Part shown: one piece after another, positions 1 to 64,000 of the stretch
Layout: each line of letters opens with the position of its first letter
How positions within the stretch are numbered: the stretch's first letter is position 1
Origin: an uncultured Erysipelotrichaceae bacterium
GTDB taxonomy: Bacteria; Bacillota_I; Bacilli_A; RFN20; CAG-826
Assembly: GCA_900314585.1 (NCBI GenBank)
Contig: OMVV01000004.1
Span: 34,166-98,165 of the forward strand
Reading direction: 5' to 3'
DNA length: 64,000 nucleotides
Translations under genes and position numbers: made by a program
The notes under the pieces: model-generated
What the model saw: only the letters and a program-made list of their open reading frames with translations
The model's database searches: none
What the model was told of the DNA's origin: nothing

Positions 1-1
1 T

Positions 2-430
2 GTTATTAACATCGATTTACCAAATAATCTTGAATTCTATTATCACCGCGCTGGAAGAACGGGTCGATTCAATAAGCAAGGTAATTGCTACACATTTTTT
101 AACAATGACCAAACCGCTAAACCATTAAGACTTGTTCAAGAAGGCGTCCCATTTATCTATAAAGCCTTAAGAGATGATGAACTTGTTGATACTCATCCAA
201 TTGAAAAAACTCATCCAACCAAACGCAAAGTCGATCAAGAACTTGAAAGCAAGATCCAAAAGATCAAAGCGAAATCCAAAGGCAAAAACAAAAAGGTTAA
301 ACCTGGTTATAAAAAGAAAGTTCGTGAAGAAATTGCTAAAGCAAAACAAAAACATCGTCGTGAAATAATTAAGAAAGACATTCGTCGTCAACGAGTTGAA
401 AGATACAAAAAGGAAAATCAAAATGGATAA
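2..430 (+). CDS. DEAD-box ATP-dependent RNA helicase, C-terminal fragment (5' end outside window)
   Basis: Frame is open from the window edge. Translation VINIDLPNNLEFYYHRAGRTGR... carries helicase motif VI (HRxGRxGR) followed by a Lys/Arg-rich tail. Stop TAA at 428-430. Absent from the ORF track because it has no start codon in the window. Confidence 0.8.
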   Translation, partial: VINIDLPNNLEFYYHRAGRTGRFNKQGNCYTFFNNDQTAKPLRLVQEGVPFIYKALRDDELVDTHPIEKTHPTKRKVDQELESKIQKIKAKSKGKNKKVKPGYKKKVREEIAKAKQKHRREIIKKDIRRQRVERYKKENQNG

Positions 431-1298
431 CGAAAACTTATATATCGGCTGCCATGTTTCAATGAGTGGTCCAGAATATTATTTAGGTTCAGTCAAAGAA
501 GCTCTTTCGTATGAAGCAAATACTTTCATGTTTTATACTGGAGCGCCACAAAACACGATTCGTCTTCCACTAGAAAGACTAAGAATTGATGAAGGACGCG
601 CTTTGATTAAACAAAGCGGCCTAGATGAATCTAAGATTGTTGTCCATGCTCCATATATCATTAACATCGCTAATCAACTTAATGTCGATACATATGAACT
701 TGGTAAGAAGCACCTTTTAAGCGAACTTAAAAGAACTTACGCTTTTGGTCCAAAGATTCTTGTTCTTCATCCAGGAAGCCATGTCGGTACTGGCGAAGAA
801 AATGGTCTTGAATCGATTGTCAAAGCCTTAGATGAAGTTTTGGATCAAGATGGTACTGACGTTAAGATTGCTTTAGAGACAATGGCTGGCAAAGGTAGCG
901 AGATGGGAACATCATTTGAACAACTTAAACAAATCATCTCATCGATCAAGCATCCTGAACGTGTTGGAGTGTGCCTAGATACATGTCACATCAATGATAA
1001 CAATATGGATGTTGCTAATTTTGATGAAGTCTTATCAAATTTTGATAAGGTTATTGGTTTAGATAAACTTTTAGTGGTTCATGTTAACGACTCTAAAAAT
1101 CCTTTAGGCGCTCACAAAGACCGCCATGAAAATATTGGTTATGGCTATCTTGGCTTTGAAACATTAAACAAAGTCGTTCACCATCCTTTATTAAAAGGAA
1201 TTCCAATGATTTTAGAAACTCCTTACTATGAAGGAAATCCTCCATACAAAAAAGAAATCGAAATGTTTAGAAAACAAGTCTTTGAAGACTGGAGATAA
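423..1298 (+). CDS. nfo: Endonuclease IV (AP endonuclease)
   Basis: MDNENLYIGCHVSMSG...FMFYTGAPQN...HPGSH...ETMAGKG...DTCH...HVNDS is the typical Nfo TIM-barrel metal-ligand pattern. I prefer the ATG at 423 over the track start at 396. It overlaps the helicase stop (ATGGATAA). Confidence 0.9.
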   Translation: MDNENLYIGCHVSMSGPEYYLGSVKEALSYEANTFMFYTGAPQNTIRLPLERLRIDEGRALIKQSGLDESKIVVHAPYIINIANQLNVDTYELGKKHLLSELKRTYAFGPKILVLHPGSHVGTGEENGLESIVKALDEVLDQDGTDVKIALETMAGKGSEMGTSFEQLKQIISSIKHPERVGVCLDTCHINDNNMDVANFDEVLSNFDKVIGLDKLLVVHVNDSKNPLGAHKDRHENIGYGYLGFETLNKVVHHPLLKGIPMILETPYYEGNPPYKKEIEMFRKQVFEDWR

Positions 1299-1299
1299 A

Positions 1300-2154
1300 A
1301 TGGAAAAGAATATTGGCCCATTTTCATTGTATGAAAAAGTCCCTAACGACATTCGTTATGGATTTCTTTATACAGCCGAAATTGAGCTTCCTGTTCCTTT
1401 TCAGGAAAAGCGAACAATTCGCGTCTATCTTCCAGAAGACTATGATCCAAATAAAACCTATCCATTACTTGTAATGTCTGATGGGCAAAACATCGTCGAT
1501 CGTTATACAACTGCATTTGGCGCATGGGATATTGATGTTAGGCAGCATGAATGGATCGCTCAGGGAAATAGATCGTTCATCGTTCTTGGAATTGATTGTC
1601 CAAAGAAATCAACCGATCGAGCGTATGAATATTCCTTTCCACATTTACGCATTACTCACTGGGATAGATGCGGCTATGAACATATCGAAAGAGAGCTTTA
1701 TTCTCACATATATTATGACTATGTTGCGACCAAACTTATCCCTTATATAAGGGAATATTTCCCAATTTCTAATGATAAAAAAGATATTGCTTCTGGCGGT
1801 TCATCAATGGGTGGATGTTTTGCAATTTCCTTATGGATGATGCACCCAGAAAAAATTGGAACTGCCCTTTCGTTTTCGCCAGGATTTTTCTTGTTTCATA
1901 AAACTGAACTTCGTCAATTTGTCGATAATCATTTTGATAAGCTTGATGAAGATAATCGCTTGTTCATGTACGTAGGCGGTGTTGGTTTTGAACATCGCTT
2001 TGTCGCTCGCACAAAAGATATGTATTCTTACTACCTTTCCAAAGGAATGGATAATAAAAAAATCAGCCTCTTAATCGATGAGAAGGCTGAACATAATGAG
2101 CATTTCTGGTCGCTTCATTTCCTTGATGCGATCAAATATTGGCAAAATCTATAA
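1300..2154 (+). CDS. Alpha/beta-hydrolase, 'putative esterase' family
   Basis: GGSSMGG nucleophile elbow (GxSxG) and overall esterase-family layout. ATG at 1300 lies 1 nt after the nfo stop, so the 24 extra codons in the track overlap nfo. Confidence 0.7.
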   Translation: MEKNIGPFSLYEKVPNDIRYGFLYTAEIELPVPFQEKRTIRVYLPEDYDPNKTYPLLVMSDGQNIVDRYTTAFGAWDIDVRQHEWIAQGNRSFIVLGIDCPKKSTDRAYEYSFPHLRITHWDRCGYEHIERELYSHIYYDYVATKLIPYIREYFPISNDKKDIASGGSSMGGCFAISLWMMHPEKIGTALSFSPGFFLFHKTELRQFVDNHFDKLDEDNRLFMYVGGVGFEHRFVARTKDMYSYYLSKGMDNKKISLLIDEKAEHNEHFWSLHFLDAIKYWQNL

Positions 2155-3207
2155 TTTTAAAATTTCTTTTGTTAGTTCAGAGAATATGTCTTCGTCTTTG
2201 ACGGTCTTGATAATATTCTCTTTTTTAAATATTACCCATTGGCCTTTTCCACCTGCACAACCAATGTCTGCGCGTTTAGCTTCGCCTGGGCCATTGACGA
2301 TGCAGCCCATGACCGCAACAGTCTTATTGATGTGATTTGCTTCTAAAAAAGAAGCAATCTTTTTTGCAAGTGGCACTAAATCAACTTGGGTGCGACCGCA
2401 TGTTGGACAAGAAATAAGGTTTGGATAATCGTTGCGAATCTCTAAATCTTTAAGAAGTCTACGGCAAGCACGAACCTCTTCTTGTGGTTCATCAGATAAG
2501 GAAATACGAATTGTATCTCCGATACCATCTAAAAGGATTGGTGCTAAACCGGCAGTTGAACGGATTAAACCGACATCTTTTGGTCCAGCTTCAGTAATTC
2601 CAACGTGAAGCGGATATGAGAATGTTTTAGAAGCAAGACGATACGCTTCAACAGTTTCAAGAACATGACTTCCCTTAAGGGAAATGACAATATCATGAAA
2701 GTCTAAATCTTCTAAAATCTTAATTGTGCGACGGGCTGATTCAACGAGTTCTTTGGCACGCACAACATTCGTATCGTCATTAACTTGTTTATCGATTGAT
2801 CCTGAATTAACTCCAACACGGATTGGAATATGTTTTTCTTTGCAGAGAGAAACGACTTTTTCGATATTTTCTTTGCCGCCAATATTTCCTGGGTTTAAAC
2901 GGATAGCATTAACACCAGAATTGATTGATTCTATCGCTAAGCGATAGTCAAAGTGAATATCTGCAATTAAAGGAATATTAATTTGTTTAACGATTTCCTT
3001 AATGGCTTTAGCGTCATCCATGTCTAAAACAGACACACGCATTAAGTCTGCACCCAAGGCTGCGCATTCATTGATTTGCTTAACAACTTCAGCAACCTTT
3101 TCGGTCTTTATGTTACACATTGATTGGATTAAAACTTTGTTTTCGCCACCAATGGTAATATCACCAACACGGATTTTCTTTGTCTTTTCTCTAGCTAAGT
3201 TTGCCAT
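2149..3207 (-). CDS. ispG: 4-hydroxy-3-methylbut-2-en-1-yl diphosphate synthase (MEP pathway)
   Basis: Full-length IspG/GcpE-like sequence (KIRVGDITIGG...RVSV...CPTCGRT...GCIVNGPGE with the Fe-S cysteines). Confidence 0.95.
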   Translation of the reverse strand: MANLAREKTKKIRVGDITIGGENKVLIQSMCNIKTEKVAEVVKQINECAALGADLMRVSVLDMDDAKAIKEIVKQINIPLIADIHFDYRLAIESINSGVNAIRLNPGNIGGKENIEKVVSLCKEKHIPIRVGVNSGSIDKQVNDDTNVVRAKELVESARRTIKILEDLDFHDIVISLKGSHVLETVEAYRLASKTFSYPLHVGITEAGPKDVGLIRSTAGLAPILLDGIGDTIRISLSDEPQEEVRACRRLLKDLEIRNDYPNLISCPTCGRTQVDLVPLAKKIASFLEANHINKTVAVMGCIVNGPGEAKRADIGCAGGKGQWVIFKKENIIKTVKDEDIFSELTKEILKL

Positions 3208-3295
3208 AAAATGATTATAACAAAAGAGTAAATATCTTGTAGATATATTTTTTTCACTATGGTATTATTCTACTTGCGAAAGTAAGGAGATAGTT

Positions 3296-3448
3296 ATGCC
3301 AAGAGATAATATCACACTTAAATGCACTGTTTGTGGTGAAGAAAATTACATCACATCCAAAAATAAAAAAGAACATCCTGATAGATTAGAGACAAGTAAA
3401 TATTGTCCTAAATGCAAAAAGCATACAGTGCATAAGGAGAAAAAGTAA
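3296..3448 (+). CDS. rpmG: 50S ribosomal protein L33
   Basis: 50-codon ORF below the track cutoff: [50 protein letters not shown], with the CxxC...CxxC zinc ribbon. AAGGAG RBS lies 7 nt upstream. Confidence 0.9.
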
Positions 3449-3468
3449 GGATTAATCCTTATTTTTTT
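3447..3468 (+). terminator. Intrinsic terminator after rpmG
   Basis: AAGGAT-ta-ATCCTT hairpin followed by ATTTTTTT. Confidence 0.6.
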
Positions 3469-3475
3469 ATAAATC

Positions 3476-4117
3476 ATGCTCGATTCATTTATTTCCCGTA
3501 AAGCCTGCAACACCTACATTCTTTATAACGAAGCTAAAGAAGCTATTTTGGTCGATCCAGGTTTTAATGTTGGGAATAAATTAATTGAACATATTCAAAA
3601 AATCGATGTAAAAGTCGTCGCTATTTTATTAACGCATGCTCATTATGACCACATCGCGGGATTAGAAGATGTCGTAAATCTATTCCCAAACGCTAAGGTC
3701 TATATCAGTGAAGATGAAGTTGAGCTATTAGACAATCCAAACTTAAATCTTTCAAGATTTGGAGATGATTGGCTAAATAAGAGTTTGACTTTTCTTCCAA
3801 AGAATCTAATGAAGTTAAGCGATGGGGAAGTATTCGAAGAAGCATCTTATCAAATTAAGATGATCAAAACTCCGTTCCACACACAAGGTAGTGCCTGCTT
3901 TTATGTTGAAAGTGAGAATATTTTATTCTCAGGAGACACTTTATTCTATACGACGATTGGTCGAACTGATTTGCCCACTGGTTCAAATCGATTAGTAGAA
4001 TCGAGTTTATCAAAGTTATTAAAACTCCCTTTATCTACCAAAGTCTACCCAGGTCATGGCGTTATGACGAGTCTAGAAAGGGAGAGCAAATATAATGCAT
4101 ATTTGCGAAATATCTAA
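3476..4117 (+). CDS. MBL-fold metallo-hydrolase (glyoxalase II-like)
   Basis: THAHYDH (HxHxDH) motif plus downstream His/Asp ligands. Length ~210 aa. Confidence 0.8.
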   Translation: MLDSFISRKACNTYILYNEAKEAILVDPGFNVGNKLIEHIQKIDVKVVAILLTHAHYDHIAGLEDVVNLFPNAKVYISEDEVELLDNPNLNLSRFGDDWLNKSLTFLPKNLMKLSDGEVFEEASYQIKMIKTPFHTQGSACFYVESENILFSGDTLFYTTIGRTDLPTGSNRLVESSLSKLLKLPLSTKVYPGHGVMTSLERESKYNAYLRNI

Positions 4118-4154
4118 TTTTAGATATAATAGTTAATGTTTTGGAGGAAAAATA

Positions 4155-4709
4155 ATGAACGTTACAGAATTAAGACCAGGTAACTATTTCATTGATGAAG
4201 GCAATCTTTATCAAGTCTTAGATATTTTGCTTAACAAGACTGCTATGAGAAAAATGGTCGCTAAAGTTAAAGCAAAAAATATGCGTTCTGGCGCAATTAT
4301 TGAATTAGCTCGTAACTCTGGTTACGATGTTGAAAAAGCTGTTCTTAGCAAAAAGAAAATGGTTTATCTATATGACTCAGGCGATGCTTTAGTCTTCATG
4401 GATAACAATACTTATGATCAAATCGAAATTCAAAAATCACGTTTGGAATGGGAGATGAATTTCTTAATTTCAAATGCTGAAATCGATATTCTCTTCTATG
4501 AAGATGAAATCTTAGGTATCACATTACCATCCAGCGTAGCCTTAAAGATCATCGATTGTGAACCAGCCGTTAGAGGCGATACAGTCAACAAGGCTATGAA
4601 GTTCGCTACTGTTGAAACAGGATTCAAATTAAAAGTCCCATTATTCATCGATAATGGTGAAACCATTCTTGTTCGCACAGATACAGGCGACTACGATGGT
4701 AGAGCATAA
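4155..4709 (+). CDS. efp: Elongation factor P
   Basis: Typical EF-P N-terminus (ELRPGNYF...) and length. GGAGG RBS. Confidence 0.95.
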   Translation: MNVTELRPGNYFIDEGNLYQVLDILLNKTAMRKMVAKVKAKNMRSGAIIELARNSGYDVEKAVLSKKKMVYLYDSGDALVFMDNNTYDQIEIQKSRLEWEMNFLISNAEIDILFYEDEILGITLPSSVALKIIDCEPAVRGDTVNKAMKFATVETGFKLKVPLFIDNGETILVRTDTGDYDGRA

Positions 4710-4723
4710 TAGGAGGCACGACA

Positions 4724-4948
4724 ATGGTTAATTTACAAGTTGGAGCCTTCGTTGGTATTATCATTGGTTTAATCCTTCTTGGAGCAGTGTTAGGATTCTT
4801 CATTTCTAGATACGTCTTCAAACGTCAATTACAAAAGAATCCTCCTATCAATGAGAACATGATTAGAGCGATGTTTATGCAGATGGGTCGCAAGCCTTCT
4901 GAATCACAAATCAGAGCCGTCATGAACTCCATGAAAAAGAATCAATAA
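4724..4948 (+). CDS. UPF0154/YneF-family small membrane protein
   Basis: One N-terminal TM helix followed by KNPPINENMIRAMFMQMGRKPSESQI, close to the Bacillus YneF pattern. AGGAGG RBS. Confidence 0.75.
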   Translation: MVNLQVGAFVGIIIGLILLGAVLGFFISRYVFKRQLQKNPPINENMIRAMFMQMGRKPSESQIRAVMNSMKKNQ

Positions 4949-4973
4949 CACGTTCTAAATCACTCGAAAAATT

Positions 4974-4997
4974 GCACCAAATTACTGGTGCTTTTTT
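4974..4997 (+). terminator. Intrinsic terminator after yneF-like gene
   Basis: GCACCA-aattac-TGGTGC followed by TTTTTT. Confidence 0.7.
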
Positions 4998-5084
4998 CTT
5001 GCAAAAAGTGGTGGTGAAAGTGAAGGAACAAAATTGGGAGGTATTTTTATCGCCTCCAAAATAGTGTCAATCAAAAAGTGTCAA

Positions 5085-5120
5085 TGAAAAAAGCCCATTG
5101 CATCGAAACAATTTGGGCTT
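5085..5120 (-). terminator. Intrinsic terminator for plsY
   Basis: On the minus strand, AAGCCCA-16 nt-TGGGCTT followed by TTTTTT. Confidence 0.65.
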
Positions 5121-5159
5121 TCAACAATATCTTAATTTAACTTTCAACAGGGATAAAAA

Positions 5160-5189
5160 CTACTAAATATCTACTAATATATCTACTAA
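5160..5189. repeat. Three phased CTACTAA direct repeats (spacing 11 and 12 bp)
   Basis: CTACTAAatatCTACTAAtatatCTACTAA. The 21-mer at 5158-5178 is identical to 22181-22201. The third copy overlaps the plsY stop codon. Confidence 0.8.
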
Positions 5190-5926
5190 TCCATCCATGT
5201 AATCTTGCGTTCTTCATGGTTAATTAAACGCTTGATATTTGCTGAGTGACGGACGATGAGAAGGATGGAAATTAATGTCGCCACAGTTGCGTATTCCCAA
5301 CCGGATAAAAGGTAGCTTCCCCAACCCCACATAAAGAAGTGCCAAAAGCTTTCTGGGATCATGAATTGAAGACCATAAAGTAGCCAAGAGAAAATGATGA
5401 CCATAATGGCCGCCATGATTGAGGAAAGCGAGACATATTTTTTAGCTTTGAGGGTAATGAAGAAGGTTCCAAAACCAATCAAAGATAAGAACCAAGATGT
5501 TGCTAAACCGAATCCGCCGAATGTCGCAACAGCTTTTCCGCCTTTAAATTTTGCAAACACTGGATAGCAGTGTCCGATAGCCGCTCCTAAAGGAGCGAGG
5601 TAAATATAAAGGATGCCATCATCAAACATTTTGGCACCCAAGTTCGCTTCAAATGTCGCTTTTAATGGAGAAAAAGTAAAAATCGACCAAACAACAATTA
5701 GAGGAATTGCGGTCTTGATCATATCCAAAATAATGACGGTGAGACCCATCTTTTTTCCAAAGAGTCTTCCGACATTGGTTCCACCTGAATTTTTCGAGCC
5801 TTCAAGACGTGGATCTTTGTGATAAATGAGTTTACAAAGTACAACTCCGGTTGGAATTGAACCAAAAAAATAACCGATTAAAAATGTGCTCAAACCGATG
5901 ATTATATTATATAAAATAATATCCAT
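5186..5926 (-). CDS. plsY: Glycerol-3-phosphate acyltransferase PlsY
   Basis: GYFFGSIPTG...GSKNSGGTNVGR...RHSANIKRL are PlsY hallmarks. Multi-TM protein. Divergent from parE as in Bacillota. Confidence 0.9.
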   Translation of the reverse strand: MDIILYNIIIGLSTFLIGYFFGSIPTGVVLCKLIYHKDPRLEGSKNSGGTNVGRLFGKKMGLTVIILDMIKTAIPLIVVWSIFTFSPLKATFEANLGAKMFDDGILYIYLAPLGAAIGHCYPVFAKFKGGKAVATFGGFGLATSWFLSLIGFGTFFITLKAKKYVSLSSIMAAIMVIIFSWLLYGLQFMIPESFWHFFMWGWGSYLLSGWEYATVATLISILLIVRHSANIKRLINHEERKITWMD

Positions 5927-6033
5927 ATTCTTTCTCCAATTGCGCCTTACAATGATACAAAAAAAGTGGTTATCTTTTCAATAACTATTTTGTTATAATC
6001 AATTTTTAGAAATTGACTTTAGGTAATATTACA

Positions 6034-7977
6034 ATGGCAAAAATTGACGAAAAAACATCCTATACAGCCGCCGATATTGAGATTTTAGAAGGTCTTGCTG
6101 GTGTTAGAAAAAGACCGGCAATGTACATCGGATCAACCAACCAAACTGGTCTTCATCATCTTGCTTGGGAAATACTTGATAATGCGGTTGATGAAGCTTT
6201 AAGTGGCTTCGGAAAAGAAATTAAAATCATCATCCACAAAGATGGATCTTTATCTGTTGAAGACGAAGGAAGAGGCATTCCTGTCGATATACATCGACAG
6301 ACTGGTATGCCTGCGGTCCAATTAATCTTCTCCACGTTACACTCAGGTGGTAAATTTTCGTCAAAAGTTTATACCTCCAGCGCTGGCCTTCATGGTGTTG
6401 GCTCTGCCGTTACAAATGCTCTTTCAAATTATTGTGATGTTACCGTTTTTCGTAGTGGCAAAATCAACCATCTCCGTTTTGAAGATGGCGGAAAACTTGT
6501 CACACCTCTTGAAGTTCTTGGTAATACCAAGAAGCATGGTACCTTAGTCCGCTTCAAACCTGATGCAAGAATCTTCTCAACAACCGATTTCAAGTTTGAG
6601 ATCATCGCTAATCACATCAAGGAAAGTGCCTTCCTTTTAAAAGGCGTAAAATTCTCCCTCTTTAGTGAAAAAACTCAAGAAAAAGTCGAGTTTTGTTATG
6701 AGGATGGAATTAGGGCCTATATTAAGGATATTCAAGCAGGCAAAAATGTTCTTGGAGATGTCATTTCCTTTGAAGGAGAAGACGACACAATCAAGATTGA
6801 TATTGCTATGCAATATGCCTACCAAGATTATGGTGAAAATATCTACTCATACGCTAACAATGTTCGTACTCGTGATGGTGGTACCCACGAACAAGGTTTT
6901 AGAGCAGGTATCACTAAAGCAGTCAATGATTATGCTGAAGAAAATTCCTTATTAAAAGGAAAAACTAAGCTCGAAGGTAGCGATATTCGTGAAGGTTTAA
7001 CCGCAGTTATTTCCTTAAAAATCCCTGAAGCTAAACTTGAATATGAAGGTCAAACTAAGCAAAAATTAGGTACTCCTGAAGCTTTACCAATCCTAACAAA
7101 CTTTATTTATAATAACTTTAGTTATTATCTTAATGAAAACAAAGAGTTCGCTGTTAATTTAATCAAGAAATGTATCGATGCACAAACGGCTCGTGTTGCA
7201 GCAAGAAAAGCTAAAGATGAAGCCCGCAGCAAACGTACATTAAAACAAGATGTTGTTTTATCTGATAAATTAACACCTGCAACTAGCAAGGATTACGATA
7301 AGAACGAATTATTCATTGTTGAGGGTGATTCTGCTGGTGGAACTGCAAAAAGTAGCCGTGATAGAATGCATCAAGCAATATTACCACTTCGTGGTAAACC
7401 ACTAAACACTTTTGGCATTCCTGTTGAAAAAACTCTTAAAAATGAAGAATGTGCAACAATGATCAATACGATCGGTGCTGGTGTTAAAGAAACATTTAAT
7501 GCCGATAATTCCCATTATGGGAAAGTCATCATTATGACCGATGCTGATACCGATGGAGCGCACATCCAAACCTTATTAATTACCTTCTTTTATAACTACA
7601 TGAGACCCCTCATTTTGAAGGGAAAACTCTTTGTTGCAATGCCACCTTTATATCGTGTTGCCAAGGAAGTAAATCATAAAATGATTTATAAGTACGCTTG
7701 GAACGACAATGATTTAGAAGTTGCCAAGAAAGAAGTTGGTGCGGGTTGCCGCGTTTCTAGATATAAAGGTTTAGGCGAAATGAACGCTGAACAACTTTGG
7801 GAATCAACGATGGATCCAAAACGTCGTCAACTCCTCAAAGTTACAATTGAAGATGCTTTAATTGCTGAGCAACGTGTTCAAACACTTATGGGCAACGATG
7901 CTCAGGCAAGAAGAAGCTGGATTGAAGAAAATATCAATTTCAATGAAGTTGATTCATTTATCGAGGAGGTGAAATAA
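6034..7977 (+). CDS. parE: DNA topoisomerase IV subunit B
   Basis: GHKL ATPase plus TOPRIM motifs (EILDNAVDE, EGDSAGG, PLRGK, DADTDGAHI). plsY-parE-parC synteny supports ParE over GyrB. I prefer the ATG at 6034 over the TTG at 6013. Confidence 0.85.
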   Translation: MAKIDEKTSYTAADIEILEGLAGVRKRPAMYIGSTNQTGLHHLAWEILDNAVDEALSGFGKEIKIIIHKDGSLSVEDEGRGIPVDIHRQTGMPAVQLIFSTLHSGGKFSSKVYTSSAGLHGVGSAVTNALSNYCDVTVFRSGKINHLRFEDGGKLVTPLEVLGNTKKHGTLVRFKPDARIFSTTDFKFEIIANHIKESAFLLKGVKFSLFSEKTQEKVEFCYEDGIRAYIKDIQAGKNVLGDVISFEGEDDTIKIDIAMQYAYQDYGENIYSYANNVRTRDGGTHEQGFRAGITKAVNDYAEENSLLKGKTKLEGSDIREGLTAVISLKIPEAKLEYEGQTKQKLGTPEALPILTNFIYNNFSYYLNENKEFAVNLIKKCIDAQTARVAARKAKDEARSKRTLKQDVVLSDKLTPATSKDYDKNELFIVEGDSAGGTAKSSRDRMHQAILPLRGKPLNTFGIPVEKTLKNEECATMINTIGAGVKETFNADNSHYGKVIIMTDADTDGAHIQTLLITFFYNYMRPLILKGKLFVAMPPLYRVAKEVNHKMIYKYAWNDNDLEVAKKEVGAGCRVSRYKGLGEMNAEQLWESTMDPKRRQLLKVTIEDALIAEQRVQTLMGNDAQARRSWIEENINFNEVDSFIEEVK

Positions 7978-7978
7978 G

Positions 7979-10603
7979 ATGGCTAAAAAAGTAAGCGCAC
8001 CTCAAGAAGAAATCATCGAAAATATCCATAATGAAACAATGGAAGAGATCATGTCTGATCGATTTGCGACCTATGCAAAATACGTCATTCAAGATCGTGC
8101 AATTCCCGATGTTCGTGATGGTTTAAAACCAGTTCAACGCCGCATTATTTATACTATGTATAAAGACGGCAATATTTATTCTCGTCCAACTCGTAAATGT
8201 GCTCACACCGTTGGTACTGTTATGGGTGAATACCACCCACATGGTGATAGCTCAATTTATGAAGCTTTAGTAAGAATGTCACAAACTTGGAAGGTTAATA
8301 ATCCATTAATCGACTTCCAAGGTAATAATGGTTCAATCGATGGCGATGGTCCAGCTGCGTATCGATATACCGAAGCTAGATTATCCCAAATCGCTGAAGA
8401 AATGGTTCGCGACATCGATAAGGATACAGTCGATGAATCATTAACCTTCGATGATAGTCAATATGAACCAGTTGTTTTACCAGCCCGATTCCCAAATTTA
8501 CTCGTTAACGGAACCGAAGGTATCGCGGTTGGTATGGCGACAGAAATTCCAACTCATAACCTCAGAGAGGTTATTGACGCGATTATTTATCGTATTAACC
8601 ACGTTAGAGTGGAACCGATTGATTTAATGGAATTTATCAAAGGACCAGACTTTCCAAGTGGTGGTCTTATCTATAAATCCAATGGTTTAACTGACATCTA
8701 TTTAACTGGTCGTGGACGTATCGAAGTAGCCTCAAAAACCGAGGTTATTGACACTCCAAAAGAGAAGAAAATTATTGTCACTGAAATTCCGTTTAAAACT
8801 TTAAAAATTGAACTTGTTCACGAAATTGATATGCTTCGTCATAACAATGTTTTGCCAGGCATTCAAGAAGTTCGCGATGAATCAGACCGTAATGGTTTAC
8901 GCATCGTTATTGAAATTAAAAAAGATGCCAAGATTGATGTTATACATCAATACTTGATGACAAAATCATCCTTAAAGACTGGCTATTCTGCAAATATGGT
9001 CGCCATTGTCAATGGTTCACCAAAAACGATGAATATCCTCGACTTTATCGATAATTATATCGATCACCAAGTTGATGTCATTACTCGTCGTTCAACTTTT
9101 GAACTTAATAAGAGTGAAAATCGCTTAGCGATCGTCAATGGTTTAATCAAAGCGATCTCAATTCTTGATCAAGTTGTTGATACAATTCGTAAATCGAAGG
9201 ATAAAGCGGATGCGAAGAAAAATTTACAAGAAAGATTCGCATTTTCGGAAGCTCAATCTGAAGCGATTGTTATGCTTCAACTTTACAAGTTGTCCAACAC
9301 CGATATCACAACTTTAGAAAATGAGAAAAAAGCGTTAGAAGAGAACATTGAATTCCTTAAAGGAATTCTTTCCGATAGAAATAAGCTTAATCGCCTTCTT
9401 GTTTCCGATCTTAAAGAAATCGCTAAAAAATATGGCAAAGATCGTAAAACTCAGATCGTTGAAAAGGAAGAAACAGGCACAATTGATAAACGTGACTTAA
9501 TTTCTAAAGAAGAAGTAATGCTCGCCGTTTCTCGCGATGGCTACATCAAACGTTCAACCATCAAATCATATCGTTCTAGCGGAGACAACGCTCTTCCTGG
9601 TATGAAAGATGGTGATGCTTGCATTTATTTAGGTAAAGCAATGACAACCGATTATTTGGTCTGTTTTACCAACTTAGGAAACTTCTTATACATTCCTGTT
9701 CATCAAATTCAAGAAACCAAATGGCTTCAAGAAGGTAAACACATCAATTACCTTATTAATTTAAATCCTAATGAAAAAATCGTGCGTGCCTACGTTGTGG
9801 AGAAATTTAGAAATGATTTATTCTTCGTTATTGTCTCGAAACGTGGACAAATCAAACGATTAAGCCTTGATAACTTCCAAGTTATCAGATATTCAAAACC
9901 TTTAACTTGCATCAAACTTTTAGGTGATGATGAAGTTGCGGATGTTTCTTTCACAACCGGCGATTCCAATTTGATGTTATTTTCAAGCGATGGAAACGCG
10001 GTTATGTATAACGAAAATGAATTACCAACAGCCGGTATGAGAAGCGGTGGCGTTAAAGGCTTCGCTAAGCTTGGCACTGCGAAGGTTATTTCCTTGCTCT
10101 CATTTGAGAAAGATAAACTTGAAGGAAAAGCCATTCTTCTCACCGATAAAGGCTGCGTTAGAATCTATGATGTTCGCAAGACCGAACTTACTTCTCGTCT
10201 TGGAAAATCAAGTGTTGTCTTCAAATCATTTAAGTCTGACGAACATAAACTAGTTTATGTTAAAATGGTCGATTCTAAAGATGAAGTCACCAATATCAGA
10301 ATCCTCAACAATCTCAAAGAAGTTGTGGAAGTTAAGGTCGATGATTACCATCTCACCCCAATGGATTATTACGCTCATCAAACCATCGAAATGAGTGCGA
10401 AAAATCGTCTCGAAATTCCATTCATTGAGGGTAATGATTACATCAAAAAAGACACCATTTCCTATGCAAAATTTGATCCAGAAGAAAAGGTGAAAACTGA
10501 AGTCGATATTGTCGGCCCATCAGCCGAGGAAATCAAAGAGGAAAAAGCTGAGGAAGAAAAAGGCTACACTCAGATCTCCATCTTTGATGATGATCTAGAC
10601 TAA
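7979..10603 (+). CDS. parC: DNA topoisomerase IV subunit A
   Basis: Type IIA A-subunit (DGLKPVQRRI, HPHGD, AAYRYTEARL with the catalytic Tyr). No GyrA-box (QRRGGKG) is visible in the C-terminal domain. Acidic C-terminal tail. Confidence 0.85.
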   Translation: MAKKVSAPQEEIIENIHNETMEEIMSDRFATYAKYVIQDRAIPDVRDGLKPVQRRIIYTMYKDGNIYSRPTRKCAHTVGTVMGEYHPHGDSSIYEALVRMSQTWKVNNPLIDFQGNNGSIDGDGPAAYRYTEARLSQIAEEMVRDIDKDTVDESLTFDDSQYEPVVLPARFPNLLVNGTEGIAVGMATEIPTHNLREVIDAIIYRINHVRVEPIDLMEFIKGPDFPSGGLIYKSNGLTDIYLTGRGRIEVASKTEVIDTPKEKKIIVTEIPFKTLKIELVHEIDMLRHNNVLPGIQEVRDESDRNGLRIVIEIKKDAKIDVIHQYLMTKSSLKTGYSANMVAIVNGSPKTMNILDFIDNYIDHQVDVITRRSTFELNKSENRLAIVNGLIKAISILDQVVDTIRKSKDKADAKKNLQERFAFSEAQSEAIVMLQLYKLSNTDITTLENEKKALEENIEFLKGILSDRNKLNRLLVSDLKEIAKKYGKDRKTQIVEKEETGTIDKRDLISKEEVMLAVSRDGYIKRSTIKSYRSSGDNALPGMKDGDACIYLGKAMTTDYLVCFTNLGNFLYIPVHQIQETKWLQEGKHINYLINLNPNEKIVRAYVVEKFRNDLFFVIVSKRGQIKRLSLDNFQVIRYSKPLTCIKLLGDDEVADVSFTTGDSNLMLFSSDGNAVMYNENELPTAGMRSGGVKGFAKLGTAKVISLLSFEKDKLEGKAILLTDKGCVRIYDVRKTELTSRLGKSSVVFKSFKSDEHKLVYVKMVDSKDEVTNIRILNNLKEVVEVKVDDYHLTPMDYYAHQTIEMSAKNRLEIPFIEGNDYIKKDTISYAKFDPEEKVKTEVDIVGPSAEEIKEEKAEEEKGYTQISIFDDDLD

Positions 10604-10613
10604 AAATAAGCGA

Positions 10614-10646
10614 AAAATACCTGGAAATTCTGGGTATTTTTTTCTT
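10614..10646 (+). terminator. Intrinsic terminator after parC
   Basis: AAAATACC-10 nt-GGTATTTT followed by a T-run. Confidence 0.6.
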
Positions 10647-10709
10647 AGCTAATTATATTTCCTATTAGAAAAGTTAATACTTTTTCTAAAATTCATCTAT
10701 AATATAAAC

Positions 10710-11231
10710 ATGCTTAAAATTCATGTACCCTATGCTCACGCTGCCTCGGTATTTGAAATCGATGTTTCTTTCTACAAAAAAGAAAACATCAAAACCCTTC
10801 TTGTTGATCTAGATAACACACTAGATTCTTACAAGACAAAAACTCCTTCAAAACGAGTTTATGAACTTAAAGATAAACTTGAAAAAGAAGGAATTAGAAT
10901 GTTTATTGTTTCTAACAATACTGGTAAGCGTGTGACGCAATATGCAGAGGCGCTAGGGGTGGACTTTATTTCTTCAATTCGCAAGCCATTCGCGAAGAAG
11001 TTACTAAGGAAAATGCATGAATTAAATGTCGATTTATCGACCACTATGATGATAGGGGATCAAACTGTTACTGATATTCCATGTGGAAATCGTGCTAGAA
11101 TAAAGACAGTTTTAACAGATAAAATCGTTAAAGAGGATCAACCAACGACCCATTTCAATCGTTTGTTCGATCGTCCAATTAGAAGAAGGCTTAAAAAGAA
11201 AAACTTACTAAGAGACTGGAGGAGCTTATAA
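10710..11231 (+). CDS. YqeG-family HAD-IIIA phosphatase
   Basis: DLDNTL catalytic motif, IVSNN, GDQ..TD. First gene of the conserved yqeG-yqeH-nadD-yqeK-rsfS operon. Confidence 0.8.
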   Translation: MLKIHVPYAHAASVFEIDVSFYKKENIKTLLVDLDNTLDSYKTKTPSKRVYELKDKLEKEGIRMFIVSNNTGKRVTQYAEALGVDFISSIRKPFAKKLLRKMHELNVDLSTTMMIGDQTVTDIPCGNRARIKTVLTDKIVKEDQPTTHFNRLFDRPIRRRLKKKNLLRDWRSL

Positions 11232-12373
11232 TGTCACAAATCTCACAAATCAGAAGATGCTATAACTGCGGTGCAGTTTTACAAAGCACAGATCCAAACA
11301 AAGAAGGTTATGTCAACAAAGAAGTTTTAGAAAATAATTCTCAGAACTTTATTTTCTGTAATAAATGTTTTGAAATTGAAAGATTTCAGCCTAAAACCAA
11401 TGAACCAGTTGTTGGGGAAGATTTAATTAAAATCGTTCAAGACGCTAAAGATAAAGACGCCCTCTTAGTTTATGTTATTAACTTATTCTCCTTCGAAGCC
11501 TCTTTCTCTCGTAAAATTGATGAAATCATCAATGGCATGAATATTCTCATCGTCGCTAATAAGTTTGACTTGATGCCAAAAGGCACCAATGAAGACGAAA
11601 CACGTGAGTATGTTGCGCACCGTTTCCGTGCTGAGGGCGTGCGTGTCGAAAAAGATAACATCGTGCTCGCTAACGCCTTCGATGACGATACCGCACGCTC
11701 AATCATCGCGCAAATTTATGAACTTAAAAATGGTAAGGATGTTTACATCCTTGGTTCATTATATGCCGGTAAAACAACTCTTATTGATTCCTTCTTAAGA
11801 GTGTACAAAAACCTCTCCCAAGGAAACATTGTTTCTCAAGAGTACCCAGGCACAAAATCACGCGTGTTACAACTCCCACTTAGCCCACGCACAATGATGT
11901 ATGAAATCCCATCAATTCCAAATAATAACTCGATCTTACATAACTTAGATGTTCCATCTACCAAGAAGATCTATGTTACTGAACCAGTCGAATATCGCGA
12001 CATCGCCTTAAAAGAAGACGAAGTCTTATATTTCGGTGGAATGAGTTTTGTTGAACTTGTTAAAGGAAAGAAAACATCACTTCGTTGCTATTTCGCTGAT
12101 GGCGTTCAACTTAAGAAACGTTCAAACAATAAATGTGAAGAAGCTTTCGTTAAGGCTATCGCTAAGAAAGCTGTTAAACCTGTCTGCTCACGCATCAAGA
12201 GTGTGAAAGACTTAGACGTCTTCGAAATTAAAGTCACCGAATCCAATTACCGAGATATTGGTATTCAAGGTTTAGGCTGGTTTAATTTCTTAGCTAAAGA
12301 CCAAACCTTTAGAATCTACGTTCCAAAAGGTGTCTCAATTTATACTTCTCGACCAAAAATCGATCGAAAATAA
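11231..12373 (+). CDS. yqeH: Ribosome-biogenesis GTPase YqeH
   Basis: N-terminal CxxC...CxxC zinc finger and a circularly permuted GTPase (NKFD before GSLYAGKTT). Operon context. Confidence 0.85.
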   Translation: MSQISQIRRCYNCGAVLQSTDPNKEGYVNKEVLENNSQNFIFCNKCFEIERFQPKTNEPVVGEDLIKIVQDAKDKDALLVYVINLFSFEASFSRKIDEIINGMNILIVANKFDLMPKGTNEDETREYVAHRFRAEGVRVEKDNIVLANAFDDDTARSIIAQIYELKNGKDVYILGSLYAGKTTLIDSFLRVYKNLSQGNIVSQEYPGTKSRVLQLPLSPRTMMYEIPSIPNNNSILHNLDVPSTKKIYVTEPVEYRDIALKEDEVLYFGGMSFVELVKGKKTSLRCYFADGVQLKKRSNNKCEEAFVKAIAKKAVKPVCSRIKSVKDLDVFEIKVTESNYRDIGIQGLGWFNFLAKDQTFRIYVPKGVSIYTSRPKIDRK

Positions 12374-13470
12374 TGAATTACATAATCTTCGGAGGAACTT
12401 TTGACCCAATTCACAATGGGCATCTTCGAATTGCAAACTTTGCTGCGAAGAAATTTTCTGCGAAGGTTATTTTTGTTCCAAATAAATCTCCACGTTGGAA
12501 AGAACCTTTAACCGATATCTCTCATCGATTAAATATGCTTAAGATTGCTTTAAAAGAAGCAACTTTTGAATATGAAATCTCTGATTATGAGATAAATAAG
12601 AGTGATGATATCAATTATTCAATTGATACAGTTAAATATTTTAAAGATAAATATCCAAACGATAAACTCTACTTCCTTATCGGCGCTGATCAAGTAAATC
12701 AATTTGATAAATGGAAAGATGCGGTGGAGCTATCTAAACTTTCAACAGTTATTTATTCAGATCGTCCTGGCTTTGAACTTAACAAAGAGATAATCCAAAA
12801 GTTTAATCTCGTACCTTTAGGATATCTAGAATCTGGAGAAGTTTCTTCTAGTGATATCCGCGAGCTTAAATCTTTAGATTTAAGTGAGGAAGTTCTTCGT
12901 TATATTGAAGATAACAAGCTTTATTTTGTGGGTAGAATCGCTAAATACGTCACTCCAAAAAGGCTTAATCACTCAATCCAAGTTGCTAGACTTGCTTATG
13001 AAGTCGCGAAAGTTAATAAGCTAGAAAATCCAGAACGATACTATATCGCAGCAATCCTTCATGATGTTGGTAAAACCAGCAAATGCGACGCAGAAGATGC
13101 GGTGGAGTTCATGAAAAAGAATTATCCAGAGTATGTTGATTTACCAAAATTCGCATATCACCAATTTATTGGTGAATATATCGCTAAAAAAGACTTTAAC
13201 ATCAAAGACGAAGAAATACTTGAGGCCATTAAATTCCATTGCACCGGTAACTCAGATATGAAGAAAATCGGGATGGTGGTATATGCCTCAGATAAAATCG
13301 AACCAACAAGAGAATTTGATTCAACCTGGTTAATCAATTCCTGTTTGAATGATTGGTATCAAGGTTTCATCGACACTTTAGTGGATAATAAAAAGTATCT
13401 TTTAGGCCATGCCAAAGACATTACAAATAAATTAACCGATGCTTGTTTTAAGCAATACATAGGAGACTGA
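12373..13470 (+). CDS. nadD: Nicotinate-nucleotide adenylyltransferase fused to YqeK HD-domain hydrolase
   Basis: N-terminal half carries GGTFDPIHNGH (the HxGH nucleotidyltransferase motif). C-terminal half carries H...HD(V)GK...H HD-domain motifs typical of YqeK. One uninterrupted 365-codon frame. Confidence 0.85.
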   Translation: MNYIIFGGTFDPIHNGHLRIANFAAKKFSAKVIFVPNKSPRWKEPLTDISHRLNMLKIALKEATFEYEISDYEINKSDDINYSIDTVKYFKDKYPNDKLYFLIGADQVNQFDKWKDAVELSKLSTVIYSDRPGFELNKEIIQKFNLVPLGYLESGEVSSSDIRELKSLDLSEEVLRYIEDNKLYFVGRIAKYVTPKRLNHSIQVARLAYEVAKVNKLENPERYYIAAILHDVGKTSKCDAEDAVEFMKKNYPEYVDLPKFAYHQFIGEYIAKKDFNIKDEEILEAIKFHCTGNSDMKKIGMVVYASDKIEPTREFDSTWLINSCLNDWYQGFIDTLVDNKKYLLGHAKDITNKLTDACFKQYIGD

Positions 13471-13471
13471 T

Positions 13472-13789
13472 ATGGATAAAGTTGTTACACTCGCCAAGAA
13501 ATTATTAAACGATCACAAGGCAGAAGATGTCGTTGTTATCGATGTTAAAGAAAGAACGCCGTTTGCGGAATATTATGTCCTTGCTTCAGCGAGCAATATT
13601 CGTCAACTTAATGCCTTAACTGAGATCATTGAAGATGAATTTTCCAAGAAGAAAATAAGCATCAATCATATCGAAGGAACTCCTGAATCTGGATGGATGC
13701 TAATTGATGCTCATCATGTCATCATAAACATCTTCTCAAAAGAGGAAAGAGAACGTATTAGCTTGGAAAAAATCCTCGCTAAAAACTAA
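13472..13789 (+). CDS. rsfS: Ribosome silencing factor RsfS
   Basis: ~105 aa, AEYYVLASASN...GW.LIDAHHVIINIF pattern. Operon position after yqeK. Confidence 0.85.
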   Translation: MDKVVTLAKKLLNDHKAEDVVVIDVKERTPFAEYYVLASASNIRQLNALTEIIEDEFSKKKISINHIEGTPESGWMLIDAHHVIINIFSKEERERISLEKILAKN

Positions 13790-13810
13790 GATCAAATCAT
13801 TAAAGAAAAT

Positions 13811-13845
13811 AAGTGTGTCAACATTGGGCACACTTTTATTTTTAC
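13811..13845 (+). terminator. Intrinsic terminator after rsfS operon
   Basis: AAGTGTG-11 nt-CACACTT followed by TTATTTTT. Confidence 0.7.
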
Positions 13846-13874
13846 ATTTTTGTGGAAATGGTCAAAAATATACA

Positions 13875-13902
13875 ACTTCGCATAATTGCTATTATGTTAA
13901 CC
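13875..13902. other. dif: dif-like XerC/XerD chromosome dimer resolution site
   Basis: ACTTCGCATAA-TTGCTA-TTATGTTAACC. Arms match E. coli dif (GGTGCGCATAA-TGTATA-TTATGTTAAAT) at 8/11 and 9/11. They match B. subtilis dif (ACTTCCTAGAA-TATATA-TTATGTAAACT) at 8/11 and 9/11. The site lies in a non-coding gap at the coding-strand switch. Confidence 0.7.
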
Positions 13903-14013
13903 AAATACTAGAAAAGCAAGATTTAATCGAAATAAAACAAGATAAAACAGCAAGAGACTTTTTCAAACCTTCTGTTAAAAGAGTGACTTACCCACATAAA
14001 TTTTGTTGATTAA

Positions 14014-14033
14014 ATCTACTAATTATCTACTAA
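14014..14033. repeat. Two phased CTACTAA direct repeats (spacing 11 bp)
   Basis: ATCTACTAATTATCTACTAA. Same unit and orientation as the arrays at 5160 and 22183. About 110 bp from the dif-like site. Confidence 0.75.
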
Positions 14034-14052
14034 AAAATAGTGGTTTTTATCA

Positions 14053-14610
14053 TTGCTACTACTCTTTTTTCTTAATAATATATATAATAAATTCACGATG
14101 ATAAACGATAATTCTATATACTCTTTTGCTGTCGTTTTAGCTAGTGGTCTACCGCAGCTACTTTTCCTATTTATCAATCCTAAAAAAATCCTTCCAAAAG
14201 AGCTTTACCGAGGTCGCTATTTAGTGCTTGCTTTATTGTCAGTTTTCTCTTTTATTGGATACTCAATTACAGTCATTTTTCTATCTTCCTCATTCGGAAC
14301 AATTGCTAGATTGATCATCTGGATCATCACTTCGCATACGGGTGTATCCTTAATATTACTCTCGTGGGCGTACGTAATAATGCACGGGTGCGAGCTAAGG
14401 TATATGTTTAAGAAGTTTTTATTACCTTGTCACATGAATGTTTTGATCATTCTTGTTATGCTAATAACTTCCCTACTTTCGCTTAATTTTTGGTCTTTAA
14501 TTCCATTAGCTATATTCGCTGTTTCATCTTATTTATGGGCTTTTAAAGCATACAAAATCACTAAGCCGCTCATTGATGACGACACGCCGATCAGAGAGGA
14601 TTATGAATAA
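14053..14610 (+). CDS. Hypothetical polytopic membrane protein
   Basis: About 5-6 hydrophobic segments and no motif I recognise. The track start is TTG. The first ATG is at 14098 (MINDNSIY...). Neither has an SD. A TATAAT lies at 14084-14089. Confidence 0.55.
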   Translation: MLLLFFLNNIYNKFTMINDNSIYSFAVVLASGLPQLLFLFINPKKILPKELYRGRYLVLALLSVFSFIGYSITVIFLSSSFGTIARLIIWIITSHTGVSLILLSWAYVIMHGCELRYMFKKFLLPCHMNVLIILVMLITSLLSLNFWSLIPLAIFAVSSYLWAFKAYKITKPLIDDDTPIREDYE

Positions 14611-14611
14611 T

Positions 14612-14646
14612 AAAAACACCGTATATACGGTGTTGTTTTATTTTTT
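14612..14646. terminator. Bidirectional intrinsic terminator between convergent genes
   Basis: Perfect palindrome AACACCGTAT/ATACGGTGTT flanked by an A-run and a T-run. Overlaps the permease stop codon. Confidence 0.75.
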
Positions 14647-15414
14647 AGCTTGATTTTTCTTTATTTTTTCGTTTATGAAGAACGCAGCCAATGTTATTAG
14701 AAGCATCAACACCACTGCGATTAATGAATAAGCGAATACAGGCGTCATATTGGTCGGATCATTTATCTGAGCGCCTTTAATGAGGCTTCCTATTCCGTTT
14801 CTGGTATAGCCAGTGATGACTTCAGCCATGATTTCAATTTTAAATGAGAGTGAAAATGCAGAAATCATCCCTACTACGATAAACGGCATGCTGAGTGGAA
14901 GTTGAATCTTAAACAACTTTTTGAATTTATTTGCTCCATCGACGTTTGCAGAATCAATAATTTCTTGATCACTGCTTTTTAAGCCGCCAACAATCGCCTC
15001 ATAAAGGATTGGAGTGGCAATTAATATGACAACGAGCATTGGAGCGTACTGCGCCCCTATCACTACAATGAACAAAAATACTAATGCTGCCGTTGGAATA
15101 GCTTTGAAGAATGTCATTAATGGAGTGAAGAATTGATACATCTTTTCACTGTCATTAACGATCATTCCTAAAGCAAAGGCGATAACAAACGCGATTAAAA
15201 ATCCTATCAACATTCTTAATAAAGAATGACCTAGGCAAATATATGTATAACCTTCCTTTAAATATTCCCTTGCTAAGACGATTGTATCGATTGGAGAGGG
15301 AACAATCGTTGAATTAACACATAAAGAAATAATTAACCATAAAAGGAAAACAAAAATCGTTCCATAAAGGAAGATCATGTACTTATTAGTAATAAATTTC
15401 TTCACTTGTTGCAT
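14638..15414 (-). CDS. ABC transporter permease (NitT/TauT-like, BPD_transp_1)
   Basis: Six TM segments and an EAA-like loop (DSANVDGANKFKKLFKIQLP). I prefer the ATG at 15414 over the TTG at 15423. It overlaps the upstream SBP gene by 29 nt, so the start is uncertain. Confidence 0.8.
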   Translation of the reverse strand: MQQVKKFITNKYMIFLYGTIFVFLLWLIISLCVNSTIVPSPIDTIVLAREYLKEGYTYICLGHSLLRMLIGFLIAFVIAFALGMIVNDSEKMYQFFTPLMTFFKAIPTAALVFLFIVVIGAQYAPMLVVILIATPILYEAIVGGLKSSDQEIIDSANVDGANKFKKLFKIQLPLSMPFIVVGMISAFSLSFKIEIMAEVITGYTRNGIGSLIKGAQINDPTNMTPVFAYSLIAVVLMLLITLAAFFINEKIKKNQAKK

Positions 15415-16294
15415 CAATTCCAAAGTTTGACAAGAATTTGTCGATTCCTTCCTTGTTATCTTTTGCGCGTTTGAATCCTAAACCCATGCGGTTACCGTTT
15501 TTTGTAACAGCAGCCGCAACAGCTGGTTCAACACCATAGAATTCAGATGCTTTTTCTTTTAGAGCCATCTTCGAGGCAATGACATCTGGGTTAGCGATGC
15601 CATCATTAATATCTTTTTCAAGTGAACTTAAGAAAGCATTCGCATCAACACCGTTTTTAATAAAAACGGACGCTTGAAATATTTCTGAACCTACTTTCTC
15701 TTTATATAAGGTTTGAATGTTCGCGTATTCAGAGACGTTTTCTTTCTTACTCTTAACATTTGTAAAAGCTGGATCCGCAATTAAGACGTAATCAACAGGG
15801 ACATTATCATGAACGATATCTTTGCCCGTTGTTAAGCATTGAGCAGCAAATTGGTTTGTTCCAACATAATGAATTCCGGTGTTTAAAGCATTTCCATAAA
15901 TAGCATGGAACATTAAATCAGGGAATCCCCCTTCATTAAAGACAACGATATAATCATCGGCGTCCATTACTCCATCATCATCGTTACCAGTAGCTGCAAC
16001 GAAAAGATTACCAAAGGTAATAGTTGCGGCAATCTTATAGCCAACACCCTTTTTGGTGATTGCGCTAATTCCAGCGTTTGTTGGCAAAATCACCACATCT
16101 TTTTGACCTTGGACCATCATTGGGATGATGTTAGAAGCATCGCTATTAGTTTCAAAGTTTGGATCTTCTGAATAGCTATAAAACGCTATCGCAGGAGCGC
16201 CAACTGGTGAAACAATCGTTAAATTGTGTTCGTACTTATTTGCACAGCCACCTAAACCAATGAGAGTGGCTAATAACAACATTTTTGTTTTCAT
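15386..16294 (-). CDS. ABC transporter substrate-binding lipoprotein (NMT1/PhnD-like periplasmic-binding fold)
   Basis: Signal peptide with lipobox LGG-C. ~280-aa alpha/beta binding-protein-like body. Directly upstream of the permease. Confidence 0.7.
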   Translation of the reverse strand: MKTKMLLLATLIGLGGCANKYEHNLTIVSPVGAPAIAFYSYSEDPNFETNSDASNIIPMMVQGQKDVVILPTNAGISAITKKGVGYKIAATITFGNLFVAATGNDDDGVMDADDYIVVFNEGGFPDLMFHAIYGNALNTGIHYVGTNQFAAQCLTTGKDIVHDNVPVDYVLIADPAFTNVKSKKENVSEYANIQTLYKEKVGSEIFQASVFIKNGVDANAFLSSLEKDINDGIANPDVIASKMALKEKASEFYGVEPAVAAAVTKNGNRMGLGFKRAKDNKEGIDKFLSNFGIDATSEEIYY

Positions 16295-16340
16295 AATATT
16301 TTCCTCTGGCGATATTTTAATAAATAAAACATAATATTTA

Positions 16341-16356
16341 TGTGACTTAAATCACG
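16341..16356. promoter_or_regulatory. CRP/FNR-family operator (TGTGA-N6-TCACG)
   Basis: TGTGActtaaaTCACG matches the TGTGA-N6-TCACA consensus at 9/10. It lies in the 69-bp divergent gap, 8 nt before the Crp/Fnr ATG and centred ~54 nt upstream of the SBP ATG. Confidence 0.6.
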
Positions 16357-16363
16357 CTTTTAT

Positions 16364-16954
16364 ATGGAAAACAACATTTTATCGACATTAACTAGTGAGG
16401 AAAAACGTTTCTTAAAGGTAGAAACATATTCTCCAAAACAAATCGTTTTCAAAGAAGGTGAACGATGCGAAGTAATCTCAATCGTTATTTCTGGTGGTGT
16501 TCAAATCACATCGTATTCATTCTCGGGAAAAGAAGTTATTTTTAATACTCTTAGTAAGAATCAAATCTTTGGGAATAATTTGGTGTTCTCATCTGATCCA
16601 ACTTATAAAGGCAATGTCATTCCAAACTCTAAAACCACTCTTGTTCATATCAAAAAAGAAGACTTGATAACTTTGTTATCTTCAAATAAAAAGTTCTTAG
16701 AAGAATATTTAAAGATTCAATCAGATTTTGGGAAAGAACTTAATTCGCAAATAAAACTATTCTCAATCGACTCCGCAAAAGAGAGATTTGAATACTATTT
16801 GTTTATAAACAAAAATGAGATTAGTTACAAGAGCGTTTCTAATCTCGCTCATAAGTTAAATCTCAAACGCGAAACATTATCGCGATTGTTATCGAAGTTA
16901 GAAAAAGAGAACGTCATAGAGCGTTCCCTTCATAAGATAATTAAAACTAATTAG
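16364..16954 (+). CDS. Crp/Fnr-family transcriptional regulator
   Basis: N-terminal cNMP-binding beta-roll (FKEGE...G) and C-terminal HTH ([27 protein letters not shown]). Confidence 0.8.
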
Positions 16955-18147
16955 TCCTTGAGCAGCTCTTCAATTGGCTTACCAATTTGATTATCTGTTT
17001 TCTTTAGACCAAAGTTTTCTAAGATAGTTGCGCCGATATCAGCGAAGGTTTCTCTTTCTTCAAGATAGCGACCATTTTTGAATGATTTACTATAGCAAAG
17101 TAGAGGGACTTTTTCTCTGGTGTGATCGGTGCCAGTGTGAGTTGGGTCATTGCCATGGTCGGCTGTGACCATAACTAAATCATCATCTTTTACAACTTTG
17201 AGAAGTTCGCCAAGTTTAACGTCGAATTCTTCAAGACACTTACCATAACCGATTGGGTTACGACGATGTCCATATTCAGAATCGAATTCAACCAAGTTGA
17301 TATAGCATAAACCTTCAAAGTCGTGGTTCTTAGCTTCTTCAATGGTTTTGTTCATTCCATCGATATTAGAAACAGTCTTTTGAGTCTTGGTAACACCGAC
17401 TTGATTGAAGATATCACCGATCTTACCAATGCAAGAAGTCATATATCCATTCTCCTTGAGAATATCCATTGTGGTAATTCCACTTGGAGAGACTGCTAAG
17501 TCGTGACGATTTGGAGTACGCTTAAATGAATTCTTGTCTGCACCAACGAACGGACGAGCGATAACACGGCCAACGTAATATTCTGGTCTAAGACAAATTT
17601 CACGAGCAATTTCGCAACAACGATATAATTCTGGAACACCAGTTGTTTCTTCGTGAGCAGCAATTTGCAGAACGCTATCAGCGGATGTATAAACGATTAA
17701 GGAATTATCACGTTTTTGTTCTTCACCGAGTTCAACAAGAATTTCAGTTCCTGAGGCTGCTTTATTACCGATCACTTTGTGACCAGTCTTTTCTTCAAGT
17801 TCATCAATGAGAGCTTGCGGGAATCCGTGATCTGTGAATGTGATGAATGGTTTAGTTGTATAAATACCCATCATTTCCCAGTGACCGGTCATCGTGTCTT
17901 TACCAGCACTTGCTTCACGCATTCTCATCGCATATGAATGTGGATGGCTAACTTTACTTGTACCAAGGATTGGAGCGAGATCTCCTAAACCCATCGCGTT
18001 CATATTTGGGACGTGAAGTCCACCGCATTTTTCAGCAGTATGAACAAATGTATTTGCTCCCTTATCACCAAACTTTTCAGCATCTGGCATTTCACCGATA
18101 CCAACTGAGTCAGTAACAATTACGAATATTCTTTTGAATTTTTTCAT
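16951..18147 (-). CDS. deoB: Phosphopentomutase
   Basis: [14 protein letters not shown]...[10 protein letters not shown]...TADHGNDPT are DeoB hallmarks. Confidence 0.9.
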
Positions 18148-18181
18148 TGAGCATTTCTCCTCTTACGTTTCTAATTCTATA

Positions 18182-19060
18182 TTATTTGCGTTTTGTAAAC
18201 AAATCATATGCATCAAGAATTCTTTTCGTCGATACATTTGTGTAGATTTGAGTTGTTGATAAATTACTATGTCCAAGCATCTCTTGAAGAGCGCGGAGCT
18301 CTGCTCCATTTTCAAGCATATGGGTTGCAAAGCAATGTCTTAATGTATGTGGAGAGATATCTTCTTCAATATTTGCTTCTTTGGCGTACTTTTTGATTTG
18401 CTTAAAGAAGTATTGTCGAGATAATGGTTCTCCATATCTATTTAAAAATAGATAACCAGTTCTTTTACCAGGATTATGGATTCGGTGTTCATCGATATAT
18501 TTGTTCACAAACTCTAAAGCGTATTCACCAATTGGAACTTTTCTTTGTTTATTACCTTTACCGATGATATCAATGACACCTTTTTCAAGATTGATTTGCT
18601 TTATTTTTAAAGATAAGAGTTCGCTGACACGAAGACCACTTGAATACATGACTTCAAGCATCGTTCGATCTCGATAGCCTTCGTCTTTATTTAGGTCAGG
18701 CGCCGCTAACAAATCTTCAACTTCTTCAACTGAAATAGTCTTTGGTAGATGCTTCATCTTCTTTGGACGATCAAATTCAGGGACTGTGAAGTCGATTATA
18801 TTCTCACGTTTGAGGAATAAGTAAAAGTTCAGGGTTGATGATATTCTTCTTAGGATTGTGGGAACTGATAATTGTTGTTTCATCTGGATAGTGACAAAGT
18901 CACTGATGTCAGTTGGAAGCATGTCTTCAGTCGTGTCTTTGGGAATAGATTCAAAGAATTTTTTAATATCATAGGCATAGTTAACAATCGTCTGTTTTGA
19001 GACGCCGTTTTCAACCTTGAGATATTGAAAATATAGATCTACTGCATCACTTAATTCCAT
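18182..19060 (-). CDS. xerD: Tyrosine recombinase XerD/XerC family
   Basis: R...HxLRH...LGHSNLSTTQIYTNV catalytic signature, ~290 aa. Adjacent to deoB like ripX (xerD) in B. subtilis. The XerC versus XerD assignment rests on synteny only. Confidence 0.65.
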   Translation of the reverse strand: MELSDAVDLYFQYLKVENGVSKQTIVNYAYDIKKFFESIPKDTTEDMLPTDISDFVTIQMKQQLSVPTILRRISSTLNFYLFLKRENIIDFTVPEFDRPKKMKHLPKTISVEEVEDLLAAPDLNKDEGYRDRTMLEVMYSSGLRVSELLSLKIKQINLEKGVIDIIGKGNKQRKVPIGEYALEFVNKYIDEHRIHNPGKRTGYLFLNRYGEPLSRQYFFKQIKKYAKEANIEEDISPHTLRHCFATHMLENGAELRALQEMLGHSNLSTTQIYTNVSTKRILDAYDLFTKRK

Positions 19061-20246
19061 ATTTCTTATCTCTTAAAGAATCCGCTGCTGTTTTGAAAAC
19101 AGCTTTGTTCATTTTTCTATTTAGTTCACCGATGAGCAGCTTTGCTGCGCATTCATCTTGAATTTCATCATAGTTATCAAAGATAGACATTTGAATCACT
19201 TCATCAATTGGGTCGATTAAGTTTTGAAGGGTTACCCCTGCTAATCTAAACAGTTTTGAAGATAGGTTTGCTTTTAATAAATCAAGCGAGACATCAAAGA
19301 TAACTTGGAAATCATTAGTGGCTTTATCAATCTTCTTCGACCTGGTAATGACTTTACGGTCACTATCTTTGAGAGTTAATTGAATCGTTGAACCGACCTT
19401 ATTTGCCTCTTTAGCGCGATCAGATACTTCCTTAGAAAGATCACGAACATATTCTTTGATTATATCAAAATTATTCGTATTGAATTTAAAGGTTGTTGAA
19501 TTACCGATTGATTTTGGATCAAACGGTTCAGTTTCAACGACATCGCTACCATAGCCAGTTATCCAATCTTTGATTGCGTAATAAAACTTACCGAATACTT
19601 GCTTGGTCGCTTCATCATTATTTTCAATTCGTTTAGCTAAATCACCGATGGTGTTTATTCCCATCGCTCTCAGCTTAGGTGCAGTTTTTTTACCGATGCC
19701 AAAGAATGATTCAATTGGAAGAGGATATAAAATATCCGGAATATCTTTTCTTCTAATAACGGTGATGCCCATTGGCTTTTTATAGTCGGAGCCCATCTTC
19801 GCTAAAAACTTGGTTGATGCAACTCCAATGGAACACATTAAACCAGTTTCTTTATATAAAGAGTCTTGGATATTTTTGATATATCCTAAAGGATCTTTAA
19901 CGCCTTTTAAGGCTTCACTCATATCGACAAAGCATTCATCGATTGAAGCTTGTTCAATAATCGAAGAGTATCTTTTAACAAAGTTAATGAATTCGCGTGA
20001 CTTCTTCGAATATAAGTCATAATGACCATGAATGATAATTAGATTTGGACATAACTTAATCGCCTGAAAGGTTGGCATTCCAGAATGGACGCCATATTTA
20101 CGCGCTTCATAAGAGCAAGTTGAAACAATGCCTGCCCTACCTTCATGACCAATGATGACTGGTTTACCTTTAATAGAAGGATCAAGTAGCTCTTCACACC
20201 TAACAAAAAAGGCGTTCAAGTCAATGTGTAATATAACTTTTGCCAC
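19047..20246 (-). CDS. dinB: DNA polymerase IV (Y-family)
   Basis: ILHIDLNAFFVRCE, SIDECF and the little-finger region. ~400 aa. Confidence 0.9.
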   Translation of the reverse strand: MAKVILHIDLNAFFVRCEELLDPSIKGKPVIIGHEGRAGIVSTCSYEARKYGVHSGMPTFQAIKLCPNLIIIHGHYDLYSKKSREFINFVKRYSSIIEQASIDECFVDMSEALKGVKDPLGYIKNIQDSLYKETGLMCSIGVASTKFLAKMGSDYKKPMGITVIRRKDIPDILYPLPIESFFGIGKKTAPKLRAMGINTIGDLAKRIENNDEATKQVFGKFYYAIKDWITGYGSDVVETEPFDPKSIGNSTTFKFNTNNFDIIKEYVRDLSKEVSDRAKEANKVGSTIQLTLKDSDRKVITRSKKIDKATNDFQVIFDVSLDLLKANLSSKLFRLAGVTLQNLIDPIDEVIQMSIFDNYDEIQDECAAKLLIGELNRKMNKAVFKTAADSLRDKKYGIK

Positions 20247-20289
20247 GCCTCTATTTTATAGAATCAACAATATTATGTTAACCAAAATG

Positions 20290-22170
20290 TTATTTATCTT
20301 GTTTTAATTGTGCAATTATCTGGCTTGGAAGCAAACCAAATCGTTCAAGTTGTTGATTGATTGAACCTTGCTTCACAAAGATATTTGGGATAGAAAACGC
20401 CTTTAAAGCCCCCTTAAATCTCTTTTCGAGTAAATATGAAGACGTTAGATTTACAAGGCTTCCTTGGGTGCTATAAGGGTCATAAATGACAATTTGTGAA
20501 TAGCCAAGAAGCTCATCAAGCATCTTTTTATCGATTGGATTAAGGTAAATGGCGTTCACCACCGTCGCATCAATATTGTTTTCCTTTAACAAAGGAAGAA
20601 GTTCTCTAACACTTGGACCACAGGAAATAATCGCTAAATCTTTCTTAGAAGACTCAGCTAACTTAATCCAAGTTCCATATGGAATATTAACACTGTTAAT
20701 CTTTTCAGGTTTATTAAGTAAAGTACGTGGTAAACGGATAAAGAATGGACCGTGTTTAGCAAATGATTCATCAAACAACGCTTTTGCCTCGTCCGCGTTA
20801 GATGCGATTGTGATTGTCACATTTGGGATACTACTTAAGTAAGCTTCATCATAGATGCCTTGGTGAGTTTCACCATCCGCCCCCACTAATCCAGAACGAT
20901 CAACCAAGAATGTGGCTGAGCAATTCATGCGCGCTAAATCGTGCGATACTTCGTCATATGCACGTTGTAAGAAGGTCGAGTAAATCGAAATAATCGGGTG
21001 ATAACCACTTAGTGAAAGCGCACTCGCAAGGGTAACCGCGTGTTCTTCGGCTATGCCGACATCGATGACTCTATCTTTATATTTAGGAGATAAGTTGTCT
21101 AAACCCGCTCCTTTAATGGTGGCTGGAGAAATAAGAATAGCATTTTTATGTTCCTCAAGTTCACTTTCGCATAGATCACTATACAAGTGAGACCAAGAAA
21201 TTTGTCCTTCATGGAGATTATTTGGTTTACCAGTTTCGATATTAAATGGTGAAACACCATGCCAATAGCCAGTCTCATCGTTTTCTGCGAATTGATAACC
21301 TTTACCTTTCAAGGTACAAGCGTGAATAACAACTGATTTAGATGTGTTCTTTGCACGAGCGATGGCTTTTTCAATTGCTTTAATATTATGGCCATCAACT
21401 GGACCGATATAGGCAAAGCCTAAATCCTGGAAAATGTTTGGAGCGACCAAGTGACGTTTGAACCAGTTTTTGATACTGCTGAAGAATTTGTAAATTCCCG
21501 ATTTCTTGTTCTTTTTGTTCATCCTTCTTCTTATAGAAGATTTGAAGCGGTTATAACCAGCGGATGTTGAAATCTTCGCGAATGATTTAGCAAGACCACC
21601 AACTGGTTTAGAAATGGACATGCCATTGTCATTTAAGACAATAATCACTTTGTGATCGGAATGAGCGATGTTGTTTAGACCTTCAAAAGCGAGGCCAGAA
21701 ACAATTGATGAATCGCCAACAAAGGCGACAATATCGTATTTTTCATTGTTTAAATCACGGGCAATGGCAAAGCCATTTGCAGCAGATATTGATGTTGATG
21801 AATGCCCTGCTTCATATGGATCATAGACAGATTCATTCATTTTCTGGAAACCAGAAACACCTTCTTGAGTGCGGAGTTTTTCTAAAGAACGTCCAGTTAA
21901 AATCTTGTGAGTGTAAGATTGATGACCGACATCGAAAATGAGTTTATCCTTTGAAAAATCAAAGGAACGATGTAAAGCAATCGTAAGTTCCACTGCTCCA
22001 AGGTTACTGGAAAGATGGCCACCGTATTTGGAGGTCTTATCTAGTAGATAGCTACGAATATCGCTAGCGAGCACATCGAGTTCTTTATAAGAAAGGTCCT
22101 TTAAAAACTTGGGATCTTTGATTTGATCTAAGTCGATGTGTTTAACTTTGTTAACCTTGGAATTTGACAT
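20290..22170 (-). CDS. dxs: 1-deoxy-D-xylulose-5-phosphate synthase
   Basis: GGHLSSNLGAVELTIALH, GDS.. thiamine-PP motif, transketolase-like domains. Position after xseB as in Bacillus. Confidence 0.95.
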   Translation of the reverse strand: MSNSKVNKVKHIDLDQIKDPKFLKDLSYKELDVLASDIRSYLLDKTSKYGGHLSSNLGAVELTIALHRSFDFSKDKLIFDVGHQSYTHKILTGRSLEKLRTQEGVSGFQKMNESVYDPYEAGHSSTSISAANGFAIARDLNNEKYDIVAFVGDSSIVSGLAFEGLNNIAHSDHKVIIVLNDNGMSISKPVGGLAKSFAKISTSAGYNRFKSSIRRRMNKKNKKSGIYKFFSSIKNWFKRHLVAPNIFQDLGFAYIGPVDGHNIKAIEKAIARAKNTSKSVVIHACTLKGKGYQFAENDETGYWHGVSPFNIETGKPNNLHEGQISWSHLYSDLCESELEEHKNAILISPATIKGAGLDNLSPKYKDRVIDVGIAEEHAVTLASALSLSGYHPIISIYSTFLQRAYDEVSHDLARMNCSATFLVDRSGLVGADGETHQGIYDEAYLSSIPNVTITIASNADEAKALFDESFAKHGPFFIRLPRTLLNKPEKINSVNIPYGTWIKLAESSKKDLAIISCGPSVRELLPLLKENNIDATVVNAIYLNPIDKKMLDELLGYSQIVIYDPYSTQGSLVNLTSSYLLEKRFKGALKAFSIPNIFVKQGSINQQLERFGLLPSQIIAQLKQDK

Positions 22171-22182
22171 AAGACTATATAA

Positions 22183-22200
22183 CTACTAAATATCTACTAA
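22183..22200. repeat. Two phased CTACTAA direct repeats (spacing 11 bp)
   Basis: CTACTAAatatCTACTAA. The 21-mer at 22181-22201 is identical to 5158-5178. Occupies -13 to -30 relative to the dxs ATG. Confidence 0.8.
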
Positions 22201-22223
22201 TTATGTTTTGCTAACTTAAAAAG

Positions 22224-22412
22224 TTATTTTTGTAGTTCCTCAATTTTCTTTTCGGCTTCTTTCAAAGTCTTTTCTAATGTCGAAATAAGCTTCTTGCCTT
22301 CTTCATAGAGTTTTAATGATTCTTCCAAAGGAAGAGTTTCGTTTTCAATCTTGGAAACGATTTCTTCGAGTTTCTTTAATGATGCTTCGAAGTCAATTTT
22401 TTCATTAGCCAT
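22224..22412 (-). CDS. xseB: Exodeoxyribonuclease VII small subunit
   Basis: 62-aa helical protein (FEASLKKLEEIV..LE...LPLEESL.LYEEG). Overlaps the end of xseA. Confidence 0.9.
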   Translation of the reverse strand: MANEKIDFEASLKKLEEIVSKIENETLPLEESLKLYEEGKKLISTLEKTLKEAEKKIEELQK

Positions 22413-23613
22413 TGTTTTTCTCCTTACTGGTAACTACCGAGGTAATTGTACCGCCACTAACAAGCGTTTTAACACTTGTGTTAATTTTAACGTCATCAAT
22501 ACTTTTAATGACCTTTTTATTTTCATCCATCATCACTGAGTAACCTCTTTTAAGAGTGGAATCCACACTTAGGGAGTTTAGTCTAAGTTTGAATGAAGAT
22601 AATTTTTCGTTTTTCATCTTAATAAGATGATTGATTGCTAGATCGATTCTAGAATCATAGTTTTTCACTTCCTTAAGAGCGTCCTCATACATCGATTTTG
22701 GATTGATGAAGAAGGATCTGTTTTTAATATTGTCGAGGCGAGTCTTGTAATTATTAATTAAATTAATTAATACATCATCGATTTCGTCCTCGTAGTTATG
22801 AAGTGATTCGTAGATTTCCCTTTTATCGATGGTTGCGAGTTCTGCTGCTCCTGTTGGAGTAGACGCACGCGCATCCGCTACATAATCTAAGAGAGTGAAG
22901 TCGATCTCATGACCAACCGCCGATATAATCGGCACTGGGAATTTAGCGGCTTCTCGAACAAGAGTTTCATCATTAAATGCTGATAAATCTTCACTTGCAC
23001 CACCACCTCGACCGATGATGAGCGTATCAATTTCAGCGTTTTTGGCCTTATTTAGGGCTTCTAGGAGCGCTTTTGGGGCGTCATTACCTTGGACAAGGGA
23101 TGGGAATATTTCTAGCCTTAGAAGCGGATTTCTTCTAAGAAGATTGGTTTTAATATCCGCTAAAGCAGCTGAGTTAGGAGCGCTAATCACACCGATCGCT
23201 CTTGGGAAGAGTTTAATTTTGCGCTTGCGGCTCAGATCGAACAAGCCTTCGCTAGCGAGTTTCTTTTTAAGCATTTCTAACTCTAAGAGTTGGTTACCTT
23301 TTCCAAATAACTCGATCGCTTGCGCATAGAATTGATATTCTCCCCTTTGGGGATAGACTGATACATAACCAGTCGCAATAACTTCATCGCCATCTTTAAG
23401 ATTTTCACTCATATACTTTGTATATCCTTGGAAGATCACCGCTTTTATTGATGATTCTTCATCCTTAAGGACAAAGTAGATGTGACCAGATGGATAGCGT
23501 TTGAAGTTTGATATTTCACCTTTGAGTTGTAATCCTCGTAACGTAAAATCATTATCAAACATTTGTTTGATGTAGCGATTTAGACTCGTTACAGTGTGAA
23601 TTACTTTGCTCAT
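22405..23613 (-). CDS. xseA: Exodeoxyribonuclease VII large subunit
   Basis: OB-fold N-terminus (GEISNFKRYPSGHIYF.LKD) plus catalytic and coiled-coil regions. Confidence 0.9.
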   Translation of the reverse strand: MSKVIHTVTSLNRYIKQMFDNDFTLRGLQLKGEISNFKRYPSGHIYFVLKDEESSIKAVIFQGYTKYMSENLKDGDEVIATGYVSVYPQRGEYQFYAQAIELFGKGNQLLELEMLKKKLASEGLFDLSRKRKIKLFPRAIGVISAPNSAALADIKTNLLRRNPLLRLEIFPSLVQGNDAPKALLEALNKAKNAEIDTLIIGRGGGASEDLSAFNDETLVREAAKFPVPIISAVGHEIDFTLLDYVADARASTPTGAAELATIDKREIYESLHNYEDEIDDVLINLINNYKTRLDNIKNRSFFINPKSMYEDALKEVKNYDSRIDLAINHLIKMKNEKLSSFKLRLNSLSVDSTLKRGYSVMMDENKKVIKSIDDVKINTSVKTLVSGGTITSVVTSKEKNNG

Positions 23614-24011
23614 AAGGTTTTATCTAAGACAGCGTTGATAAATTTGTAATCGTCTTTATCTAAATACTTTTTCGCTAAGCGAACTGCTAAATCGATGACG
23701 ATGCTTTTATCGACGCCACCGATAATTTTGAAGTTGGTGTAACTCATCAAAAGAATTGCTCTAGCAATCGCATTTATACGATCAAATTTCCATTTTGGCA
23801 TGTTGACCTGATATTTTGCTTTAATATCATTGATATTAGATAACGATTTAATCACTACTTCTTTTGAAAACAAAGGCACATCTTCATATGGAAGCATGTA
23901 AACTCCTTCTAAAACGTCTTCAAGGGAGAAAACTTCATCCATTTCTAGATAAAGCAAAGCATCATAGATGCTAATCATGATTAATTCGTGCTCTTTGTTT
24001 CGGCTTAACAT
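23610..24011 (-). CDS. nusB: Transcription antitermination factor NusB
   Basis: ~130-aa all-helical NusB-like protein. asp23-nusB-xseA synteny. Confidence 0.8.
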   Translation of the reverse strand: MLSRNKEHELIMISIYDALLYLEMDEVFSLEDVLEGVYMLPYEDVPLFSKEVVIKSLSNINDIKAKYQVNMPKWKFDRINAIARAILLMSYTNFKIIGGVDKSIVIDLAVRLAKKYLDKDDYKFINAVLDKTL

Positions 24012-24337
24012 TAAACAATCTCCAAAATGTTGATGTTAACATCAAATGGTACTGATTCAGTATAGGCCATTAAGATGTTAGCGACACTTTCTTCGATTTT
24101 CACACAAACATCGTTAGCGTTCGCGCTTTTATCGATGTTGATTGAAATCGCAATTTTAACTCGACCATTTCTTTGGAAAATAGCCTGGACAGGTTTAGAA
24201 AGCTTGAAGCTTTTCTTAGCAAGGGCAACTCCTTTCACGTGGTTGACCGCTTCGGTTGCTAAAGACTCAAAGACCTGTCTTGAAATCATTAAGTCTCCTT
24301 TTTTGGAATTAGGATTGGTTTTGACATAATCCGCCAT
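24011..24337 (-). CDS. Asp23/Gls24-family (alkaline shock) protein
   Basis: ~108 aa, GDLMISRQVFESLA..A...V.GV pattern. Position upstream of nusB as for Bacillus yqhY. Confidence 0.75.
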   Translation of the reverse strand: MADYVKTNPNSKKGDLMISRQVFESLATEAVNHVKGVALAKKSFKLSKPVQAIFQRNGRVKIAISINIDKSANANDVCVKIEESVANILMAYTESVPFDVNINILEIV

Positions 24338-24355
24338 AAGAATCCTCCTTTCAAA

Positions 24356-26317
24356 TTATAAATTTGATAAGACAAATTTCACCAAATGTTCAGCAGTGAA
24401 ATCATAGGCTTTGATCGCATCTTTTGCAGGTGCGGATGTGCCAAATGTATCAATGCCCATCACGTGATCAGCGTATTTATACCAACCAAATGAAGAGAGC
24501 ATTTCCACAGCAAAGACTTTGTCTTTAGAAACGCCTAAGACACTCTCACGATACTGTTTATCTTGCTTATCAAATAGATAAGTTGATGGCATTGAAACAA
24601 CGCGGACATCAACACCTCTAGCAAGAAGCTCTTTTTGCGCTTCAACTGCTAAAGAAACTTCTGAGCCGGTTGCAACGATGGTTGCGTCTAAACGTTTAGA
24701 TTCTTTGCTTATGATATAAGCACCCTTTTCAACTTCTTTATATTTTGACGCTAAAAGTGGAAGGTTTTGTCTTGAAAGAATCAAAGCTGTTGGTGTTTCT
24801 TTACTTTCAAGAGCGACTTTCCATGCCGCATATGTCTCACGAGCGTCACATGGACGAATAACGTTAACATTTGGAATACTTCTTAGCATAGCTAATTGTT
24901 CGATTGGTTGATGGGTTGGACCATCTTCACCGACCGCCAAGGAGTCGTGAGAGAGTAAATAGATGCCTGGGAGCTTGCTTAATGCGGCCATTCTCACCGC
25001 TGCTTTCATATAATCGACGAAGACTAAGAAAGCACCGACATAGGTCTTTAGACCTCCATGGAGCAACATACCATTTTGAGCAGCTGCCATTTCAAATTCA
25101 CGAATACCCCAGTTGACGTTGCGTCCTTTTGGAGTTTTTGGTGAGAAGTTCACGCCATCGGTGATCTTAGTCATAACTGAACCGGCGACGTCGGCGGAAC
25201 CACCCATTAAGAATGGAACTTTATTATAAAGTTCATTGAGAGCTTTTCCTGAGCTAACACGGGTTGAATCGTTATTATCTGGATCAAATTTTGGCTCGCC
25301 TTTTAAGTATGCGGAGACATCTCCATTAACAGCGCGTTCGAATTTCTTGAACGCTCCAGAGTGTTTTTCTTTATAAGAAGCGAGGGTCTTTTGATATTCC
25401 TTATAAGCAGCTTCACCACGTTTAGCGAATGTGTTTTTGAAATGATCATAAACTTCTTGAGGAATTTCAAAAGCTGGATAATTGTAGCCATAGAAGGCTT
25501 TAGCCTTTTGACCATCTTCTTCACCAAGTGGGTTGCCATGCACTTTGCAAGTACCTTGCTTTTCACTACCATAACCAATCACGGTGTGAACAATGATTAA
25601 GGTTGGTTTAGATTTTGATGTTTTAGCTTTGCTAATTGCTTCGTTAATCGCATCGATATCATTACCATCTTCAACTTCTAAAACATTCCAGTTAGAGGCT
25701 TTGAATCTACCTTTAACATTTTCTGAGAATGATAAATCAAGACTACCATCTAATGTAACTGCATTAGAATCGTAGAATAAGATGAGTTTATTGAGTTTAT
25801 GATGTCCCGCTAAAGAGATGGCTTCTTGGGATAATCCTTCTTGTAAACAGCCATCACCACAAAGGACATATGTATAGTGAGAGCAAAGCTCCTTACCCTG
25901 TGGGTATTGATGAGCGACTGCGCGTTCGGCCATAGCCATACCAACAGCTTGGGCGATGCCTTGTCCTAAAGGACCACTAGTAGCATCGACACCTTTGGTG
26001 TGTCTAAATTCTGGGTGACCTGGGGTGAGACTTCCGAGTTGTCTAAATGATTTTAAATCATCGAGGCTAACTTCGTATCCGCATAAATGAAGCATCGTGT
26101 ATAAAAGCGAGGATGCATGTCCGGCGGAAAGGACGAAACGGTCACGGTTGAACCACATTGGTTCTTTTGGATTAGCGACTAAGTGGTTGCTAAACAAGGT
26201 GTACATGATAGGTGCACTACCTAAAGCCATGCCTGGGTGACCAGATTTGGCTTTGTTAACTACATCGATACATGTGGCGCGAATCGCGCTAACTGCTAAT
26301 TTGTCAATTTGTTGCAT
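24356..26317 (-). CDS. tkt: Transketolase
   Basis: SGHPG, GHAS, GPLGQG, CGDGCLQEG, GEDGPTHQP motifs. 653 aa. Confidence 0.95.
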   Translation of the reverse strand: MQQIDKLAVSAIRATCIDVVNKAKSGHPGMALGSAPIMYTLFSNHLVANPKEPMWFNRDRFVLSAGHASSLLYTMLHLCGYEVSLDDLKSFRQLGSLTPGHPEFRHTKGVDATSGPLGQGIAQAVGMAMAERAVAHQYPQGKELCSHYTYVLCGDGCLQEGLSQEAISLAGHHKLNKLILFYDSNAVTLDGSLDLSFSENVKGRFKASNWNVLEVEDGNDIDAINEAISKAKTSKSKPTLIIVHTVIGYGSEKQGTCKVHGNPLGEEDGQKAKAFYGYNYPAFEIPQEVYDHFKNTFAKRGEAAYKEYQKTLASYKEKHSGAFKKFERAVNGDVSAYLKGEPKFDPDNNDSTRVSSGKALNELYNKVPFLMGGSADVAGSVMTKITDGVNFSPKTPKGRNVNWGIREFEMAAAQNGMLLHGGLKTYVGAFLVFVDYMKAAVRMAALSKLPGIYLLSHDSLAVGEDGPTHQPIEQLAMLRSIPNVNVIRPCDARETYAAWKVALESKETPTALILSRQNLPLLASKYKEVEKGAYIISKESKRLDATIVATGSEVSLAVEAQKELLARGVDVRVVSMPSTYLFDKQDKQYRESVLGVSKDKVFAVEMLSSFGWYKYADHVMGIDTFGTSAPAKDAIKAYDFTAEHLVKFVLSNL

Positions 26318-26345
26318 TTTTATTTCTCCTTAATTTATTTATAAA

Positions 26346-28070
26346 TTATTCTTCGATTTTAATCCCGAGATCTTTGAGTTGATCTTCATCAACTTTTTGG
26401 GGAGCTGATGACATTGGACAAACGGCTTTGAGGTTCTTTGGGAAGGCGATGACATCACGGATATTATCTGTGCCGCAGACAATCATCGATAATCTTTCAA
26501 GACCGAAGGCGATACCTCCATGAGGAGGAGTGCCATATTCAAACGCTTTGATGAAGTAACCGAATTTGCGAACGATATCTTCATCGCTAAAGCCAAGGAT
26601 ATTGAAGACTTTGTTTTGCATATCTTGGTCGTAAATACGAAGAGATCCACCACCTGCTTCATAGCCATTTATGACTATGTCATATGCCGCTGATAACACT
26701 TTGCTTGGATCGCTATCTAAATATTTTGCGGTCTCAGGTGTTGGGCGGGTGAATGGGTGATGAAGTGGCTTATATGAGCCATCGTTAAGATCCTTTTCAA
26801 ATAATGGAAAATCAACGACCCAAAGTAAATCGTAGGTATTTGGTTTAATATAACCAAGTTTGCGGGCGTATTGATTGCGTAAAGCGCCTAAAGCAAAGCA
26901 AACAGGATCATGTTTACCTGCTAAGACGAGAATTAAGTCGCCTTTAGAAGCAGAAACCTTGCTAACAAGTTTACTAACTTGTTCTTCATTCATAAATTTA
27001 AGTAATGAAGATTCCACACCAGTGTCGAGGACTTTATAAACTCCGATACCACCGAAACCAAATTTCTTGGCTTCGAGAGTTAAATTATCGATGACTTTTC
27101 GTGATGTTTCTCCAGCAACACCTGGAATAACTAAAGCTTTGATGCATTCAGCTTCCTTATAAGAGTTAAATTCAGTGGATTTTAAAACATCAGTTACATC
27201 TTTAAGATGTAGTTCGAAACGAGTGTCTGGTTTATCACTACCATAGACATCCACTGCTTCAGCATATGGCATTCTACGAAGTGGAGTCTTAATATCGACA
27301 CCATTGATTTCTTTAAACACTCTTTTTAAGAAACCTTCCATGATTGTTAGGATTTGATCTTGATCAAGGAATGACATTTCTAAGTCGATTTGAGTGAATT
27401 CTGGTTGTCGATCTTGACGAAGGTCTTCATCACGGAAACAACGAGCGATTTGATAATATCTTTCAAATCCACCAATCATTAAAAGTTGTTTAAATAATTG
27501 TGGAGATTGTGGAAGAGCATAAAATGCTCCGTGTGTAATTCGAGATGGAACAATATAGTCTCTAGCGCCTTCTGGAGTTGATAAAGTTAGACATGGAGTT
27601 TCAACTTCAATGAAGCCATTTTTATCAAAATAGTCGTGAGCGATTGAGACGATCTTTGCTCTTTTACGTAAATTAGCTTGTAAAGATGGACGACGTAAAT
27701 CTAAATATCTATATTTAAGACGTAAATCTTCTAGAGCATCAGTTTCATCAGCGATGATCATTGGGGTTGTTTTAGCTTTGCTAAGAACCTTGATTTGACT
27801 CGCGATAACTTCGATCTTGCCAGTTTTAAGATTCTTGTTCTCAACATCTTTCTTCGCGACTTTACCTTTCACGGAGATGACGTATTCATTTTTAACTTCA
27901 GGAACATTTACTCCTTCATTAACAGTGATTTGGACGATTCCACTGCGATCACGAAGATCGATAAATAGAAGAGAACCGAGATTACGCTTTTTTGCGACCC
28001 AGCCAACAAGGATAACTTCCTGGCCAACATTATCTAAAGATAATTCAGCGTTATAGCAACTTCTTTCCAT
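26346..28070 (-). CDS. aspS: Aspartate--tRNA ligase
   Basis: Class IIb motifs (FRDEDLR.DRQPEFTQ.D.E; GGG.IRI; GIAFGLERL). The ATG at 28070 has an AAGGAG RBS, so the track's 14 extra codons overlap hisS. Confidence 0.95.
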   Translation of the reverse strand: MERSCYNAELSLDNVGQEVILVGWVAKKRNLGSLLFIDLRDRSGIVQITVNEGVNVPEVKNEYVISVKGKVAKKDVENKNLKTGKIEVIASQIKVLSKAKTTPMIIADETDALEDLRLKYRYLDLRRPSLQANLRKRAKIVSIAHDYFDKNGFIEVETPCLTLSTPEGARDYIVPSRITHGAFYALPQSPQLFKQLLMIGGFERYYQIARCFRDEDLRQDRQPEFTQIDLEMSFLDQDQILTIMEGFLKRVFKEINGVDIKTPLRRMPYAEAVDVYGSDKPDTRFELHLKDVTDVLKSTEFNSYKEAECIKALVIPGVAGETSRKVIDNLTLEAKKFGFGGIGVYKVLDTGVESSLLKFMNEEQVSKLVSKVSASKGDLILVLAGKHDPVCFALGALRNQYARKLGYIKPNTYDLLWVVDFPLFEKDLNDGSYKPLHHPFTRPTPETAKYLDSDPSKVLSAAYDIVINGYEAGGGSLRIYDQDMQNKVFNILGFSDEDIVRKFGYFIKAFEYGTPPHGGIAFGLERLSMIVCGTDNIRDVIAFPKNLKAVCPMSSAPQKVDEDQLKDLGIKIEE

Positions 28071-28071
28071 C

Positions 28072-29379
28072 TTAAAATTCTCCTTCTTGAGCTTCATCGG
28101 CTCGATATTCATTAATCATGGTTGTTAAGACACGGACCATATCATCAAGTTTAATTGATGTTTGTTCTTGGGATTTTAAGTTCTTGACGGTCACTTGACC
28201 TTTCAAGACTTCGTCTTCACCGATGATAAGAGCGAACTTTGCGTTCTTTCTCACCGCAGTTTTAAGAAGTGATTTCATCGAGCGAACTTCATAATTGGTT
28301 TCAACGACAAAGCCGTTTGAACGAAGAAGTTCACAAAGTGAAAAGTTCTTATCGATGATTTCTTGGCTCATGCCCATCACATATAGATCTGGTCCATATT
28401 TGAATGATTCTTTGGTAGTGTGCGAATAAACATATGCTAAACGTTCAATGCCAAAGGCTAAACCAACACCTTCGAGATCTGGTCCGCCGATTTCTTTAAG
28501 TAAATTGGCGTAGTGACCACCGCCACCGAGAGCGCCGACATTATCTAAACCTTCGACTTTGTCGACGTGATATTCAAAGACGACACCGGTGTAATAATCT
28601 AAACCACGAACTAAGTTATCATCTTGAATGACTTCGATATCAATTTCTTTCAATAAAGAAACAACGTTATTTAAATACATCTTTGCTTCAGTAGAAAGAT
28701 AATCGGACATCTTTGGAGCGTTCTTAATGATTTGTTGATCTTCTTCAACTTTACAATCGAGGATGCGAAGTGGATTTACTTCGTAACGACGTTTACAATC
28801 TGCGCACATCTTATCGATATGTTTAGCGAAATATTTCTTAAGTGCTTCGCGGTAATTTTTTCTAGATTCTTCATCTCCTAAGGAATTGATATAGACTTTG
28901 ACATTTTGGATACCAAGCATATAAAGGATGCGATATCCAAGGGAAATAACCTCAGCGTCTTGAAGATATGTAGGTGCACCGATAGCTTCGACACCGAATT
29001 GCGAAAATTGACGGTATCTACCCGCTTGTGGACGTTCATATCTAAAGCAAGGGCCTAAGTAATAATATTTGAGTGGTAAATCATTGGTGGCATAAAGCTT
29101 ATTGGTGACAATGCTACGCATAATGCCAGCAGTTAACTCTGGACGAAGGGTGATTGAACGATCACCTTTATCAAAAAATGTGTACATTTCTTTGTTGACG
29201 ATGTCACTGCTTTCACCAACGCCACGAACAAATAAATTTGTGTGTTCAATAATTGGGGTGCGAATCTCTTGATAGTTAAATAAATTCGCTAAAAAGATAC
29301 AATGTGCTTCGACACTACGATAAAGATTTGCTTCTTCATCATATAAGTCGTGGGTGCCTTTAACTGGGTATATTTCCAT
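28072..29379 (-). CDS. hisS: Histidine--tRNA ligase
   Basis: GTHD, CFRYERPQAGRYRQF, GGGHYANL, GLAFGIERL motifs. Confidence 0.95.
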   Translation of the reverse strand: MEIYPVKGTHDLYDEEANLYRSVEAHCIFLANLFNYQEIRTPIIEHTNLFVRGVGESSDIVNKEMYTFFDKGDRSITLRPELTAGIMRSIVTNKLYATNDLPLKYYYLGPCFRYERPQAGRYRQFSQFGVEAIGAPTYLQDAEVISLGYRILYMLGIQNVKVYINSLGDEESRKNYREALKKYFAKHIDKMCADCKRRYEVNPLRILDCKVEEDQQIIKNAPKMSDYLSTEAKMYLNNVVSLLKEIDIEVIQDDNLVRGLDYYTGVVFEYHVDKVEGLDNVGALGGGGHYANLLKEIGGPDLEGVGLAFGIERLAYVYSHTTKESFKYGPDLYVMGMSQEIIDKNFSLCELLRSNGFVVETNYEVRSMKSLLKTAVRKNAKFALIIGEDEVLKGQVTVKNLKSQEQTSIKLDDMVRVLTTMINEYRADEAQEGEF

Positions 29380-29470
29380 ATAAAAATACTCCTAAAATAA
29401 TCAATGACATTATAGTTTATATTAACTATAAGTTCAAATGATTAATTTAAAAGTAATAAAATATGATACT

Positions 29471-31669
29471 TTAGTGAGTGACACGAGAGATTTCATAGAC
29501 GCCTTTAAGGCCACTGATCGCGTTGATTGTGTCTTGTAAAGCATCAGCTCCAGAGACATAAATCGTAACAGCAATCGTTGTAGTTAAAGTTTGGGGATGC
29601 AAAGTCGCATTTAAAGCTGTAACAGACACTTTCTTTTGGGCGAAAACTTGCATCATTTCAACGACTAAATTTGGTCGGTCATGACATTCGATTTTTAAAT
29701 CGGCTGGATAAGTTGATTCTTTAAGATTATCTTTCCAGAATACTTCGATTAGTCGCTTCTTTTCGTTAGCGATATTTGGACAATCTTTGCGGTGAATTGT
29801 CACCCCTTTACCTTTGGTAATATAGCCAACAATTTCATCTCCTGGGATTGGGGTGCAGCAATTGCCTAAAGTGATCGCAATCTTACCTGCTCCTGGAATA
29901 TAAATTGGTGAATCATCATGATCTTTAGTGACTTTTTCGATGTTGAGATATTCTTGAACTGGTCGCTTTAAATTGAGGAAATCAATGATCGCTCCTGGGG
30001 TTGGGTTTTTCGCAGCGACTTTGATATATAACTCATCAACATTGTCGACGTTATAGTTATTCAAAACTGAGTGAGATGAGATAAGTTTTTCCATCTCGCT
30101 TTCGGAGATATTGTATGACTTGAACGCTTCGACACAACTATTTTTGCCTTTGGCAATTATGTCATCTTTCATAAATTCAGCGTTTTTCTTAGCTAAAAAT
30201 TTACGAATATGGTTTTTAGCAAAGTTAGTCGTAACGATATTGAGCCAATCTTTATTTGGTCCCGGGGAAGATTTCGAAGTTTTGATTTCAACGATATCAC
30301 CGGTCTTTAAAACAGTGTTTAGAGGCACCATAACGTTGTTGACGATTGCCCCTACTGCTTTTTCAGCGACACCAGTGTGAATCTTATAAGCGAAATCAAG
30401 GGGAGTTGCTCCGCTAGGAAGATTGATTACTTTACCCATAGGTGTAAAGACATAGACATTTGCTTCAAAAATATCATGGGAAAGAGACGACATATATTCT
30501 TTCGCATCGACATCTTTGTTTTCGGAAATATTGACGAAATCGCGGAGCCAATAAAGTTTCTCTTCGATTTCCTTTTGTTCTTTCTTTGGATCGTACTTAG
30601 AACCTTCTTTATATCGCCAATGGGCTGCGATACCGCTTTCGGCGGTTTCATCCATTTCCTTCGTTCTAATTTGGACTTCAAAGGTATTGCCATTTCCATC
30701 CAAGATGCAAGTATGTAAAGATTGGTACATATTTGGTTTTGGAGTGGCGATATAGTCTTTGAATCTTCCTAACACTGGAGTGTAAGTCGCGTGGATTATA
30801 CCAAGGATTTCATAACAGTTAAGTTCGGTTTCAGTGATGATACGTAACGCCAAAATATCAAAGATTTCTTCGAACTTATGGTTCTTTTTATAAATTTTTC
30901 GATAAATCGAATAGATTGATTTAACTCTTGCTTTAAGTTCAAAAGGAATGCCGCGTTTAAATAAGTCATCAGCAATTTTCTTCGAGAATGTTTCAAGTGA
31001 CTTCAATGCATTTTTAACTTTGGAATCAACTTGACGGACGATTTCTTCATATTTTTCAGGCTCAAGATATTTAAGCGATAAATCTTCAAGCTCTGATTTA
31101 AGGGAATTCATACCAAGTCTATGAGCGATTGGAACGAACACTTCGAGGGTTTCTCGTGCAAGCACGAGTTGTCTATCTCTTGATAAGGAAGACAAAGTTC
31201 TCATATTGTGAAGTCTATCTGCAAGTTTAATGACGATGACACGGACGTCTTTTGCCATTCCAAGGAAGATTTTGCGATGATCTTCGTAAACGAATTCTTC
31301 TTCACTTCGATGGGAAAGTTTAAGACGTTGAATCTTTGTTAATGAATCAACAAGGTTCATGACGTCATCGCCAAATTCTTTTTTGATTTGCTCTAATGTA
31401 ACGTCTGTATCTTCAACTGTGTCATGAAGTAAACCGGCGATCAACGTGGATGGTCCGCATTGAAGAGTTGTTAATATATAACAAACCTCGATTAAATGAT
31501 GGATATAAGGTTCACCAGATTTTCTGGTTTGACCTTCATGAGCTTTACATGCGAAAAGATAAGCCTTTTCAATACTTTGACGCGATTTTGTATCGTGTAT
31601 ATAGACAAAGTATTGTTCTTTGACTTCATCAAAGGTATGTAACTTGTATTGATCCTTTGTCTCGCTCAT
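29471..31669 (-). CDS. relA: Bifunctional (p)ppGpp synthetase/hydrolase (long RSH)
   Basis: HD hydrolase domain (HDTVEDT), synthetase domain (YQSLHT..EVQIRT), TGS and ACT-like C-terminus. I prefer the ATG at 31669 over the TTG at 31675. Confidence 0.9.
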   Translation of the reverse strand: MSETKDQYKLHTFDEVKEQYFVYIHDTKSRQSIEKAYLFACKAHEGQTRKSGEPYIHHLIEVCYILTTLQCGPSTLIAGLLHDTVEDTDVTLEQIKKEFGDDVMNLVDSLTKIQRLKLSHRSEEEFVYEDHRKIFLGMAKDVRVIVIKLADRLHNMRTLSSLSRDRQLVLARETLEVFVPIAHRLGMNSLKSELEDLSLKYLEPEKYEEIVRQVDSKVKNALKSLETFSKKIADDLFKRGIPFELKARVKSIYSIYRKIYKKNHKFEEIFDILALRIITETELNCYEILGIIHATYTPVLGRFKDYIATPKPNMYQSLHTCILDGNGNTFEVQIRTKEMDETAESGIAAHWRYKEGSKYDPKKEQKEIEEKLYWLRDFVNISENKDVDAKEYMSSLSHDIFEANVYVFTPMGKVINLPSGATPLDFAYKIHTGVAEKAVGAIVNNVMVPLNTVLKTGDIVEIKTSKSSPGPNKDWLNIVTTNFAKNHIRKFLAKKNAEFMKDDIIAKGKNSCVEAFKSYNISESEMEKLISSHSVLNNYNVDNVDELYIKVAAKNPTPGAIIDFLNLKRPVQEYLNIEKVTKDHDDSPIYIPGAGKIAITLGNCCTPIPGDEIVGYITKGKGVTIHRKDCPNIANEKKRLIEVFWKDNLKESTYPADLKIECHDRPNLVVEMMQVFAQKKVSVTALNATLHPQTLTTTIAVTIYVSGADALQDTINAISGLKGVYEISRVTH

Positions 31670-31678
31670 ATACAATTC

Positions 31679-32419
31679 TTATTCTTCAATTGGTTCCCAA
31701 AGGTGAGAAATATAGTTATCGAAGAAATAGTTGTTGGTACAAGCTGAGAATGATTCATACTTTTGATATGTCGCTAAAGCGACAGGATTTGTACCATGGG
31801 TGTTTGTCCATTCAGTGACATTTGTGCAAATATCAAATGAATTCACGCCATCAGAATAAGTTTTTAAGAAGGTCCAACCTTTGTAATCAGACGAGAGGTT
31901 TTCCACTGCTCTTAATGAGGTATATTTACCATCTTGGTAAACTTCGAGATAACAACCATCGTAAGTTGTGTATTTGCCACCACCAATGATTTGAATATCG
32001 AAGTGAGTATCATCGGTATATGTACATCTAACTTTAACCGCATCAGCAACTTGATCAGATGTTGTTAAATAATATGGATATTCACCCTTTTCATCACGAT
32101 GATGATCACCATTCATGAAGATGTTCTTATCAAGTTCTGCTTGATAAATACCATAAATATAGTCCTTACCGTCGACTGGCGCAGTCATCACGCGGCGATA
32201 GCCTTGATATGTTTCTGGACCTGGAGAAGGTGGCTCGATTGGTGAAACTGTTGGATCGGTTGGAACGGTTGGGGTTCCAGTGTGTGTAGACGCTGTTGTT
32301 CCGCTGGACTTTTGTGATGTTTCTGTCGTGGATTTTTTCTTTTTAGATCCACCGCCAGAAGATGTACAGCTAACAAGAGCAACTGCCATTAAGGGAATAA
32401 AGATTAAGCTTTTTTTCAT
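31679..32419 (-). CDS. Lipoprotein of unknown function (island gene 4; 'module B' type)
   Basis: MKKSLIFIPLMAVALVS-C lipobox, then TSSGGGSKKKKS and a Thr/Pro-rich linker, then a ~175-aa Tyr/Cys-rich body. Its stop lies 9 nt before the relA ATG. Confidence 0.8.
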   Translation of the reverse strand: MKKSLIFIPLMAVALVSCTSSGGGSKKKKSTTETSQKSSGTTASTHTGTPTVPTDPTVSPIEPPSPGPETYQGYRRVMTAPVDGKDYIYGIYQAELDKNIFMNGDHHRDEKGEYPYYLTTSDQVADAVKVRCTYTDDTHFDIQIIGGGKYTTYDGCYLEVYQDGKYTSLRAVENLSSDYKGWTFLKTYSDGVNSFDICTNVTEWTNTHGTNPVALATYQKYESFSACTNNYFFDNYISHLWEPIEE

Positions 32420-32443
32420 AATAAAACTTCCTTTTACACAACA

Positions 32444-32472
32444 ATTATAAAAACAAATACCTTTTATTTCAA
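32444..32472 (-). promoter_or_regulatory. Sigma-70-type promoter for lipoprotein gene 31679-32419 (and probably relA)
   Basis: On the minus strand TTGAAA-17 nt-TATAAT, followed by an AAAAGGAAG RBS before the ATG. Confidence 0.6.
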
Positions 32473-32473
32473 A

Positions 32474-32500
32474 TAAAAAAGGTAAGGAGTAATCCCTACC
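32474..32500 (-). terminator. Intrinsic terminator after lipoprotein gene 32520-33236
   Basis: On the minus strand GGTAGGG-attac-TCCTTACC followed by TTTTTT. Confidence 0.65.
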
Positions 32501-32519
32501 TTCTTAATAAATGAGGTTA

Positions 32520-33236
32520 TTAAGCCTTGAAATGAAGTGACACAATGTAGACTGCGAAGATATTAGTATTACTGATAACAAAGTCGCCTTCTGCAGTTGC
32601 ATTGACTGGGATTTCAACGGTGTGAAGATTCCAGTTAGCATCATAGTCAGAAACAACTGATGTCGAAGTGCCTGGAACAGTAATTGCGCCATTACCAAAG
32701 GTAAGTGTACCAATTTGGGTGTCAGTCCATCCATGGCTTTTCTCGATTAAAATTTTTGCTTCGATTGAACCAACAGCTTTAATGCTAGAAATGGTCATAA
32801 CACCTGGATCTCTGCTCTTTGAACCACTGAATTGGAAAGCATACGCTTTTTCAGAACCAGTATGGCTATCACCGGCTGGGTTATCAGTAATCAAAACATC
32901 GTGGAAATTGATGTTTGTACCTTCAACAGCATGATCGCCTTCATAAGCTGCATAGCCTTTTGAATTTGGATCATACATTGATTCAGCTTCAAGTAACCAT
33001 GGAACATCATGAGCTTGTCCTGGAGTAGGAGCGACAGAACTTGATGATGATGATGATTTACTTCCGCTTGAACCAGAGGATCCGCTTGATTGGGAACCAC
33101 TACTCTTACTTGGATCAGAAGTCACACTTGTGGTTTGGCCAGAAGATGATTTCTTCTTTTTAGAACCACCACCAGTTGAAGTACAAGCTGTAACTGCTAA
33201 AGCAAACAAAGGTAATAGGATTAGTCCTTTTTTCAT
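32520..33236 (-). CDS. Lipoprotein of unknown function (island gene 3; 'module A' type)
   Basis: MKKGLILLPLFALAVTA-C lipobox, TSTGGGSKKKKS, a long Ser/Gly linker, then a ~160-aa beta-rich body ending VYIVSLHF. Paralog of 33370-34077. Confidence 0.8.
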   Translation of the reverse strand: MKKGLILLPLFALAVTACTSTGGGSKKKKSSSGQTTSVTSDPSKSSGSQSSGSSGSSGSKSSSSSSSVAPTPGQAHDVPWLLEAESMYDPNSKGYAAYEGDHAVEGTNINFHDVLITDNPAGDSHTGSEKAYAFQFSGSKSRDPGVMTISSIKAVGSIEAKILIEKSHGWTDTQIGTLTFGNGAITVPGTSTSVVSDYDANWNLHTVEIPVNATAEGDFVISNTNIFAVYIVSLHFKA

Positions 33237-33369
33237 TTATTAATCTCCTTTCCTATCTAGGAAATTAAATGAAATCGTACGTTTTTCACTTAAATTCCGT
33301 AACTATATTATATATAAATAAAAATGTTATTGATACTAAATAACTAAAAAATGAAATTGAAATAAGTAT

Positions 33370-34077
33370 TTATTCGAAGTGAATAGATTGGATATACATT
33401 GAAAACTTGCTCTCATTTAAAAGGGTGAGAGTAGTCGCTTCAGATGCGTTGATCGAATATTCAAAATCGTAGACGTTGAATTCTTCGTTTACAGCGGATG
33501 GAAATGATGTGAGTAAAGTTGGCGCTTCAACGCGGTCATCTTTCCCTAAATAAATAGTTGGAGGATAGTCCATGTGATAGCTATTTTTACTATGAGTAAC
33601 TAGTTCTAGAACAAGTTTTGTAGGTTTTATTGAAGAGATTTGAAGCTGTCCTCCATCAGGCCACGATTCGTGGTTTTTCTTACACAAATGGATGATCTGA
33701 AAACCTTTATATTGAATCAGACTACCATTGATATTAACGGCGATTTCTTTGACTGCTCGCATGCCATAAGCGTAGACATTCGTTCCATCGATGTCATAAG
33801 TTTTATGATAGGCAGCATAGCCAAGCGATTCGGAAGGATCTTTGAAATTTTCGTAGTCAAGATCCCACGGCAAAGAATGTTCTGCACCTTGTTCAACGAC
33901 ATCCGCTCTTGAAGGGCCAGTAGTTGACGAGGTTGTTTTACTTGATGAAGATGCAGAAGTTATCTCAGTGTTTTCGCTAGTTTGTCCACTACTATTTTTC
34001 TTCTTTGAAGAACCTTGTCCAGAACAACTTGCAACACTAAGGGTGACTAACAATAAAATTAACCAACTTTTTTTCAT
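33370..34077 (-). CDS. Lipoprotein of unknown function (island gene 2; 'module A' type)
   Basis: MKKSWLILLLVTLSVAS-C lipobox, SGQGSSKKKNS, Ser/Thr linker, body ending MYIQSIHF. Its start overlaps the stop of the upstream gene (TAATG). Confidence 0.8.
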   Translation of the reverse strand: MKKSWLILLLVTLSVASCSGQGSSKKKNSSGQTSENTEITSASSSSKTTSSTTGPSRADVVEQGAEHSLPWDLDYENFKDPSESLGYAAYHKTYDIDGTNVYAYGMRAVKEIAVNINGSLIQYKGFQIIHLCKKNHESWPDGGQLQISSIKPTKLVLELVTHSKNSYHMDYPPTIYLGKDDRVEAPTLLTSFPSAVNEEFNVYDFEYSINASEATTLTLLNESKFSMYIQSIHFE

Positions 34078-36941
34078 TATAAATTCACCTTGTATACTTG
34101 AATAGGAAGTGATTGATTTCCTTGCTTATAGGTATAGAAACGTTTTCCTCCAGTATTGTAATAAACATACTTTTGGTAAGTATTGTCATTGTAGCCTATT
34201 TGAATGCTGTCATAATCATCTTTCTCTTGAATAGTAATAAGCTTTTGCTTCTTATCTGCCGTTTTCTTAAATGATGGAGCATCTTTATTCACGGTCAATT
34301 TTAATTCGCTTGATGTGCCAACTGTGCTGGCAAGATAAATTGCTATTGGATTGATTTTGGTACCATCACTAAGTTCAACTTGTTCATCAAGTTTTTTGAT
34401 GTAGAAAGCTGCTCTTTCAACTTTAGCATCATAAATGGTTAGAGTATCGCCGATATTAGTGCTGTGTTGATAATCGAAATAATTTCCTTCTCGTTCATTA
34501 GTCCTGGTGTTCCAAATTTCATTATTTTCATTGCTTAAAGCACCATTCCAAACTCTTGTCTTGGTTGTGTCGTCACGATCGATACAGGTGATAATGTAAT
34601 ATCCTTCCGCATCAAAATCGGCATTTGATTTGACCTTGGTGTATGTCTTCGCGACGTATGGTTTAACGTGAATTGTGTTCGCGTTAACTTCTAATTCGTT
34701 TTCAAGTTCACCAATTGAAGTAGTCACACTAAGTGTGAAACCGTTATTCATCATGTCCATTGTTGCTTCATTTGGGAAGTCAAAATTAAACAATGGAGTT
34801 GCTTTAACTTTGTTATCTTCTTGAATGTAGATATCGAATTCAAGAGCTTCAGCGTATGACAAAGTAAGTGATGTTGAATCATCATAAGTAATAACGACTT
34901 GAACACCAGTGTAATCCATCAAATCATGTTCATCATAATCAGTTTTTGAAAGTGAATTACAAACGATTTGAACACTTTGAATTGCTTTAACACTAACTTG
35001 ATCAGCTGGAATTTCTAATGTTCCAACTTTGTTATCAAGATCACATTTAACTGAAACAGAGAAACCTTCAGTTTGCATCGACTTGCTCACCACAAGTGGT
35101 GAATATGATGCATAATCATATCTTGGAGTCTTTTTGTTCGAATTATTTGGATCTAGATATGTTTGTGATGAAAGTTGAGAGAATTTAAATGTTTCACTGC
35201 TTTCATCATCATATGTGATTTTTGCATTGAATTCGGAATAGTCAATCTTTTCACCTTCGGTGAGACTTGGATTATAAAGTGTTTCACCATCTTTATAAAA
35301 TACTGCAATATCGGCTACTTGTTTGACGATCAAATCATTCTTTTTGAATGCAAAAGTTGAACTTTTACCAGTTAAATTGTGTTTAAGTGTAATTGTATAA
35401 CCGTTTTGTAATGCTTTGATGGCGTATTCATGAAGATTTGTAGCGGAAAATGTTTCTTTGAATTGAGCGGTTTTATAATCTTTTAAGTCATATGTTAAAA
35501 CCGGTTCTTCAGCGTCGGCCATTAGATTAATCTTAATGCCAGTATAATCAATCTCATCATAGATGAGGTATTCGTGTTTTTCTGTTAAACTACCAGTGAT
35601 TTGAATACTCTTAAGCTCTGGATAAACAACAATTGGATACGAAGTTTTTTGAGTTTGAATAACACTACCTTTTTTGTAAGTATAGGATAGATTTACATCT
35701 TGATTTGCGGCTTCATTAATGAATTTGCCATCTTTGCCTAAATTATCAGTTGTTATGTTGAGTAAATGAGTTACATCAACCTTTGTTTCAGGTGATTCTG
35801 AGAAAAAGGCGTTAACGACTAAACCATTAGTATTAAATGCGGTGCCTTTAAAGAAGGCAGTTGGTTGTTCTGATGTTTCAGAATCGACTTCAATCTTTTG
35901 AAGATCACCACGATAATATTCGATGATGATTGCTTTTAGATAGATTGCTCCAGAATTAACTTTTGTTTCTGGATCATAGTAAGTTGGAGAGAAATGAATC
36001 TTGATATCTCCTGTTAAGACTTTATCGTTAAATTCTTCACCTGTAACTGTATCAAGAGGTTGATCGGTTGAATATTTTGGAGTGGCGACATCATTAACAT
36101 ACTTTGTATTTCCTACGGAAATAGTAATATGAGATGTACCTTCATCACCGCTCTTACCATAACCTGAACCGGTATTATAATGAGCGGCAGAAGATGAACA
36201 TAAAACTGATATTTTACGAATATATCTTGTATTTTCGGTTGAAAACTCGACATTGCCATAAGGGTCTGCTTTCGAGCCAAATGTCAAGGATTGACCACCG
36301 CCCACATTCTTTGTTGGAGTGTCGAACTTAAAGTTCCACTCCATTCCGGAAAGTGTAACGGTTCCTTCGCTTCTTGCTCGACCATCATCACCATTAAATT
36401 TATTAGCATCATTCTTATTATCTCCGGTCTTATCGATTTGCCAGAAATATGTATAGTCTGAATTATCGATAACTGTGATCGTAACTTCGTCAGTTAATGA
36501 ACGGTTATATTGTGAACGAGCTGTTAAGGTTGACGTGCCTTCTTTTAACGCCGTTAAAACACATTGACTAGTTTTATCTGGGTTTGGCTCAACTAGTAAT
36601 ACTTTTTCGTTGGATGATTTCCAATCAATGCCTTTTTCATCATCGCCACCACCGCCTTTAAATGTAACTGAGAAATCAAGGGTGGTTTTGTTTTGCATGA
36701 AAAAGTCTTTGGTGTATTTCATCGAAATACCCGTAATGTGCTTATCTGCAACCTCGCCTTCTCCTGGAGTACCTTCATGATCATCAATTGGTGGAGCCGG
36801 ATTAACAGGAGTAACCTCAGATGAATCAGGTTGACTCGATGAAGAAGATTTTTTCTTAGTAGACTTTGAGCCGGAATTACAACCAGCAAGAATAACTGTA
36901 GACATCGCTAGCAGTGACATAATAATCTTTTTTGTTTTCAT
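34077..36941 (-). CDS. Large multidomain surface lipoprotein (Big_2-like + module A + ~4 Ig-like repeats + module B)
   Basis: MKTKKIIMSLLAMSTVILAG-C lipobox, NSGSKSTKKKSSSSS linker. Big_2-like segment (ITGISM...LTALKEGTSTLTA...VTITV). Four ~100-aa repeats share an (I/L)xx(I/V)x(I/V)...DYTG(I/V) pattern. GGAGGA RBS and an upstream TATAAT. Confidence 0.85.
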   Translation of the reverse strand: MKTKKIIMSLLAMSTVILAGCNSGSKSTKKKSSSSSQPDSSEVTPVNPAPPIDDHEGTPGEGEVADKHITGISMKYTKDFFMQNKTTLDFSVTFKGGGGDDEKGIDWKSSNEKVLLVEPNPDKTSQCVLTALKEGTSTLTARSQYNRSLTDEVTITVIDNSDYTYFWQIDKTGDNKNDANKFNGDDGRARSEGTVTLSGMEWNFKFDTPTKNVGGGQSLTFGSKADPYGNVEFSTENTRYIRKISVLCSSSAAHYNTGSGYGKSGDEGTSHITISVGNTKYVNDVATPKYSTDQPLDTVTGEEFNDKVLTGDIKIHFSPTYYDPETKVNSGAIYLKAIIIEYYRGDLQKIEVDSETSEQPTAFFKGTAFNTNGLVVNAFFSESPETKVDVTHLLNITTDNLGKDGKFINEAANQDVNLSYTYKKGSVIQTQKTSYPIVVYPELKSIQITGSLTEKHEYLIYDEIDYTGIKINLMADAEEPVLTYDLKDYKTAQFKETFSATNLHEYAIKALQNGYTITLKHNLTGKSSTFAFKKNDLIVKQVADIAVFYKDGETLYNPSLTEGEKIDYSEFNAKITYDDESSETFKFSQLSSQTYLDPNNSNKKTPRYDYASYSPLVVSKSMQTEGFSVSVKCDLDNKVGTLEIPADQVSVKAIQSVQIVCNSLSKTDYDEHDLMDYTGVQVVITYDDSTSLTLSYAEALEFDIYIQEDNKVKATPLFNFDFPNEATMDMMNNGFTLSVTTSIGELENELEVNANTIHVKPYVAKTYTKVKSNADFDAEGYYIITCIDRDDTTKTRVWNGALSNENNEIWNTRTNEREGNYFDYQHSTNIGDTLTIYDAKVERAAFYIKKLDEQVELSDGTKINPIAIYLASTVGTSSELKLTVNKDAPSFKKTADKKQKLITIQEKDDYDSIQIGYNDNTYQKYVYYNTGGKRFYTYKQGNQSLPIQVYKVNL

Positions 36942-36993
36942 AACTTAAATCCTCCGGGGTGAGAAGACTTTCGTCACTTAGATTATAGAATAA

Positions 36994-37024
36994 TAAAAAA
37001 ATAAATGCACACCTGAAGCGCGCA
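36994..37024 (-). terminator. Intrinsic terminator after recJ
   Basis: On the minus strand UGCGCGC-uucag-GUGUGCA (includes G-U pairs) followed by TTTATTTTTTT. Confidence 0.55.
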
Positions 37025-37049
37025 TATACATAAAAATAGGATTAGAATT

Positions 37050-38612
37050 CTACTCTTTAGCGATAAAATCGCTAATTCTGAACTCTAGTGTTGTCGAGAA
37101 TTTTGTATTTAAATAAAAATTTCCGTAAATATCTATTCTCGAAGTCGCTTTGATAAGAGGTTCAGAAAGATTAAAACCAACGAGTTTTGATTGGATTGAT
37201 AACTTAGTGATTAGATGCTTTCCATAAGAGACAAATTCAAGACCTCTAGTTGGTAAATCACTGATCTTAAATAAAGGTTCAGCAAAACCCACTCCAAAAG
37301 GTGAAAATTCCTGCAAGGATCGATAGTTTTCCATCGTGATATCTCTTAATTCGATTTGAATTGAAGGTTTTTCTTCCTTCACAAATGGATAAGTTTCACA
37401 TAATTTTTCAAATTCTTCTTTAAAAGAAGGAAAATCATCTTTCTTTATCGATAAGCCACCCGCAAAAGCGTGACCGCCACCAGTGAGAAGATATTTTTCT
37501 AGTGAAGCAAATGCTTTGGTGACATTAAATCCTTCTTTAGAGCGAATCGATCCTTTTAAAATTGATGGATCTTTTTCATCTTCACTAAAGATGAGGACTG
37601 GAACGTTATATTCATTAAGTAATCTATTTGCGATTAGACCAATCAAACCCTCTAAAACATCGAGCTTCAGAATGATGCCTTTTTTACCCTCTAATTCATC
37701 TTTATTTATGAGTTCAAGGGACTGGGTTGTTAAAGACTTTCTAAGCTCATTATTTTGGATAATCCAATCATGGAGTGAACGAACATAAGATTCATCTTCA
37801 CTTGTTAAATATTTAACAAGAAGATTGATGTTTTTATCAGTTATTACCCGAGCGATCGCATTGATTTTTGGACCGATTTCTAACCCGAAAGATTTCTCGT
37901 TAACTACCTCTGAATCACATAAAGACATTAGACGAGGATATTTGTGTTCATTTAGCGTCTTAATTGCGAGGCGAACAACATCACGGTTATAGCCTTTAAG
38001 TTCCATCATATCAGTGACAACACTTATGCCTGCTAAAGTGAGTAAATAATCATCGTAATAACCAAGTAATGCTGCTGAAACAAAAAGTGACATATATCCA
38101 GCCGATCCGATTATATCGGAAATATGTGAAACTGTTGGATGAATCACCCCTACCGCATTCACCATAACTTCAGGAACTTCGTGATGGTCGATAACGATAA
38201 CATCCATTCCAAGTTCATTAGCCTTATCGATAGCTTCATTTGCGGATATACCATTATCGACGCAGATGATGAGATTAAATCCCTTATCTTTAATCTTTTC
38301 GACATTAGCAACATTTAGTCCATAACCATCGATGTATCTTGATGGAACATAACATGCTACTTCGTAGTGAAGCTTCTTAAAGGTCATAAACATGATCGAT
38401 GTTGATGTGATTCCATCACAATCATAATCGCCATAGATGATGATCTTTTCTTTGTTTTCAATCGCTTTAAAAATTCGGTCTTTGACTTTGTCCATTCCTT
38501 CAATCTTATTTGGATCAATTAAACGAACATCTTCAATTGGTTTGACCAGGTCTAAATATTCTTCGTTAGACAAAGAATAATAGTCGATGATTTTCTCTTT
38601 AAAGCTAGTCAT
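37050..38612 (-). CDS. recJ: Single-stranded-DNA-specific exonuclease RecJ (short form)
   Basis: DHH motifs (YGDYDCDGITS, DNG, VIDHH) and a DHHA1-like GGGHAFAGG. secDF-recJ synteny. Confidence 0.85.
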   Translation of the reverse strand: MTSFKEKIIDYYSLSNEEYLDLVKPIEDVRLIDPNKIEGMDKVKDRIFKAIENKEKIIIYGDYDCDGITSTSIMFMTFKKLHYEVACYVPSRYIDGYGLNVANVEKIKDKGFNLIICVDNGISANEAIDKANELGMDVIVIDHHEVPEVMVNAVGVIHPTVSHISDIIGSAGYMSLFVSAALLGYYDDYLLTLAGISVVTDMMELKGYNRDVVRLAIKTLNEHKYPRLMSLCDSEVVNEKSFGLEIGPKINAIARVITDKNINLLVKYLTSEDESYVRSLHDWIIQNNELRKSLTTQSLELINKDELEGKKGIILKLDVLEGLIGLIANRLLNEYNVPVLIFSEDEKDPSILKGSIRSKEGFNVTKAFASLEKYLLTGGGHAFAGGLSIKKDDFPSFKEEFEKLCETYPFVKEEKPSIQIELRDITMENYRSLQEFSPFGVGFAEPLFKISDLPTRGLEFVSYGKHLITKLSIQSKLVGFNLSEPLIKATSRIDIYGNFYLNTKFSTTLEFRISDFIAKE

Positions 38613-38647
38613 AAAATGAAAAAGGCTACTTTTAGTAGCCTAATTTG

Positions 38648-41392
38648 TTAATCGTTAATACCGATATAGATTCTTTCTTCTGGTTCAGAAGTTTTTGGTT
38701 GTTCGTGTAGTTTGATACGTGATTTCTTTTCTTTCTTAACGAATTTTGGAAGGTGAATCTTGGAGAATAATTTATCAATTAAATTACCAAGTGGACCCAT
38801 GATTGTTAAGATAGAGACTAAACCAACGATATCGCCAACAAGGACAGCTGCGTACATATATGCAGTTGAGGCTAAACCAAATCCAAAGTAGTTGATTGTG
38901 ATATAAATCGCGATGATGGATAAGGTAATAATACCAGTCGCTGAAAGCGATAAAGCTCTAACCATAATGGAGCGACGTTTTTCTGGAGTAAGTTCTTCCT
39001 TGTTTTCTTTGAAAAGTTCTTTCTCTTTCGCGAGATAGAATAGAGATAACAACATAGTTGTTACTGCCACCATTGGCATCAAGATTGCACTTAAGGCAGT
39101 TGTACCAATTCTTGTTAAAGAAAGTAAACCATAAGCAATCGCAGTTGAACCACCACTAACAACTAAAGCAGCAATGCCGCGTGAGACTTTAAATCTAATT
39201 GCGAAGTATAGCGCAACGCCAGCAATTGCAACACCAGTTGCTAAAGCAATATAACCTTGGTTTGGTGTGGTAACTGTTTCGTGTGATTTAAGAAGCGAGA
39301 CGGAAATCTTGTCTTCGTTAGTGATATTTTCAAAATGCATCACTAAGTTTTGAACTGCTTCTTCGAAGCCTTCATAAGCGACTTCATAAGTAACACCATC
39401 ATCGAAGGTATATGAAACTTCTTTTGGAGAGATGACATCTTTTAAGTCGACGGAGAAGACATGATATGGTTCAGCTTCTTCAACTAAACGATCGGAATCA
39501 AATTTGGTAACTTTTTGATAGTTAACAGCATCTTTTTCGTCGTAGTTAAGTTTGTTGCCATCAATTAAGATGTTCTTTAGAACATAGGTTTTGAATGAAT
39601 CTTCATCATTGATGATTTTATCATCAGCGTTAACAGTGACATAAACGACTGAATAATCTTTTGTAGCGTTTTCCACGTTAAGTGGTGAGCCTTTAAGTAC
39701 ACAAAAGGTGACAATACCTGCAACTGAGGCAACAAGTAAGAGCGAGAAAAGAATTGAAGTTAATTTGGAGTGTTTTGTGAAGTTCACATTATCATATGCT
39801 CCAACTGGTTCAGCTTTCTTTTCATCCATGACGTTTGGAACATCCTTTGGATCAATTGCGAATAATTGTGTTTTGTTTTGGAACGCAGTTGTGTTCGCAA
39901 GTAGATACATCATTATCTTGAAGATAATAAGGTTCATAGCCAAGGTGAATAACGCACCGAAGAATAAGACAACGCCCATTGGTTTAAGTGCGACTCCACC
40001 GAGGACATAAAGCATTAAGCCAGCAAAGGCTAAGATGACGGAAGCATCGATTGTGAGCAAGTTGGACTTACGTGAAGCTTCTTGATTTGCTTTACGAATT
40101 GAACGGCCTTTTAAGATTTCACCTTTGAATTTATTAAGATAATAAACTGAACCAAATAATGAGCCAACCGCTAGGATTGCACCACCAATAACTGCCGGGA
40201 TATTGAATAAGGCACCCATTGAGGTGAAGACAACGTATGTTAAGAAGATTGTCGCAACTGTGTTAGAAATGACGGCAATCGCGCTTAAACGATAGAAAAC
40301 AATGAGTAATAAGGAAATGATTGCTAAAGCAATAAGAGTCGAAATAAGAGTCGTCGACATTGCGATGTTAACATCGTTACCTAAGACTAAGAGGTTTTCG
40401 TTTGTTGCCTTGATTTGGTTGGAATTATATGTAATACCAGATTGAGCTTCGTTAACGTAAAGAGGTTGAACGTCGAGTTCATATTTGGAAGCATTGAACA
40501 TGTTCTTTAAATAAAGAGCCTTTAAGTTAGCAAACTTAAGGTTATTTAAATCGTAGTTACCTTCTTCGTTAGCAGTACCACAAAGGTATTGGATTTCAGT
40601 GTGTTCTTCTTTAGATTCTTCATACCAGAAATGTTTGCTGGAGAATTCCATTAAGATTTTGCTAGCGACATGTGGATCTTTGCTAGCTTGTTCATATGTA
40701 TCAGCATCATCCCAGTCATGGACTAAGAAAACGTTTGGTGTTTCTGGTTGTTCTTCTTCACCTTCACCTTCACCTTCGGTGCCTTCTTCAGCGCCTTCAG
40801 CGTTCAACCTTCTAGAGAGGGCTTCACCATTATCGGATGAGGCTTCTTCTTCACCACCTTCATCTTCACTTTCATCGACAGTTTTAAGGAATTGTTCGAC
40901 TTGAGTCTTATCAGAAACTGGAATAATGACGTAAGGAATTGTGTCTTGGACTTTGGTAATGTATGCGACGGAATTATCAAAGACATTTGTGACGAATTGT
41001 TCTTCTTTTTCACCAATTAAAGAGAAATTACCACCGGAGAAATTAAGATATTTGACAATATAGTCAAATTCACTTTGATCTGCCGCAAAAGAAACTTCGA
41101 TCGCATATTTACGGTCTTTGTTACCTTCACTCATGGTTTGGTCAGCTTGATATTTAACTGAATAATCCTCAACGTTAAAGTCATCTAAACGTTTACGGAA
41201 TTCTTCAACAACCTTGTTAACACTGGTTTCATCAGCATCTTTATCTTCGCTGCTATCAACAGTGTAAACAACTTCGTATGAGTTGGTGAATTCTCGGCCA
41301 GCATTCATTTTAGTGAACACTGGAGTAGCAGTAACACCGACTGCTAATAAGATGGATAGTGCCATCAGGATATAAGCTATAAATCGTCGCAT
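38648..41392 (-). CDS. secDF: Fused protein translocase subunit SecDF
   Basis: 914 aa with two blocks of 6 TM helices, each preceded by a large extracytoplasmic domain. Bacillus-type SecDF fusion. Contains an acidic low-complexity insert. Confidence 0.9.
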   Translation of the reverse strand: MRRFIAYILMALSILLAVGVTATPVFTKMNAGREFTNSYEVVYTVDSSEDKDADETSVNKVVEEFRKRLDDFNVEDYSVKYQADQTMSEGNKDRKYAIEVSFAADQSEFDYIVKYLNFSGGNFSLIGEKEEQFVTNVFDNSVAYITKVQDTIPYVIIPVSDKTQVEQFLKTVDESEDEGGEEEASSDNGEALSRRLNAEGAEEGTEGEGEGEEEQPETPNVFLVHDWDDADTYEQASKDPHVASKILMEFSSKHFWYEESKEEHTEIQYLCGTANEEGNYDLNNLKFANLKALYLKNMFNASKYELDVQPLYVNEAQSGITYNSNQIKATNENLLVLGNDVNIAMSTTLISTLIALAIISLLLIVFYRLSAIAVISNTVATIFLTYVVFTSMGALFNIPAVIGGAILAVGSLFGSVYYLNKFKGEILKGRSIRKANQEASRKSNLLTIDASVILAFAGLMLYVLGGVALKPMGVVLFFGALFTLAMNLIIFKIMMYLLANTTAFQNKTQLFAIDPKDVPNVMDEKKAEPVGAYDNVNFTKHSKLTSILFSLLLVASVAGIVTFCVLKGSPLNVENATKDYSVVYVTVNADDKIINDEDSFKTYVLKNILIDGNKLNYDEKDAVNYQKVTKFDSDRLVEEAEPYHVFSVDLKDVISPKEVSYTFDDGVTYEVAYEGFEEAVQNLVMHFENITNEDKISVSLLKSHETVTTPNQGYIALATGVAIAGVALYFAIRFKVSRGIAALVVSGGSTAIAYGLLSLTRIGTTALSAILMPMVAVTTMLLSLFYLAKEKELFKENKEELTPEKRRSIMVRALSLSATGIITLSIIAIYITINYFGFGLASTAYMYAAVLVGDIVGLVSILTIMGPLGNLIDKLFSKIHLPKFVKKEKKSRIKLHEQPKTSEPEERIYIGIND

Positions 41393-41517
41393 ATCTTCTA
41401 ATTCCTTTTCTAAATTGTAAATTTAAACGTCTTTTAAAGAATACTCTTTCTTACTTATTAAGTAAAGGGAGAATATTTTTTCACTTTGTCGATATATTGT
41501 CTTAATTTTCATTTTTT

Positions 41518-41552
41518 ATGAAAAAAATCCTAATATTTTTTAAAGGATTTTC
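41518..41552 (-). terminator. Intrinsic terminator after ruvB
   Basis: On the minus strand AAATCCT-12 nt-AGGATTT followed by TTTTTTT. Confidence 0.6.
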
Positions 41553-41587
41553 ATCATTAATTTTGGAGTTTATTTACAATGTAAATA

Positions 41588-42592
41588 TTAATTAAATAAT
41601 TTGTGGTTATGATGCTTCTCAAGATGTTGATAAGCCTTCTCAGTCACTACACGTCCACGCGGAGTGCGATTTATCAAACCAATTTGTAACAAAAATGGCT
41701 CATAAACGTCTTCGAGGTTCATCACTTCCTCACCGATGGATGAGGCAACTGTCTCTAAACCAACAGGACCACCATTGAAGCGATCAGCGATGGTTTCGAG
41801 GTACTTAATATCGACATCATCTAAGCCTAAGCAATCCACTTTTAGCGCAGTTAATGCCTTTAATGCATCATCGAGCTCAATGACATCTTTTCCTTCATAG
41901 TTAGCGAAGTCACGAACTCGTCTAAATAAGCGGTTGGCAATACGAGGTGTTCCTCTACTTCTTTTGGCGATTTCACTGGCAGCATTCTCATCAATTTTTG
42001 TATTGAAAACTTTAGCGGTTCTTTTCACGATATCTTCGATTTCCTTAACCGAATAATAGTTAAGTTTTTCGGTTATACCGAAACGCGCTCTTAAAGGTGA
42101 GGACAAATCGCCTGCTCTAGTGGTTGCTCCAACAAGAGTAAATGGAGGCAAATCAAGGTTTAAAGAAGAGGCTCCTGAATCACGTGGAATAATGATCGAT
42201 AAACGATAGTCTTCCATCGCTCCATAAAGAACTTCTTCCACCACTCTTGGTAAACGATGAATTTCATCAATAAAAAGAACATCGCCTGGTTCAAGAGAAG
42301 TTAAAATCGAGGCTAAATCACCTGGTTTTTCAATCGATGGTCCGTTTAAGATGCGGATTTGAGCGTGCATCTCATTTGCGATAACGTGTGCAAGTGTAGT
42401 TTTTCCTAGTCCTGGAGGACCATAAAGTAAGACATGATCAAGAGTCTCGTTACGATGCTTTGCGGCACCAATAAAAATCTTAAGATTTTCCTTAAGTTCT
42501 GATTGACCAACATATTCTTTTAAGGTTTTAGGACGAAGCGATATTTCAATCGCGTCATCATTACCTTTATTTGCGTCGACGAGTCTTGCCAT
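41588..42592 (-). CDS. ruvB: Holliday junction branch migration ATPase RuvB
   Basis: AAA+ motifs ([17 protein letters not shown]), sensor residues and a winged-helix C-terminus. Confidence 0.95.
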
Positions 42593-42593
42593 A

Positions 42594-43148
42594 TTATTTT
42601 CTTAATTTCTTTAATGCTGCTCTTAATATTTCTTCGTTTGTTGCATTTGGGATTGATATTTGGGCTAAAGTATCTTCAATAACTTTAACTTTAAATCCTA
42701 ATGATTTAAGAGCTTCACGAACTTCATCATATTGATCAGGATTGGCACTGCTAGCAGTTGTTAATTGTCCTTTAATATCAAGGATAATTTGAGCAGCAGC
42801 TTTTCCACCAATACCCGGGAGCTTCTTTAAGAAGGTTACGTTATTAGCAGCAATTGCGTTAAATAATTCATCTGCAGTTGTTGCACTTAATGCGTTCAAA
42901 GCGGTTCTTGGACCAATTCCTTTAACAGAAATTAGAGCGACAAACGCTTCTTTTTCTCTAATTGATGAAAATCCTGCTAAATATTGTTCATCTTCACGGA
43001 CAACATTGTATAAATAGATGGTTGTTTCTTTCCCTAAGACATAGTCTTCTTTATGGGAAACGAAAACTTGATAACCGATATTGTTGACTTCGACAACAAC
43101 GTAGTCATCACCAATGTAAGAAATAGGACCTTTAAATGAGAAATACAT
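42594..43148 (-). CDS. ruvA: Holliday junction DNA helicase RuvA
   Basis: OB N-terminus plus two HhH motifs ([18 protein letters not shown]). Immediately upstream of ruvB. Confidence 0.9.
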
Positions 43149-43295
43149 AATTAGTGAAAGTTAATGATAAAGAAAATGATAATTAGAAGAATCAATACAG
43201 CCGAAATTAATGATGAAACTAAGGCTGGAGATATGATTCTTTCTTTCATGCTTTTTATTTTATAAAAAATTTATTAATTAATAAAGTGAAAAATA

Positions 43296-44027
43296 CTAAT
43301 CACGTTTAAACGGAATTGGTTCGGGAATAGAATTTCGTTTGTGTTCACTGATTTTATGCAAATATTCTATTCTCATTTTGACATTTGGATCGATCTCTTT
43401 TCCGAGTAAGAAATCGTCGAGATCTTTGTATTTAACACCCATCTCAGTTTCGTCGGTTTGACCTTCAAAAAGCCCTGCAGATGGCGTACGATTTGCGAGT
43501 TTATCGCTAACTCCATATAACTTAGCGGCTTCTCTAACTTCATCTTTGGTGAGATTAACTATTGGAAGTAAATCAGCTGCTCCATCACCGTATTTTGTGA
43601 AGTAGCCGACATATCTTTCGTCCCAATTGTCTGTACCTAAAACTAAACCACGTTTTTGTTGAGCAAAAGCAAACAATGCTACCATGCGCATTCTAACTTT
43701 GAGATTTGATTTGGTTAATCGATCAAAAGATTCACCCTTCAAACCCTTCAAATAAGAATGATATGTATCGGTTAAGTTAATCACTTCAAGATTAACATCG
43801 AGTTGTTTACTAATTTCAATCGCATCAGCGATATCTTGTGGATTTGATTCAACATCTATTGCATAGCAATAAAGTCTATCTTTTCCCACTGCCTTACGAG
43901 CAATTGCGGCCACTAAAGAAGAGTCAACACCGCCGCTTAAACCTAAAACAAAAGTATCGAGTTTGCTTGACTCGAGGTATTCACGGAGGAATTTTTCAAT
44001 TTCCTTTAGATACTCTTCTAATTTCAT
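43296..44027 (-). CDS. nadE: NH3-dependent NAD+ synthetase
   Basis: PP-loop GLSGGVDSS and the nadE-like C-terminal region. ~243 aa. Confidence 0.9.
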   Translation of the reverse strand: MKLEEYLKEIEKFLREYLESSKLDTFVLGLSGGVDSSLVAAIARKAVGKDRLYCYAIDVESNPQDIADAIEISKQLDVNLEVINLTDTYHSYLKGLKGESFDRLTKSNLKVRMRMVALFAFAQQKRGLVLGTDNWDERYVGYFTKYGDGAADLLPIVNLTKDEVREAAKLYGVSDKLANRTPSAGLFEGQTDETEMGVKYKDLDDFLLGKEIDPNVKMRIEYLHKISEHKRNSIPEPIPFKRD

Positions 44028-44028
44028 A

Positions 44029-45300
44029 CTATTCTAGATATTCAAATTCGAAGTCACAGAGGAAGACAGAATCGCCATCAACTGCACCTTTTTCTTTAAG
44101 AGCTTTTTCAACATCGATTTTTCTTAGATAGTTGATAAGTCTCATTAAACCTTCATCGGTTGATATATTGATAAGAGAATAAGTTCTTTCAATTGATTCA
44201 CCAACCAAGCGGAAGACATGATCTTTTTCATGAATAACTTCAAAGATTGGCTTATTGTCTTCATAAGCATTATACACCTTAACTTTGTTATCATCCTTAA
44301 TTTCTCCAATTGGGAAGGATGGAGTAACCGCTAATAATTCGTGGCAATTCTCGATTAATTCATCAATTCCTTGGTGAGTTAAGCTGCATAATTTAATAAC
44401 TTTATTTTTAAAATGTTTCTTGAATTCTTTGAATTTTGGCTCTAACGATTCATCATCCATCTTAGATGCAACAACGATAACTGGGCGTTTATCTATTCCC
44501 ATTCCATATGACTTAAGCTCGTTTTGAACAATCTTAAAGTTTGCGTATGGATCTTCTTCTTGCATCGAGACAACATGAACGATGACACGGCATCTTTCAA
44601 GATGTCTTAAGAATGTTAATCCCAAGCCTTTTCCTTTATGAGCACCTTCGATAAGGCCCGGAAGATCGGCCATAACAAAGGTTTCATATTTAGAAACATT
44701 CACAACTCCTAAATTAGGTTCAATTGTTGTAAATGGATAATCAGCAATTTCTGGATTTGCGTTGCTAACAACACTCAAAAGTGTTGACTTACCAGCATTT
44801 GGAAGTCCAACTAAGCCGACATCCGCTAAAAGCTTGAGTTCAAGGATGAGACGTTTAGTTTCACCTGGTAAACCATTCTCAGCGATACGTGGGACACGGT
44901 TCTTATCTGACTTAAAAGCAGCATTGCCTCGTCCACCACGTCCACCTTTAGCAACAACAACGGTTTCACCATCAGTAGATAAGTCGGCAATGAGATGATG
45001 ATCTTTTTCTTCAAAGACCATTGTACCTAAAGGTACATCGACGATAACATCGGTAGCGCCTCGACCATATTTGTTCTTGGTTCCACCTTTTTCACCATCT
45101 TGACCGATGAAAACTTTGGAATGTCTAAAGTTAAATAAAGTATTAATTGATTTATTGGCACGGAAAATTATCGAGGCACCACGTCCTCCATTTCCACCAC
45201 TAGGTCCACCTTTGGCAACATATTTTTCGTGAAGGAAGGCAATCATGCCATCTCCACCTTTGCCAGAGCGGACTTCAACCACAACTTTATCGATAAACAT
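44029..45300 (-). CDS. obg: GTPase Obg
   Basis: MFIDKV.VEVRSGKGGDG, Gly-rich Obg fold, G-domain (GLPNAGKST, DLPG, NKMD-like SKMD), C-terminal TGS-like domain. I prefer the ATG at 45300 over the track start. Confidence 0.9.
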   Translation of the reverse strand: MFIDKVVVEVRSGKGGDGMIAFLHEKYVAKGGPSGGNGGRGASIIFRANKSINTLFNFRHSKVFIGQDGEKGGTKNKYGRGATDVIVDVPLGTMVFEEKDHHLIADLSTDGETVVVAKGGRGGRGNAAFKSDKNRVPRIAENGLPGETKRLILELKLLADVGLVGLPNAGKSTLLSVVSNANPEIADYPFTTIEPNLGVVNVSKYETFVMADLPGLIEGAHKGKGLGLTFLRHLERCRVIVHVVSMQEEDPYANFKIVQNELKSYGMGIDKRPVIVVASKMDDESLEPKFKEFKKHFKNKVIKLCSLTHQGIDELIENCHELLAVTPSFPIGEIKDDNKVKVYNAYEDNKPIFEVIHEKDHVFRLVGESIERTYSLINISTDEGLMRLINYLRKIDVEKALKEKGAVDGDSVFLCDFEFEYLE

Positions 45301-45370
45301 ATATACATTATATACGCGAAGATAATAAAAAGACCACAATAACCTGTGGTCTAATCATTAATCTATCTAA

Positions 45371-45652
45371 TTACTTTGCGTAGACAGAAACGCGAGTTTT
45401 ACTTTTTCCAAGTCTTTCAAATTTAACAACACCATCGATGGTTGAGAAGATGGTATCATCTCCTCCACGACGAGTATTAACTCCTGGAAAAACTTTTGTA
45501 CCTCTTTGGCGGTAAATGATGCTGCCCGCTGTGCAATATTGGCCATCGGCAAGTTTCGCACCAAGACGTTTGGATTCGCTGTCGCGACCGTTCTTGGTAG
45601 AACCAACACCCTTTTTAGAAGCAAAGAGTTGTAGATCTAATTTAAATAACAT
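45371..45652 (-). CDS. rpmA: 50S ribosomal protein L27 (with N-terminal propeptide)
   Basis: [10 protein letters not shown]|[15 protein letters not shown]. This is the Bacillota-type cleavable extension, consistent with the adjacent Prp protease. Confidence 0.95.
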
Positions 45653-45654
45653 AA

Positions 45655-45975
45655 CTAATTTCCTTTCTCGATTACCTTAACGTACTTTGAGTAGGATTCT
45701 GCGACACTTTTTAATTGTGTGAGCATCGTTTCAAGCACTTTGTAATCGTCTTCATTAGCCACGCCTTTTGATGAGACTTCAACAAATCCGTTTTCAACTT
45801 TAAGATTGAACTTGTCTGGTGAAGTTAAGGCATTAATGCCTCCAACTGAGATAGCACTCACCGCCGCACAGACGATGTCTTTTCCTTTCTCGGCTGAATT
45901 AGCGTGACCTTCGACAGATAAATAAACAATTTTTCCGTCTTTTCGATTTGCTTTAATATTAATCATATTAAGCAA
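45655..45975 (-). CDS. prp: Ribosomal-processing cysteine protease Prp
   Basis: ~106 aa, GHA...VCAAVS catalytic His/Cys pattern. Located between rplU and rpmA. Confidence 0.85.
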
Positions 45976-46276
45976 TTGATTCGATAACTAAGCAAGTATA
46001 TGGTTGTCTATGACCAATTGTTCTACGTGCAGAGTTATGTTTAGCTTTGTATTTGTAGATGCGAATCTTTTTGCTAAGACCGTTTTTGACGACTTTGGCA
46101 GTTACTTTAGCACCTTCAACATATGGTGTACCAACTTTGACTGATTTGTCTGCAACAAGGAGAACCTTATCGAAGACGTATTTTGAATCAGCTTTGACGT
46201 CTAATTTTTCAACAAAAATTTGTTGTCCAACTTCGACACGAACTTGTTTTCCACCAGTTTCAATAATAGCGTACAT
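45968..46276 (-). CDS. rplU: 50S ribosomal protein L21
   Basis: [13 protein letters not shown] pattern, 102 aa. Confidence 0.95.
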
Positions 46277-46385
46277 GTAAATACCTCTACTTTCTCACTC
46301 AAGACTCGCTATTAAGGTCTATTGCTTCGCAATAAGTTAGGAACCTTTTCTAGGCGGTTGTAGCTTGTGAGGCAACAACGCTAAT
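46277..46385 (-). promoter_or_regulatory. Structured 5' leader of rplU-prp-rpmA (candidate L21 ribosomal-protein leader)
   Basis: ~105-nt untranslated leader between a good promoter and rplU. Contains hairpins GCGTTGT..ACAACCGC and ATTGC-gaa-GCAAT. L21 leaders are known at this position in Bacillota. I have not compared it to a covariance model. Confidence 0.4.
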
Positions 46386-46387
46386 AA

Positions 46388-46416
46388 TATTAATATTATG
46401 TTTGCTGCTTGTAAAG
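46388..46416 (-). promoter_or_regulatory. Sigma-70-type promoter of the rplU operon
   Basis: On the minus strand TTTACA-17 nt-TAATAT. Confidence 0.55.
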
Positions 46417-46423
46417 AGAATTC

Positions 46424-47119
46424 TTAGATTTTTTCCTTAGCGTCCTCCTTTGACTTGATATTTTGTTTTATAGAAAAATATCCTCCTGGGTAAATGATAA
46501 TGTGATCAAGCATTTTGATATTGAGAGTTTTTGTTAGCTCTTCAAGCATATCAGTAACATAGATGTCATCATCGCTTGGAAATGGTGTTCCATCTGGATG
46601 ATTATGTATTAATACATAGTAGTAACATTTTGACAAGATGAGTTCCATGTATATTTCTTTCGCGCTGATCGAAACATTATCATTCGTACCCTTATACAAA
46701 ATCTTCTCTTTAATGATGACTTTTTTCTTATTTAGCATGATGATTGCTAAGACTTCTTGGAATGAATTTTCAAGATAGCGATATCGCGAATAAATATCCT
46801 GCGAATTATTGATTGAATATTGATATTGATAAAAGGGAGAATTTAGACGATTATGAAATTCAAATGTTGCGAGCAGTTTTAGTGACATTATCTTTGATAA
46901 ACCAAAAGTATTTTCTAATGAAAATAGATTTGTGTTTGCTAGCGAAGGCAATGTCAAATAAGTGCCTAATAGATTTCGACTAATATCGATCGCTGAAGCA
47001 CCTTTAACTCCTGAGCCAATTATGACCGCTAAAAGTTCTTCATCGGAGAGTGATTCAATACCATGAAGTAATGCTTTTTCACGTGGTCTAATTTCAAGTG
47101 GTAATTCTTTGATTTTCAT
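46424..47119 (-). CDS. radC: RadC-family JAB/MPN-domain protein
   Basis: N-terminal HhH-like region (RPREKAL..G...LSDEELLAVIIGSG) and JAMM motif HNHPDGTPFPSDDD. The ATG at 47119 overlaps the upstream ORF's TGA (ATGA). Confidence 0.85.
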   Translation of the reverse strand: MKIKELPLEIRPREKALLHGIESLSDEELLAVIIGSGVKGASAIDISRNLLGTYLTLPSLANTNLFSLENTFGLSKIMSLKLLATFEFHNRLNSPFYQYQYSINNSQDIYSRYRYLENSFQEVLAIIMLNKKKVIIKEKILYKGTNDNVSISAKEIYMELILSKCYYYVLIHNHPDGTPFPSDDDIYVTDMLEELTKTLNIKMLDHIIIYPGGYFSIKQNIKSKEDAKEKI

Positions 47120-47292
47120 TTCCAGGAAAACTTCCATCCACCAGGAATGGCTGAACTTCCTTCTTTGGACATGAACATTCGGTAAACAACCACGGCAACA
47201 ATTGCGATTGCGCAGATTGCCATCACCGCTGCAAGAGTTACTTCACCGGTAACAATTTCCTTACATTCTTTTTCAGTTAGAGTTCGTTTCAT
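47116..47292 (-). CDS. Small single-pass membrane protein (58 aa), translationally coupled to radC
   Basis: MKRTLTEKECKEIVTGEVTLAAVMAICAIAIVAVVVYRMFMSKEGSSAIPGGWKFSWK. A GGAGGT RBS lies 7 nt before the ATG at 47292. One strong TM helix. ATGA overlap with radC. Confidence 0.6.
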   Translation of the reverse strand: MKRTLTEKECKEIVTGEVTLAAVMAICAIAIVAVVVYRMFMSKEGSSAIPGGWKFSWK

Positions 47293-47354
47293 TTTATTTA
47301 CCTCCATTGGTGGGCCTTTACCAATAGATACTCAACTTTTTTGAAAAATGTTCG

Positions 47355-47389
47355 AAAAAAAGAAAAAACCACCGAATACTTCGATGGTT
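47355..47389 (-). terminator. Intrinsic terminator after greA
   Basis: On the minus strand AACCAUCGAA-gua-UUCGGUGGUU followed by a long T-run. Confidence 0.7.
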
Positions 47390-47409
47390 ATCTTCGATAA
47401 AATTTTTAC

Positions 47410-47883
47410 TTATTTGTTATCGATCTTTAAGATGACAACTTTGTATTCTTGAGCGACACGAACGACGCATTCATCGCCAACACGCTTACCAACAAGGGCA
47501 TGGCCAAGTGGAGAAACGTTGGAAATTAAGCCTTTAACTGGGTTAGCTTCGACTGTACCAACAATGGTGTATGTTGCGACGCTATTATCGCTTAAATCTC
47601 TGATTTCAACGGTGCTTCCGAGCGAAACGACTTTACCGCTCTTAGAAGATGAATCAATAATCTTGGCTTCGGCTATGATATCTTCGATTTCTTTGATGCG
47701 GGCTTCGATTTCAGCTTGACGGTTTCTAGCAGCATCATAATCAGCGTTTTCGCTTAAGTCGCCTTGAGCACGAGCAACTGTAAGTTGTTCGATAACTTCT
47801 GGACGATCAATGTCGATTAAATGACGATATTCTTTTTGTAACTTATCTAAACCTTCTTGAGTTAATTCAATTTTATTTGGCAT
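47410..47883 (-). CDS. greA: Transcription elongation factor GreA
   Basis: Coiled-coil N-terminus (LT.EG...L..E...L....RPE....I..A...GDLSENA.Y.AA) plus a FKBP-like C-terminus. The ATG at 47883 has an AAGGAG RBS. Confidence 0.9.
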   Translation of the reverse strand: MPNKIELTQEGLDKLQKEYRHLIDIDRPEVIEQLTVARAQGDLSENADYDAARNRQAEIEARIKEIEDIIAEAKIIDSSSKSGKVVSLGSTVEIRDLSDNSVATYTIVGTVEANPVKGLISNVSPLGHALVGKRVGDECVVRVAQEYKVVILKIDNK

Positions 47884-47950
47884 AGGTGTACTCCTTGTAA
47901 ACAGCAATAATGATTTTATAACTTAATTCTTTTAATTAAAACAAGAATTT

Positions 47951-48217
47951 TCAATTATTTTTGATCGATTGGATTTTTTCATCATCATAGAAGGCATTAA
48001 GAACTTCTTCGGCTTCCTTAAATTCTTCATCATCTTCGATCTCAGCTAATGAATTATCTTTTTCATTATATGAAAAGACGAGAACGTTTTCTTCATCTTT
48101 TTCATCATATAAAAAGACATAGGATTTGTGACGTTGTTCATTTTCATAAGTGAAAAGAATTTTCATCACTTTATCACCATCTGGGGTTGACACTAACATT
48201 TCATCATCTAGTAACAT
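47951..48217 (-). CDS. DUF1292/UPF0473 (YrzB-like) protein
   Basis: 88 aa, acidic, with the typical pattern (DGDK..K.LF.Y......YVFLYDE.DEE). alaS-ruvX-yrzB synteny. Confidence 0.7.
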   Translation of the reverse strand: MLLDDEMLVSTPDGDKVMKILFTYENEQRHKSYVFLYDEKDEENVLVFSYNEKDNSLAEIEDDEEFKEAEEVLNAFYDDEKIQSIKNN

Positions 48218-48642
48218 TATTTGACTCCTTTTTTAGTTAAATAACGATTCAAAATGACAAGAGCTGCCATTTCATCGATAATTTCCTTTCGTTTATAATA
48301 TGATAGATTTTGCTGCTTGAGCAATTCGTCCGCTTCAATTGTAGAATATGATTCATCTATCATCTCAATTTTAAGATTTGGATTTAGTTTAAGTAGATCA
48401 TCTTTAAAGCGAAGGCAAGAAGCTGCTCGAGGAGATATGTCTCCACTAGCGTAATATGGAATGCCTAACGCGATTTCTTCAATGTCATATTTTTGACAAA
48501 GTTCAATCACGTGTTCTCTAGCTTTCTTATAGTTGAATTCTTCAAATCTAAAAGTTTCATAACCATGAGCAATTGAAAGCTCGTCGGTCATCGCTATTCC
48601 GATTGTTTTTGTTCCTAAATCTAATCCCAAAACCTTTTTCAT
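48217..48642 (-). CDS. ruvX: Putative pre-16S rRNA nuclease / Holliday junction resolvase-like YqgF
   Basis: LGLDLGTKTIGIA..D RNase H-like N-terminus. ~140 aa. Follows alaS. Confidence 0.85.
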   Translation of the reverse strand: MKKVLGLDLGTKTIGIAMTDELSIAHGYETFRFEEFNYKKAREHVIELCQKYDIEEIALGIPYYASGDISPRAASCLRFKDDLLKLNPNLKIEMIDESYSTIEADELLKQQNLSYYKRKEIIDEMAALVILNRYLTKKGVK

Positions 48643-51245
48643 TTTAATAATTCTTCGAATTTATTAAATGCCTCGTTTAAATTCGCTAATAGACGGCCTT
48701 TACCGTTTGCCATATTTGGACGGCCACCACCGCCTCCACCTAATACTTTCGCGACTTCTTTAACCAAATCTCCAGCCTTGTTATTTTCGAGGACTTTTCC
48801 ACCGATAAAGATAGCGATTGGTAGTTCACCATCACGACCACCAACAAGCATCAAAGCATAATCTGGGTGTTTAGTCTTTAAATCATCACCGATGGAGTTG
48901 ATGTTATCCATCGAAGCATTTTCAAAATGTTTTGTTAACACCTTATATCCTTTTAAGTCGACAAACTCATTCATTGCGTTTTGAGCATTAGAATGTGAGA
49001 TCTTGTCCATTAAGGATGTAAGTTTCTTATCAAATTCATCAATCTTATTTAATAAAGTAGACGCGCGTTCTTTAGCTTCATTAACTGATTTAGCACCAAT
49101 TTGATTGCAAATCGCCATCAAAACGTCTTCTCTTTCTTTTAATAATTTATAACCGCCAAGAGATGAACGACCTTGAATACGGCGGACACCAGAGGCAATT
49201 GAAGATTCGCTTTCAATTACAAAAACGCCGATATCTGCAGTGTTTTTAACATGGCAACCACCGCAGAACTCGATTGATTCTTTTCCAAAGGCAACAACCC
49301 TAACTTCATCACCGTATTTCTCAGAAAAGAAAGCTTTTGCGCCTAATTTATTCGCATCTTCGATATTCATAACGCGAATATCTGAAGGAATTGCAAGGGA
49401 AATTAAACGATTTACTTCGCTTTCAATCGCTTTTAATTGTTCGTCAGTAATCTTTTCGTAATGAGTGAAGTCAAAACGCATATATTCTGAGCAAACAAAT
49501 GAACCCATCTGTTTAATGTGATCGCCAAGAACCTTTTCTAAAGCTGCTTGTAATAAGTGTGTTGCGGAGTGATTGCGTTTAACAAGCTGACGTTCATTAA
49601 CATCGAGTTTTAAATCGAAAACATCGCCAACTTTAATGGAACCTTTTGTGACTTCCACATAGTGGAGGTTTTGTTTATTTGGTGCTTTTTGAACATTGTA
49701 AACTTTTGCGGACGCATCTTTATTTTCGATATATCCATGATCTGCAACTTCACCACCACTTTCGGCATAGAAATTGGTTTGATCAAAGATAACTTCGCCT
49801 GAATCTTTAATTTCATCGACTTTGACACCGTCTTTGAATAAACCGATAACTTTGCCTTTAAGCGGATCTTCTTCATAGAAGAACTTGGATGGGGTGATGA
49901 ATTCAAGCAAGTCTTTTGATTGCTTATGCATGCTCTGTTCATCGCTACGAGCGTTTCTGGCTCTTTCTTTTTGTTTTTCCATCTCTTTAGCGAAAGCTTC
50001 TTCATCAACTTTAACGCCATTTTCAAGGCAGATTTCCTTGGTTAAATCGATTGGAAAACCAAATGTATCATAAAGTTTGAAAGCATCTTTTCCTGATAAT
50101 TCTTTCTTACCAGCGATTAAATCACGTAAAAGTGTTTCGCCAGTTGAAAGGGTTTCAAGGAATTTTTCTTCCTCTGCTTTAATCATCTTTTCAATATGAG
50201 CTTGTTTTGAAGCGTATTCTGGATAGAAGTCGTTATAGATTGAAATAACAACTTTTACCAATGAATACATGAATGATTTATTGATACCGATTTGCTTTGC
50301 AAATCTCATCGCTCTTCTAACAAGTCTTCTTAAAACATAGCCACGACCTTCGTTAGAGAATATTTCTCCATCGCCTAAGGCAAAAGTAACAGCACGAATA
50401 TGATCAGCGATGACACGATAGGCTGTTAAATATGGTTTTTGATATGGTTTATCCGCCATTTTCTCAACTTCTTTGATAATTGGCATAAATAAATCAGTTT
50501 CGAAGTTAGATTCGGTTTCTTGTAAGACTGAAGCAATTCGCTCTAAACCAGCACCGGTATCAATGTTTTTAGAAGGTAACTCTTTATATTCACTACGTGG
50601 AGTTCCTGGAACAGCGTTATATTGTGAAAAGACGATGCCCCAGATTTCGATGTAACGATCATTTTCAATTTCTTCTTGAAGAAGTTTGATTCCTAAATGT
50701 TTTTCATCATATTTTTCACCACGATCAAAGAAAACTTCAGTATTTGGTCCGGCTGGGCCTTCGCCAATTTCCCAATAGTTTCCTTCAAGTGGAATTAAAT
50801 GTGATTCTTCGACACCTTGATCGAGCCAAAGTTTGTGAGTTTCTTCATCGATTGGGTTATAGGTGAAATATAACTTTTCCTTTGGCATTGCGAAATATTT
50901 CTCACTCGTGAGAATTTCATACGCAAATGCGATAGCTTCTTTCTTAAAATAATCACCGATTGAGAAGTTACCAAGCATTTCAAAAAATGTATGATGACGA
51001 GCAGTATAACCAACATTATCAATATCGTTCGTACGAATTGATTTTTGAACGTTGGTGATTCGTCTTGATGGAGGTACTTCGCTTCCATCCATATATTTCT
51101 TTAAGGCCGCAACACCAGAGTTGATCCATAGAAGAGATGGATCTTTGTATGGGATTAAACTTGCACCTTTTTCGACATGGTGACCTTTGCTTTTGAAAAA
51201 GTTTAGCCACATTGTTCTAATTTGTTGTCCACTAAGATATTTCAT
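48639..51245 (-). CDS. alaS: Alanine--tRNA ligase
   Basis: Class II AlaRS catalytic core (F.SKGH....ASL.P..DP.LL..N.G), editing-domain HxxxH...CGG.H zinc motif, C-Ala domain with a GGGGGRP tail. Confidence 0.95.
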   Translation of the reverse strand: MKYLSGQQIRTMWLNFFKSKGHHVEKGASLIPYKDPSLLWINSGVAALKKYMDGSEVPPSRRITNVQKSIRTNDIDNVGYTARHHTFFEMLGNFSIGDYFKKEAIAFAYEILTSEKYFAMPKEKLYFTYNPIDEETHKLWLDQGVEESHLIPLEGNYWEIGEGPAGPNTEVFFDRGEKYDEKHLGIKLLQEEIENDRYIEIWGIVFSQYNAVPGTPRSEYKELPSKNIDTGAGLERIASVLQETESNFETDLFMPIIKEVEKMADKPYQKPYLTAYRVIADHIRAVTFALGDGEIFSNEGRGYVLRRLVRRAMRFAKQIGINKSFMYSLVKVVISIYNDFYPEYASKQAHIEKMIKAEEEKFLETLSTGETLLRDLIAGKKELSGKDAFKLYDTFGFPIDLTKEICLENGVKVDEEAFAKEMEKQKERARNARSDEQSMHKQSKDLLEFITPSKFFYEEDPLKGKVIGLFKDGVKVDEIKDSGEVIFDQTNFYAESGGEVADHGYIENKDASAKVYNVQKAPNKQNLHYVEVTKGSIKVGDVFDLKLDVNERQLVKRNHSATHLLQAALEKVLGDHIKQMGSFVCSEYMRFDFTHYEKITDEQLKAIESEVNRLISLAIPSDIRVMNIEDANKLGAKAFFSEKYGDEVRVVAFGKESIEFCGGCHVKNTADIGVFVIESESSIASGVRRIQGRSSLGGYKLLKEREDVLMAICNQIGAKSVNEAKERASTLLNKIDEFDKKLTSLMDKISHSNAQNAMNEFVDLKGYKVLTKHFENASMDNINSIGDDLKTKHPDYALMLVGGRDGELPIAIFIGGKVLENNKAGDLVKEVAKVLGGGGGGRPNMANGKGRLLANLNEAFNKFEELLK

Positions 51246-51261
51246 GAATTATCTCCTTAAA

Positions 51262-51415
51262 CAAAATAAAAAAGTATCTCTAAGGAACGATTTACTTCGC
51301 GGTACCATCCTTATTCAATACTTTGTATTGCACTTAATTAATTGATCTTTAACGCAGACCTACGATGACTCTCATCATCTCCAAAGGAGTGGCAAGTTCC
51401 TTTATTAGAGTACAT
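51262..51415 (-). promoter_or_regulatory. T-box riboswitch leader of alaS
   Basis: The minus strand carries AAUAAGGAUGGUACCGCG (plus-strand 51298-51310 = CGCGGTACCATCC), the conserved T-box sequence. It is embedded in a terminator helix (AAGTAT..AAGGA / TCCTT..ATACTT) followed by TTTTTTATTTT, just upstream of the alaS RBS. Confidence 0.7.
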
Positions 51416-51554
51416 AAACTATATATCAAAATTTATATTAAATAAATATTTTTAATAAGAAAATATTGCGTATATGAATAGAATTTTTAGGGATTTTTTA
51501 AAAAAATCTTTGTTTCTTAGGCTAATTGCTCTATGATTTAAGACAGAAAGAAAG

Positions 51555-51632
51555 ATGGCTATGAATAGAAATTATTTAAATATTTCTAACTCCAAAAGCT
51601 ATTTTTACTTTGGTTATTTTTATTTTAGGTAA
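51555..51632 (+). CDS. Candidate regulatory leader peptide, Tyr/Phe-rich (25 aa)
   Basis: MAMNRNYLNISNSKSYFYFGYFYFR*. Eight of the last ten codons are Tyr or Phe. Preceded by a purine-rich AGAAAGAAAG and a TTGTTT-16-TATGAT promoter-like sequence (51510-51537). Followed by alternative hairpins and a terminator. Confidence 0.4.
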   Translation: MAMNRNYLNISNSKSYFYFGYFYFR

Positions 51633-51694
51633 GTGTTTCCTATCTTAAAAATGACAGGTGGGAGACATAAGTCAAACACCTGGAAATAAGATAG

Positions 51695-51725
51695 CCCGGT
51701 GTTTGCTCCCGGGATTTATTTTTTG
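51695..51725 (+). terminator. Attenuator terminator upstream of ABC importer operon
   Basis: CCCGG (51695-51699) pairs with CCGGG (51709-51713), followed by ATTTATTTTTT, 17 nt before the operon's start codon (its GGAG RBS lies in this gap). Its 5' arm overlaps GGTGTTT (51698-51704), which can instead pair with AAACACC (51674-51680). Confidence 0.5.
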
Positions 51726-51741
51726 AAAAAGGAGAACAAAA

Positions 51742-52734
51742 ATGAAAAAACTAAATCTACTTGCTTTATCAGCAATGGCGATGTCTGTTGGTGCCTTATC
51801 AGGCTGTTCGAAAGCTGATTACACCATTGGTGTACTTCTTCCAGTTAGACATGAAGCTCTCCAACTTGCTGAAAAAGGATTCGTTGAAGCTTTGAAAGAA
51901 GCCGGCCTTGTTGAAGGCAAAGACTTCGCGATCAAAGAAAAGAATGCTGATGGTGATGAAGCTGCATTAAATTCCTTAGCTAAAGATCTTGTCTCTTCTT
52001 GTGACATGACTCTTGGTACAGGTACTGGTGCTTCTCAATCACTTCAATCAGCCGCAAAAGATGGCGGTTCAGTTAAACCAATCTTATTCACCGCTGTCAC
52101 TGATCCAGAGGGCGCAAAACTTGTCGACAATGTCGATCATAGATCAGCAAATATCACTGGTGCATCCGATGCTCAACCGGTTGCTGAACAGATCGCTTTG
52201 ATCAAGGATATCATTCCAGAAGTCGATAAGATTGGTGTTATCTATTCCCAAAACGAACAAAATAGCGTTGTTCAAAAAGACCAAGTTAAGGCTATTGGCC
52301 TTATGCTCGGTATCGAAGTCGTTGAAAAAGGTGTTAGCGAAGTCAGCGAAATTTCACCAGCTGCCGAAGCTTTAGCAGCTACTTCAGGACTTGATGCAAT
52401 CTACGTTCCAACCGATAACAAGATTGCCGCTAATATGAATGCTATTAACCAAGCTTGTAATTCAAATCACGTTTTAGCAATGTGTGGCGAATTCGGTGAA
52501 GTTGAAACTGGCGGACATATTTCCTTCTCATTCGACTATGAAATGTTAGGAAAAGAAACTGGTAAGCTTGCTTACGAAATCATTAAAAATGGTAAAACAG
52601 CTGCTGAACTTCCAGTTCAATTCATGACAAAAACTAACTGTGAAATTCGTTATTCCAGCAAAAACTTAGCAGCTTCTGGTATTGAATTACCTGAATCTGT
52701 CAAAAATCGTGCTAAAGATATTAGCCTTAAATAA
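51742..52734 (+). CDS. ABC transporter substrate-binding lipoprotein (COG2984 / ABC_sub_bind family, TrpX-like)
   Basis: Lipobox LSG-C, then IGVLLPVRHEALQLAEKGFVEALKEAG...FTAVTDPEGAKLV, typical of this family. GGAG RBS. Confidence 0.85.
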   Translation: MKKLNLLALSAMAMSVGALSGCSKADYTIGVLLPVRHEALQLAEKGFVEALKEAGLVEGKDFAIKEKNADGDEAALNSLAKDLVSSCDMTLGTGTGASQSLQSAAKDGGSVKPILFTAVTDPEGAKLVDNVDHRSANITGASDAQPVAEQIALIKDIIPEVDKIGVIYSQNEQNSVVQKDQVKAIGLMLGIEVVEKGVSEVSEISPAAEALAATSGLDAIYVPTDNKIAANMNAINQACNSNHVLAMCGEFGEVETGGHISFSFDYEMLGKETGKLAYEIIKNGKTAAELPVQFMTKTNCEIRYSSKNLAASGIELPESVKNRAKDISLK

Positions 52735-52736
52735 AA

Positions 52737-53711
52737 ATGCAGGTTTTAGATATTGTTTTAAATATATTGTCTAGTGGTTTGCCTTGTGCGCTTCTAGCCT
52801 TAGGTATCTTTTTAACATATCGACTTTTAGATTTTGCCGATTTAACCGCTGAAGGATCATTCCTTGTTGGTATGGCTGTAAGCGGAGTACTTATTTATAA
52901 CGAAGTTAATCCTTGGCTTGCAACGCTAGTTTCTCTATTTGCTGGTGCAGGATGTGGAATTGTTACGGGTGTTCTTAACCGCGTGTTAAAAATCCCGAAA
53001 TTATTAAGTGGAATTATCACGATGACCGCCTCAATGTCGATTGTTTTAATCATTTTGGGTGCCGCTCATGATATTCCAAACTTCTTCAATTCCCAATTAT
53101 CCTTCACTAATATCGTTAAAGGTAGCGGACCACAAACAATTTATTCGCTCCTTCAACCATATGATTATCAATTAGGAGTGTTTATTGCTCCTTGGAGCAA
53201 CATTATTAAAGTTGCCATTATGCTTTTGGTTGTTGTTGTAGCGATGGGCCTTATCTATTTCTTCTTCGGAACCGAATATGGAATGGCAATTAGAGCAACT
53301 GGCATGAACGAAAAAATGGCGACTGCTCAAGGTATTAATCCTGATATCGCAACGATCGTTGGAGTCGCAATTTCTAATGCTTTAATCGCTTTAGCAGGCT
53401 CACTATATGTCCAAGAAACCAAAACTGTATCCACCGTTTCTGCGACCGGATATTTAGTTGTTGGTTTAGCTTCCATCTTAATTGGTGAAGCAATATTTGG
53501 TAAACGTAGTTTCAAGAACTGGTTAATTTCCGTTGCTTTAGGCTCAGTTGTTTACTTCATTATCATCACCATTGCGATTCGTCTTGGATTACCAACCGAA
53601 CTTCAAAAACTTCTCTATGCGATTTTAATTACAATCGCCTTATGTCTACCTCTTCTTAAAATGAAGTTATCTTCTTTCAAAAAGAAGAAAGATAAGGAGG
53701 CCACCTTATGA
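52737..53711 (+). CDS. ABC transporter permease (COG4120, BPD_transp_2 type)
   Basis: ~9 TM segments. LALGIFLTYRLLDFADLTAEGSF N-terminal signature of the family. Confidence 0.85.
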   Translation: MQVLDIVLNILSSGLPCALLALGIFLTYRLLDFADLTAEGSFLVGMAVSGVLIYNEVNPWLATLVSLFAGAGCGIVTGVLNRVLKIPKLLSGIITMTASMSIVLIILGAAHDIPNFFNSQLSFTNIVKGSGPQTIYSLLQPYDYQLGVFIAPWSNIIKVAIMLLVVVVAMGLIYFFFGTEYGMAIRATGMNEKMATAQGINPDIATIVGVAISNALIALAGSLYVQETKTVSTVSATGYLVVGLASILIGEAIFGKRSFKNWLISVALGSVVYFIIITIAIRLGLPTELQKLLYAILITIALCLPLLKMKLSSFKKKKDKEATL

Positions 53712-54772
53712 TTGAATTAAAAAATGTCACTAAAGTATTTAACTTAACTGGCAACGAACTCGATCGTAGAGTGGCGTTAGACCATGTTAATTTAACAATC
53801 AATGATGGTGAATTCGTCACGATTATTGGTTCAAACGGTTCAGGTAAATCCACCACAATGAACATTATTTCTGGTTCACTTTTCCCTGATGAAGGAAGAG
53901 TTATTCTTTCAGGTATGGACATTACCGATATGAAAGAACATCAAAGAGCAAAATATTTCGGTCGTGTGTTCCAAGATCCAATGATGGGCACCACCGCTGA
54001 AATGTCTTGTTTAGAGAACCTTGAAATTGCTTATCGACGTGGCAAATTCCACTCTCCAATCAAATGGGGCTTCTCCAATAATATAGTAAAACTATATTAC
54101 AAGCGACTTTTATCCGAATTTTCTCTCGGCTTAGAAGATCGACTTAACCAAAAGGTTGGAGTTATGTCTGGAGGTCAAAGACAGGCCTTAACTCTTCTTA
54201 TGGCAGCGACTGATCCTCGACTCGACACCAAAGCTGAATTCATTAAGATGTATCTTGATGTTCATACTGGTGAACTTAGAGCAAAGATCACTAAAGACAC
54301 ACCAAAAGAAGAAAAACAAAGAATTCGTAAAGAAATTCAACAAATTAGAAGCAAAGGCCGCAAAGTCACTGAAGCTTTCTATGATGAACGCTTAGAAGAA
54401 TACAAAAAAGCGTTAGCCGTAGCGAAGAATGATGATGAAAAATTAGATGCCTACATTGCCTTTGGCAATGCTCTTCACGAATACAATCAAGATAGACGTA
54501 TTCTTCTTCTTGATGAACACACTGCTGCACTTGATCCAAAAACCGCTAAAAAGGTCTTGGATTTAACAGATAAGATTGTTCGTGATAACAAATTAACAAC
54601 ATTTATGATTACCCATAATATGCGTGACGCAATTACTTATGGTGATCGACTCATCATGTTCCATAGCGGACACATCATTTATGATGTTCGTGGCGAAGAA
54701 AAGAAAAAGCTCACCGTTGAAAAGTTATTAAAACTATTCAATGAAGCTGATGAACTTGCGGAACTTGATTAA
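53708..54772 (+). CDS. ABC transporter ATP-binding protein (COG1101 type) with a large internal insertion
   Basis: Walker A GSNGSGKST, Q-loop RVFQDP, signature MSGGQRQ (res 152-158), Walker B ILLLDE (res 265-270), H-loop ITHN. About 95 extra residues lie between the signature and Walker B. Confidence 0.9.
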   Translation: MIELKNVTKVFNLTGNELDRRVALDHVNLTINDGEFVTIIGSNGSGKSTTMNIISGSLFPDEGRVILSGMDITDMKEHQRAKYFGRVFQDPMMGTTAEMSCLENLEIAYRRGKFHSPIKWGFSNNIVKLYYKRLLSEFSLGLEDRLNQKVGVMSGGQRQALTLLMAATDPRLDTKAEFIKMYLDVHTGELRAKITKDTPKEEKQRIRKEIQQIRSKGRKVTEAFYDERLEEYKKALAVAKNDDEKLDAYIAFGNALHEYNQDRRILLLDEHTAALDPKTAKKVLDLTDKIVRDNKLTTFMITHNMRDAITYGDRLIMFHSGHIIYDVRGEEKKKLTVEKLLKLFNEADELAELD

Positions 54773-54787
54773 AAAGTAGATTTATTA

Positions 54788-54825
54788 AAATAAATGGATG
54801 TCAATTCTGGCATCCATTTTTATTT
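54788..54825. terminator. Bidirectional intrinsic terminator between convergent operons
   Basis: AAATGGATG-10 nt-CATCCATTT with flanking A and T runs. Overlaps the mnmA stop. Confidence 0.7.
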
Positions 54826-55950
54826 ATCAATTCGTTCATTATCGCGGTAAACTTCGTCAATTGTTCCACTACCAATCATTAAACCGTCCTTATTATAGAA
54901 GACAGCCTCTTGACCAGGCGTTACCGCTTTAAAATAGTCGTAAGTTACAATGATTTCGTTATCTTTTTTATCAATTACGGCCGGATGATCTGGTTGACGA
55001 TATCTAAATTTAACCCCTACTTTCTGAGGGAATTTTTCGTCTTTATTAATAAAATTAAGTTTACGAACAATGCATTTATTGGACATTAAATACTTTTGGG
55101 TATCACCTCTAGTGACGTAAAGAATATTCTTTTTAGCATCTTTTTTAACGATGAACCAACCAGAAGCAGTTTCGCCAGAAATACCGCCGATACCTAAACC
55201 CTTATGTTGACCAATTGTGTAATAGTAAACACCTTTATGTGTGCCAATGATTTTGCCAGTATCAATATCTATGATATTGCCTTTTTGAGCAGGTATGTAA
55301 TTTTGTAAGAATTCTTTGAAATTACGTTCACCGATGAAACACACTCCAGTTGAGTCTTTCTTATCCATTACAGATTCAAGATTAAGTTCATGAGCAATCT
55401 TACGAACTTCATCTTTTTTGATATCACCGAGTGGGAATAAACACGCTTTAATTTGTTCTTCATTGATTTGTGACAAGAAATACGTTTGATCTTTTGATGT
55501 ATCCGCACATTTAGAAAGATAAAAATGTCCGCAATATTCCACTCTTTTTGTATAATGGCCCATTGCAATCATTTCAAATCCATTTTTCTTGGCAAAATCT
55601 AAAAATGCATCGAATTTAATAAATTTATTGCATAAAATATCTGGATTTGGGGTTCTTCCACATTCATACTCTGATAAGAAGAATGAGAAAACGTGATCCC
55701 AATATTCCTTGATAAAATCCACTCTTAATAAAGGAATACCAAGTTTTTCAGCAACTTTAATTGCGTCTTGATAATCTTTTTCTTGGGGACAGCGATCATC
55801 ATTAATGGTTGGATTACCTAAATAATCACCATTTGCCATCGCATCCCAGTTACGCATAAAACAGCCGCTAACTTCATAACCTTGCTTTTTAAGCAAATAA
55901 GCAGCAACTGCGCTATCAACCCCACCACTTAATCCAACTAATACTTTCAT
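54820..55950 (-). CDS. mnmA: tRNA-specific 2-thiouridylase MnmA
   Basis: PP-loop GLSGGVDSAV and catalytic Cys residues (the C..KF region and the VCFIGE region). Confidence 0.95.
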   Translation of the reverse strand: MKVLVGLSGGVDSAVAAYLLKKQGYEVSGCFMRNWDAMANGDYLGNPTINDDRCPQEKDYQDAIKVAEKLGIPLLRVDFIKEYWDHVFSFFLSEYECGRTPNPDILCNKFIKFDAFLDFAKKNGFEMIAMGHYTKRVEYCGHFYLSKCADTSKDQTYFLSQINEEQIKACLFPLGDIKKDEVRKIAHELNLESVMDKKDSTGVCFIGERNFKEFLQNYIPAQKGNIIDIDTGKIIGTHKGVYYYTIGQHKGLGIGGISGETASGWFIVKKDAKKNILYVTRGDTQKYLMSNKCIVRKLNFINKDEKFPQKVGVKFRYRQPDHPAVIDKKDNEIIVTYDYFKAVTPGQEAVFYNKDGLMIGSGTIDEVYRDNERIDK

Positions 55951-56399
55951 GAGAATAATTCCTCTGAATCTAAAAGGGTGGTAAATGGACCTTTATTAAT
56001 AAGGTTAATACGCATATCAGCACCAAAGATGCCCTTTTCAACGTGATAGCCTTCATTTGTTAGGCATTTGTTGAAATATTCATATAGTTCATTGGCCTTT
56101 TTAGGCTCCATAGCGTTAACAAAGCTTGGTCTACGACCATCTTTAAGTGAAGCGTATAATGTGAACTGAGAAATTGATAATATTTCCCCATTAACGTCTT
56201 TCAAAGAAAGATTGGTTTTGCCGTTTTCATCATCAAAGACTCGCATAGTGATAAGTTTTTTCGCCATCTTCTCTACTATTTCTTCGTTATCGCTGTGACA
56301 AAAACCAACCAACACAACAAAACCGTGGGATATTTCTCCCACGATTTTATTATTTACTTCACAAGAAGCTTTTAATGAATTTTGAACAACAAGTCTCAT
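55947..56399 (-). CDS. dtd: D-aminoacyl-tRNA deacylase
   Basis: MRLVVQ N-terminus, SQFTLYA, GPFT motifs. ~150 aa. Confidence 0.9.
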   Translation of the reverse strand: MRLVVQNSLKASCEVNNKIVGEISHGFVVLVGFCHSDNEEIVEKMAKKLITMRVFDDENGKTNLSLKDVNGEILSISQFTLYASLKDGRRPSFVNAMEPKKANELYEYFNKCLTNEGYHVEKGIFGADMRINLINKGPFTTLLDSEELFS

Positions 56400-56401
56400 T
56401 A

Positions 56402-57703
56402 TTAACGAATATAATCGTGAACGGTTGGAGGAACCTTGACAAATTCATCGACAATGACGAAGGCTTCTTTAATATCCTTCATAACTTCAGCATATTCATC
56501 CTTGTTGGTGTAGGCTGTGCATAATAAATCGCCAACATTGACCTTATCGCCAACCTTCTTAGCAAGAACGATACCTGCTGACATATCGATAACATCATCA
56601 AATGTTTCTCTACCAGCACCTAAACGCATAGCGTTTTCACCGATGCGAAGGGCTTCAATTTGTTTGACATATCCAGCTTTTGAGGCTCTGATTTCAACAA
56701 CGTTTTTAGAAACTTCGAACTTCTCTGGATGATCAATATAGGAAACGTCACCGCCTTGGGCTTTGACCATTTCTTTAAATTTATTAAAGGCAGAACCATC
56801 TTCAATAACTTTATGAAGCATCTTGAGAGCTTCTTCTTCGTTTTTAGCAATCTTAGCTTGTTCAAGCATAATTGCACCAGAACGTAGGCAAAGTTCAGTG
56901 AAGTCTTTTGGTCCTTTGCCATGTAATGTGGCAATAGCTTCTTTAACTTCAAGAGAGTTACCAACGGCGAATCCGAGTGGTTGATCCATATCAGTTAGGA
57001 CCGCTCTTGTATCACGGCCTAAAGCATTACCAATCTTACACATAATTGTTGCTAAGTGTTTGGCAGATTCAATATCTTTCATGAAAGCGCCATTACCGAA
57101 CTTAACATCAAGTAAAATACAATGCGATCCACTAGCGAGCTTCTTAGACATAACACTAGAAGCAATTAATGGAGTTGACTCAACAGTACCAGTAACGTCT
57201 CTTAAAGCATAGAGTTTCTTATCAGCTGGAACTAAAGTTCCAGTTTGACCAACAACAGCGATACCAATATCGTTGACTTGTTTTAAGAAATGTTCTTCGC
57301 TAACAAAGACATTTAATCCTGGAATTGATTCGAGTTTGTCTAAAGTACCACCAGTGTGGCCTAAGCCTCGACCAGACATCTTAGCTAAGACAGCGCCGCA
57401 AGCAGCGACCATAGGTCCAAGAGCTAATGTTGTCTTATCACCGACACCACCAGTTGAGTGTTTGTCGACTGTAACACCTTTAACGGAAGATAAATCCATA
57501 ACATCGCCACTATGTTCCATTAAATCGGTTAAAGTAACGATTTCTCGATCAGACATTCCTTTAAAAAGGATTGCCATAAGTAAAGCGGACACTTGGTAGT
57601 CAGGAATCTTTCCTTCGACATAACCTTTGACAAAGAATTCGATTTCTTTATCACTTAATTCGTGTCCATCACGTTTTTTTGTAATAACATCAACCATTCG
57701 CAT
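56402..57703 (-). CDS. pdp: Pyrimidine-nucleoside (thymidine) phosphorylase
   Basis: MRMVDVITKKRDGHELS..EI..F N-terminus as in Bacillus Pdp. DKHSTGGVGD and SGRGLGHTGGT motifs. The ATG at 57703 is preceded by GAGG. Confidence 0.9.
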   Translation of the reverse strand: MRMVDVITKKRDGHELSDKEIEFFVKGYVEGKIPDYQVSALLMAILFKGMSDREIVTLTDLMEHSGDVMDLSSVKGVTVDKHSTGGVGDKTTLALGPMVAACGAVLAKMSGRGLGHTGGTLDKLESIPGLNVFVSEEHFLKQVNDIGIAVVGQTGTLVPADKKLYALRDVTGTVESTPLIASSVMSKKLASGSHCILLDVKFGNGAFMKDIESAKHLATIMCKIGNALGRDTRAVLTDMDQPLGFAVGNSLEVKEAIATLHGKGPKDFTELCLRSGAIMLEQAKIAKNEEEALKMLHKVIEDGSAFNKFKEMVKAQGGDVSYIDHPEKFEVSKNVVEIRASKAGYVKQIEALRIGENAMRLGAGRETFDDVIDMSAGIVLAKKVGDKVNVGDLLCTAYTNKDEYAEVMKDIKEAFVIVDEFVKVPPTVHDYIR

Positions 57704-57784
57704 AATAAAATACCTCATTGTAATTTTAGCATATTGGCAAAGTTGATTAAATCAAAAATATCAATATTGTGTTACACTATTAAC

Positions 57785-59062
57785 ATGGACTTTAAAACTC
57801 ATTTAAAGAAATATCTTCCTGATGCAGAAATTGAACAATTAATTGCTTCATTTTCACACAAAGAACAAAAAGGTTTTTATTTAAATTTAAATAAAATAGA
57901 TGAAGAATCTCTTTTAAAGTTGTTCCCAAATATTAAAAGACATCCACTTGTTAAAAATGGTTATCTTTTTGATCAAGACGAGTATCAATTGGGAAAAAAG
58001 ATATATCATGAACAAGGACTTTATTATATTCAAGATCCTTCTGCAATGCTTGTTGCCCATTTTCTAAATCCTCAAAAGGAAATGAAGATTTTAGATATGT
58101 GCGCTGCTCCTGGCGGAAAAAGCGTAATGACTTCTTTGTTAATGCAAGATAGCGGCCTACTTTTATCCAACGATTTATCCTCTTCACGTACAAATGTTCT
58201 TCTTCAAAATGTTGAGCGCATGGGTTTAGGAAATGTTGTCGTTACTTCCTATGATTTATCGAAGTTTAAAAATGAGCTTATTGAACAATTTGATGGTGTG
58301 ATTTTAGACGCCCCATGTTCAGGCTCAGGAATGTTTAGAAAACAAGAGGAAATGAAAGCGGATTGGACATATGAAAAAGTCCTTAAAAATGCTGCGATCC
58401 AAAAGGAGTTAATCCTACTAGCTTATTCCTTCTTAAAACCTGGTGGAACCCTATTATATTCAACCTGTTCATATTCTTATGAAGAAGACGAAGAAGTTAT
58501 AGAACATTTATTATCAAAAAGCGATGCAAAACTCGAATATATTGATGAATTTGCAGGATTTTATCGAAGTGAAAAATATCCGCAAACCATCCACTTATTC
58601 CCTCATAAATTCTCTGGCGAAGGTCACTACATTGCTAAGATCAAAAAACCTGGTAATTTGGTAATAATTCCTGATAAAAAGATTGAAGTAATTCGCACCA
58701 AAGAAGGTAAAGGAAAATCACGACAAATTGAAGTCTATTCTTTAAACAAAAATCTACCAAAAAAGATTATTGATTTTGCTCTTAGACCAGGTCTATTATT
58801 AGGAAGCAAAATTGATGATAAATTTATCCCAAGTCACCACTACTCACACTACGTAAATAGTGAAAATTCAATCCCACTTAACAAAGAAGAAACAATTAAA
58901 TTTATTAAGGGTGAAACGTTAAATATTCAAAGAAAAAATGGATACGCCTTCGTCTCCTTTAACGGGAATAACTTAGGCAATATCCATTTAGTGAATAATG
59001 TCGGTAAGAATCTTTATCCTAAAGGATTAAGAAAGACCCTTAGCGTCGATGATAGTTTCTAA
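57785..59062 (+). CDS. NOL1/NOP2/Sun-family RNA m5C methyltransferase (RsmF/YebU-like)
   Basis: SAM motif LDMCAAPGGKS, DAPCSGSG, TCS catalytic Cys pair, C-terminal PUA-like domain. ATG at 57785. The track's 41 upstream codons look non-coding. Confidence 0.8.
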   Translation: MDFKTHLKKYLPDAEIEQLIASFSHKEQKGFYLNLNKIDEESLLKLFPNIKRHPLVKNGYLFDQDEYQLGKKIYHEQGLYYIQDPSAMLVAHFLNPQKEMKILDMCAAPGGKSVMTSLLMQDSGLLLSNDLSSSRTNVLLQNVERMGLGNVVVTSYDLSKFKNELIEQFDGVILDAPCSGSGMFRKQEEMKADWTYEKVLKNAAIQKELILLAYSFLKPGGTLLYSTCSYSYEEDEEVIEHLLSKSDAKLEYIDEFAGFYRSEKYPQTIHLFPHKFSGEGHYIAKIKKPGNLVIIPDKKIEVIRTKEGKGKSRQIEVYSLNKNLPKKIIDFALRPGLLLGSKIDDKFIPSHHYSHYVNSENSIPLNKEETIKFIKGETLNIQRKNGYAFVSFNGNNLGNIHLVNNVGKNLYPKGLRKTLSVDDSF

Positions 59063-59851
59063 AGCCTTACGCTTTTTAGATAATTTTTCTTTATAAACAT
59101 ATTCAGCGTCTAACTTACGAATTCGATTAATATCTTTATCGAATTCTTTTCTAAGTTTAGCGGCCTCATCGTTTGTATCAAAATTTTCTAATAAGCCATA
59201 ATCGATGATTTCACGGTAATTTAGATAAGCCGGATATTTCTTTAGATATGAATTTTTAGTCAAAATGCGGCTTGTTCCATAAATTGTAACAGGAACAACT
59301 GGCACACCAGCCATCTTGCTGATCTTAAGTGTTCCTGCATGGAATGGTAAACAATCATTTTGAGGAGATTTATTTCTAGTTCCTTCGATATAAACGACTA
59401 AATTTGGTTTATTCTCATCTTTTAGATGAGCAACTATATCGCGGATCTGACTGATTTGATTCATAAGATTTTCTCGATCGAGTGAAAATCCTTCTAAAGC
59501 ATATAAGCAATTACCAATAATTGGGAAGTCAAAAGCTTCCTTTTTAGAGATAAACGTAATTGGATCTTCATGATTAGCAATCATAACAAGTGGATCAGCG
59601 TCAGAGTGATGATTTGATACGATCAAACATTTGCCCTTTAGATTCTTATAATTTTCAAAGCCAGTAATCTGATAATCAACATGGAAGTGTTTTAAAACCT
59701 TTAAAACCATTCTGCGAATCGTTTTATAACGATATTCAAATGTGAATTTTTGAGGATTACGGGCAAATTTTCTTAAATAGCGAAAATTATAATAGAGCAA
59801 TATCACTCCAGCGGTTAAACCAATTCGAATGTAACTAATAATCTTTCTCAT
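59027..59851 (-). CDS. plsC: 1-acyl-sn-glycerol-3-phosphate acyltransferase
   Basis: N-terminal TM, HX4D motif (NHHSDADP), EGTR motif. Confidence 0.8.
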   Translation of the reverse strand: MRKIISYIRIGLTAGVILLYYNFRYLRKFARNPQKFTFEYRYKTIRRMVLKVLKHFHVDYQITGFENYKNLKGKCLIVSNHHSDADPLVMIANHEDPITFISKKEAFDFPIIGNCLYALEGFSLDRENLMNQISQIRDIVAHLKDENKPNLVVYIEGTRNKSPQNDCLPFHAGTLKISKMAGVPVVPVTIYGTSRILTKNSYLKKYPAYLNYREIIDYGLLENFDTNDEAAKLRKEFDKDINRIRKLDAEYVYKEKLSKKRKALETIIDAKGLS

Positions 59852-59852
59852 A

Positions 59853-60110
59853 TTAATTCTTAATAACTATCAATTGTTCAACAATAACGTGAATGCCGTT
59901 AGCTTCGTCGCTATCAATTCTACCACGAATCGCTACTAATGCGCCTTCTTTTAAACTGGTTAAGGCACAGCAAGCATCGTTTGTCCAATATTTGCAAAGA
60001 ATTTGTAAATTATTGGAACTATCGACTGATTCGGGTCTTGCTACTTCAAGGATACGCATATTATCAGTATGCATGCCCCGAAGTTTTCCGACGAAAGTAA
60101 CTATATTCAT
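59853..60110 (-). CDS. Small OB-fold, SSB-like protein (85 aa) lacking a C-terminal tail
   Basis: NIVTFVGKL.....R..E......(gap)..L.I.C.W....C..L..LKEGALVAIRGRI follows the SSB OB-fold strand pattern. Strong GGAGG RBS. One nt separates its stop from the plsC ATG. Confidence 0.6.
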   Translation of the reverse strand: MNIVTFVGKLRGMHTDNMRILEVARPESVDSSNNLQILCKYWTNDACCALTSLKEGALVAIRGRIDSDEANGIHVIVEQLIVIKN

Positions 60111-60132
60111 ATAGCTACCTCCTTCCTAAGTG

Positions 60133-62208
60133 TTATTCTTCTTTAAAGATTGAACACTTATGTGCAGATAAGCCTAGTTCTTTTAAAACTATCTTTTCCG
60201 TGTCGGTCTTTGCTTTGTATGGTCCATATAAGTGATATGAGCCATATTTTTCTTCATTAAGTATCGCTGGCGATGGGCCAATGTTAATTAAAATATGGTA
60301 AACTCCATTGCTTTTTAAAGCGATATCGATAATTGTTTCTATATTATCGAAAGAAATGTTTGGGTTAACTTCAGTTGGATTCTCAAGTTTAAATAATGGG
60401 ATTGATTTACGGATCTTAACATAGTTACGTAACGCATTAACAAGGTCAATTCTTTCATCCATAACATCGTAATCAAACGAGTTATAGTAATCGCCTAAAT
60501 TATAGGTGTTAGATTGACCAAATTTGCTTTGACCAAATTCTTGTCCCATATGAATGAAGGTGATACCTGGAGATAGAAGAAGAACTTTGTTAAACAATTT
60601 AACGTATTTAACTAAATCGTCTTCATTTGTTAACGTATCAAGTATTGAGTCCGCAAGGGTGGAATTATCATGGCACTCAACAAAGTTGAGAGATTGAGCA
60701 TAACTATCAAATAATATTGGATAAATCGTGCGTTCGGTTCCGCATTTATAAATAAATTTGAAACCTTCCATGAAGTTCGGATTTCCCATCAAGAATCCAC
60801 TTTCGTTAAGTTCAGATTTGTCCCCAATTCCCTTTAAGATATTGCGATATCGATCATTAAAAAAGGCAACGCGAGGAAGAAGATGGAAGTTGTCCATATT
60901 AGCAAATGTATCTGTAAATCTTGAAACCGGATACATGTTCCAACCCTCTCCATAAATCATCAAATCTGGTTTTAATTCATGGAGCATCTTCTCGGCTTGT
61001 TTAATTGTTTCTAGATCGATCAAACCCATCAAATCGAAGCGATAGCCATCGATATCATAGGTTTTAAGCAAAAATCTCAGCGAATCAAGGATAATTTTCC
61101 TTGCCATTGGTCTTTCAGAGGCAAAATCATTGCCACATCCAGAATGGTTCGCTAATTTGTGATTTTCAAACCTAAAGAAATAATTTGGGGTGATTTTGTT
61201 GAGCGAAAAACGGTCGAGTTGATAAACGTGGTTATAAACGACGTCTAAGTTCACTCTTAAACCTAGTTTATGCGCACAAGAAACAAGTTTCTTAAATTCT
61301 TTCATTCTTGAATACGGATCTTCTGGAGAAGTTGAATATGATCCTTCAAGAGCGAAGAAATTAAGTGGGTCGTAACCCCAGTTATATTGCTCAGGCTTAG
61401 TATCATCAACAGAAGCAAAATCAAGCACTGGCAATAATTGAATGTGAGTTACGCCTAATGAAGCAATATAATCGATTCCAGCTATATTTCCGCCTTTAGA
61501 GGTCACTCCACGCTCGGTTAAGCCTAGATATTTCCCCTTATACTTAAAACTTGCACTCTCCGAAATCGAAATATCGCGCACACTTGTCTCATAAATAATT
61601 GCCTCAACATAGGAATTTAGTTTCGGCAAGCATTCATCAAACATATCAATATTTAACTTTTCTAAATTGATAACTGCGCTTTTAAGGGAGTTTGTATTAG
61701 TTGATTTAGCATATGGATCAGTGGCGATAACTTCTTTATCATTAATGATAAGTTTATAATCGTAAAGCTCACCATCTAAATCGCCATCAACGATCGTACG
61801 GTAAATGCCGTGTTCGGTTCTTTTTAGAGGAATTTCTTTATCTTGGATTCGTAAAATTACTGAACTTGCTAGTGGCGCCCATAAGACAAATTTTGTGTAT
61901 GCTTTGTAATAGGTCGCTCCTAAATCGTTTTCAAAATAGGAATAATGGAAATCAAATCGATCAAAGTTAATCGCGTTTGAGACATCAATAGTGAACTCTT
62001 TATCATCAACTTTTAAAAAGAAACGATGACCTAGAACTTCTTTTTTATAGAAGAATCGATATAAATATCGATTTGAATGAACTGATTCTAGATTATAAGC
62101 AACATTTTCTTCCCCGACAAAAAGATCGAATTTTGGGGGACGAGAAAACGATGAAGAAGTCACTTCAAACGTTTCCCAAGACATCATTCTTGCTTTTAAT
62201 ATCGCCAT
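60133..62208 (-). CDS. Type I pullulanase / GH13 debranching enzyme, no signal peptide
   Basis: YNWGYDP signature, GH13 catalytic regions (GYRFDLMG, YGEGW, ECHDN). N-terminus lacks a signal or lipobox sequence. The ATG lies 2 nt after the ftsK stop. Confidence 0.85.
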   Translation of the reverse strand: MAILKARMMSWETFEVTSSSFSRPPKFDLFVGEENVAYNLESVHSNRYLYRFFYKKEVLGHRFFLKVDDKEFTIDVSNAINFDRFDFHYSYFENDLGATYYKAYTKFVLWAPLASSVILRIQDKEIPLKRTEHGIYRTIVDGDLDGELYDYKLIINDKEVIATDPYAKSTNTNSLKSAVINLEKLNIDMFDECLPKLNSYVEAIIYETSVRDISISESASFKYKGKYLGLTERGVTSKGGNIAGIDYIASLGVTHIQLLPVLDFASVDDTKPEQYNWGYDPLNFFALEGSYSTSPEDPYSRMKEFKKLVSCAHKLGLRVNLDVVYNHVYQLDRFSLNKITPNYFFRFENHKLANHSGCGNDFASERPMARKIILDSLRFLLKTYDIDGYRFDLMGLIDLETIKQAEKMLHELKPDLMIYGEGWNMYPVSRFTDTFANMDNFHLLPRVAFFNDRYRNILKGIGDKSELNESGFLMGNPNFMEGFKFIYKCGTERTIYPILFDSYAQSLNFVECHDNSTLADSILDTLTNEDDLVKYVKLFNKVLLLSPGITFIHMGQEFGQSKFGQSNTYNLGDYYNSFDYDVMDERIDLVNALRNYVKIRKSIPLFKLENPTEVNPNISFDNIETIIDIALKSNGVYHILINIGPSPAILNEEKYGSYHLYGPYKAKTDTEKIVLKELGLSAHKCSIFKEE

Positions 62209-62210
62209 AA

Positions 62211-64000
62211 CTAATTGTTTTCGTCTTCTACTTTAGGCTCATCAGGAATAAAGGTTGATTGTTCAATCGTCCCCATTTGTTGTTCTTGTTTGCCTTTAAT
62301 AAGAACTTTTGAGCCACGAGCGTCTCCACCACGAGCAACATAACCATCTTGAATAAGTTTGTTAAACAAACGGCCTGCTTTTGGGAAGCCGACACCATAA
62401 GTTCTTTGAATGTATGATATTGAACAATATTCGCGATCGACGATGCTTTCTTTAATTAATTCGTAAAGTTGTTCTTCAGCCATATCCTTATCGATAACAC
62501 CAACATCTGGATCTCCATTATTTGCTGGAGCATCATTATGTTCTTCTAAATCCATAAATTCTGGATCATATTGTTCTGGATAATGATTTCTTAAGAAATC
62601 ACAAACACGGTTAATTTCTGGAACATCGACAAAACAGCCTTGGACACGTGGTTTAATTGAGCGAGATATAAGTGGGCAATCAACGATCATATCACCGTTT
62701 CCAGCCAATGTTTCAGCGCCAGCTTGGTTAATAATGGAAATTGAGTCAACTTGAGAGGCAACCGCTAAGGCAACACGAACCGAGACGTTAGCTTTAATAA
62801 CGCCATCGATAACATTGACGCTTGGACGTTGAGTTGCGATGACTAAATGAATACCAGCTGCACGAGCTTTTTGAGCGATTCTAACAACTGGCCCTTTAAT
62901 ATCTTTAACTTCTTCAACTAAGTCAGCGTATTCATCAATGAATACGACGATATATGGAAGAGGTTGTAAGTTAGCAGTTTTCGCAAATTCGTTAAAGCCT
63001 TTAATATCACGAACTCTATTTGCCGCAAATAAGTTATAACGACGTTCCATTTCATCAACGAGTTTCTTCATTGCCACATAGGCTTTGTTAGATTGCGAAA
63101 TATTTGGACAAAGTAAATGTGGAATTTTCTCGTAATAGGCCATTTCAACTTTCTTTGGGTCAATCAAAACAATTTTCAATTCATCAGGCTTGTTTCTCAT
63201 AATCAATGAGAGAATGAGTGAGTGCATGAAAATTGTTTTACCAGAACCGGTTGTACCAGCGACGAGCATGTGTGGGAAGTCAGAAAGATTTGCACTTAAA
63301 AGTTCGCCAGTAATATTTTTACCAAATGGAATATAGCGTAAATACTTTGGTCCAGTTGGAAGTTTTTCAATCGATTCACGAAGTCCAACATTTGTGCGAA
63401 CGGCATTTTGGATTTCTAAACCAGATGTTGCTTTTCCATAAACGATCTTCTCAAAACGGATTGGAACGCCATTTAAACGGATTGATATGTCTTCGACATA
63501 TCTTGCAACTGTATTGATCGAAACATCGCTATTGGTTTGAACATCGTATCTAGTGACACACGGGCCAACGGTTGAACCAACAACTTTCGCTCCAATATGG
63601 AGTTGATCAAAAATCAGATTGATATTATCAATTGTAGCTTGAGTTGATGCAGCGTTTTTCTCAGCATCATCGCTACCTTCATGGTAATCAAGTAAATCTA
63701 AAGGTGGGTAAATGTAGTTTTTAATTGGATGAGCTTTTGGTTGTCCACGATGAAGTTTATCAACTTCCTCTGCTGGTTCTTCTTCCTTGATAGGCTCTTC
63801 CGTATTTTCTTCCGCCATTAATGGAGAAGTAGTTACTTCTGGAGTAACACTTTCAACTGGAGCTTCATTCTCTTCTTGAAAGTCTGGAACGATTTCTTCG
63901 TTATCGTCATTAACTCCATCTAAAGAGATATCTTCATGATCATATTCATCTTCATCATTAAATGATGGAGCGGAGAATCCTTCTTCTTCAACTTCTGGAG
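62211..64000 (-). CDS. ftsK: DNA translocase FtsK/SpoIIIE (linker, motor and gamma domains; 5' end outside window)
   Basis: Walker A VAGTTGSGKT, Walker B VVFIDEYADL, ATQRPS, winged-helix gamma domain (YIQRTYGVGFPKAGRL). The frame stays open upstream of the track's Met to the window edge, through an acidic linker. Confidence 0.9.
   Translation of the reverse strand, partial: PEVEEEGFSAPSFNDEDEYDHEDISLDGVNDDNEEIVPDFQEENEAPVESVTPEVTTSPLMAEENTEEPIKEEEPAEEVDKLHRGQPKAHPIKNYIYPPLDLLDYHEGSDDAEKNAASTQATIDNINLIFDQLHIGAKVVGSTVGPCVTRYDVQTNSDVSINTVARYVEDISIRLNGVPIRFEKIVYGKATSGLEIQNAVRTNVGLRESIEKLPTGPKYLRYIPFGKNITGELLSANLSDFPHMLVAGTTGSGKTIFMHSLILSLIMRNKPDELKIVLIDPKKVEMAYYEKIPHLLCPNISQSNKAYVAMKKLVDEMERRYNLFAANRVRDIKGFNEFAKTANLQPLPYIVVFIDEYADLVEEVKDIKGPVVRIAQKARAAGIHLVIATQRPSVNVIDGVIKANVSVRVALAVASQVDSISIINQAGAETLAGNGDMIVDCPLISRSIKPRVQGCFVDVPEINRVCDFLRNHYPEQYDPEFMDLEEHNDAPANNGDPDVGVIDKDMAEEQLYELIKESIVDREYCSISYIQRTYGVGFPKAGRLFNKLIQDGYVARGGDARGSKVLIKGKQEQQMGTIEQSTFIPDEPKVEDENN

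What the first reader, a model, noticed from the sequence alone, without database searches (positions are those of the whole stretch)
13875..13902. dif-like Xer site exactly at the coding-strand switch: probable replication terminus
ACTTCGCATAA-TTGCTA-TTATGTTAACC has the 11-6-11 dif architecture with inverted inner arms CATAA/TTATG. It matches the E. coli and B. subtilis dif arms at 8/11 (left arm) and 9/11 (right arm) each. It lies in a ~260-bp non-coding gap. Genes to the left (0.4-13.8 kb) are almost all on the plus strand. Genes from 14.6 to 51 kb are almost all on the minus strand. That is the pattern expected where replication forks converge. A Xer-family recombinase is 4.3 kb away (18182-19060), and FtsK is in the same window.
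Basis: partly seen in the sequence, partly recalled or inferred. Interest (0 to 1): 0.6.

Follow-up and report, generated by a model that had tools for sequence, protein, structure and literature searches.

The report
Chromosome dimer-resolution site dif at terminus
The 28-base sequence is very probably the ordinary dif site, where the XerC and XerD recombinases separate joined sister chromosomes, and it marks the replication-terminus region of a small uncultured gut bacterium; it is well supported but is a known kind of element.

Summary
**Verdict: supported and ordinary. This is a new member of a known kind.**

- **The sequence.** ACTTCGCATAA-TTGCTA-TTATGTTAACC is at 13875-13902 as described. 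It is unique in the 1.04 Mb, 30-contig assembly.
- **Similarity alone does not decide.** Three places in the genome match each model dif equally well. One of them lies inside parC and is not conserved in relatives.
- **Conservation.** The two 11-bp arms occur once per genome in 23 of 24 congeners and in 10 of 16 genomes from other families of the order. The first four central bases vary freely, and the flanks are far less conserved than the arms.
- **Position.**
  - On the 102 kb contig, 35 of 39 genes left of the site are on +, and 39 of 45 right of it are on -.
  - The cumulative purine and A-T skews peak 55-98 bp past the site.
  - A polar word, GTGGTGG, was derived without using this contig. 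It points at the site in 29 of 29 copies.
  - G-C skew in this genome is too weak to locate anything.
  - In a relative with a 1.03 Mb contig, the cumulative G-C maximum falls 37 bp from the homologous site.
- **Partner genes.** XerD-like and XerC-like recombinases are present, and so is an FtsK with a gamma domain. dnaA sits at a divergent strand switch on another contig.
"Exactly at the switch" is off by one gene, about 0.7 kb.

The parts
13875..13885 (+). Left arm of dif, ACTTCGCATAA. It is the presumed XerC-side half-site.
   Evidence: Near-invariant among 14 congeners, with a mean of 1.93 bits per column; only position 7 varies, C or T. 8/11 to the E. coli and B. subtilis left arms. The assignment to XerC is by analogy with E. 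coli dif and is an inference.
13886..13891 (+). Central region, TTGCTA, where strand exchange would occur.
   Evidence: The first four bases vary freely among congeners (0.1-0.9 bits). The last two, TA, are fixed within the genus. There are 59 different centres among 120 sites with the same arms in public genomes.
13892..13902 (+). Right arm of dif, TTATGTTAACC. It is the presumed XerD-side half-site.
   Evidence: 1.91 bits per column among congeners. 9/11 to the E. coli and B. subtilis right arms. The two bases after it (AA, 13903-13904) are also invariant in the genus.
13811..13845 (+). Terminator-like hairpin plus T run that ends the nadD-yqeK/rsfS operon, just upstream of dif.
   Evidence: 9-pair stem followed by TTATTTTT.
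13472..13789 (+). rsfS, the last gene of the left (+) replichore arm before the site.
   Evidence: TIGR00090 at 90 bits, PF02410. It holds the same position next to the site in most of the relatives checked.
14053..14610 (+). 185-aa ORF with no family match. It lies between dif and the true convergent point.
   Evidence: No Pfam or NCBIfam match. Homologues of about 30% identity sit at the same position in 4 of 10 relatives.
14615..14634 (.). Two-way terminator-like hairpin at the point where + and - genes actually converge.
   Evidence: 8-pair stem with T runs on both strands.
18182..19060 (-). XerD-like tyrosine recombinase, 4.3 kb from dif.
   Evidence: TIGR02225 at 317 bits (curated cut-off 329.6); NF001399 at 298 bits, over its cut-off of 279. 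The best solved structure is E. coli XerD 1a0p at 1.9e-50; the conserved catalytic-motif stretches (GLRVSEL, GKGNK, H-x-L-R-H, LGHS...IYT) align to it in the printed alignment. The deoB-xerD-dinB block stays 3.7-5.1 kb from the site in all 10 relatives checked.
62211..64000 (-). ftsK. It continues past the window end to C12:98970, and is the only FtsK/SpoIIIE gene found in the assembly.
   Evidence: PF01580 at 178.5 bits and PF09397 (gamma domain) at 46.7 bits, both in one 868-aa open frame.

Best explanation
The 28-mer is the chromosomal dif site of this organism. By the titles of congeneric records, the organism is an uncultured gut MAG of about 1 Mb labelled "Bacilli bacterium".

**Proposed mechanism.**
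1. When homologous recombination joins the two sister chromosomes into a dimer, the septal translocase FtsK pumps DNA towards the terminus. It would be guided by polar words on the leading strands.
2. This brings the two dif copies together.
3. FtsK activates XerD, bound to TTATGTTAACC, through its gamma domain.
4. XerD and then XerC, bound to ACTTCGCATAA, exchange strands across the 6-bp centre and restore monomers.

The site therefore also marks the junction of the two replichores, that is, the terminus region.

**Shown here:** the site, its uniqueness, its conservation pattern, its position at the polarity switch, and the presence of xerC, xerD and ftsK with a gamma domain.

**Inferred from the E. 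coli and B. subtilis systems:** binding, which arm each recombinase uses, the order of cleavage, dependence on FtsK, and the exact place where the forks meet.
For: 1. **Conservation.**
- The arms are present once per genome in 23 of 24 congeners and in 10 of 16 genomes of other families of the order. The reversed-pattern control gave 1 hit in all 41 genomes.
- Column information among 14 congeners is 1.93 and 1.91 bits for the arms, 0.1-0.9 for the first four central bases, and 0.57 and 0.89 for the 50-bp flanks.

2. **Same arms in distant taxa.** They occur in at least 120 genomes of many phyla. These include loci of 61-68% G+C, where an A+T-rich 28-mer is not expected by chance. The sites carry 59 different centres.

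3. **Position in the window's own genome.**
- The strand switch is 35/39 on + left against 39/45 on - right.
- The cumulative purine maximum is at C12 48,122 and the A-T maximum at 48,165; the site is at 48,040-48,067.
- G-C skew is +0.015 on the left and -0.020 on the right.
- The word GTGGTGG is the most strand-skewed 7-mer on the other contigs, 103 to 5. On C12 it stands 13 of 13 on + left of the site and 16 of 16 on - right of it.
- dnaA lies at a divergent strand switch on C17.

4. **Position in relatives.**
- In all 10 relatives examined, genes and G-C skew switch sign at the site.
- In G038, on a 1.03 Mb contig, the cumulative G-C maximum is at 146,636 and the site at 146,572-146,599. 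The minimum is 700 kb away.

5. **Machinery.** XerD-like, XerC-like on C19, and FtsK with a gamma domain.

6. **Published criteria.** The criteria used for dif prediction (similarity, single copy, palindromic arms, closeness to the skew shift point) are those of Kono et al. 2011, PMC3025954.
Against: - No experiment supports it.
- The assembly is 93% complete and in 30 contigs, so a second copy or a second convergence point in missing sequence cannot be excluded.
- The raw cumulative G-C maximum on C12 is at 74.9 kb, not at the site.
- The purine and A-T skew, and partly the polar word, follow coding strand. They are therefore not fully independent of gene orientation.
- Synteny around the site is conserved across the order. 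The relatives are thus not independent witnesses of position.
- Both Xer proteins score just under the curated equivalog cut-offs (317 against 329.6 for XerD; 317.5 against 335 for XerC).
Confidence: 0.9

Rival explanations
1. Chance resemblance. This would be an A+T-rich imperfect palindrome in an intergenic gap that merely looks like dif.
For: Three places in the genome reach the same 5 arm mismatches to each model dif. One of them, inside parC at window 10238-10265, even has a 10/11 XerD-type arm.
Against: The parC look-alike is not conserved in relatives. The intergenic site keeps both arms in 23 of 24 congeners and in other families, although its 50-bp flanks are far less conserved (0.57 and 0.89 bits against 1.9 for the arms). 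It is the only place that matches both models at once.
Confidence: 0.01
2. Operator or other protein-binding palindrome for a transcription factor that controls the neighbouring genes, unrelated to Xer.
For: The site lies in a promoter-like A+T-rich gap upstream of the ORF at 14053. Weak promoter-like hexamers overlap it. The conserved block extends 2 bp beyond the right arm, and an ATCG box lies 24-27 bp downstream.
Against: The downstream ORF is absent in many relatives that keep the site. The same arms occur in unrelated phyla with different neighbours and G+C content. The 11-6-11 layout with a free centre and the position at the skew maximum in G038 are specific to dif. Rfam gave nothing.
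Confidence: 0.03
3. A Xer-exploiting mobile element (IMEX) junction, or a dif served by a single recombinase of the XerS or XerH type, rather than a plain XerCD dif.
For: The orphan 185-aa ORF next to the site is variably present among relatives. That is the kind of variability seen next to dif where elements integrate.
Against: There is no second dif-like site flanking the ORF; the next best match in the genome has 8 mismatches. Two Xer paralogues are present. The best difSL match in the genome has 9 mismatches. The two copies in relative G004 are overlapping contig ends of two strain variants at 93% identity, not a duplication.
Confidence: 0.04

Closest known systems
E. coli dif with XerC, XerD and FtsK
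   Same: The site has 28 bp in an 11-6-11 layout. The inner arms are CATAA/TTATG. The right arm matches 9/11 and the left 8/11. It is single copy and lies at the junction of the replichores. The XerD-like protein aligns to E. coli XerD 1a0p over 272 residues, including the conserved catalytic-motif stretches. FtsK has a gamma domain.
   Different: The outer left-arm bases are ACTT rather than GGTG. The centre is TTGCTA rather than TGTATA. No GGGNAGGG words are present; the strongly polar word here is GTGGTGG. xerD lies 4.3 kb from dif.
B. subtilis dif with CodV (XerC) and RipX (XerD)
   Same: The outer left arm ACTTC is identical, and the arms match 8/11 and 9/11. The organism belongs to the same class by the titles of related records. 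From my own knowledge, not tested here, deoB (drm) sits next to xerD (ripX) in B. subtilis as well.
   Different: The inner left arm is GCATAA, as in E. coli, rather than CTAGAA. GAGAAGGG (the SpoIIIE recognition word) is not enriched or skewed: 2 on the leading strand against 2 on the lagging. Only one FtsK/SpoIIIE gene was found.
Computationally predicted dif sites across phyla (Kono et al. 2011, PMC3025954)
   Same: This site meets the same criteria: similarity, one copy, palindromic arms and closeness to the skew shift point. That paper notes that Firmicutes-type dif profiles transfer across many phyla. This agrees with the exact arms found here in Gemmatimonadota, Myxococcota and other groups.
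   Different: That survey used closed genomes of cultured organisms and included only one Tenericutes genome. This lineage of small uncultured gut Bacilli was not available to it.
difSL with XerS of streptococci and lactococci
   Same: It has the same role, and also occurs in class Bacilli.
   Different: It is a 31-bp site served by a single recombinase. The best difSL match in this genome has 9 mismatches. The two Xer proteins score far below the XerS model cut-off (120 and 112 bits against 267).

Membership tests
chromosomal dif (XerC/XerD target) | 28 bp made of two 11-bp half-sites in partial inverted repeat around a 6-bp centre, resembling known dif | tested here: met
   17/22 arm bases match each of the E. 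coli and B. subtilis dif sites, with inner CATAA/TTATG.
chromosomal dif (XerC/XerD target) | One copy per chromosome | tested here: met
   unique in the 1.04 Mb assembly (93% complete); one per genome in relatives. The two copies in G004 are overlapping contig ends.
chromosomal dif (XerC/XerD target) | Arms conserved among relatives while the centre is free to vary | tested here: met
chromosomal dif (XerC/XerD target) | Lies at the junction of the replichores, where skew and strand bias shift, opposite the origin | tested here: met
   Own genome: gene strand, purine and A-T skew, and GTGGTGG polarity all switch at or around the site. dnaA is on another contig at a divergent switch. G-C skew alone is inconclusive. 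Distance from the origin cannot be measured in 30 unordered contigs. In relative G038, the cumulative G-C maximum is 37 bp from the site and the minimum 700 kb away.
chromosomal dif (XerC/XerD target) | Cognate XerC and XerD paralogues carrying the conserved tyrosine-recombinase catalytic motifs | tested here: met
   Both pass the tyrosine-recombinase subfamily cut-off (NF001399). Both fall just under the XerD and XerC equivalog cut-offs. For XerD the motif stretches align to E. coli XerD; for XerC they were read by eye in the sequence.
chromosomal dif (XerC/XerD target) | FtsK with a DNA-reading gamma domain to activate recombination | tested here: met
chromosomal dif (XerC/XerD target) | Binding and recombination by XerC and XerD; dimer resolution in vivo | not testable with these tools
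   This needs biochemistry or genetics.
difSL / XerS | 31-bp site and a single XerS recombinase | tested here: not met
   no difSL-like site (9 or more mismatches). XerS model at 120 and 112 bits against a cut-off of 267.

The most novel reading that the evidence does not exclude
GTGGTGG may be this lineage's replication-oriented guide word, a counterpart of either KOPS or Chi, and it differs from the known KOPS words GGGNAGGG, GAGAAGGG and GAAGAAG.

- It is 96% on the leading strand (132 to 5).
- It converges on dif in 29 of 29 copies on this contig and in 68 of 68 copies in eight congeners.
- Inside head-on genes it stays on the leading strand in 6 of 9 cases, rather than following the coding strand.

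If it is a guide word, this dif locus would give an anchor for studying FtsK gamma-domain and motif co-evolution in uncultured reduced-genome gut Bacilli.
Probability: 0.3. Interest if true: 0.4.

Novelty: new member of a known kind. Interest (0 to 1): 0.15.

Why it matters
- It fixes the terminus region of a fragmented MAG and the orientation of one 102 kb contig relative to replication. This helps with scaffolding and with growth-rate estimates from coverage for this uncultured gut lineage.
- It shows that the XerCD/dif/FtsK system is kept in a genome of about 1 Mb.
- It adds nothing new to the biology of dif.
- The polar word GTGGTGG is the only element here that might repay further work.

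Tried and rejected
- **Raw G-C skew on the window and on C12**. The amplitude is about 0.02 and the contig maximum is 27 kb from the site. It was not usable as a locator in this genome.
- **Similarity to model dif sites as a sole criterion**. It is not unique, with three equal matches to each model. The parC look-alike was rejected because it is not conserved. The C17:32521 look-alike was rejected because it lies inside a gene and lacks the TTATG inner arm.
- **Known KOPS and SRS words**. They are absent or unskewed, apart from GAAGAAGA at 107 to 36.
- **GTGGTGG in G038**. It is only weakly skewed there (38 to 16), so the word is not shared across the order.
- **Rfam on 13000-15000**. It gave only sub-threshold chance hits.
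- **The two dif copies in relative G004, as a possible integrated element**. They are overlapping ends of two contigs at 93% identity, which is strain heterogeneity.
- **Literature search for GTGGTGG as a polar word**. It found nothing relevant.
- **Order name.** No order name was established for this organism. Records of congeners are titled only "Bacilli bacterium".

Full report
**Observation**

The 28-mer ACTTCGCATAA-TTGCTA-TTATGTTAACC stands at window 13875-13902, which is C12:48040-48067 of the held assembly. It lies in the 263-bp gap between rsfS (13472-13789, +) and an unassigned ORF (14053-14610, +).

Counting arms only, it has 5 mismatches to E. coli dif and 5 to B. subtilis dif.

It is unique in the window, with 0 expected in shuffles. 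It is also unique in the 1.04 Mb, 30-contig, 93%-complete assembly, where the next best place has 8 mismatches.

**Is it more than chance?**

On resemblance alone it is not. Three places in the genome reach 5 arm mismatches to each model site.
- One is inside parC at window 10238-10265 and has a 10/11 XerD-type arm. It served as a negative control: in nine relatives the corresponding codons differ freely.
- The best B. subtilis-type rival, C17:32521, lies inside a gene in a co-oriented stretch. It has TTATA in place of TTATG.

The site under study is the only place that matches both models at once.

**Conservation**

A search of 41 genomes for the arms, with the centre left free and up to 3 mismatches allowed, found the following:
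- one copy in 23 of 24 genomes of the same genus;
- one copy in 10 of 16 genomes from seven other families of the order;
- one hit for the reversed control pattern.

Among 14 congeners, ungapped columns carry 1.93 and 1.91 bits in the two arms. The first four central bases carry 0.9, 0.1, 0.7 and 0.6 bits, and the 50-bp flanks carry 0.57 and 0.89 bits. This is the pattern expected of a Xer target: the binding arms are held fixed and the exchanged centre is free to vary.

- Most are uncultured gut "Bacilli bacterium" MAGs from horse, rabbit, rumen and human samples. One is titled Candidatus Enteromonas.
- Others are Lacticaseibacillus, Agrilactobacillus, Heliophilum, Longimicrobiales, Polyangiaceae and Omnitrophota. 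Some of these loci have 61-68% G+C.
- The sites carry 59 different centres.

This agrees with the remark of Kono et al. 2011 (PMC3025954) that Firmicutes-type dif profiles transfer across phyla.

**Position in the window's own genome**

- **Gene strand.** On C12 (101.8 kb), 35 of 39 ORFs left of the site are on +. Right of it, 39 of 45 are on -. No other contig shows a clean large-scale + to - convergence.
- **Purine and A-T skew.** The cumulative purine excess peaks at C12 48,122 and the cumulative A-T excess at 48,165. These points are 55 and 98 bp past the site. Both measures follow coding strand, so they are not independent of gene orientation.
- **G-C skew.** It is +0.015 on the left and -0.020 on the right. 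These values have the sign and size seen on one-directional contigs. The skew is too weak to locate anything: the contig-wide cumulative maximum is at 74.9 kb.
- **Polar word.** The most strand-skewed 7-mer on the other contigs, derived without C12, is GTGGTGG at 103 to 5. On C12 it stands 13 of 13 on + up to 42.8 kb and 16 of 16 on - from 57.2 kb, so it brackets the site. Inside head-on genes it is on the leading strand in 6 of 9 cases. A purely codon-driven word would do the opposite.
- **Origin.** dnaA lies on C17 at the divergent strand switch.
- **Actual convergent point.** This is the two-way terminator at 14615-14634, one + strand ORF to the right of the site. "Exactly at the switch" is therefore about 0.7 kb off. 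In several congeners that lack this ORF, the site lies directly in the convergent gap.

**Position in relatives**

- In all 10 relatives examined over 20 kb on each side, and oriented as in the window, genes are on + to the left and on - to the right. G-C skew is positive on the left. On the right it is negative in nine and zero in one.
- In six of the ten, the local cumulative G-C maximum lies within 400 bp of the site.
- The decisive case is G038. It belongs to the same order but a different family, has 26% G+C, and shows skew of about 0.3. On its 1,029,990-bp contig the cumulative G-C maximum is at 146,636 and the homologous site at 146,572-146,599. The minimum is at 847,280, which is 700 kb away in a genome of about 1.4 Mb.
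- Synteny is kept across families, with nadD-yqeK and rsfS on one side of the site and deoB, xerD and dinB on the other. The relatives are therefore not independent witnesses of position. However, flanking proteins fall to 30-60% identity while the arms keep 19-21 of 22 bases.

**Machinery**

- **XerD-like.** The protein at 18182-19060 (-) scores 317 bits on the XerD model, just under its cut-off of 329.6. It scores 298 bits on the tyrosine-recombinase subfamily model, above that model's cut-off of 279. Its best solved relative is E. coli XerD (1a0p, 1.9e-50). The conserved catalytic-motif stretches (GLRVSEL, GKGNK, H-x-L-R-H, LGHS...IYT) align to it in the printed alignment.
- **XerC-like.** A second paralogue on C19:19438-20367 scores best as XerC at 317.5 bits. 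It carries the same motifs, read directly from its sequence.
- **FtsK.** A single FtsK gene (C12:96376-98970; window 62211 onward) has the motor domain and the gamma domain.
- **Topoisomerase genes.** Type IIA topoisomerase genes, probably parE and parC, lie 3-8 kb to the left of the site.

**Mechanism**

This is most likely the ordinary XerCD/dif/FtsK dimer-resolution system. The sequence-level facts above are shown. Binding, the assignment of arms, the order of cleavage and activation by FtsK are inferred from the E. coli and B. subtilis systems.

"Replication terminus" should be read as "terminus region". Kono et al. argue that forks terminate near dif but not necessarily at it.

**Rivals**

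Three rivals were considered: chance, an unrelated operator, and either a junction with a Xer-exploiting element or a single-recombinase site. Together they retain under 10%.
- No second site bounds the neighbouring ORF.
- No known RNA family matches the gap.
- The duplicate in relative G004 is an assembly overlap of two strain variants.

**Novelty and verdict**

This is a new member of a known kind. The prediction is sound and useful for annotating and scaffolding this lineage, but it would not surprise a specialist. The polar word GTGGTGG is the only possibly new element.

Noticed in passing
whole assembly; on C12 from window 8658 (last + copy) to 23000 (first - copy): GTGGTGG is the most strand-skewed 7-mer, at 132 leading against 5 lagging in the assigned contigs. 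It points towards dif in 29 of 29 copies on C12 and in 68 of 68 copies around the site in eight congeners. In head-on genes it stays on the leading strand in 6 of 9 cases. It is a candidate KOPS-like or Chi-like word. It is only weakly skewed in G038, a relative from another family.
   Followed up: partly
window 13926-13929 (ATCG, 24-27 bp after the right arm): An ATCG(A) box sits at a fixed, ungapped distance from dif and is conserved among congeners at 1.6-2.0 bits in an A+T-rich flank. In some relatives it is part of a hairpin followed by a T run, which would be a terminator lying downstream of dif. In this window no hairpin remains.
   Followed up: partly
window 10238-10265 (+), inside parC: A second dif-like 28-mer, GACGAACATAA-ACTAGT-TTATGTTAAAA, has a 10/11 XerD-type arm and lies 3.6 kb from the real site. 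It is not conserved in relatives, so it is a chance match.
   Followed up: yes
window 6013-10603 (+): A GyrB-like and a GyrA-like gene, probably topoisomerase IV genes parE and parC, lie 3-8 kb from dif. The same linkage is seen in all eight congeners checked and in G033.
   Followed up: partly
window 12373-13470 (+): nadD and yqeK are fused into one 365-aa frame. It matches NF005519 over its full length, as well as TIGR00482 and TIGR00488. The gene is kept next to the site across the order.
   Followed up: partly
window 14014-14033; L217 (G004:C9) about 170 bp after its dif: The CTACTAA pair downstream of dif recurs at a similar place in a congener, as AAAAACTACTAAAAAACTACTAA. It is therefore conserved, and not an accident of this genome.
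   Followed up: no
C17, near 9.3 kb (outside the window): dnaA lies at the divergent gene-strand switch of contig C17, which is the probable origin region.
   Followed up: partly
window 34077-36941 (-): A 954-aa ORF has no Pfam match and only a weak RNase A-like lipoprotein hit at its N terminus. Next to it lies a 914-aa divergent SecDF-like protein (38648-41392).
   Followed up: no

Follow-up and report, generated by a model that had tools for sequence, protein, structure and literature searches.

A strain-variable cluster of four lipoprotein genes between recJ and relA, with a possible role in cell-surface binding

Position of the cluster and its expression signals

What do four lipoprotein genes do between recJ and relA, and how long have they been there? 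In the window, a 64,000-nucleotide stretch of bacterial DNA, we found four minus-strand open reading frames at exactly the positions of the original prediction: G1 (34077..36941, 954 aa), G2 (33370..34077, 235 aa), G3 (32520..33236, 238 aa), and G4 (31679..32419, 246 aa). In relatives, G1 always comes directly after recJ, G4 is the last gene before relA, and the G2 start overlaps the G1 stop by one base. In the flanks, the RecJ domains DHH, DHHA1 and RecJ_OB were confirmed, as were the RelA domains, and HisS and AspS were assigned by conservation across loci and by the Pfam annotation already computed for their orthologs at locus L009. The 914-aa protein called secDF had no match in Pfam; its NCBIfam match was to SecDF_plasm (E 8.5e-42, below cutoff), it also matched the SecDF of Thermus (3aqp, E 6.6e-7), and it is therefore a divergent SecDF. 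The four genes had also been predicted to occupy the apt slot, with dtd elsewhere. This was borne out: a distant Bacillota locus (L008) has the order recJ-apt-relA, no apt was found in the window or at the loci of close relatives, and dtd was confirmed at 55947-56399 (TIGR00256, 169.6 bits), away from the cluster.

The cluster fills the recJ-relA interval in every recovered relative spanning that interval (RelA 72-100% identical), the gene content of the slot varying among relatives. Its G+C is like that of the flanks, and neither direct repeats nor mobility genes were found at the cluster. These findings do not support its description as an inserted island: rather than arriving by recent insertion, the cluster represents a variable slot that is old and lineage-wide. 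The host belongs to an uncultured, low-G+C, Bacilli/Erysipelotrichaceae-like clade, and record names point to samples from the ruminant gut.

Searches of G1-G4 against Pfam, NCBIfam and PDB-sequence families returned no family match beyond the signal peptide. As predicted, no enzyme, transporter or regulator was detected among the four (Pfam, NCBIfam), nor any characterised family, and the proteins are predicted membrane-tethered surface proteins of families not described before. Likewise, the cluster and its immediate neighbours included neither glycoside hydrolases nor ABC or PTS transporters nor regulators at any locus examined.

The four products carry Lsp-type signal peptides followed by long disordered tethers. 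The lipobox Cys is residue 21 of G1 and residue 18 of each of G2, G3 and G4, and is invariant in family alignments; downstream of each lie a G/S-K3-4-S tract and then an S/T/P-rich stretch, so that all of these predicted features were confirmed from sequence and alignments. In G1, the signal peptide and lipobox (residues 1-21, ILAG-C21, invariant in alignment A2) occupy 36879..36941, and the Lys tract STKKKSSSS with its S/P-rich disordered tether (residues 22-65) occupies 36747..36878, both on the minus strand. AlphaFold models were disordered over residues 1-64 of G1 (pLDDT <50) and residues 1-60 of G4. The codons of the G1 Lys tract mix AAG with AAA and contain no long A run. No Lys tract is present in two further lipoproteins of the window (15386-16294 and 51742-52734), and the tract is therefore specific to the cluster. 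GGAGG-type ribosome-binding sites were visible for G1, G3 and G4. On the minus strand, a terminator-like hairpin with a 9-bp stem and T-run lies between recJ and G1 (37005..37025), and the region's best promoter-like sequence, TTGAAA-17-TATAAT (11/12 consensus), lies 5' of G4 (32444..32472). By eye, the intergenic sequence before this site also holds a hairpin with a T-run at ~32475-32502.

Domain structure of the four products

AlphaFold modelled the stalked lipoprotein G1 as an all-beta multidomain protein (mean pLDDT 83.7) composed of a 64-aa disordered tether, a Big_2-like domain, modA, a set of four Ig-like repeats and, at the C-terminus, modB. According to this model, G1 forms a rod made up of about seven beta-sandwich or Ig-like domains with a distal beta domain at its end; the Ig-like folds that had been foreseen are thus supported by the model, the internal repeats and the Big_2-like domain. 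On the minus strand, for the Big_2-like Ig domain (residues 66-160, 36462..36746), the family profile matches the phage SU10 surface protein 7z47 (E 7.7e-4). In the L005 ortholog the corresponding domain scores above the cutoff of Pfam Big_2 (27.7 against 22.8 bits), and window G1 itself had no Pfam match, staying under thresholds. The beta-sandwich modA (residues 161-345, 35907..36461; ~12 strands in the model) is the best-conserved part of the G1 family and is present in every G1-type protein, also in the shorter versions from L003, L004, L005 and L007. The four Ig-like repeats of ~100 aa each (residues 346-764, 34650..35906) are beta-sandwich units in the model and matched one another in self profile comparison (E 1e-20 to 1e-9); the L010 version has two fewer. 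No PDB sequence relative was found for modB (residues 765-954, 34080..34649), the strain-variable, membrane-distal domain. G1 homologs form 34 clusters, 0 annotated, and Foldseek returned only generic Ig-array proteins (S-layer SbsB/SbsC/Sap, RTX adhesin, ICAM; TM 0.08-0.15).

G2, a tether plus a single domain (family alignment A3), and its divergent relative G3 are full-length homologs at 27% identity (E 1e-12 to 1e-20), and we regard them on this sequence evidence as true paralogs. Their domain is very rare, with 26 matches among 1.84 billion representative proteins; it also occurs C-terminally in multi-domain Big_2/aBig_2 proteins and in other island lipoproteins, and it matched the C-terminus of the 570-aa protein of L005 (E 1.9e-6). 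G3 was found in this species only, other species having an F4-family lipoprotein at that position. A beta-rich fold may be proposed for the G2/G3 domain solely through its nominal similarity to modA.

In G4, a 60-aa tether precedes a beta-trefoil domain (residues 61-246, nt 31682-32239; AlphaFold pLDDT >85). Among the Foldseek PDB matches listed, almost all were beta-trefoils (probability ~1.0, TM-target 0.5-0.6), at 6-16% identity and E 2e-3 to 9e-2, and Pfam detected no ricin-type or Kunitz-type sequence signature. As modelled, G4 is a divergent beta-trefoil. Its family comprises 15 clusters. A second comparison weakly echoed the beta-trefoil assignment. Conserved aromatic, His and Gly positions in the G4 and G2/3 family alignments suggest a candidate binding site.

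The original prediction held that the small genes are stand-alone parts of G1, linked to it by two shared modules. BLAST, iterated HMM searches and first profile-profile comparisons revealed no significant link between the small genes and G1. With enlarged profiles only, modA aligned with G2/3 over its full length and collinearly (E 0.005-0.006) and modB reached E 0.036 against G4. The similarity of modB to G4 was weak and collinear (E 0.036-0.16, with values up to 0.37 also obtained); the predicted strands of modB and G4 were in register between two independent AlphaFold models. The first module holds for G2 and G3 and does not extend securely to G1; the second reached nominal profile values and is favoured indirectly by the strand register and by the beta-trefoil of G4, a fold that the G1 tip may share. 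The reading of the small genes as parts of G1 is thus weakly supported; with identity below 20%, they and the G1 modules would be ancient fold-level relatives, not exchangeable modules.

Variation between strains and its interpretation

The chief new finding is the divergence of G1 within one species, where identity between alleles drops to as little as 60%. Contigs whose conspecific status was inferred from only 1-4 flanking genes were 98-99% identical in these flanks, yet their G1 alleles were 84, 75, 70 and 60% identical. Flanks had dN 0.003-0.012 and dS 0.11-0.20, and G1 had dN 0.10-0.16 and dS 0.56-0.82, its dN being 10-30 times that of the flanks with dS raised too. The most variable G1 domain was modB, with 46-67% identity among conspecific alleles. 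Between L012 and L014, Big2, Ig1 and Ig2 were 98-100% identical and Ig4 and modB 65-70%; between the window and L015, the linker was 98% identical and Ig4 and modB 45-46%. The window modA was closer to an allele of another species (76%) than to three of four conspecific alleles (65-68%). G1 divergence is thus domain-mosaic and lies between strains. Between strains, G2 and G4 had dN/dS of 0.09-0.15, indicating purifying selection and therefore functional genes, and G3 had 0.49-0.56. All pairwise dN/dS values were below 1, so positive selection was not demonstrated, and the raised dS could arise without selection, through the import of divergent DNA. The island has neither repeats nor inverted repeats in its DNA, no homopolymer tract and no recombinase, so the proposed reservoir fed by recombination among paralogs is not supported. 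The proposed role in surface variation does fit, the variation being large, between strains, and in the form of mosaic alleles.

We favour, with moderate confidence, a locus that keeps its position, is hypervariable between strains and encodes lipid-anchored binding proteins of the cell surface; these would be non-enzymatic, lectin- or adhesin-like, and diversified by recombination between strains. The adhesin-type role suggested earlier is compatible with the lipoboxes, tethers and beta domains. Lipidated G1-G4 would stand on the membrane's outer face, where they are predicted to be exposed. The variable tip of G1, carried tens of nanometres outward, would be the principal element recognising the ligand, with G2, G3 and G4 as short-tethered accessory binders whose ligands would most plausibly be host, feed or microbial glycans, bound in a lectin-like manner. 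Being exposed, these proteins would be targeted by phages and/or host antibodies; rare alleles would therefore be favoured, and homologous recombination within the species, and probably between related species, would reshuffle blocks. Large strain differences beside near-identical neighbour genes mark G1-G4 as probable binding proteins pressed to vary.

It is unlikely that the cluster is instead a nutrient-capture set, holding polysaccharide in the manner of SusE/SusF for enzymes and transporters encoded elsewhere. The lipid anchor, Ig-like domain(s) and beta-sandwich or beta-trefoil domains do resemble glycan-binding proteins, a type I pullulanase is encoded ~23 kb away in the window, and the habitat inferred from record names is gut or rumen. 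However, the hydrolases, transporters and regulators sought around the cluster were missing at the examined loci, no CBM family was detected, and 60% within-species identity with a most variable distal domain is unexpected for binders of a fixed nutrient.

An abundant variable layer without a specific ligand, S-layer-like or mycoplasma-lipoprotein-like and serving to shield the membrane and to evade phages or antibodies, is likewise given a low probability. It would accommodate the very high diversity and the mosaicism of the alleles, the presence of S-layer proteins (SbsB, SbsC, Sap) among the top G1 matches, the leader and Lys tract conserved in all island proteins, as in mycoplasma Vlp/Vsp, and a SecDF closest to SecDF_plasm, a name we take to mean the Mollicutes type. 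Against it, the Foldseek similarities are to generic Ig arrays, tandem-repeat mature regions and an on/off switch are missing, the quite conserved G2 and G4 under purifying selection suggest specific functions, and the conserved aromatic, His and Gly positions would point to a binding site.

Beta-trefoil and beta-sandwich folds are functionally promiscuous, serving lectins, protease inhibitors, cytokines and toxins. A role of G4, and possibly of the G1 tip, as a Kunitz/STI-like inhibitor guarding surface proteins against gut proteases is very improbable: the best G4 Foldseek matches are Kunitz-type WCI, BbKI, BbCI and STI (E 2e-3 to 5e-2), but lectin- and MIR-type trefoils equal them by TM (HA33 0.58, Mitsuba 0.60), identity is 6-10%, Pfam gave no Kunitz_legume match, and a reactive-site loop was not identifiable in G4. 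The notion that the small genes are cassettes recombining with G1 as donors is largely refuted already, since the nominal full-length profile similarities of G2/3 to modA and G4 to modB are set against protein identity below 20%, the lack of DNA-level similarity between the small genes and G1 outside a ~35-nt match (66-71%) at the Lys-tract region common to the small genes, the completeness of the small genes, which bring their own signal peptides and ribosome-binding sites and, in G4, a promoter, the missing recombinase gene and inverted repeats, and G1 mosaic blocks whose matches lie in other G1 alleles rather than in the small genes.

Comparison with known systems

The variable lipoprotein loci of Mollicutes (Mycoplasma Vlp, Vsp, Vpma, Vsa) consist of clustered genes with a highly conserved leader and divergent mature parts. 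The G1-G4 locus resembles them in its clustered lipoproteins, conserved leaders, candidate dominant surface antigens and strong strain variation, and in the Mollicutes-like trait of the host SecDF. It differs in having no tandem-repeat mature regions, slippage tract (poly-A), invertible promoter or site-specific recombinase; its mature parts are folded beta domains with no detected sequence homology, and its variation is allelic, between strains and mosaic rather than a high-frequency switch within a clone.

SusE/SusF of Bacteroides are encoded in clustered gut genes and combine a lipid anchor, an Ig-like domain and non-catalytic beta-sandwich binding domains. The same order of elements, in a gene cluster of a gut bacterium, is seen here, whereas SusC/D, other transporters and glycoside hydrolases do not adjoin, the phylum is different, homology is not detectable, and within-species divergence is far higher. 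Ig-repeat adhesins and S-layer proteins (SbsB, SbsC, Sap, RTX; Big_2, Big_3) share with G1 the linear beta-sandwich array with a distinct distal domain and the Big_2-like N-terminal domain, and are its best structural matches; unlike them, G1 is lipid-anchored rather than bearing an SLH, LPXTG or type I secretion signal, and it stays below Pfam thresholds, with a TM that marks a generic similarity only. The G4 model has the fold of the beta-trefoils (ricin-B/CBM13 lectins, HA33/HA17 of Clostridium, Kunitz-STI, MIR), although its sequence is far from theirs, with no ricin- or Kunitz-type Pfam match, and its tethered lipoprotein context is unusual among the matches.

Pneumococcal PspA/PspC are encoded by mosaic, hypervariable surface-protein genes at a fixed locus. 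Their proteins and anchoring are unrelated to those of G1-G4, which belong to an uncultured commensal lineage known here from sequence, but both systems share a fixed position, conserved flanks, alleles built of recombined blocks, and a distal part that is the most variable.

Gene order, lipoprotein leaders and expression signals

The four lipoprotein genes between recJ and relA, referred to as G1 to G4, were confirmed as open reading frames on the minus strand at exactly the coordinates originally predicted: G1 at 34077-36941 (954 aa), G2 at 33370-34077 (235 aa), G3 at 32520-33236 (238 aa) and G4 at 31679-32419 (246 aa). All four N-termini carry the basic n-region, hydrophobic core and lipobox ([LVI][ASTVI][GAS]C) that mark a predicted bacterial lipoprotein, a putative Lgt/Lsp substrate. 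The lipoboxes were ILAG-C21 in G1, VAS-C18 in G2, VTA-C18 in G3 and LVS-C18 in G4, so the cysteines anticipated at residues 21, 18, 18 and 18 were present, and this cysteine was invariant across all three family alignments. In each protein it is followed by a G/S-K3-4-S tract and then an S/T/P-rich stretch; residues 1-64 of G1 and 1-60 of G4 were disordered in the AlphaFold models.

The Lys tract is absent from two other lipoproteins in the window, which indicates that it belongs to the island proteins and is not general to the lipoproteins of this organism. Slipped-strand phase variation of the tract was rejected, because its Lys codons mix AAA and AAG and the longest A runs in the tracts measure 5-7 nt; no homopolymer run of 9 or more occurs in the window. 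Of the two lipoproteins outside the island without the Lys tract, the one at 15386-16294 (minus strand; 302 aa) had no Pfam or NCBIfam match and represents another orphan surface protein. The other, at 51742-52734 (plus strand), is a TrpX-like ABC substrate-binding lipoprotein; together with a type I pullulanase at 60133-62208 (minus strand; TIGR02104, 549 bits) it hints at starch or glycogen use that is not linked to the island.

G1 and G2 share a one-base overlap, and GGAGG-type ribosome-binding sites lie upstream of G1, G3 and G4. A terminator-like hairpin is located 3' of recJ, and the best promoter-like site of the region, TTGAAA-17-TATAAT, is located 5' of G4. The mechanical relA ORF (29471-31675, minus strand) starts with TTG and encodes 734 aa. 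Its orthologs are called at 732-733 aa, and an ATG two codons downstream, at 31669, aligns with the called starts in the same-species contigs L011 and L012; judging from this alignment, the true relA start is probably that ATG.

Between the G4 stop and the relA start (31669-31681), the window is without a 78-nt intergenic segment carried by three same-species contigs (L011, 6233-6319; L012, 10665-10751; L013, 8228-8314). The segment contains a terminator-like hairpin and a TTGAAA-17-TATAAT promoter. With the segment absent and the G4 stop only about 9 nt from the relA ATG, expression of relA would rely on transcripts reading through from the G4 promoter. Either genuine structural variation or an assembly error may account for the missing segment. 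In L013, whose island is identical to that of the window, the segment is retained, but the sequence diverges from relA directly after it, near the contig end; a search of the window with this divergent tail gave no match.

Protein families, folds and relationships among the four proteins

Searches of Pfam, NCBIfam and PDB sequences with the four proteins, their family profiles and domain-only profiles returned signal peptides and a Big_2-like stretch as the sole matches. The three families (G1, G2/G3 and G4) are small and unannotated, with 34, 34 and 15 clusters, respectively, among 5.8 billion proteins. G1, whose AlphaFold model had a mean pLDDT of 83.7, consists of a tether, a Big_2-like domain (residues 66-160; family profile against a Big_2-type region of 7z47, E 7.7e-4), a beta-sandwich of about 12 strands termed modA (residues 161-345), four internal Ig-like repeats (residues 346-764; self-comparison E down to 1e-20) and a C-terminal beta domain termed modB (residues 765-954). 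ModA is the most conserved part and is found in all G1-type proteins. The window G1 had no hit to Pfam Big_2 (PF02368) at E up to 1, and the corresponding domain of the L005 ortholog scored 27.7 bits against a gathering cutoff of 22.8. Foldseek with the whole G1 model retrieved generic Ig arrays alone (the S-layer proteins SbsB, SbsC and Sap, RTX adhesin repeats and ICAM), with low TM scores, and did not resolve modA and modB.

The G4 model had pLDDT above 85 for residues 61-246 and contained 13 strands, where a beta-trefoil is expected to have about 12. Almost all of the 50 PDB matches listed by Foldseek were beta-trefoils (TM-target 0.5-0.6, probability ~1.0, E 2e-3 to 9e-2), including Kunitz-STI inhibitors, HA33/HA17, the mannose-receptor CysR domain, MIR domains and the Mitsuba lectin. 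Neither a Ricin_B_lectin nor a CBM13 Pfam match was obtained, and no (QxW)3 triplet was visible in the G4 family consensus. On these structural matches, the modelled G4 is a divergent beta-trefoil without a family-level signature. A Kunitz-like inhibitor is a rival to a lectin-like role and shares the fold, which alone cannot decide the matter; a Kunitz_legume Pfam match was absent, and identity to Kunitz-STI inhibitors in the structural alignments was 6-10%. No relevant account of beta-trefoil surface lipoproteins in Firmicutes emerged from a literature search. In a 383-aa lipoprotein at L003 7951-9102, a more distant relative, a G4-type beta-trefoil domain is fused at the C-terminus, which shows the trefoil serving as one module of multi-domain proteins in these islands.

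G2 and G3 are full-length paralogs. Only 26 relatives of their domain turned up among 1.84 billion representative proteins in an exhaustive profile search, and these were either stand-alone lipoproteins or C-terminal domains of large proteins recognised for Big_2 or aBig_2 only. The domain also forms the C-terminus of two island lipoproteins, of 393 aa in locus L004 and of 570 aa in L005 (E 1.9e-6). Two remote relatives, the large surface proteins P0093 (1282 aa) and P0094 (593 aa), combine aBig_2 with a G2/G3-type domain, present once or twice, and with other domains that were not recognised, some of them similar to modA by eye; these proteins could be bridges that define a wider superfamily.

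The original prediction regarded the small genes as stand-alone versions of parts of G1, with one module shared between G2/G3 and the modA region and another between G4 and the G1 C-terminus. Early profile-profile comparisons were dominated by the signal peptide, and links were therefore judged on trimmed alignments. Neither BLAST nor trimmed profile-profile comparison gave anything significant between G1 and the small proteins, and iterated HMM searches over all island proteins for a bridge from G1 to the small proteins led to no cross-recruitment; none of the small genes is a recent stand-alone copy of part of G1. ModA scored E 0.29-0.5 against the initial G2/G3 profiles, and E 0.0047-0.0061 against the enlarged G2/G3 profile over 139 collinear columns, where most unrelated family pairs gave 0.1-0.5. 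G4 and modB aligned on the proposed region at a profile-profile E of only 0.036-0.37; in a secondary-structure register test of this pair, strand agreement between the two independent AlphaFold models under the profile alignment was 0.66-0.73, compared with about 0.46 for shifted registers. Each link could plausibly reflect an ancient relationship at the level of the fold.

A fixed slot with mosaic alleles

RecJ and RelA domains were confirmed in the flanking genes. The genes were predicted to occupy the slot where apt sits elsewhere, with dtd relocated, and this proved correct: dtd lies at 55947-56399, apt was found neither in the window nor in the loci of close relatives, and a distant Bacillota locus (L008) has the order recJ-apt-relA. 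Between ruvB and recJ, the minus-strand gene at 38648-41392 encodes a 914-aa protein with zero Pfam hits, both here and in precomputed tables for its orthologs. Its best NCBIfam match was SecDF_plasm (E 8.5e-42, 143 bits, below the cutoff of 500), and it matched the Thermus SecDF structure at E 6.6e-7; these matches identify it as a divergent fused SecDF. It contains an acidic low-complexity insert at about residues 175-215. We take "plasm" in the model name to denote a Mollicutes type, and at the level of sequence this similarity hints at a lineage close to the Mollicutes.

We then compared 17 loci gathered by RelA-based retrieval and look-ups of G1 homologs. Lipoprotein genes were present between recJ and relA in every relative spanning the interval (15/15 loci; RelA 72-100% identical). 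The protein sizes in order were 954-235-238-246 aa in the window, 937-237-218-225 aa in L001, 949-229-242-239 aa in L009, 707-447-587-186-257 aa in L010 and 761-210-570 aa in L005, with L007 similar to L005. The first gene was of G1 type in all loci and the last of G4 type in the nearer clade. In every locus, nearly all of the island proteins had the leader MKKSLILLPL..A..L.GC, and most had a KKKKSS tract. L010 (10206-14022) carries additional, unrelated cargo. One protein, of 447 aa, has a signal at its N-terminus and a transmembrane anchor at its C-terminus; the other two are lipoproteins of 587 aa and 186 aa, the latter OB-fold-like by eye. All three had zero Pfam hits.

The island had been described as inserted, and the comparison did not bear out a recent insertion. 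It occupies the same slot in all 15 spanning loci, its G+C content (0.33-0.39) matches that of the window and flanks, and no flanking direct repeats, no mobility genes among the ORFs between recJ and relA and no relatives in IMG/VR viral contigs were found. A mobile or horizontally acquired element was rejected on its ordinary G+C, lack of flanking repeats and non-patchy occurrence in relatives. A phage or prophage origin was likewise rejected, as G1 had no IMG/VR relatives and the BFVD matches of G4 were just weak trefoils.

Within the species, the flanking proteins of four contigs were 98-99% identical to those of the window (RecJ, RelA, SecDF, HisS and RuvB, where present), whereas G1 on the same contigs was 84%, 75%, 70% and 60% identical. 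In same-species contigs, G2 was 79-92% and G3 72-83% identical, and G4, on two of the four, 95%. Flank genes had dN 0.003-0.012, dS 0.11-0.20 and dN/dS 0.02-0.08. The corresponding values were 0.10-0.16, 0.56-0.82 and 0.18-0.20 for G1, 0.09-0.11, 0.17-0.22 and 0.49-0.56 for G3, and 0.03-0.13, 0.25-0.83 and 0.09-0.15 for G2 and G4.

Divergence along G1 was mosaic, and the distal modB was the most variable domain in most comparisons. L012 and L014 were 98-100% identical in Big2, Ig1 and Ig2 and 65-70% in Ig4 and modB; the window and L015 shared 98% in the linker and 45-46% in Ig4 and modB; and the window and L011 shared 96% in Ig4 and 67% in modB. The window modA was 76% identical to an allele from another species, at a locus with RecJ 78% identical, versus 65-68% to three of the four conspecific alleles. 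In the most divergent conspecific allele, Ig2, Ig4 and modB were as far from the window as alleles of other genera. This pattern calls for domain-sized block recombination together with old or imported alleles.

Interpretation and comparison with known systems

Together, these results show that the four genes encode predicted lipid-anchored, tethered, non-enzymatic beta-domain proteins at a fixed clade-wide slot, with an exceptional degree of mosaic allelic diversity within the species. G1 may act as a stalk with a variable recognition domain at its distal end, and G2, G3 and G4 would be accessory binders on short tethers, with a lectin-like character the most plausible. Rare alleles would be favoured by exposure to phages and/or host antibody, and recombination would keep supplying them.

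Among the alternatives, a passive coat or decoy is possible and would need no particular ligand specificity; G2 and G4 are under purifying selection and have conserved aromatic, His and Gly positions, both of which argue for specific functions. SusE/F-like nutrient capture is a rival that would likewise involve tethered binding proteins, but there is no transporter or enzyme nearby, and the proteins are too variable. The intragenomic cassette model, which followed from the suggested reservoir for variation by within-genome recombination, is largely refuted: direct, inverted and tandem repeats searched in the island gave none significant, on which basis intragenomic recombination or inversion was rejected, no recombinase ORF or other switching device lies between recJ and relA, and the variation is seen between strains.

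Returning to the recognition-surface reading, we tentatively suggest, at rather low confidence, that the recJ-relA slot is a clade-wide surface-specificity locus of Mollicutes-like Bacilli. It would hold three previously undescribed domain families, with domain-sized G1 blocks exchanged within and between species and alleles as old as or older than the species (trans-species polymorphism), and the beta-trefoil-like tip and the G4 trefoil would form a lectin-type determinant of attachment and of phage or antibody targeting.

To our knowledge, the host low-G+C Bacilli lineages are represented by MAGs only, and we know of no account of how their cells meet the environment. The locus provides the best candidates for their exposed surface, with three orphan protein families, two of them with folds predicted confidently (a stalk of Ig domains and a beta-trefoil), and a population signature of 60-85% identical, domain-shuffled alleles in a 98-99% identical background. 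It is usable as a practical strain marker, is an obvious place in which to seek specificity of adhesion or of a lectin and targeting by phages or IgA, and lends itself to testing balancing selection and the sharing of alleles across species in gut commensals. Demonstrated ligand specificity or trans-species balancing selection would raise its interest.

Compared with SusE/F-like glycan-binding proteins, the island differs in being flanked by recJ and relA, with no transporter or hydrolase in any locus examined. It differs from mycoplasma-type phase-variable lipoproteins in having no homopolymer or tandem-repeat switch, invertible promoter or adjacent recombinase, and shares with them a conserved leader among clustered paralogs, here of the MKKSLILLPL..A..L.GC form. 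A hypervariable surface-protein locus is a well-known kind and not a new kind of biology; what is new here is its particular form, with these protein families, a beta-trefoil tethered as a lipoprotein, a constant position between recJ and relA and, in an uncultured lineage, alleles that are mosaic domain by domain.

Follow-up and report, generated by a model that had tools for sequence, protein, structure and literature searches.

A 64,000-nucleotide stretch of DNA from an uncultured Erysipelotrichaceae bacterium, called the window here, carries an ABC importer operon, and the region in front of it raises the question of what this importer takes up and how its expression is controlled. An initial annotation, made from the letters alone, had proposed a Tyr/Phe-rich leader peptide acting as a ribosome-mediated attenuator upstream of a TrpX-type transporter. 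When the sequence was read directly, the small ORF, the promoter-like boxes, the helices and the terminator were all found where that annotation had placed them. The region is very likely a classical ribosome-mediated leader-peptide attenuator, which would tie expression of an ABC importer for aromatic amino acids to how much charged tRNA-Tyr and tRNA-Phe is available. This proposal is supported by conservation of the ORF, covariation of the helices, folding under ribosome constraints, and the swapping of such leaders with Tyr and Phe T-boxes.

The operon encodes a substrate-binding lipoprotein, a permease and an ATPase (Table 1), and relatives keep the same gene order. The label TrpX-type did not survive: the binding protein scored 222.9 bits against the NCBIfam TrpX model (NF041285), for which the cut-off is 390. 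Its PDB homologues 6HNI, 3LFT and 3LKV are each an aromatic amino-acid binder, and the closest solved one is CD0873, a tyrosine-binding lipoprotein of Clostridioides difficile (PDB 6HNI; PMC6816091; phmmer E = 4e-40). In CD0873 a glutamate hydrogen-bonds the tyrosine hydroxyl and a tyrosine excludes tryptophan (PMC6816091). These residues, Glu263 and Tyr279, align with Glu250 and Tyr266 of the window protein, where local identity is low, and Glu250 and Tyr266 are invariant in 29 relatives. In the tryptophan binder SP1069, a glutamine at position 284 makes room for the indole ring (PMC6816091); that position holds Tyr266 in the window protein, as in Tyr and Phe binders. Taken together, the binding protein looks like CD0873 rather than like TrpX, and is predicted from these alignments to bind Tyr or Phe.

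The longer ORF, on the + strand at 51555-51632, encodes MAMNRNYLNISNSKSYFYFGYFYFR, and both the sequence and the ORF listing bear out the claim that Tyr and Phe make up eight of its last ten codons. The ORF had been described as 25 codons beginning at 51555. The frame itself stands, while the conserved start is the second ATG, at 51561, which leaves 23 codons. All eight relatives of the window clade with distinct sequences retain this 23-codon frame, an answer to the question of conservation posed by the initial annotation; the frame occurs in loci L085-L095, where the binding proteins show 63-78% identity. The window strain has an extra in-frame ATG at 51555. The peptide ends in Y-F-Y-F-G-Y-F-Y-F-R, and no other + strand ORF in the 64-kb window reaches its density of at least six Tyr or Phe in eight residues. 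Nucleotides are almost invariant across the Y/F codons and the 90 nt downstream within the close clade, where variation in the ORF is confined to a 9-nt hairpin loop; because the Y/F codons are nucleotide-invariant there, constraint on the RNA and constraint on the coding are inseparable within that clade.

Transcription is inferred to start at about 51545, which would put the leader ATG at 51561 roughly 16 nt downstream. Several relatives retain the block AAAAATCTTTGTTT and an A/T-rich -10, and clear -35 and -10 boxes are seen in several related leaders. A consensus promoter and terminator scanner reported neither a promoter nor a terminator at the leader, because the -35 hexamer agrees with the consensus at just 3 of 6 positions and the 9-nt terminator loop exceeds the scanner's maximum of 8; both features are present nonetheless. 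The initial annotation had also cautioned that the ribosome-binding site is weak. This is true for the window clade, in which the Shine-Dalgarno match is only 3 nt. The leader ribosome-binding site in this clade is predicted to be paired to the initial Y/F codons (51598-51611) as helix P0, which was found both in the minimum free energy structure and by duplex folding (duplex -14.4 kcal/mol). Duplexes like helix P0 also occur in L001, L002, L014 and L096.

Table 1. Features of the leader and the importer operon, with positions counted from the first letter of the window.
Feature	Position	Strand	Basis or partner
Promoter-like site: -35 TTGTTT (51510-15), 16-nt spacer, -10 TATGAT (51532-37)	51510-51537	+	sequence read
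Weak purine-rich ribosome-binding region (AGAAAGAAAGATGGC); 5' arm of helix P0	51546-51560	+	3-nt Shine-Dalgarno match in the clade
Conserved leader ORF, 23 codons (MNRNYLNISNSKSYFYFGYFYFR, then stop)	51561-51632	+	ORF listing and relatives
Regulatory codon run TAT TTT TAC TTT GGT TAT TTT TAT TTT (Y F Y F G Y F Y F)	51600-51626	+	sequence and relatives
5' arm of helix E (TTTTAGGT; last codons and start of the stop codon)	51623-51630	+	pairs with 51678-51685 (ACCTGGAA)
Segment 1 (GTGTTTCCTATCT), directly 3' of the stop codon; 5' arm of helix A	51633-51645	+	pairs with 51656-68
Segment 2 (CAGGTGGGAGACAT); takes part in helix A (3' arm) or helix B (5' arm)	51655-51668	+	covariation
Segment 3 (CAAACACCTGGAA); takes part in helix B (3' arm), in helix C, the antiterminator (5' arm), or in helix E	51673-51685	+	covariation
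Intrinsic terminator hairpin CCCGG-tgtttgctc-CCGGG	51695-51713	+	-8.0 kcal/mol
3' arm of the antiterminator (terminator 5' arm and loop)	51696-51705	+	sequence and folding
Terminator T-run (TTTATTTTTT)	51715-51724	+	sequence read
Substrate-binding lipoprotein, PF04392, CD0873-like, predicted Tyr/Phe binder	51742-52734	+	Pfam E = 8.6e-58
Permease, PF02653	52737-53711	+	Pfam
ABC ATPase, PF00005	53708-54772	+	Pfam

The CCCGG/CCGGG hairpin and its TTTATTTTTT stand 27 nt ahead of the binding-protein gene. The terminator is modest, with five G-C pairs, a 9-nt loop and -8 kcal/mol, and the 186-nt leader as a whole folds at z = -3.4 against shuffles. The short complementary elements of the initial annotation are all present: GTGTTT (51633-38), AAACACC (51674-80), GGTGTTT (51698-704), CCCGG (51695-99) and CCGGG (51709-13), together with CAGGTG/CACCTG (51655-60 / 51677-82) and TATCTTA/TAAGATA (51641-47 / 51687-93). 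Two mutually exclusive sets of helices can be drawn 3' of the stop codon, namely helix A with the antiterminator, or helix B with the terminator. The antiterminator overlaps the terminator's 5' arm, such that CAAACACC(U)GG pairs with CCGGUGUUUG.

This layout differs from the one first drawn in two respects. GTGTTT:AAACAC had been put forward as the main 1:2 helix, and it is not conserved: relatives have TTGTTT or TCGTTT, and covariation favours GGGAGACA as the partner. Segment 1 (51633-45) pairs instead with GGTGGGAGACA (51656-68) to form helix A. The CAGGTG/CACCTG hairpin, seen earlier as a complication of a simple model, is instead helix B, which would serve as the anti-antiterminator.

Compensatory changes, which had been named as a check, support both alternative structure sets. 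The sample of 14 sequences, of which 8 are close, is small, and one of the 14 had served to derive the structure. Across these distinct leaders 162 of 182 helix A cells are paired, compared with 93-118 in shifted registers. Taken together, helices A and C have 90.9% of cells paired (44-57% when slid) and 13 cells with double-sided changes, a number that 0 of 500 shuffles matched. Helices B and the terminator have 92.8% paired (18-53% when slid) and 14 cells with double-sided changes, again matched by 0 of 500 shuffles. The antiterminator shows A-U to G-C double changes at two positions, the extension of helix B covaries on both sides (A-U, U-A, C-G), and the terminator stem changes from C-G to U-A at three pairs.

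Based on this layout, the switch may work as follows. A transcript starting near 51545 would carry the 23-codon leader and then five RNA segments 3' of the stop codon, with segments 1:2 (helix A) and 3:4 (helix C, the antiterminator) pairing in the readthrough state, and segments 2:3 (helix B) and 4:5 (the terminator, followed by the T-run) in the termination state. When Tyr and Phe are plentiful, the ribosome would reach the stop codon and cover segment 1, which would let helix B and the terminator form and end transcription before the binding-protein gene. When Tyr-tRNA or Phe-tRNA is scarce, the ribosome would stall within the Y/F run and leave segment 1 free; helix A would then take segment 2, segment 3 would capture segment 4, no terminator would form, and the operon would be transcribed. 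If no ribosome is present, the end of the ORF would pair with segment 3 as helix E, and the terminator would form. We infer translation of the leader ORF, ribosome stalling and the response to amino-acid supply.

The effect of the ribosome was modelled by constraint folding under equilibrium thermodynamics, with footprints from A-site +9 to +17. The terminator probability, 0.87 in free RNA, rose to 0.99 when a ribosome was placed at the stop codon and fell to 0.12-0.17 for a stall at 51612-18. For stalls at 4-5 codons within the Y/F run the antiterminator probability was 0.7-0.99 with every footprint tested, and the outcome of the switch was robust across the range of footprints. In this model, a ribosome stalled in the Y/F run is predicted to favour the antiterminator, and a ribosome that is at the stop codon or absent to favour the terminator. 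Helix E is present in the minimum free energy structure of the ribosome-free leader, where it sequesters segment 3, and the terminator is therefore predicted to form without translation. By visual comparison of the sequences, the window clade, L002 and L096 retain helix E, whereas L001 and L014 lack it.

When equilibrium folding was extended to related loci, the same pattern, with a dip in terminator probability in the run and a high value at the stop codon, appeared in 21 of 49 distinct leaders. The other 28 show no switch in the equilibrium model, in most cases with a terminator that is too stable; this is treated as a limit of the equilibrium model rather than as evidence against the mechanism. 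The terminator finder sometimes chose hairpins that contained the antiterminator (window architecture), and in the simulations hairpins were limited to 34 nt or less. Truncated transcripts were also folded, asking whether the terminator's 5' arm is paired before its 3' arm is made, and the AT-rich arms paired in nearly every state.

Leaders of this kind are found well beyond the window. A Y/F-run ORF lies upstream of a homologous PF04392 gene in 61 of 154 loci, always on the same strand as the binding-protein gene and directly upstream of it. Counting short ORFs with an ATG start, at least six Y/F in eight residues and a position at most 500 nt upstream, the density was 0.72 per kb upstream of homologues, whereas 1.42 Mb of control sequence gave 0.004 per kb, an enrichment of about 170-fold; no runs of other amino acids (W, H or others) were enriched upstream of the homologues. 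A Shine-Dalgarno match of at least 5 nt precedes 53% of the leaders, compared with 6.8% of control ATGs, and each of the 49 distinct leaders examined has a hairpin with a T-run between its stop codon and the binding-protein gene. The regulatory codons of related leaders comprise 162 TAT, 85 TAC, 124 TTT and 28 TTC. The leader RNA sequences differ widely and were grouped into two architectures, which have the codon run and the terminator in common. Carriers include Streptococcus and a Chloroflexi MAG; among the former is the cultivable S. salivarius, where strain KSS6 (NZ_CP145863.1) has the leader ORF at L047:2620-2685. A metagenome scan added few close relatives of the window.

Three genomes have tandem binding-protein paralogues, each with its own leader, one with a Tyr run and the other rich in Phe. 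The paralogue leaders read YYYYYCY and FSFSFNFTFFF in L052, where the peptide tail is identical, FFFFFFF and YYFYGYYY in L056, and FFFFSFF and YYGYY in L070. A pocket discriminator, with Glu for Tyr and Ala for Phe, was tried against these loci: it holds in L056 and L070 and fails for the second binding protein of L052 and for the loci with Phe T-boxes, all of which have Glu. The pocket residue appears to be a partial correlate of leader type only.

Some homologues without a leader ORF carry T-boxes, with specifier UAC (Tyr) in L069 and UUC (Phe) in L048, and L057, L099 and L101 have, by sequence, the same GAAGUUC context as the Phe T-box. The window leader is of another kind. A cmscan search of the + strand at 51500-51741 returned no Rfam family at gathering score, neither a riboswitch nor any of the Phe, Trp, His, Leu and Thr leaders; the best weak matches there were to unrelated sRNAs, at E of at least 0.1, and no T-box was found on that strand at E up to 10. 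The only T-box lies on the minus strand at 51280-51417 and is the leader of alaS, which diverges from the same intergenic region. Twenty related leaders likewise gave no Rfam match.

The same evidence bears on what else the leader might be. The aromatic nascent chain might act as an arrest peptide that senses a free amino acid or small molecule in the exit tunnel, as TnaC and SpeFL do, or that reports translation speed, rather than the charging of tRNA-Tyr or tRNA-Phe. Many leaders do have an Arg, often as Pro-Arg, after the aromatic run, a Gly or Ser often breaks the run, and any stall at those positions would be enough to set the RNA switch. However, the Pro-Arg codons, CCAAG(A/G), pair with a CUUGG right 3' of the stop codon, and the AGG codon of the window is within helix E, so that the RNA pairing accounts for the conservation of the Pro-Arg and Arg codons. 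The peptide outside the run is not conserved between clades, an importer is expected to be induced by shortage of its substrate and not by excess, and the exchange of Tyr and Phe runs between paralogues, like their replacement by Tyr and Phe T-boxes, fits sensors of tRNA charging; an arrest peptide therefore seems unlikely. It is quite unlikely, too, that the leader is a riboswitch-like RNA that binds a ligand or protein, with the ORF a by-product of U/A-rich structure. The near-invariance of nucleotides in the close clade, with variation in the ORF confined to one hairpin loop, would fit such an RNA, and so would the core GGTGGGAGAC...AACACC, which is conserved in 14 leaders. Yet the core nucleotides are fully explained by the two exclusive covarying helices, with no pocket-like conserved loop left over, and there is no Rfam match. 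The second architecture, which has no shared RNA sequence, still keeps a Y/F ORF in frame with an ATG and a Shine-Dalgarno sequence, and alternative-frame ORFs through the runs (in a Leu-rich reading) occur in only a handful of loci.

Streptococci signal with short aromatic or hydrophobic peptides, and the leader ORF has its own promoter and terminator, so it could be imagined that it encodes a functional peptide (a pheromone, a toxin or an accessory subunit of the transporter) and that the hairpins are its ordinary terminator. This is very improbable, given that no regulator or processing gene adjoins it, with alaS upstream and the ABC operon downstream, that its Tyr/Phe content is conserved while its sequence is not, that the terminator overlaps a covarying antiterminator for which a simple gene end has no need, and that the ORF keeps its strand and its place before the binding-protein gene in every carrier. 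Chance was the caveat raised at the outset, since AT-rich DNA yields TAT and TTT codons along with fortuitous complementary segments. The window is indeed only 36.5% G+C, and 51-65% of cells still pair in shifted registers of helix A. The 170-fold enrichment, the uniqueness of the ORF on its strand, double-sided covariation above that of 500 of 500 shuffles and the z-score of the fold effectively refute this caveat, and coincidence is hardly credible.

The proposed Tyr/Phe attenuator can be placed beside several known systems. In E. coli pheL-pheA and pheM-pheST (PMC3082878; Rfam Phe_leader), a short ORF likewise has a run of aromatic codons near its end, and the position of the ribosome selects between an antiterminator and an intrinsic terminator, as proposed for the window leader. 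Those leaders are proteobacterial and limited to Phe, and their targets are biosynthesis or a tRNA synthetase, whereas the window leader has mixed Tyr and Phe codons, precedes an importer in a low-GC member of the Bacilli, and is unrelated in its RNA. The Corynebacterium glutamicum aroF leader peptide (Phe-Tyr-Phe; PMC4046766) shares the mixed Phe/Tyr codons and the proposed role as an aromatic sensor, but it comes from an actinobacterium, its regulatory codons number only three and its target is the biosynthetic DAHP synthase; no sequence relationship was seen. Nearer in lineage (low-GC Mollicutes/Bacilli) is uORFC-13-1 upstream of Acholeplasma aroF (PMC8632094), a predicted uORF with Phe codons next to an intrinsic terminator; going by its description, it is set apart by its target, aroF rather than a transporter, by having at least one Phe and no Tyr run, and by its occurrence in Acholeplasma and environmental sequences only.

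Within Bacillota, including Erysipelotrichales, histidine leader-peptide attenuators are known (PMC2965389, PMC9413887). They too are classical leader-peptide attenuation, but with His codons and with his biosynthesis, hisS or hisZ as targets, and no transporter. T-box leaders of PF04392 transporters (S. suis trpXYZ, PMC9382623, and the five T-box loci above) share the transporter family, the signal of uncharged aromatic tRNA and the terminator/antiterminator output. A T-box binds the tRNA directly, whereas in the window leader a translated ORF would be the sensor.

The window leader thus appears, from its sequence and the folding model, to be conventional in mechanism and new in specificity and target. 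No description of Tyr/Phe leaders for PF04392 transporters was found in the literature searched, which covered papers outside subscription journals. On balance we think it probable that the leader belongs to a large, apparently undescribed family of attenuators dedicated to Tyr and Phe, which controls PF04392 importers across Bacillota, S. salivarius included, and in at least one Chloroflexi MAG, with paralogue-specific leaders in three genomes, and which is interchangeable in evolution with Tyr and Phe T-boxes. If so, it would include the first leader peptide dedicated to Tyr, and would be a clear case of ribosome-mediated attenuation of uptake, not synthesis, in lineages dominated by T-boxes. 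Leader-peptide attenuation would then extend to Tyr and to uptake in gut Bacilli with reduced genomes, once thought T-box territory, and one type of operon would have seen repeated swaps between T-box and leader-peptide sensors.

PF04392 transporters are poorly annotated and often called 'sugar' or 'uncharacterized' ABC transporters. A leader could help to label them from sequence: importers of Tyr would be recognised by a Tyr run in the leader, and those of Phe by a Phe run. The copy in S. salivarius, which can be cultured, opens the prediction to testing, and the tandem Tyr and Phe paralogues would be a natural experiment on specificity. Tyrosine uptake is relevant to gut ecology as well, for example in p-cresol production by C. 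difficile via the homologue CD0873.

Sequence comparison and folding models make it quite likely that the leader in the window is a Tyr/Phe-tRNA-sensing leader-peptide attenuator, with the mechanism of the classical trp, his and phe attenuators, and it is a representative of a wider leader family. The initial annotation had proposed such an attenuator from the sequence alone, and this reading is correct overall: the feature is real and is backed by conservation, covariation and constraint folding. On re-reading, all features it listed were found in place, including the complementary blocks and the T-run. Apart from the leader ORF, no small ORF on the + strand anywhere in the window reaches 6 Tyr/Phe in 8 residues, and the leader RNA folds better than shuffles (z = -3.4, n=200). 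A simple promoter/terminator scanner called 0 promoters and 0 terminators on the leader, which reflects its thresholds, as the -35 hexamer has 3/6 matches and the terminator has a 9-nt loop.

Coordinates of the leader, its RNA helices and related features (five-digit positions refer to the window; L numbers are loci encoding PF04392 binding-protein homologs)
Feature	Position	Strand	Sequence or basis
Promoter-like hexamers	51510-37	+	TTGTTT-16-TATGAT, read from sequence
Leader ORF, initially annotated form	51555-51632	+	MAMNRNYLNISNSKSYFYFGYFYFR, ORF listing
Helix A	51633-45 x 51656-68	+	ties up segment 2 of the RNA after the stop codon
Helix B, anti-antiterminator	51655-60 x 51677-82	+	CAGGUG x CACCUG, UCUUA/UAAGA extension; pair tables
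Helix C, antiterminator	51673-83 x 51696-705	+	CAAACACC(U)GG x CCGGUGUUUG; pair tables
Helix D, terminator	51695-99 x 51709-13	+	CCCGG x CCGGG, then T-run; B + D alignment test
Substrate-binding lipoprotein PF04392	51742-52734	+	downstream of leader
L052 leaders	598-672 and ~1950-2040		MTNSRKYYYYYCYAQVDRCCTSLD at one paralog, MRNCTKFSFSFNFTFFFTQVDRCCTSLG at the other
L056 leaders	1582-1668 and 2843-2929		FFFFFFF and YYFYGYYY
L070 leaders	1180-1248 and ~2596-2667		FFFFSFF and YYGYY
T-box, L069	2691-2940		specifier UAC (Tyr)
T-box, L048	2418-2678		specifier UUC (Phe), then C in place of usual purine
T-boxes, L057, L099, L101	89-342, 397-652, 747-1000		GAAGUUC context as L048, by sequence
Second leader architecture, L004-L013, L015, L016, L029, L030, L080	~100-250 nt upstream of position 3001		sequence

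Close relatives were taken from gut metagenome contigs whose binding-protein homologs are 63-97% identical, and their loci were retrieved. The small ORF and its Tyr/Phe run are conserved in all of them, as M[NI]R[NK]xxx[IV]S[NS]SK[SY]YFYFGYFYFR*, although the frame kept is one of 23 codons that starts at the equivalent of the ATG at 51561 and not at 51555. The Y/F codons and the following ~90 nt are nearly invariant in nucleotide sequence in the close clade, so coding and RNA constraint are inseparable from this clade alone. The variable leader codons lie at the position of a 9-nt hairpin loop.

The decisive sequence evidence on conservation comes from distant relatives, 154 loci from species-representative genomes and metagenomes with homologs of 33-54% identity. 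A leader ORF (ATG start, 10-60 codons, at least 6 Y/F in an 8-residue window, at most 500 nt upstream) was found at 61 of them, or 0.72 per kb versus 0.004 per kb in 1.42 Mb of control sequence out of the same loci, where 3 of the 6 matches are leaders of a second, tandem binding-protein paralog. Examples of the peptides are MTKNFNSQFYIYYYYYFPR, MKIRSFAQSYYYYYYPRKIV and MKRAFYYFYSYYYPRDNQ, and MLNKATHLGNLKAFYYFSFFR in Streptococcus. Among the carriers are numerous MAGs of uncultured Bacilli (labels vary between Erysipelotrichaceae, Acholeplasmatales and Mollicutes), as well as Streptococcus salivarius, S. raffinosi, S. caballi, a Carnobacteriaceae genome and a Leptolinea (Chloroflexi) MAG. Both synonymous codons are in use for Tyr and for Phe (TAT 162, TAC 85, TTT 124, TTC 28). 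At least two RNA architectures without common sequence can be told apart among the leaders. Their shared features are the codon run, the SD and ATG (SD match of at least 5 nt in 53% of leaders versus 6.8% of control ATGs), and a hairpin then T-run ahead of the binding-protein gene, present in 49/49 distinct leaders examined. In the second architecture, the Tyr run is followed by Pro-Arg codons CCAAG(A/G) that pair with CUUGG directly beyond the stop codon, and AAUCAAUAA pairs with UUAUUGAUU; at some of these loci and several others, repeated GUUAUUAC/GUAAUAAC motifs form the terminator and its competitors.

The helices compete for shared segments: GGUG lies in A and B, ACACC in B and C, and the terminator 5' arm in C and D. 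Covariation was evaluated in the 14 distinct leaders with the window's architecture. By register table, paired cells number 162/182 for A, 88/112 for B and 139/168 for C, with shifted registers far lower. Helices A and C together (alignment A2) are 90.9% paired versus 44-57% when slid, with 13 double-sided changes, and B and D are 92.8% paired versus 18-53%, with 14; neither count of changes was reached by any of 500 shuffles. The relatives give no support to the GTGTTT:AAACAC pairing of the initial annotation.

The window leader was also folded with a ribosome-sized stretch barred from pairing. With no ribosome, P(terminator) is 0.87; helix E, which pairs the ORF end with segment 3, ties up that segment and the terminator forms. 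An A-site at 51612-51618 favours helix A with the antiterminator (0.12-0.17), and one at the stop codon favours helix B with the terminator (0.99). When the leading edge was varied from A-site +9 to +17, the sensitive window of 4-5 codons merely slid inside YFYFGYFYF, and the stop-codon ribosome gave termination at every edge tried. The same switch (P(terminator) at most 0.2 within the run and at least 0.6 at the stop codon) appears in 21/49 distinct leaders; most of the remaining leaders have a terminator so stable that no switch can emerge in an equilibrium model. Another duplex, helix P0, pairs the purine-rich RBS/start region (51547-51560) with the first Y/F codons (51598-51611) at -14.4 kcal/mol, and similar duplexes occur in relatives (-21.4 in L001; TAGGAG:CUUCUA in L002 and L014). 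P0 could restrict leader translation to one round, or could be mere complementarity of purine-rich and U-rich sequence.

Three loci (L052, L056 and L070) carry tandem PF04392 paralogs with separate leaders: in each pair one leader has a Tyr run and the other is rich in Phe. The two L052 leaders have the peptide tail QVDRCCTSL and the downstream RNA in common, with Phe codons in place of the Tyr run, which indicates that only the codon run was exchanged following duplication. Bona fide T-boxes stand at homologs without a leader ORF, so two independent kinds of tRNA-charging sensor indicate Tyr and Phe for this transporter family.

The TrpX-type label initially given to the importer does not hold, as the binding protein scores 222.9 bits against an NCBIfam TrpX cut-off of 390. 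Solved homologs bind aromatic ligands (CD0873 Tyr, VC_1101 Phe, SP1069 Trp); in CD0873, Glu263 bonds the Tyr hydroxyl and Tyr279 shuts out Trp (PMC6816091). The window protein's Glu250 and Tyr266 align with these residues and are invariant across 29 relatives. In two of the three tandem pairs, L056 and L070, the paralog behind the Phe-rich leader has Ala at the Glu position, as in the Phe binder, but Glu is retained in L052 SBP2 and at the Phe T-box loci, making this position only a partial guide to Tyr/Phe. In L033, L047 and other Streptococcus loci, the frame with the homolog is ~650 codons (~2977 to 4941), which suggests a binding protein-permease fusion.

Closest among published cases are E. 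coli pheL (PMC3082878), the C. glutamicum aroF leader, which contains Phe-Tyr-Phe (PMC4046766), Acholeplasma uORFC-13-1, a Phe uORF ahead of aroF (PMC8632094), Firmicutes His leaders (PMC2965389, PMC9413887) and the S. suis trpXYZ T-box (PMC9382623). In literature outside subscription journals, no Tyr/Phe leaders were found described for PF04392/COG2984 transporters.

A known riboswitch class is not indicated: the + strand leader has no Rfam match at gathering score or at E up to 10, and 20 related leaders matched no family. The divergent alaS gene upstream is itself preceded by a T-box, on the minus strand, so the genome employs T-boxes, yet none for the importer operon. The alaS T-box (51280-51417) scores 51.9 bits versus a gathering score of 93, with 11 nt where 74 consensus Stem I positions are expected; a mini-hairpin AAAGGA/UCCUUU is left, the loop ACUUGCCACU includes GCC-A (Ala codon and purine), and a terminator is present. 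It resembles the 'ultrashort Stem I' T-boxes known from actinobacterial ileS, here in a low-GC Bacilli genome. The window's only gathering-score Rfam match is the ribosomal protein L21 leader RF00559 (46292-46369, minus strand, 41.4 bits). The binding-protein gene is followed by a PF02653 permease and an ABC ATPase (53708-54772, 354 aa; relatives 351-354 aa), whose PF00005 match is divided by an insertion of ~90 residues into residues 24-167 and the Walker B region at 257-288.
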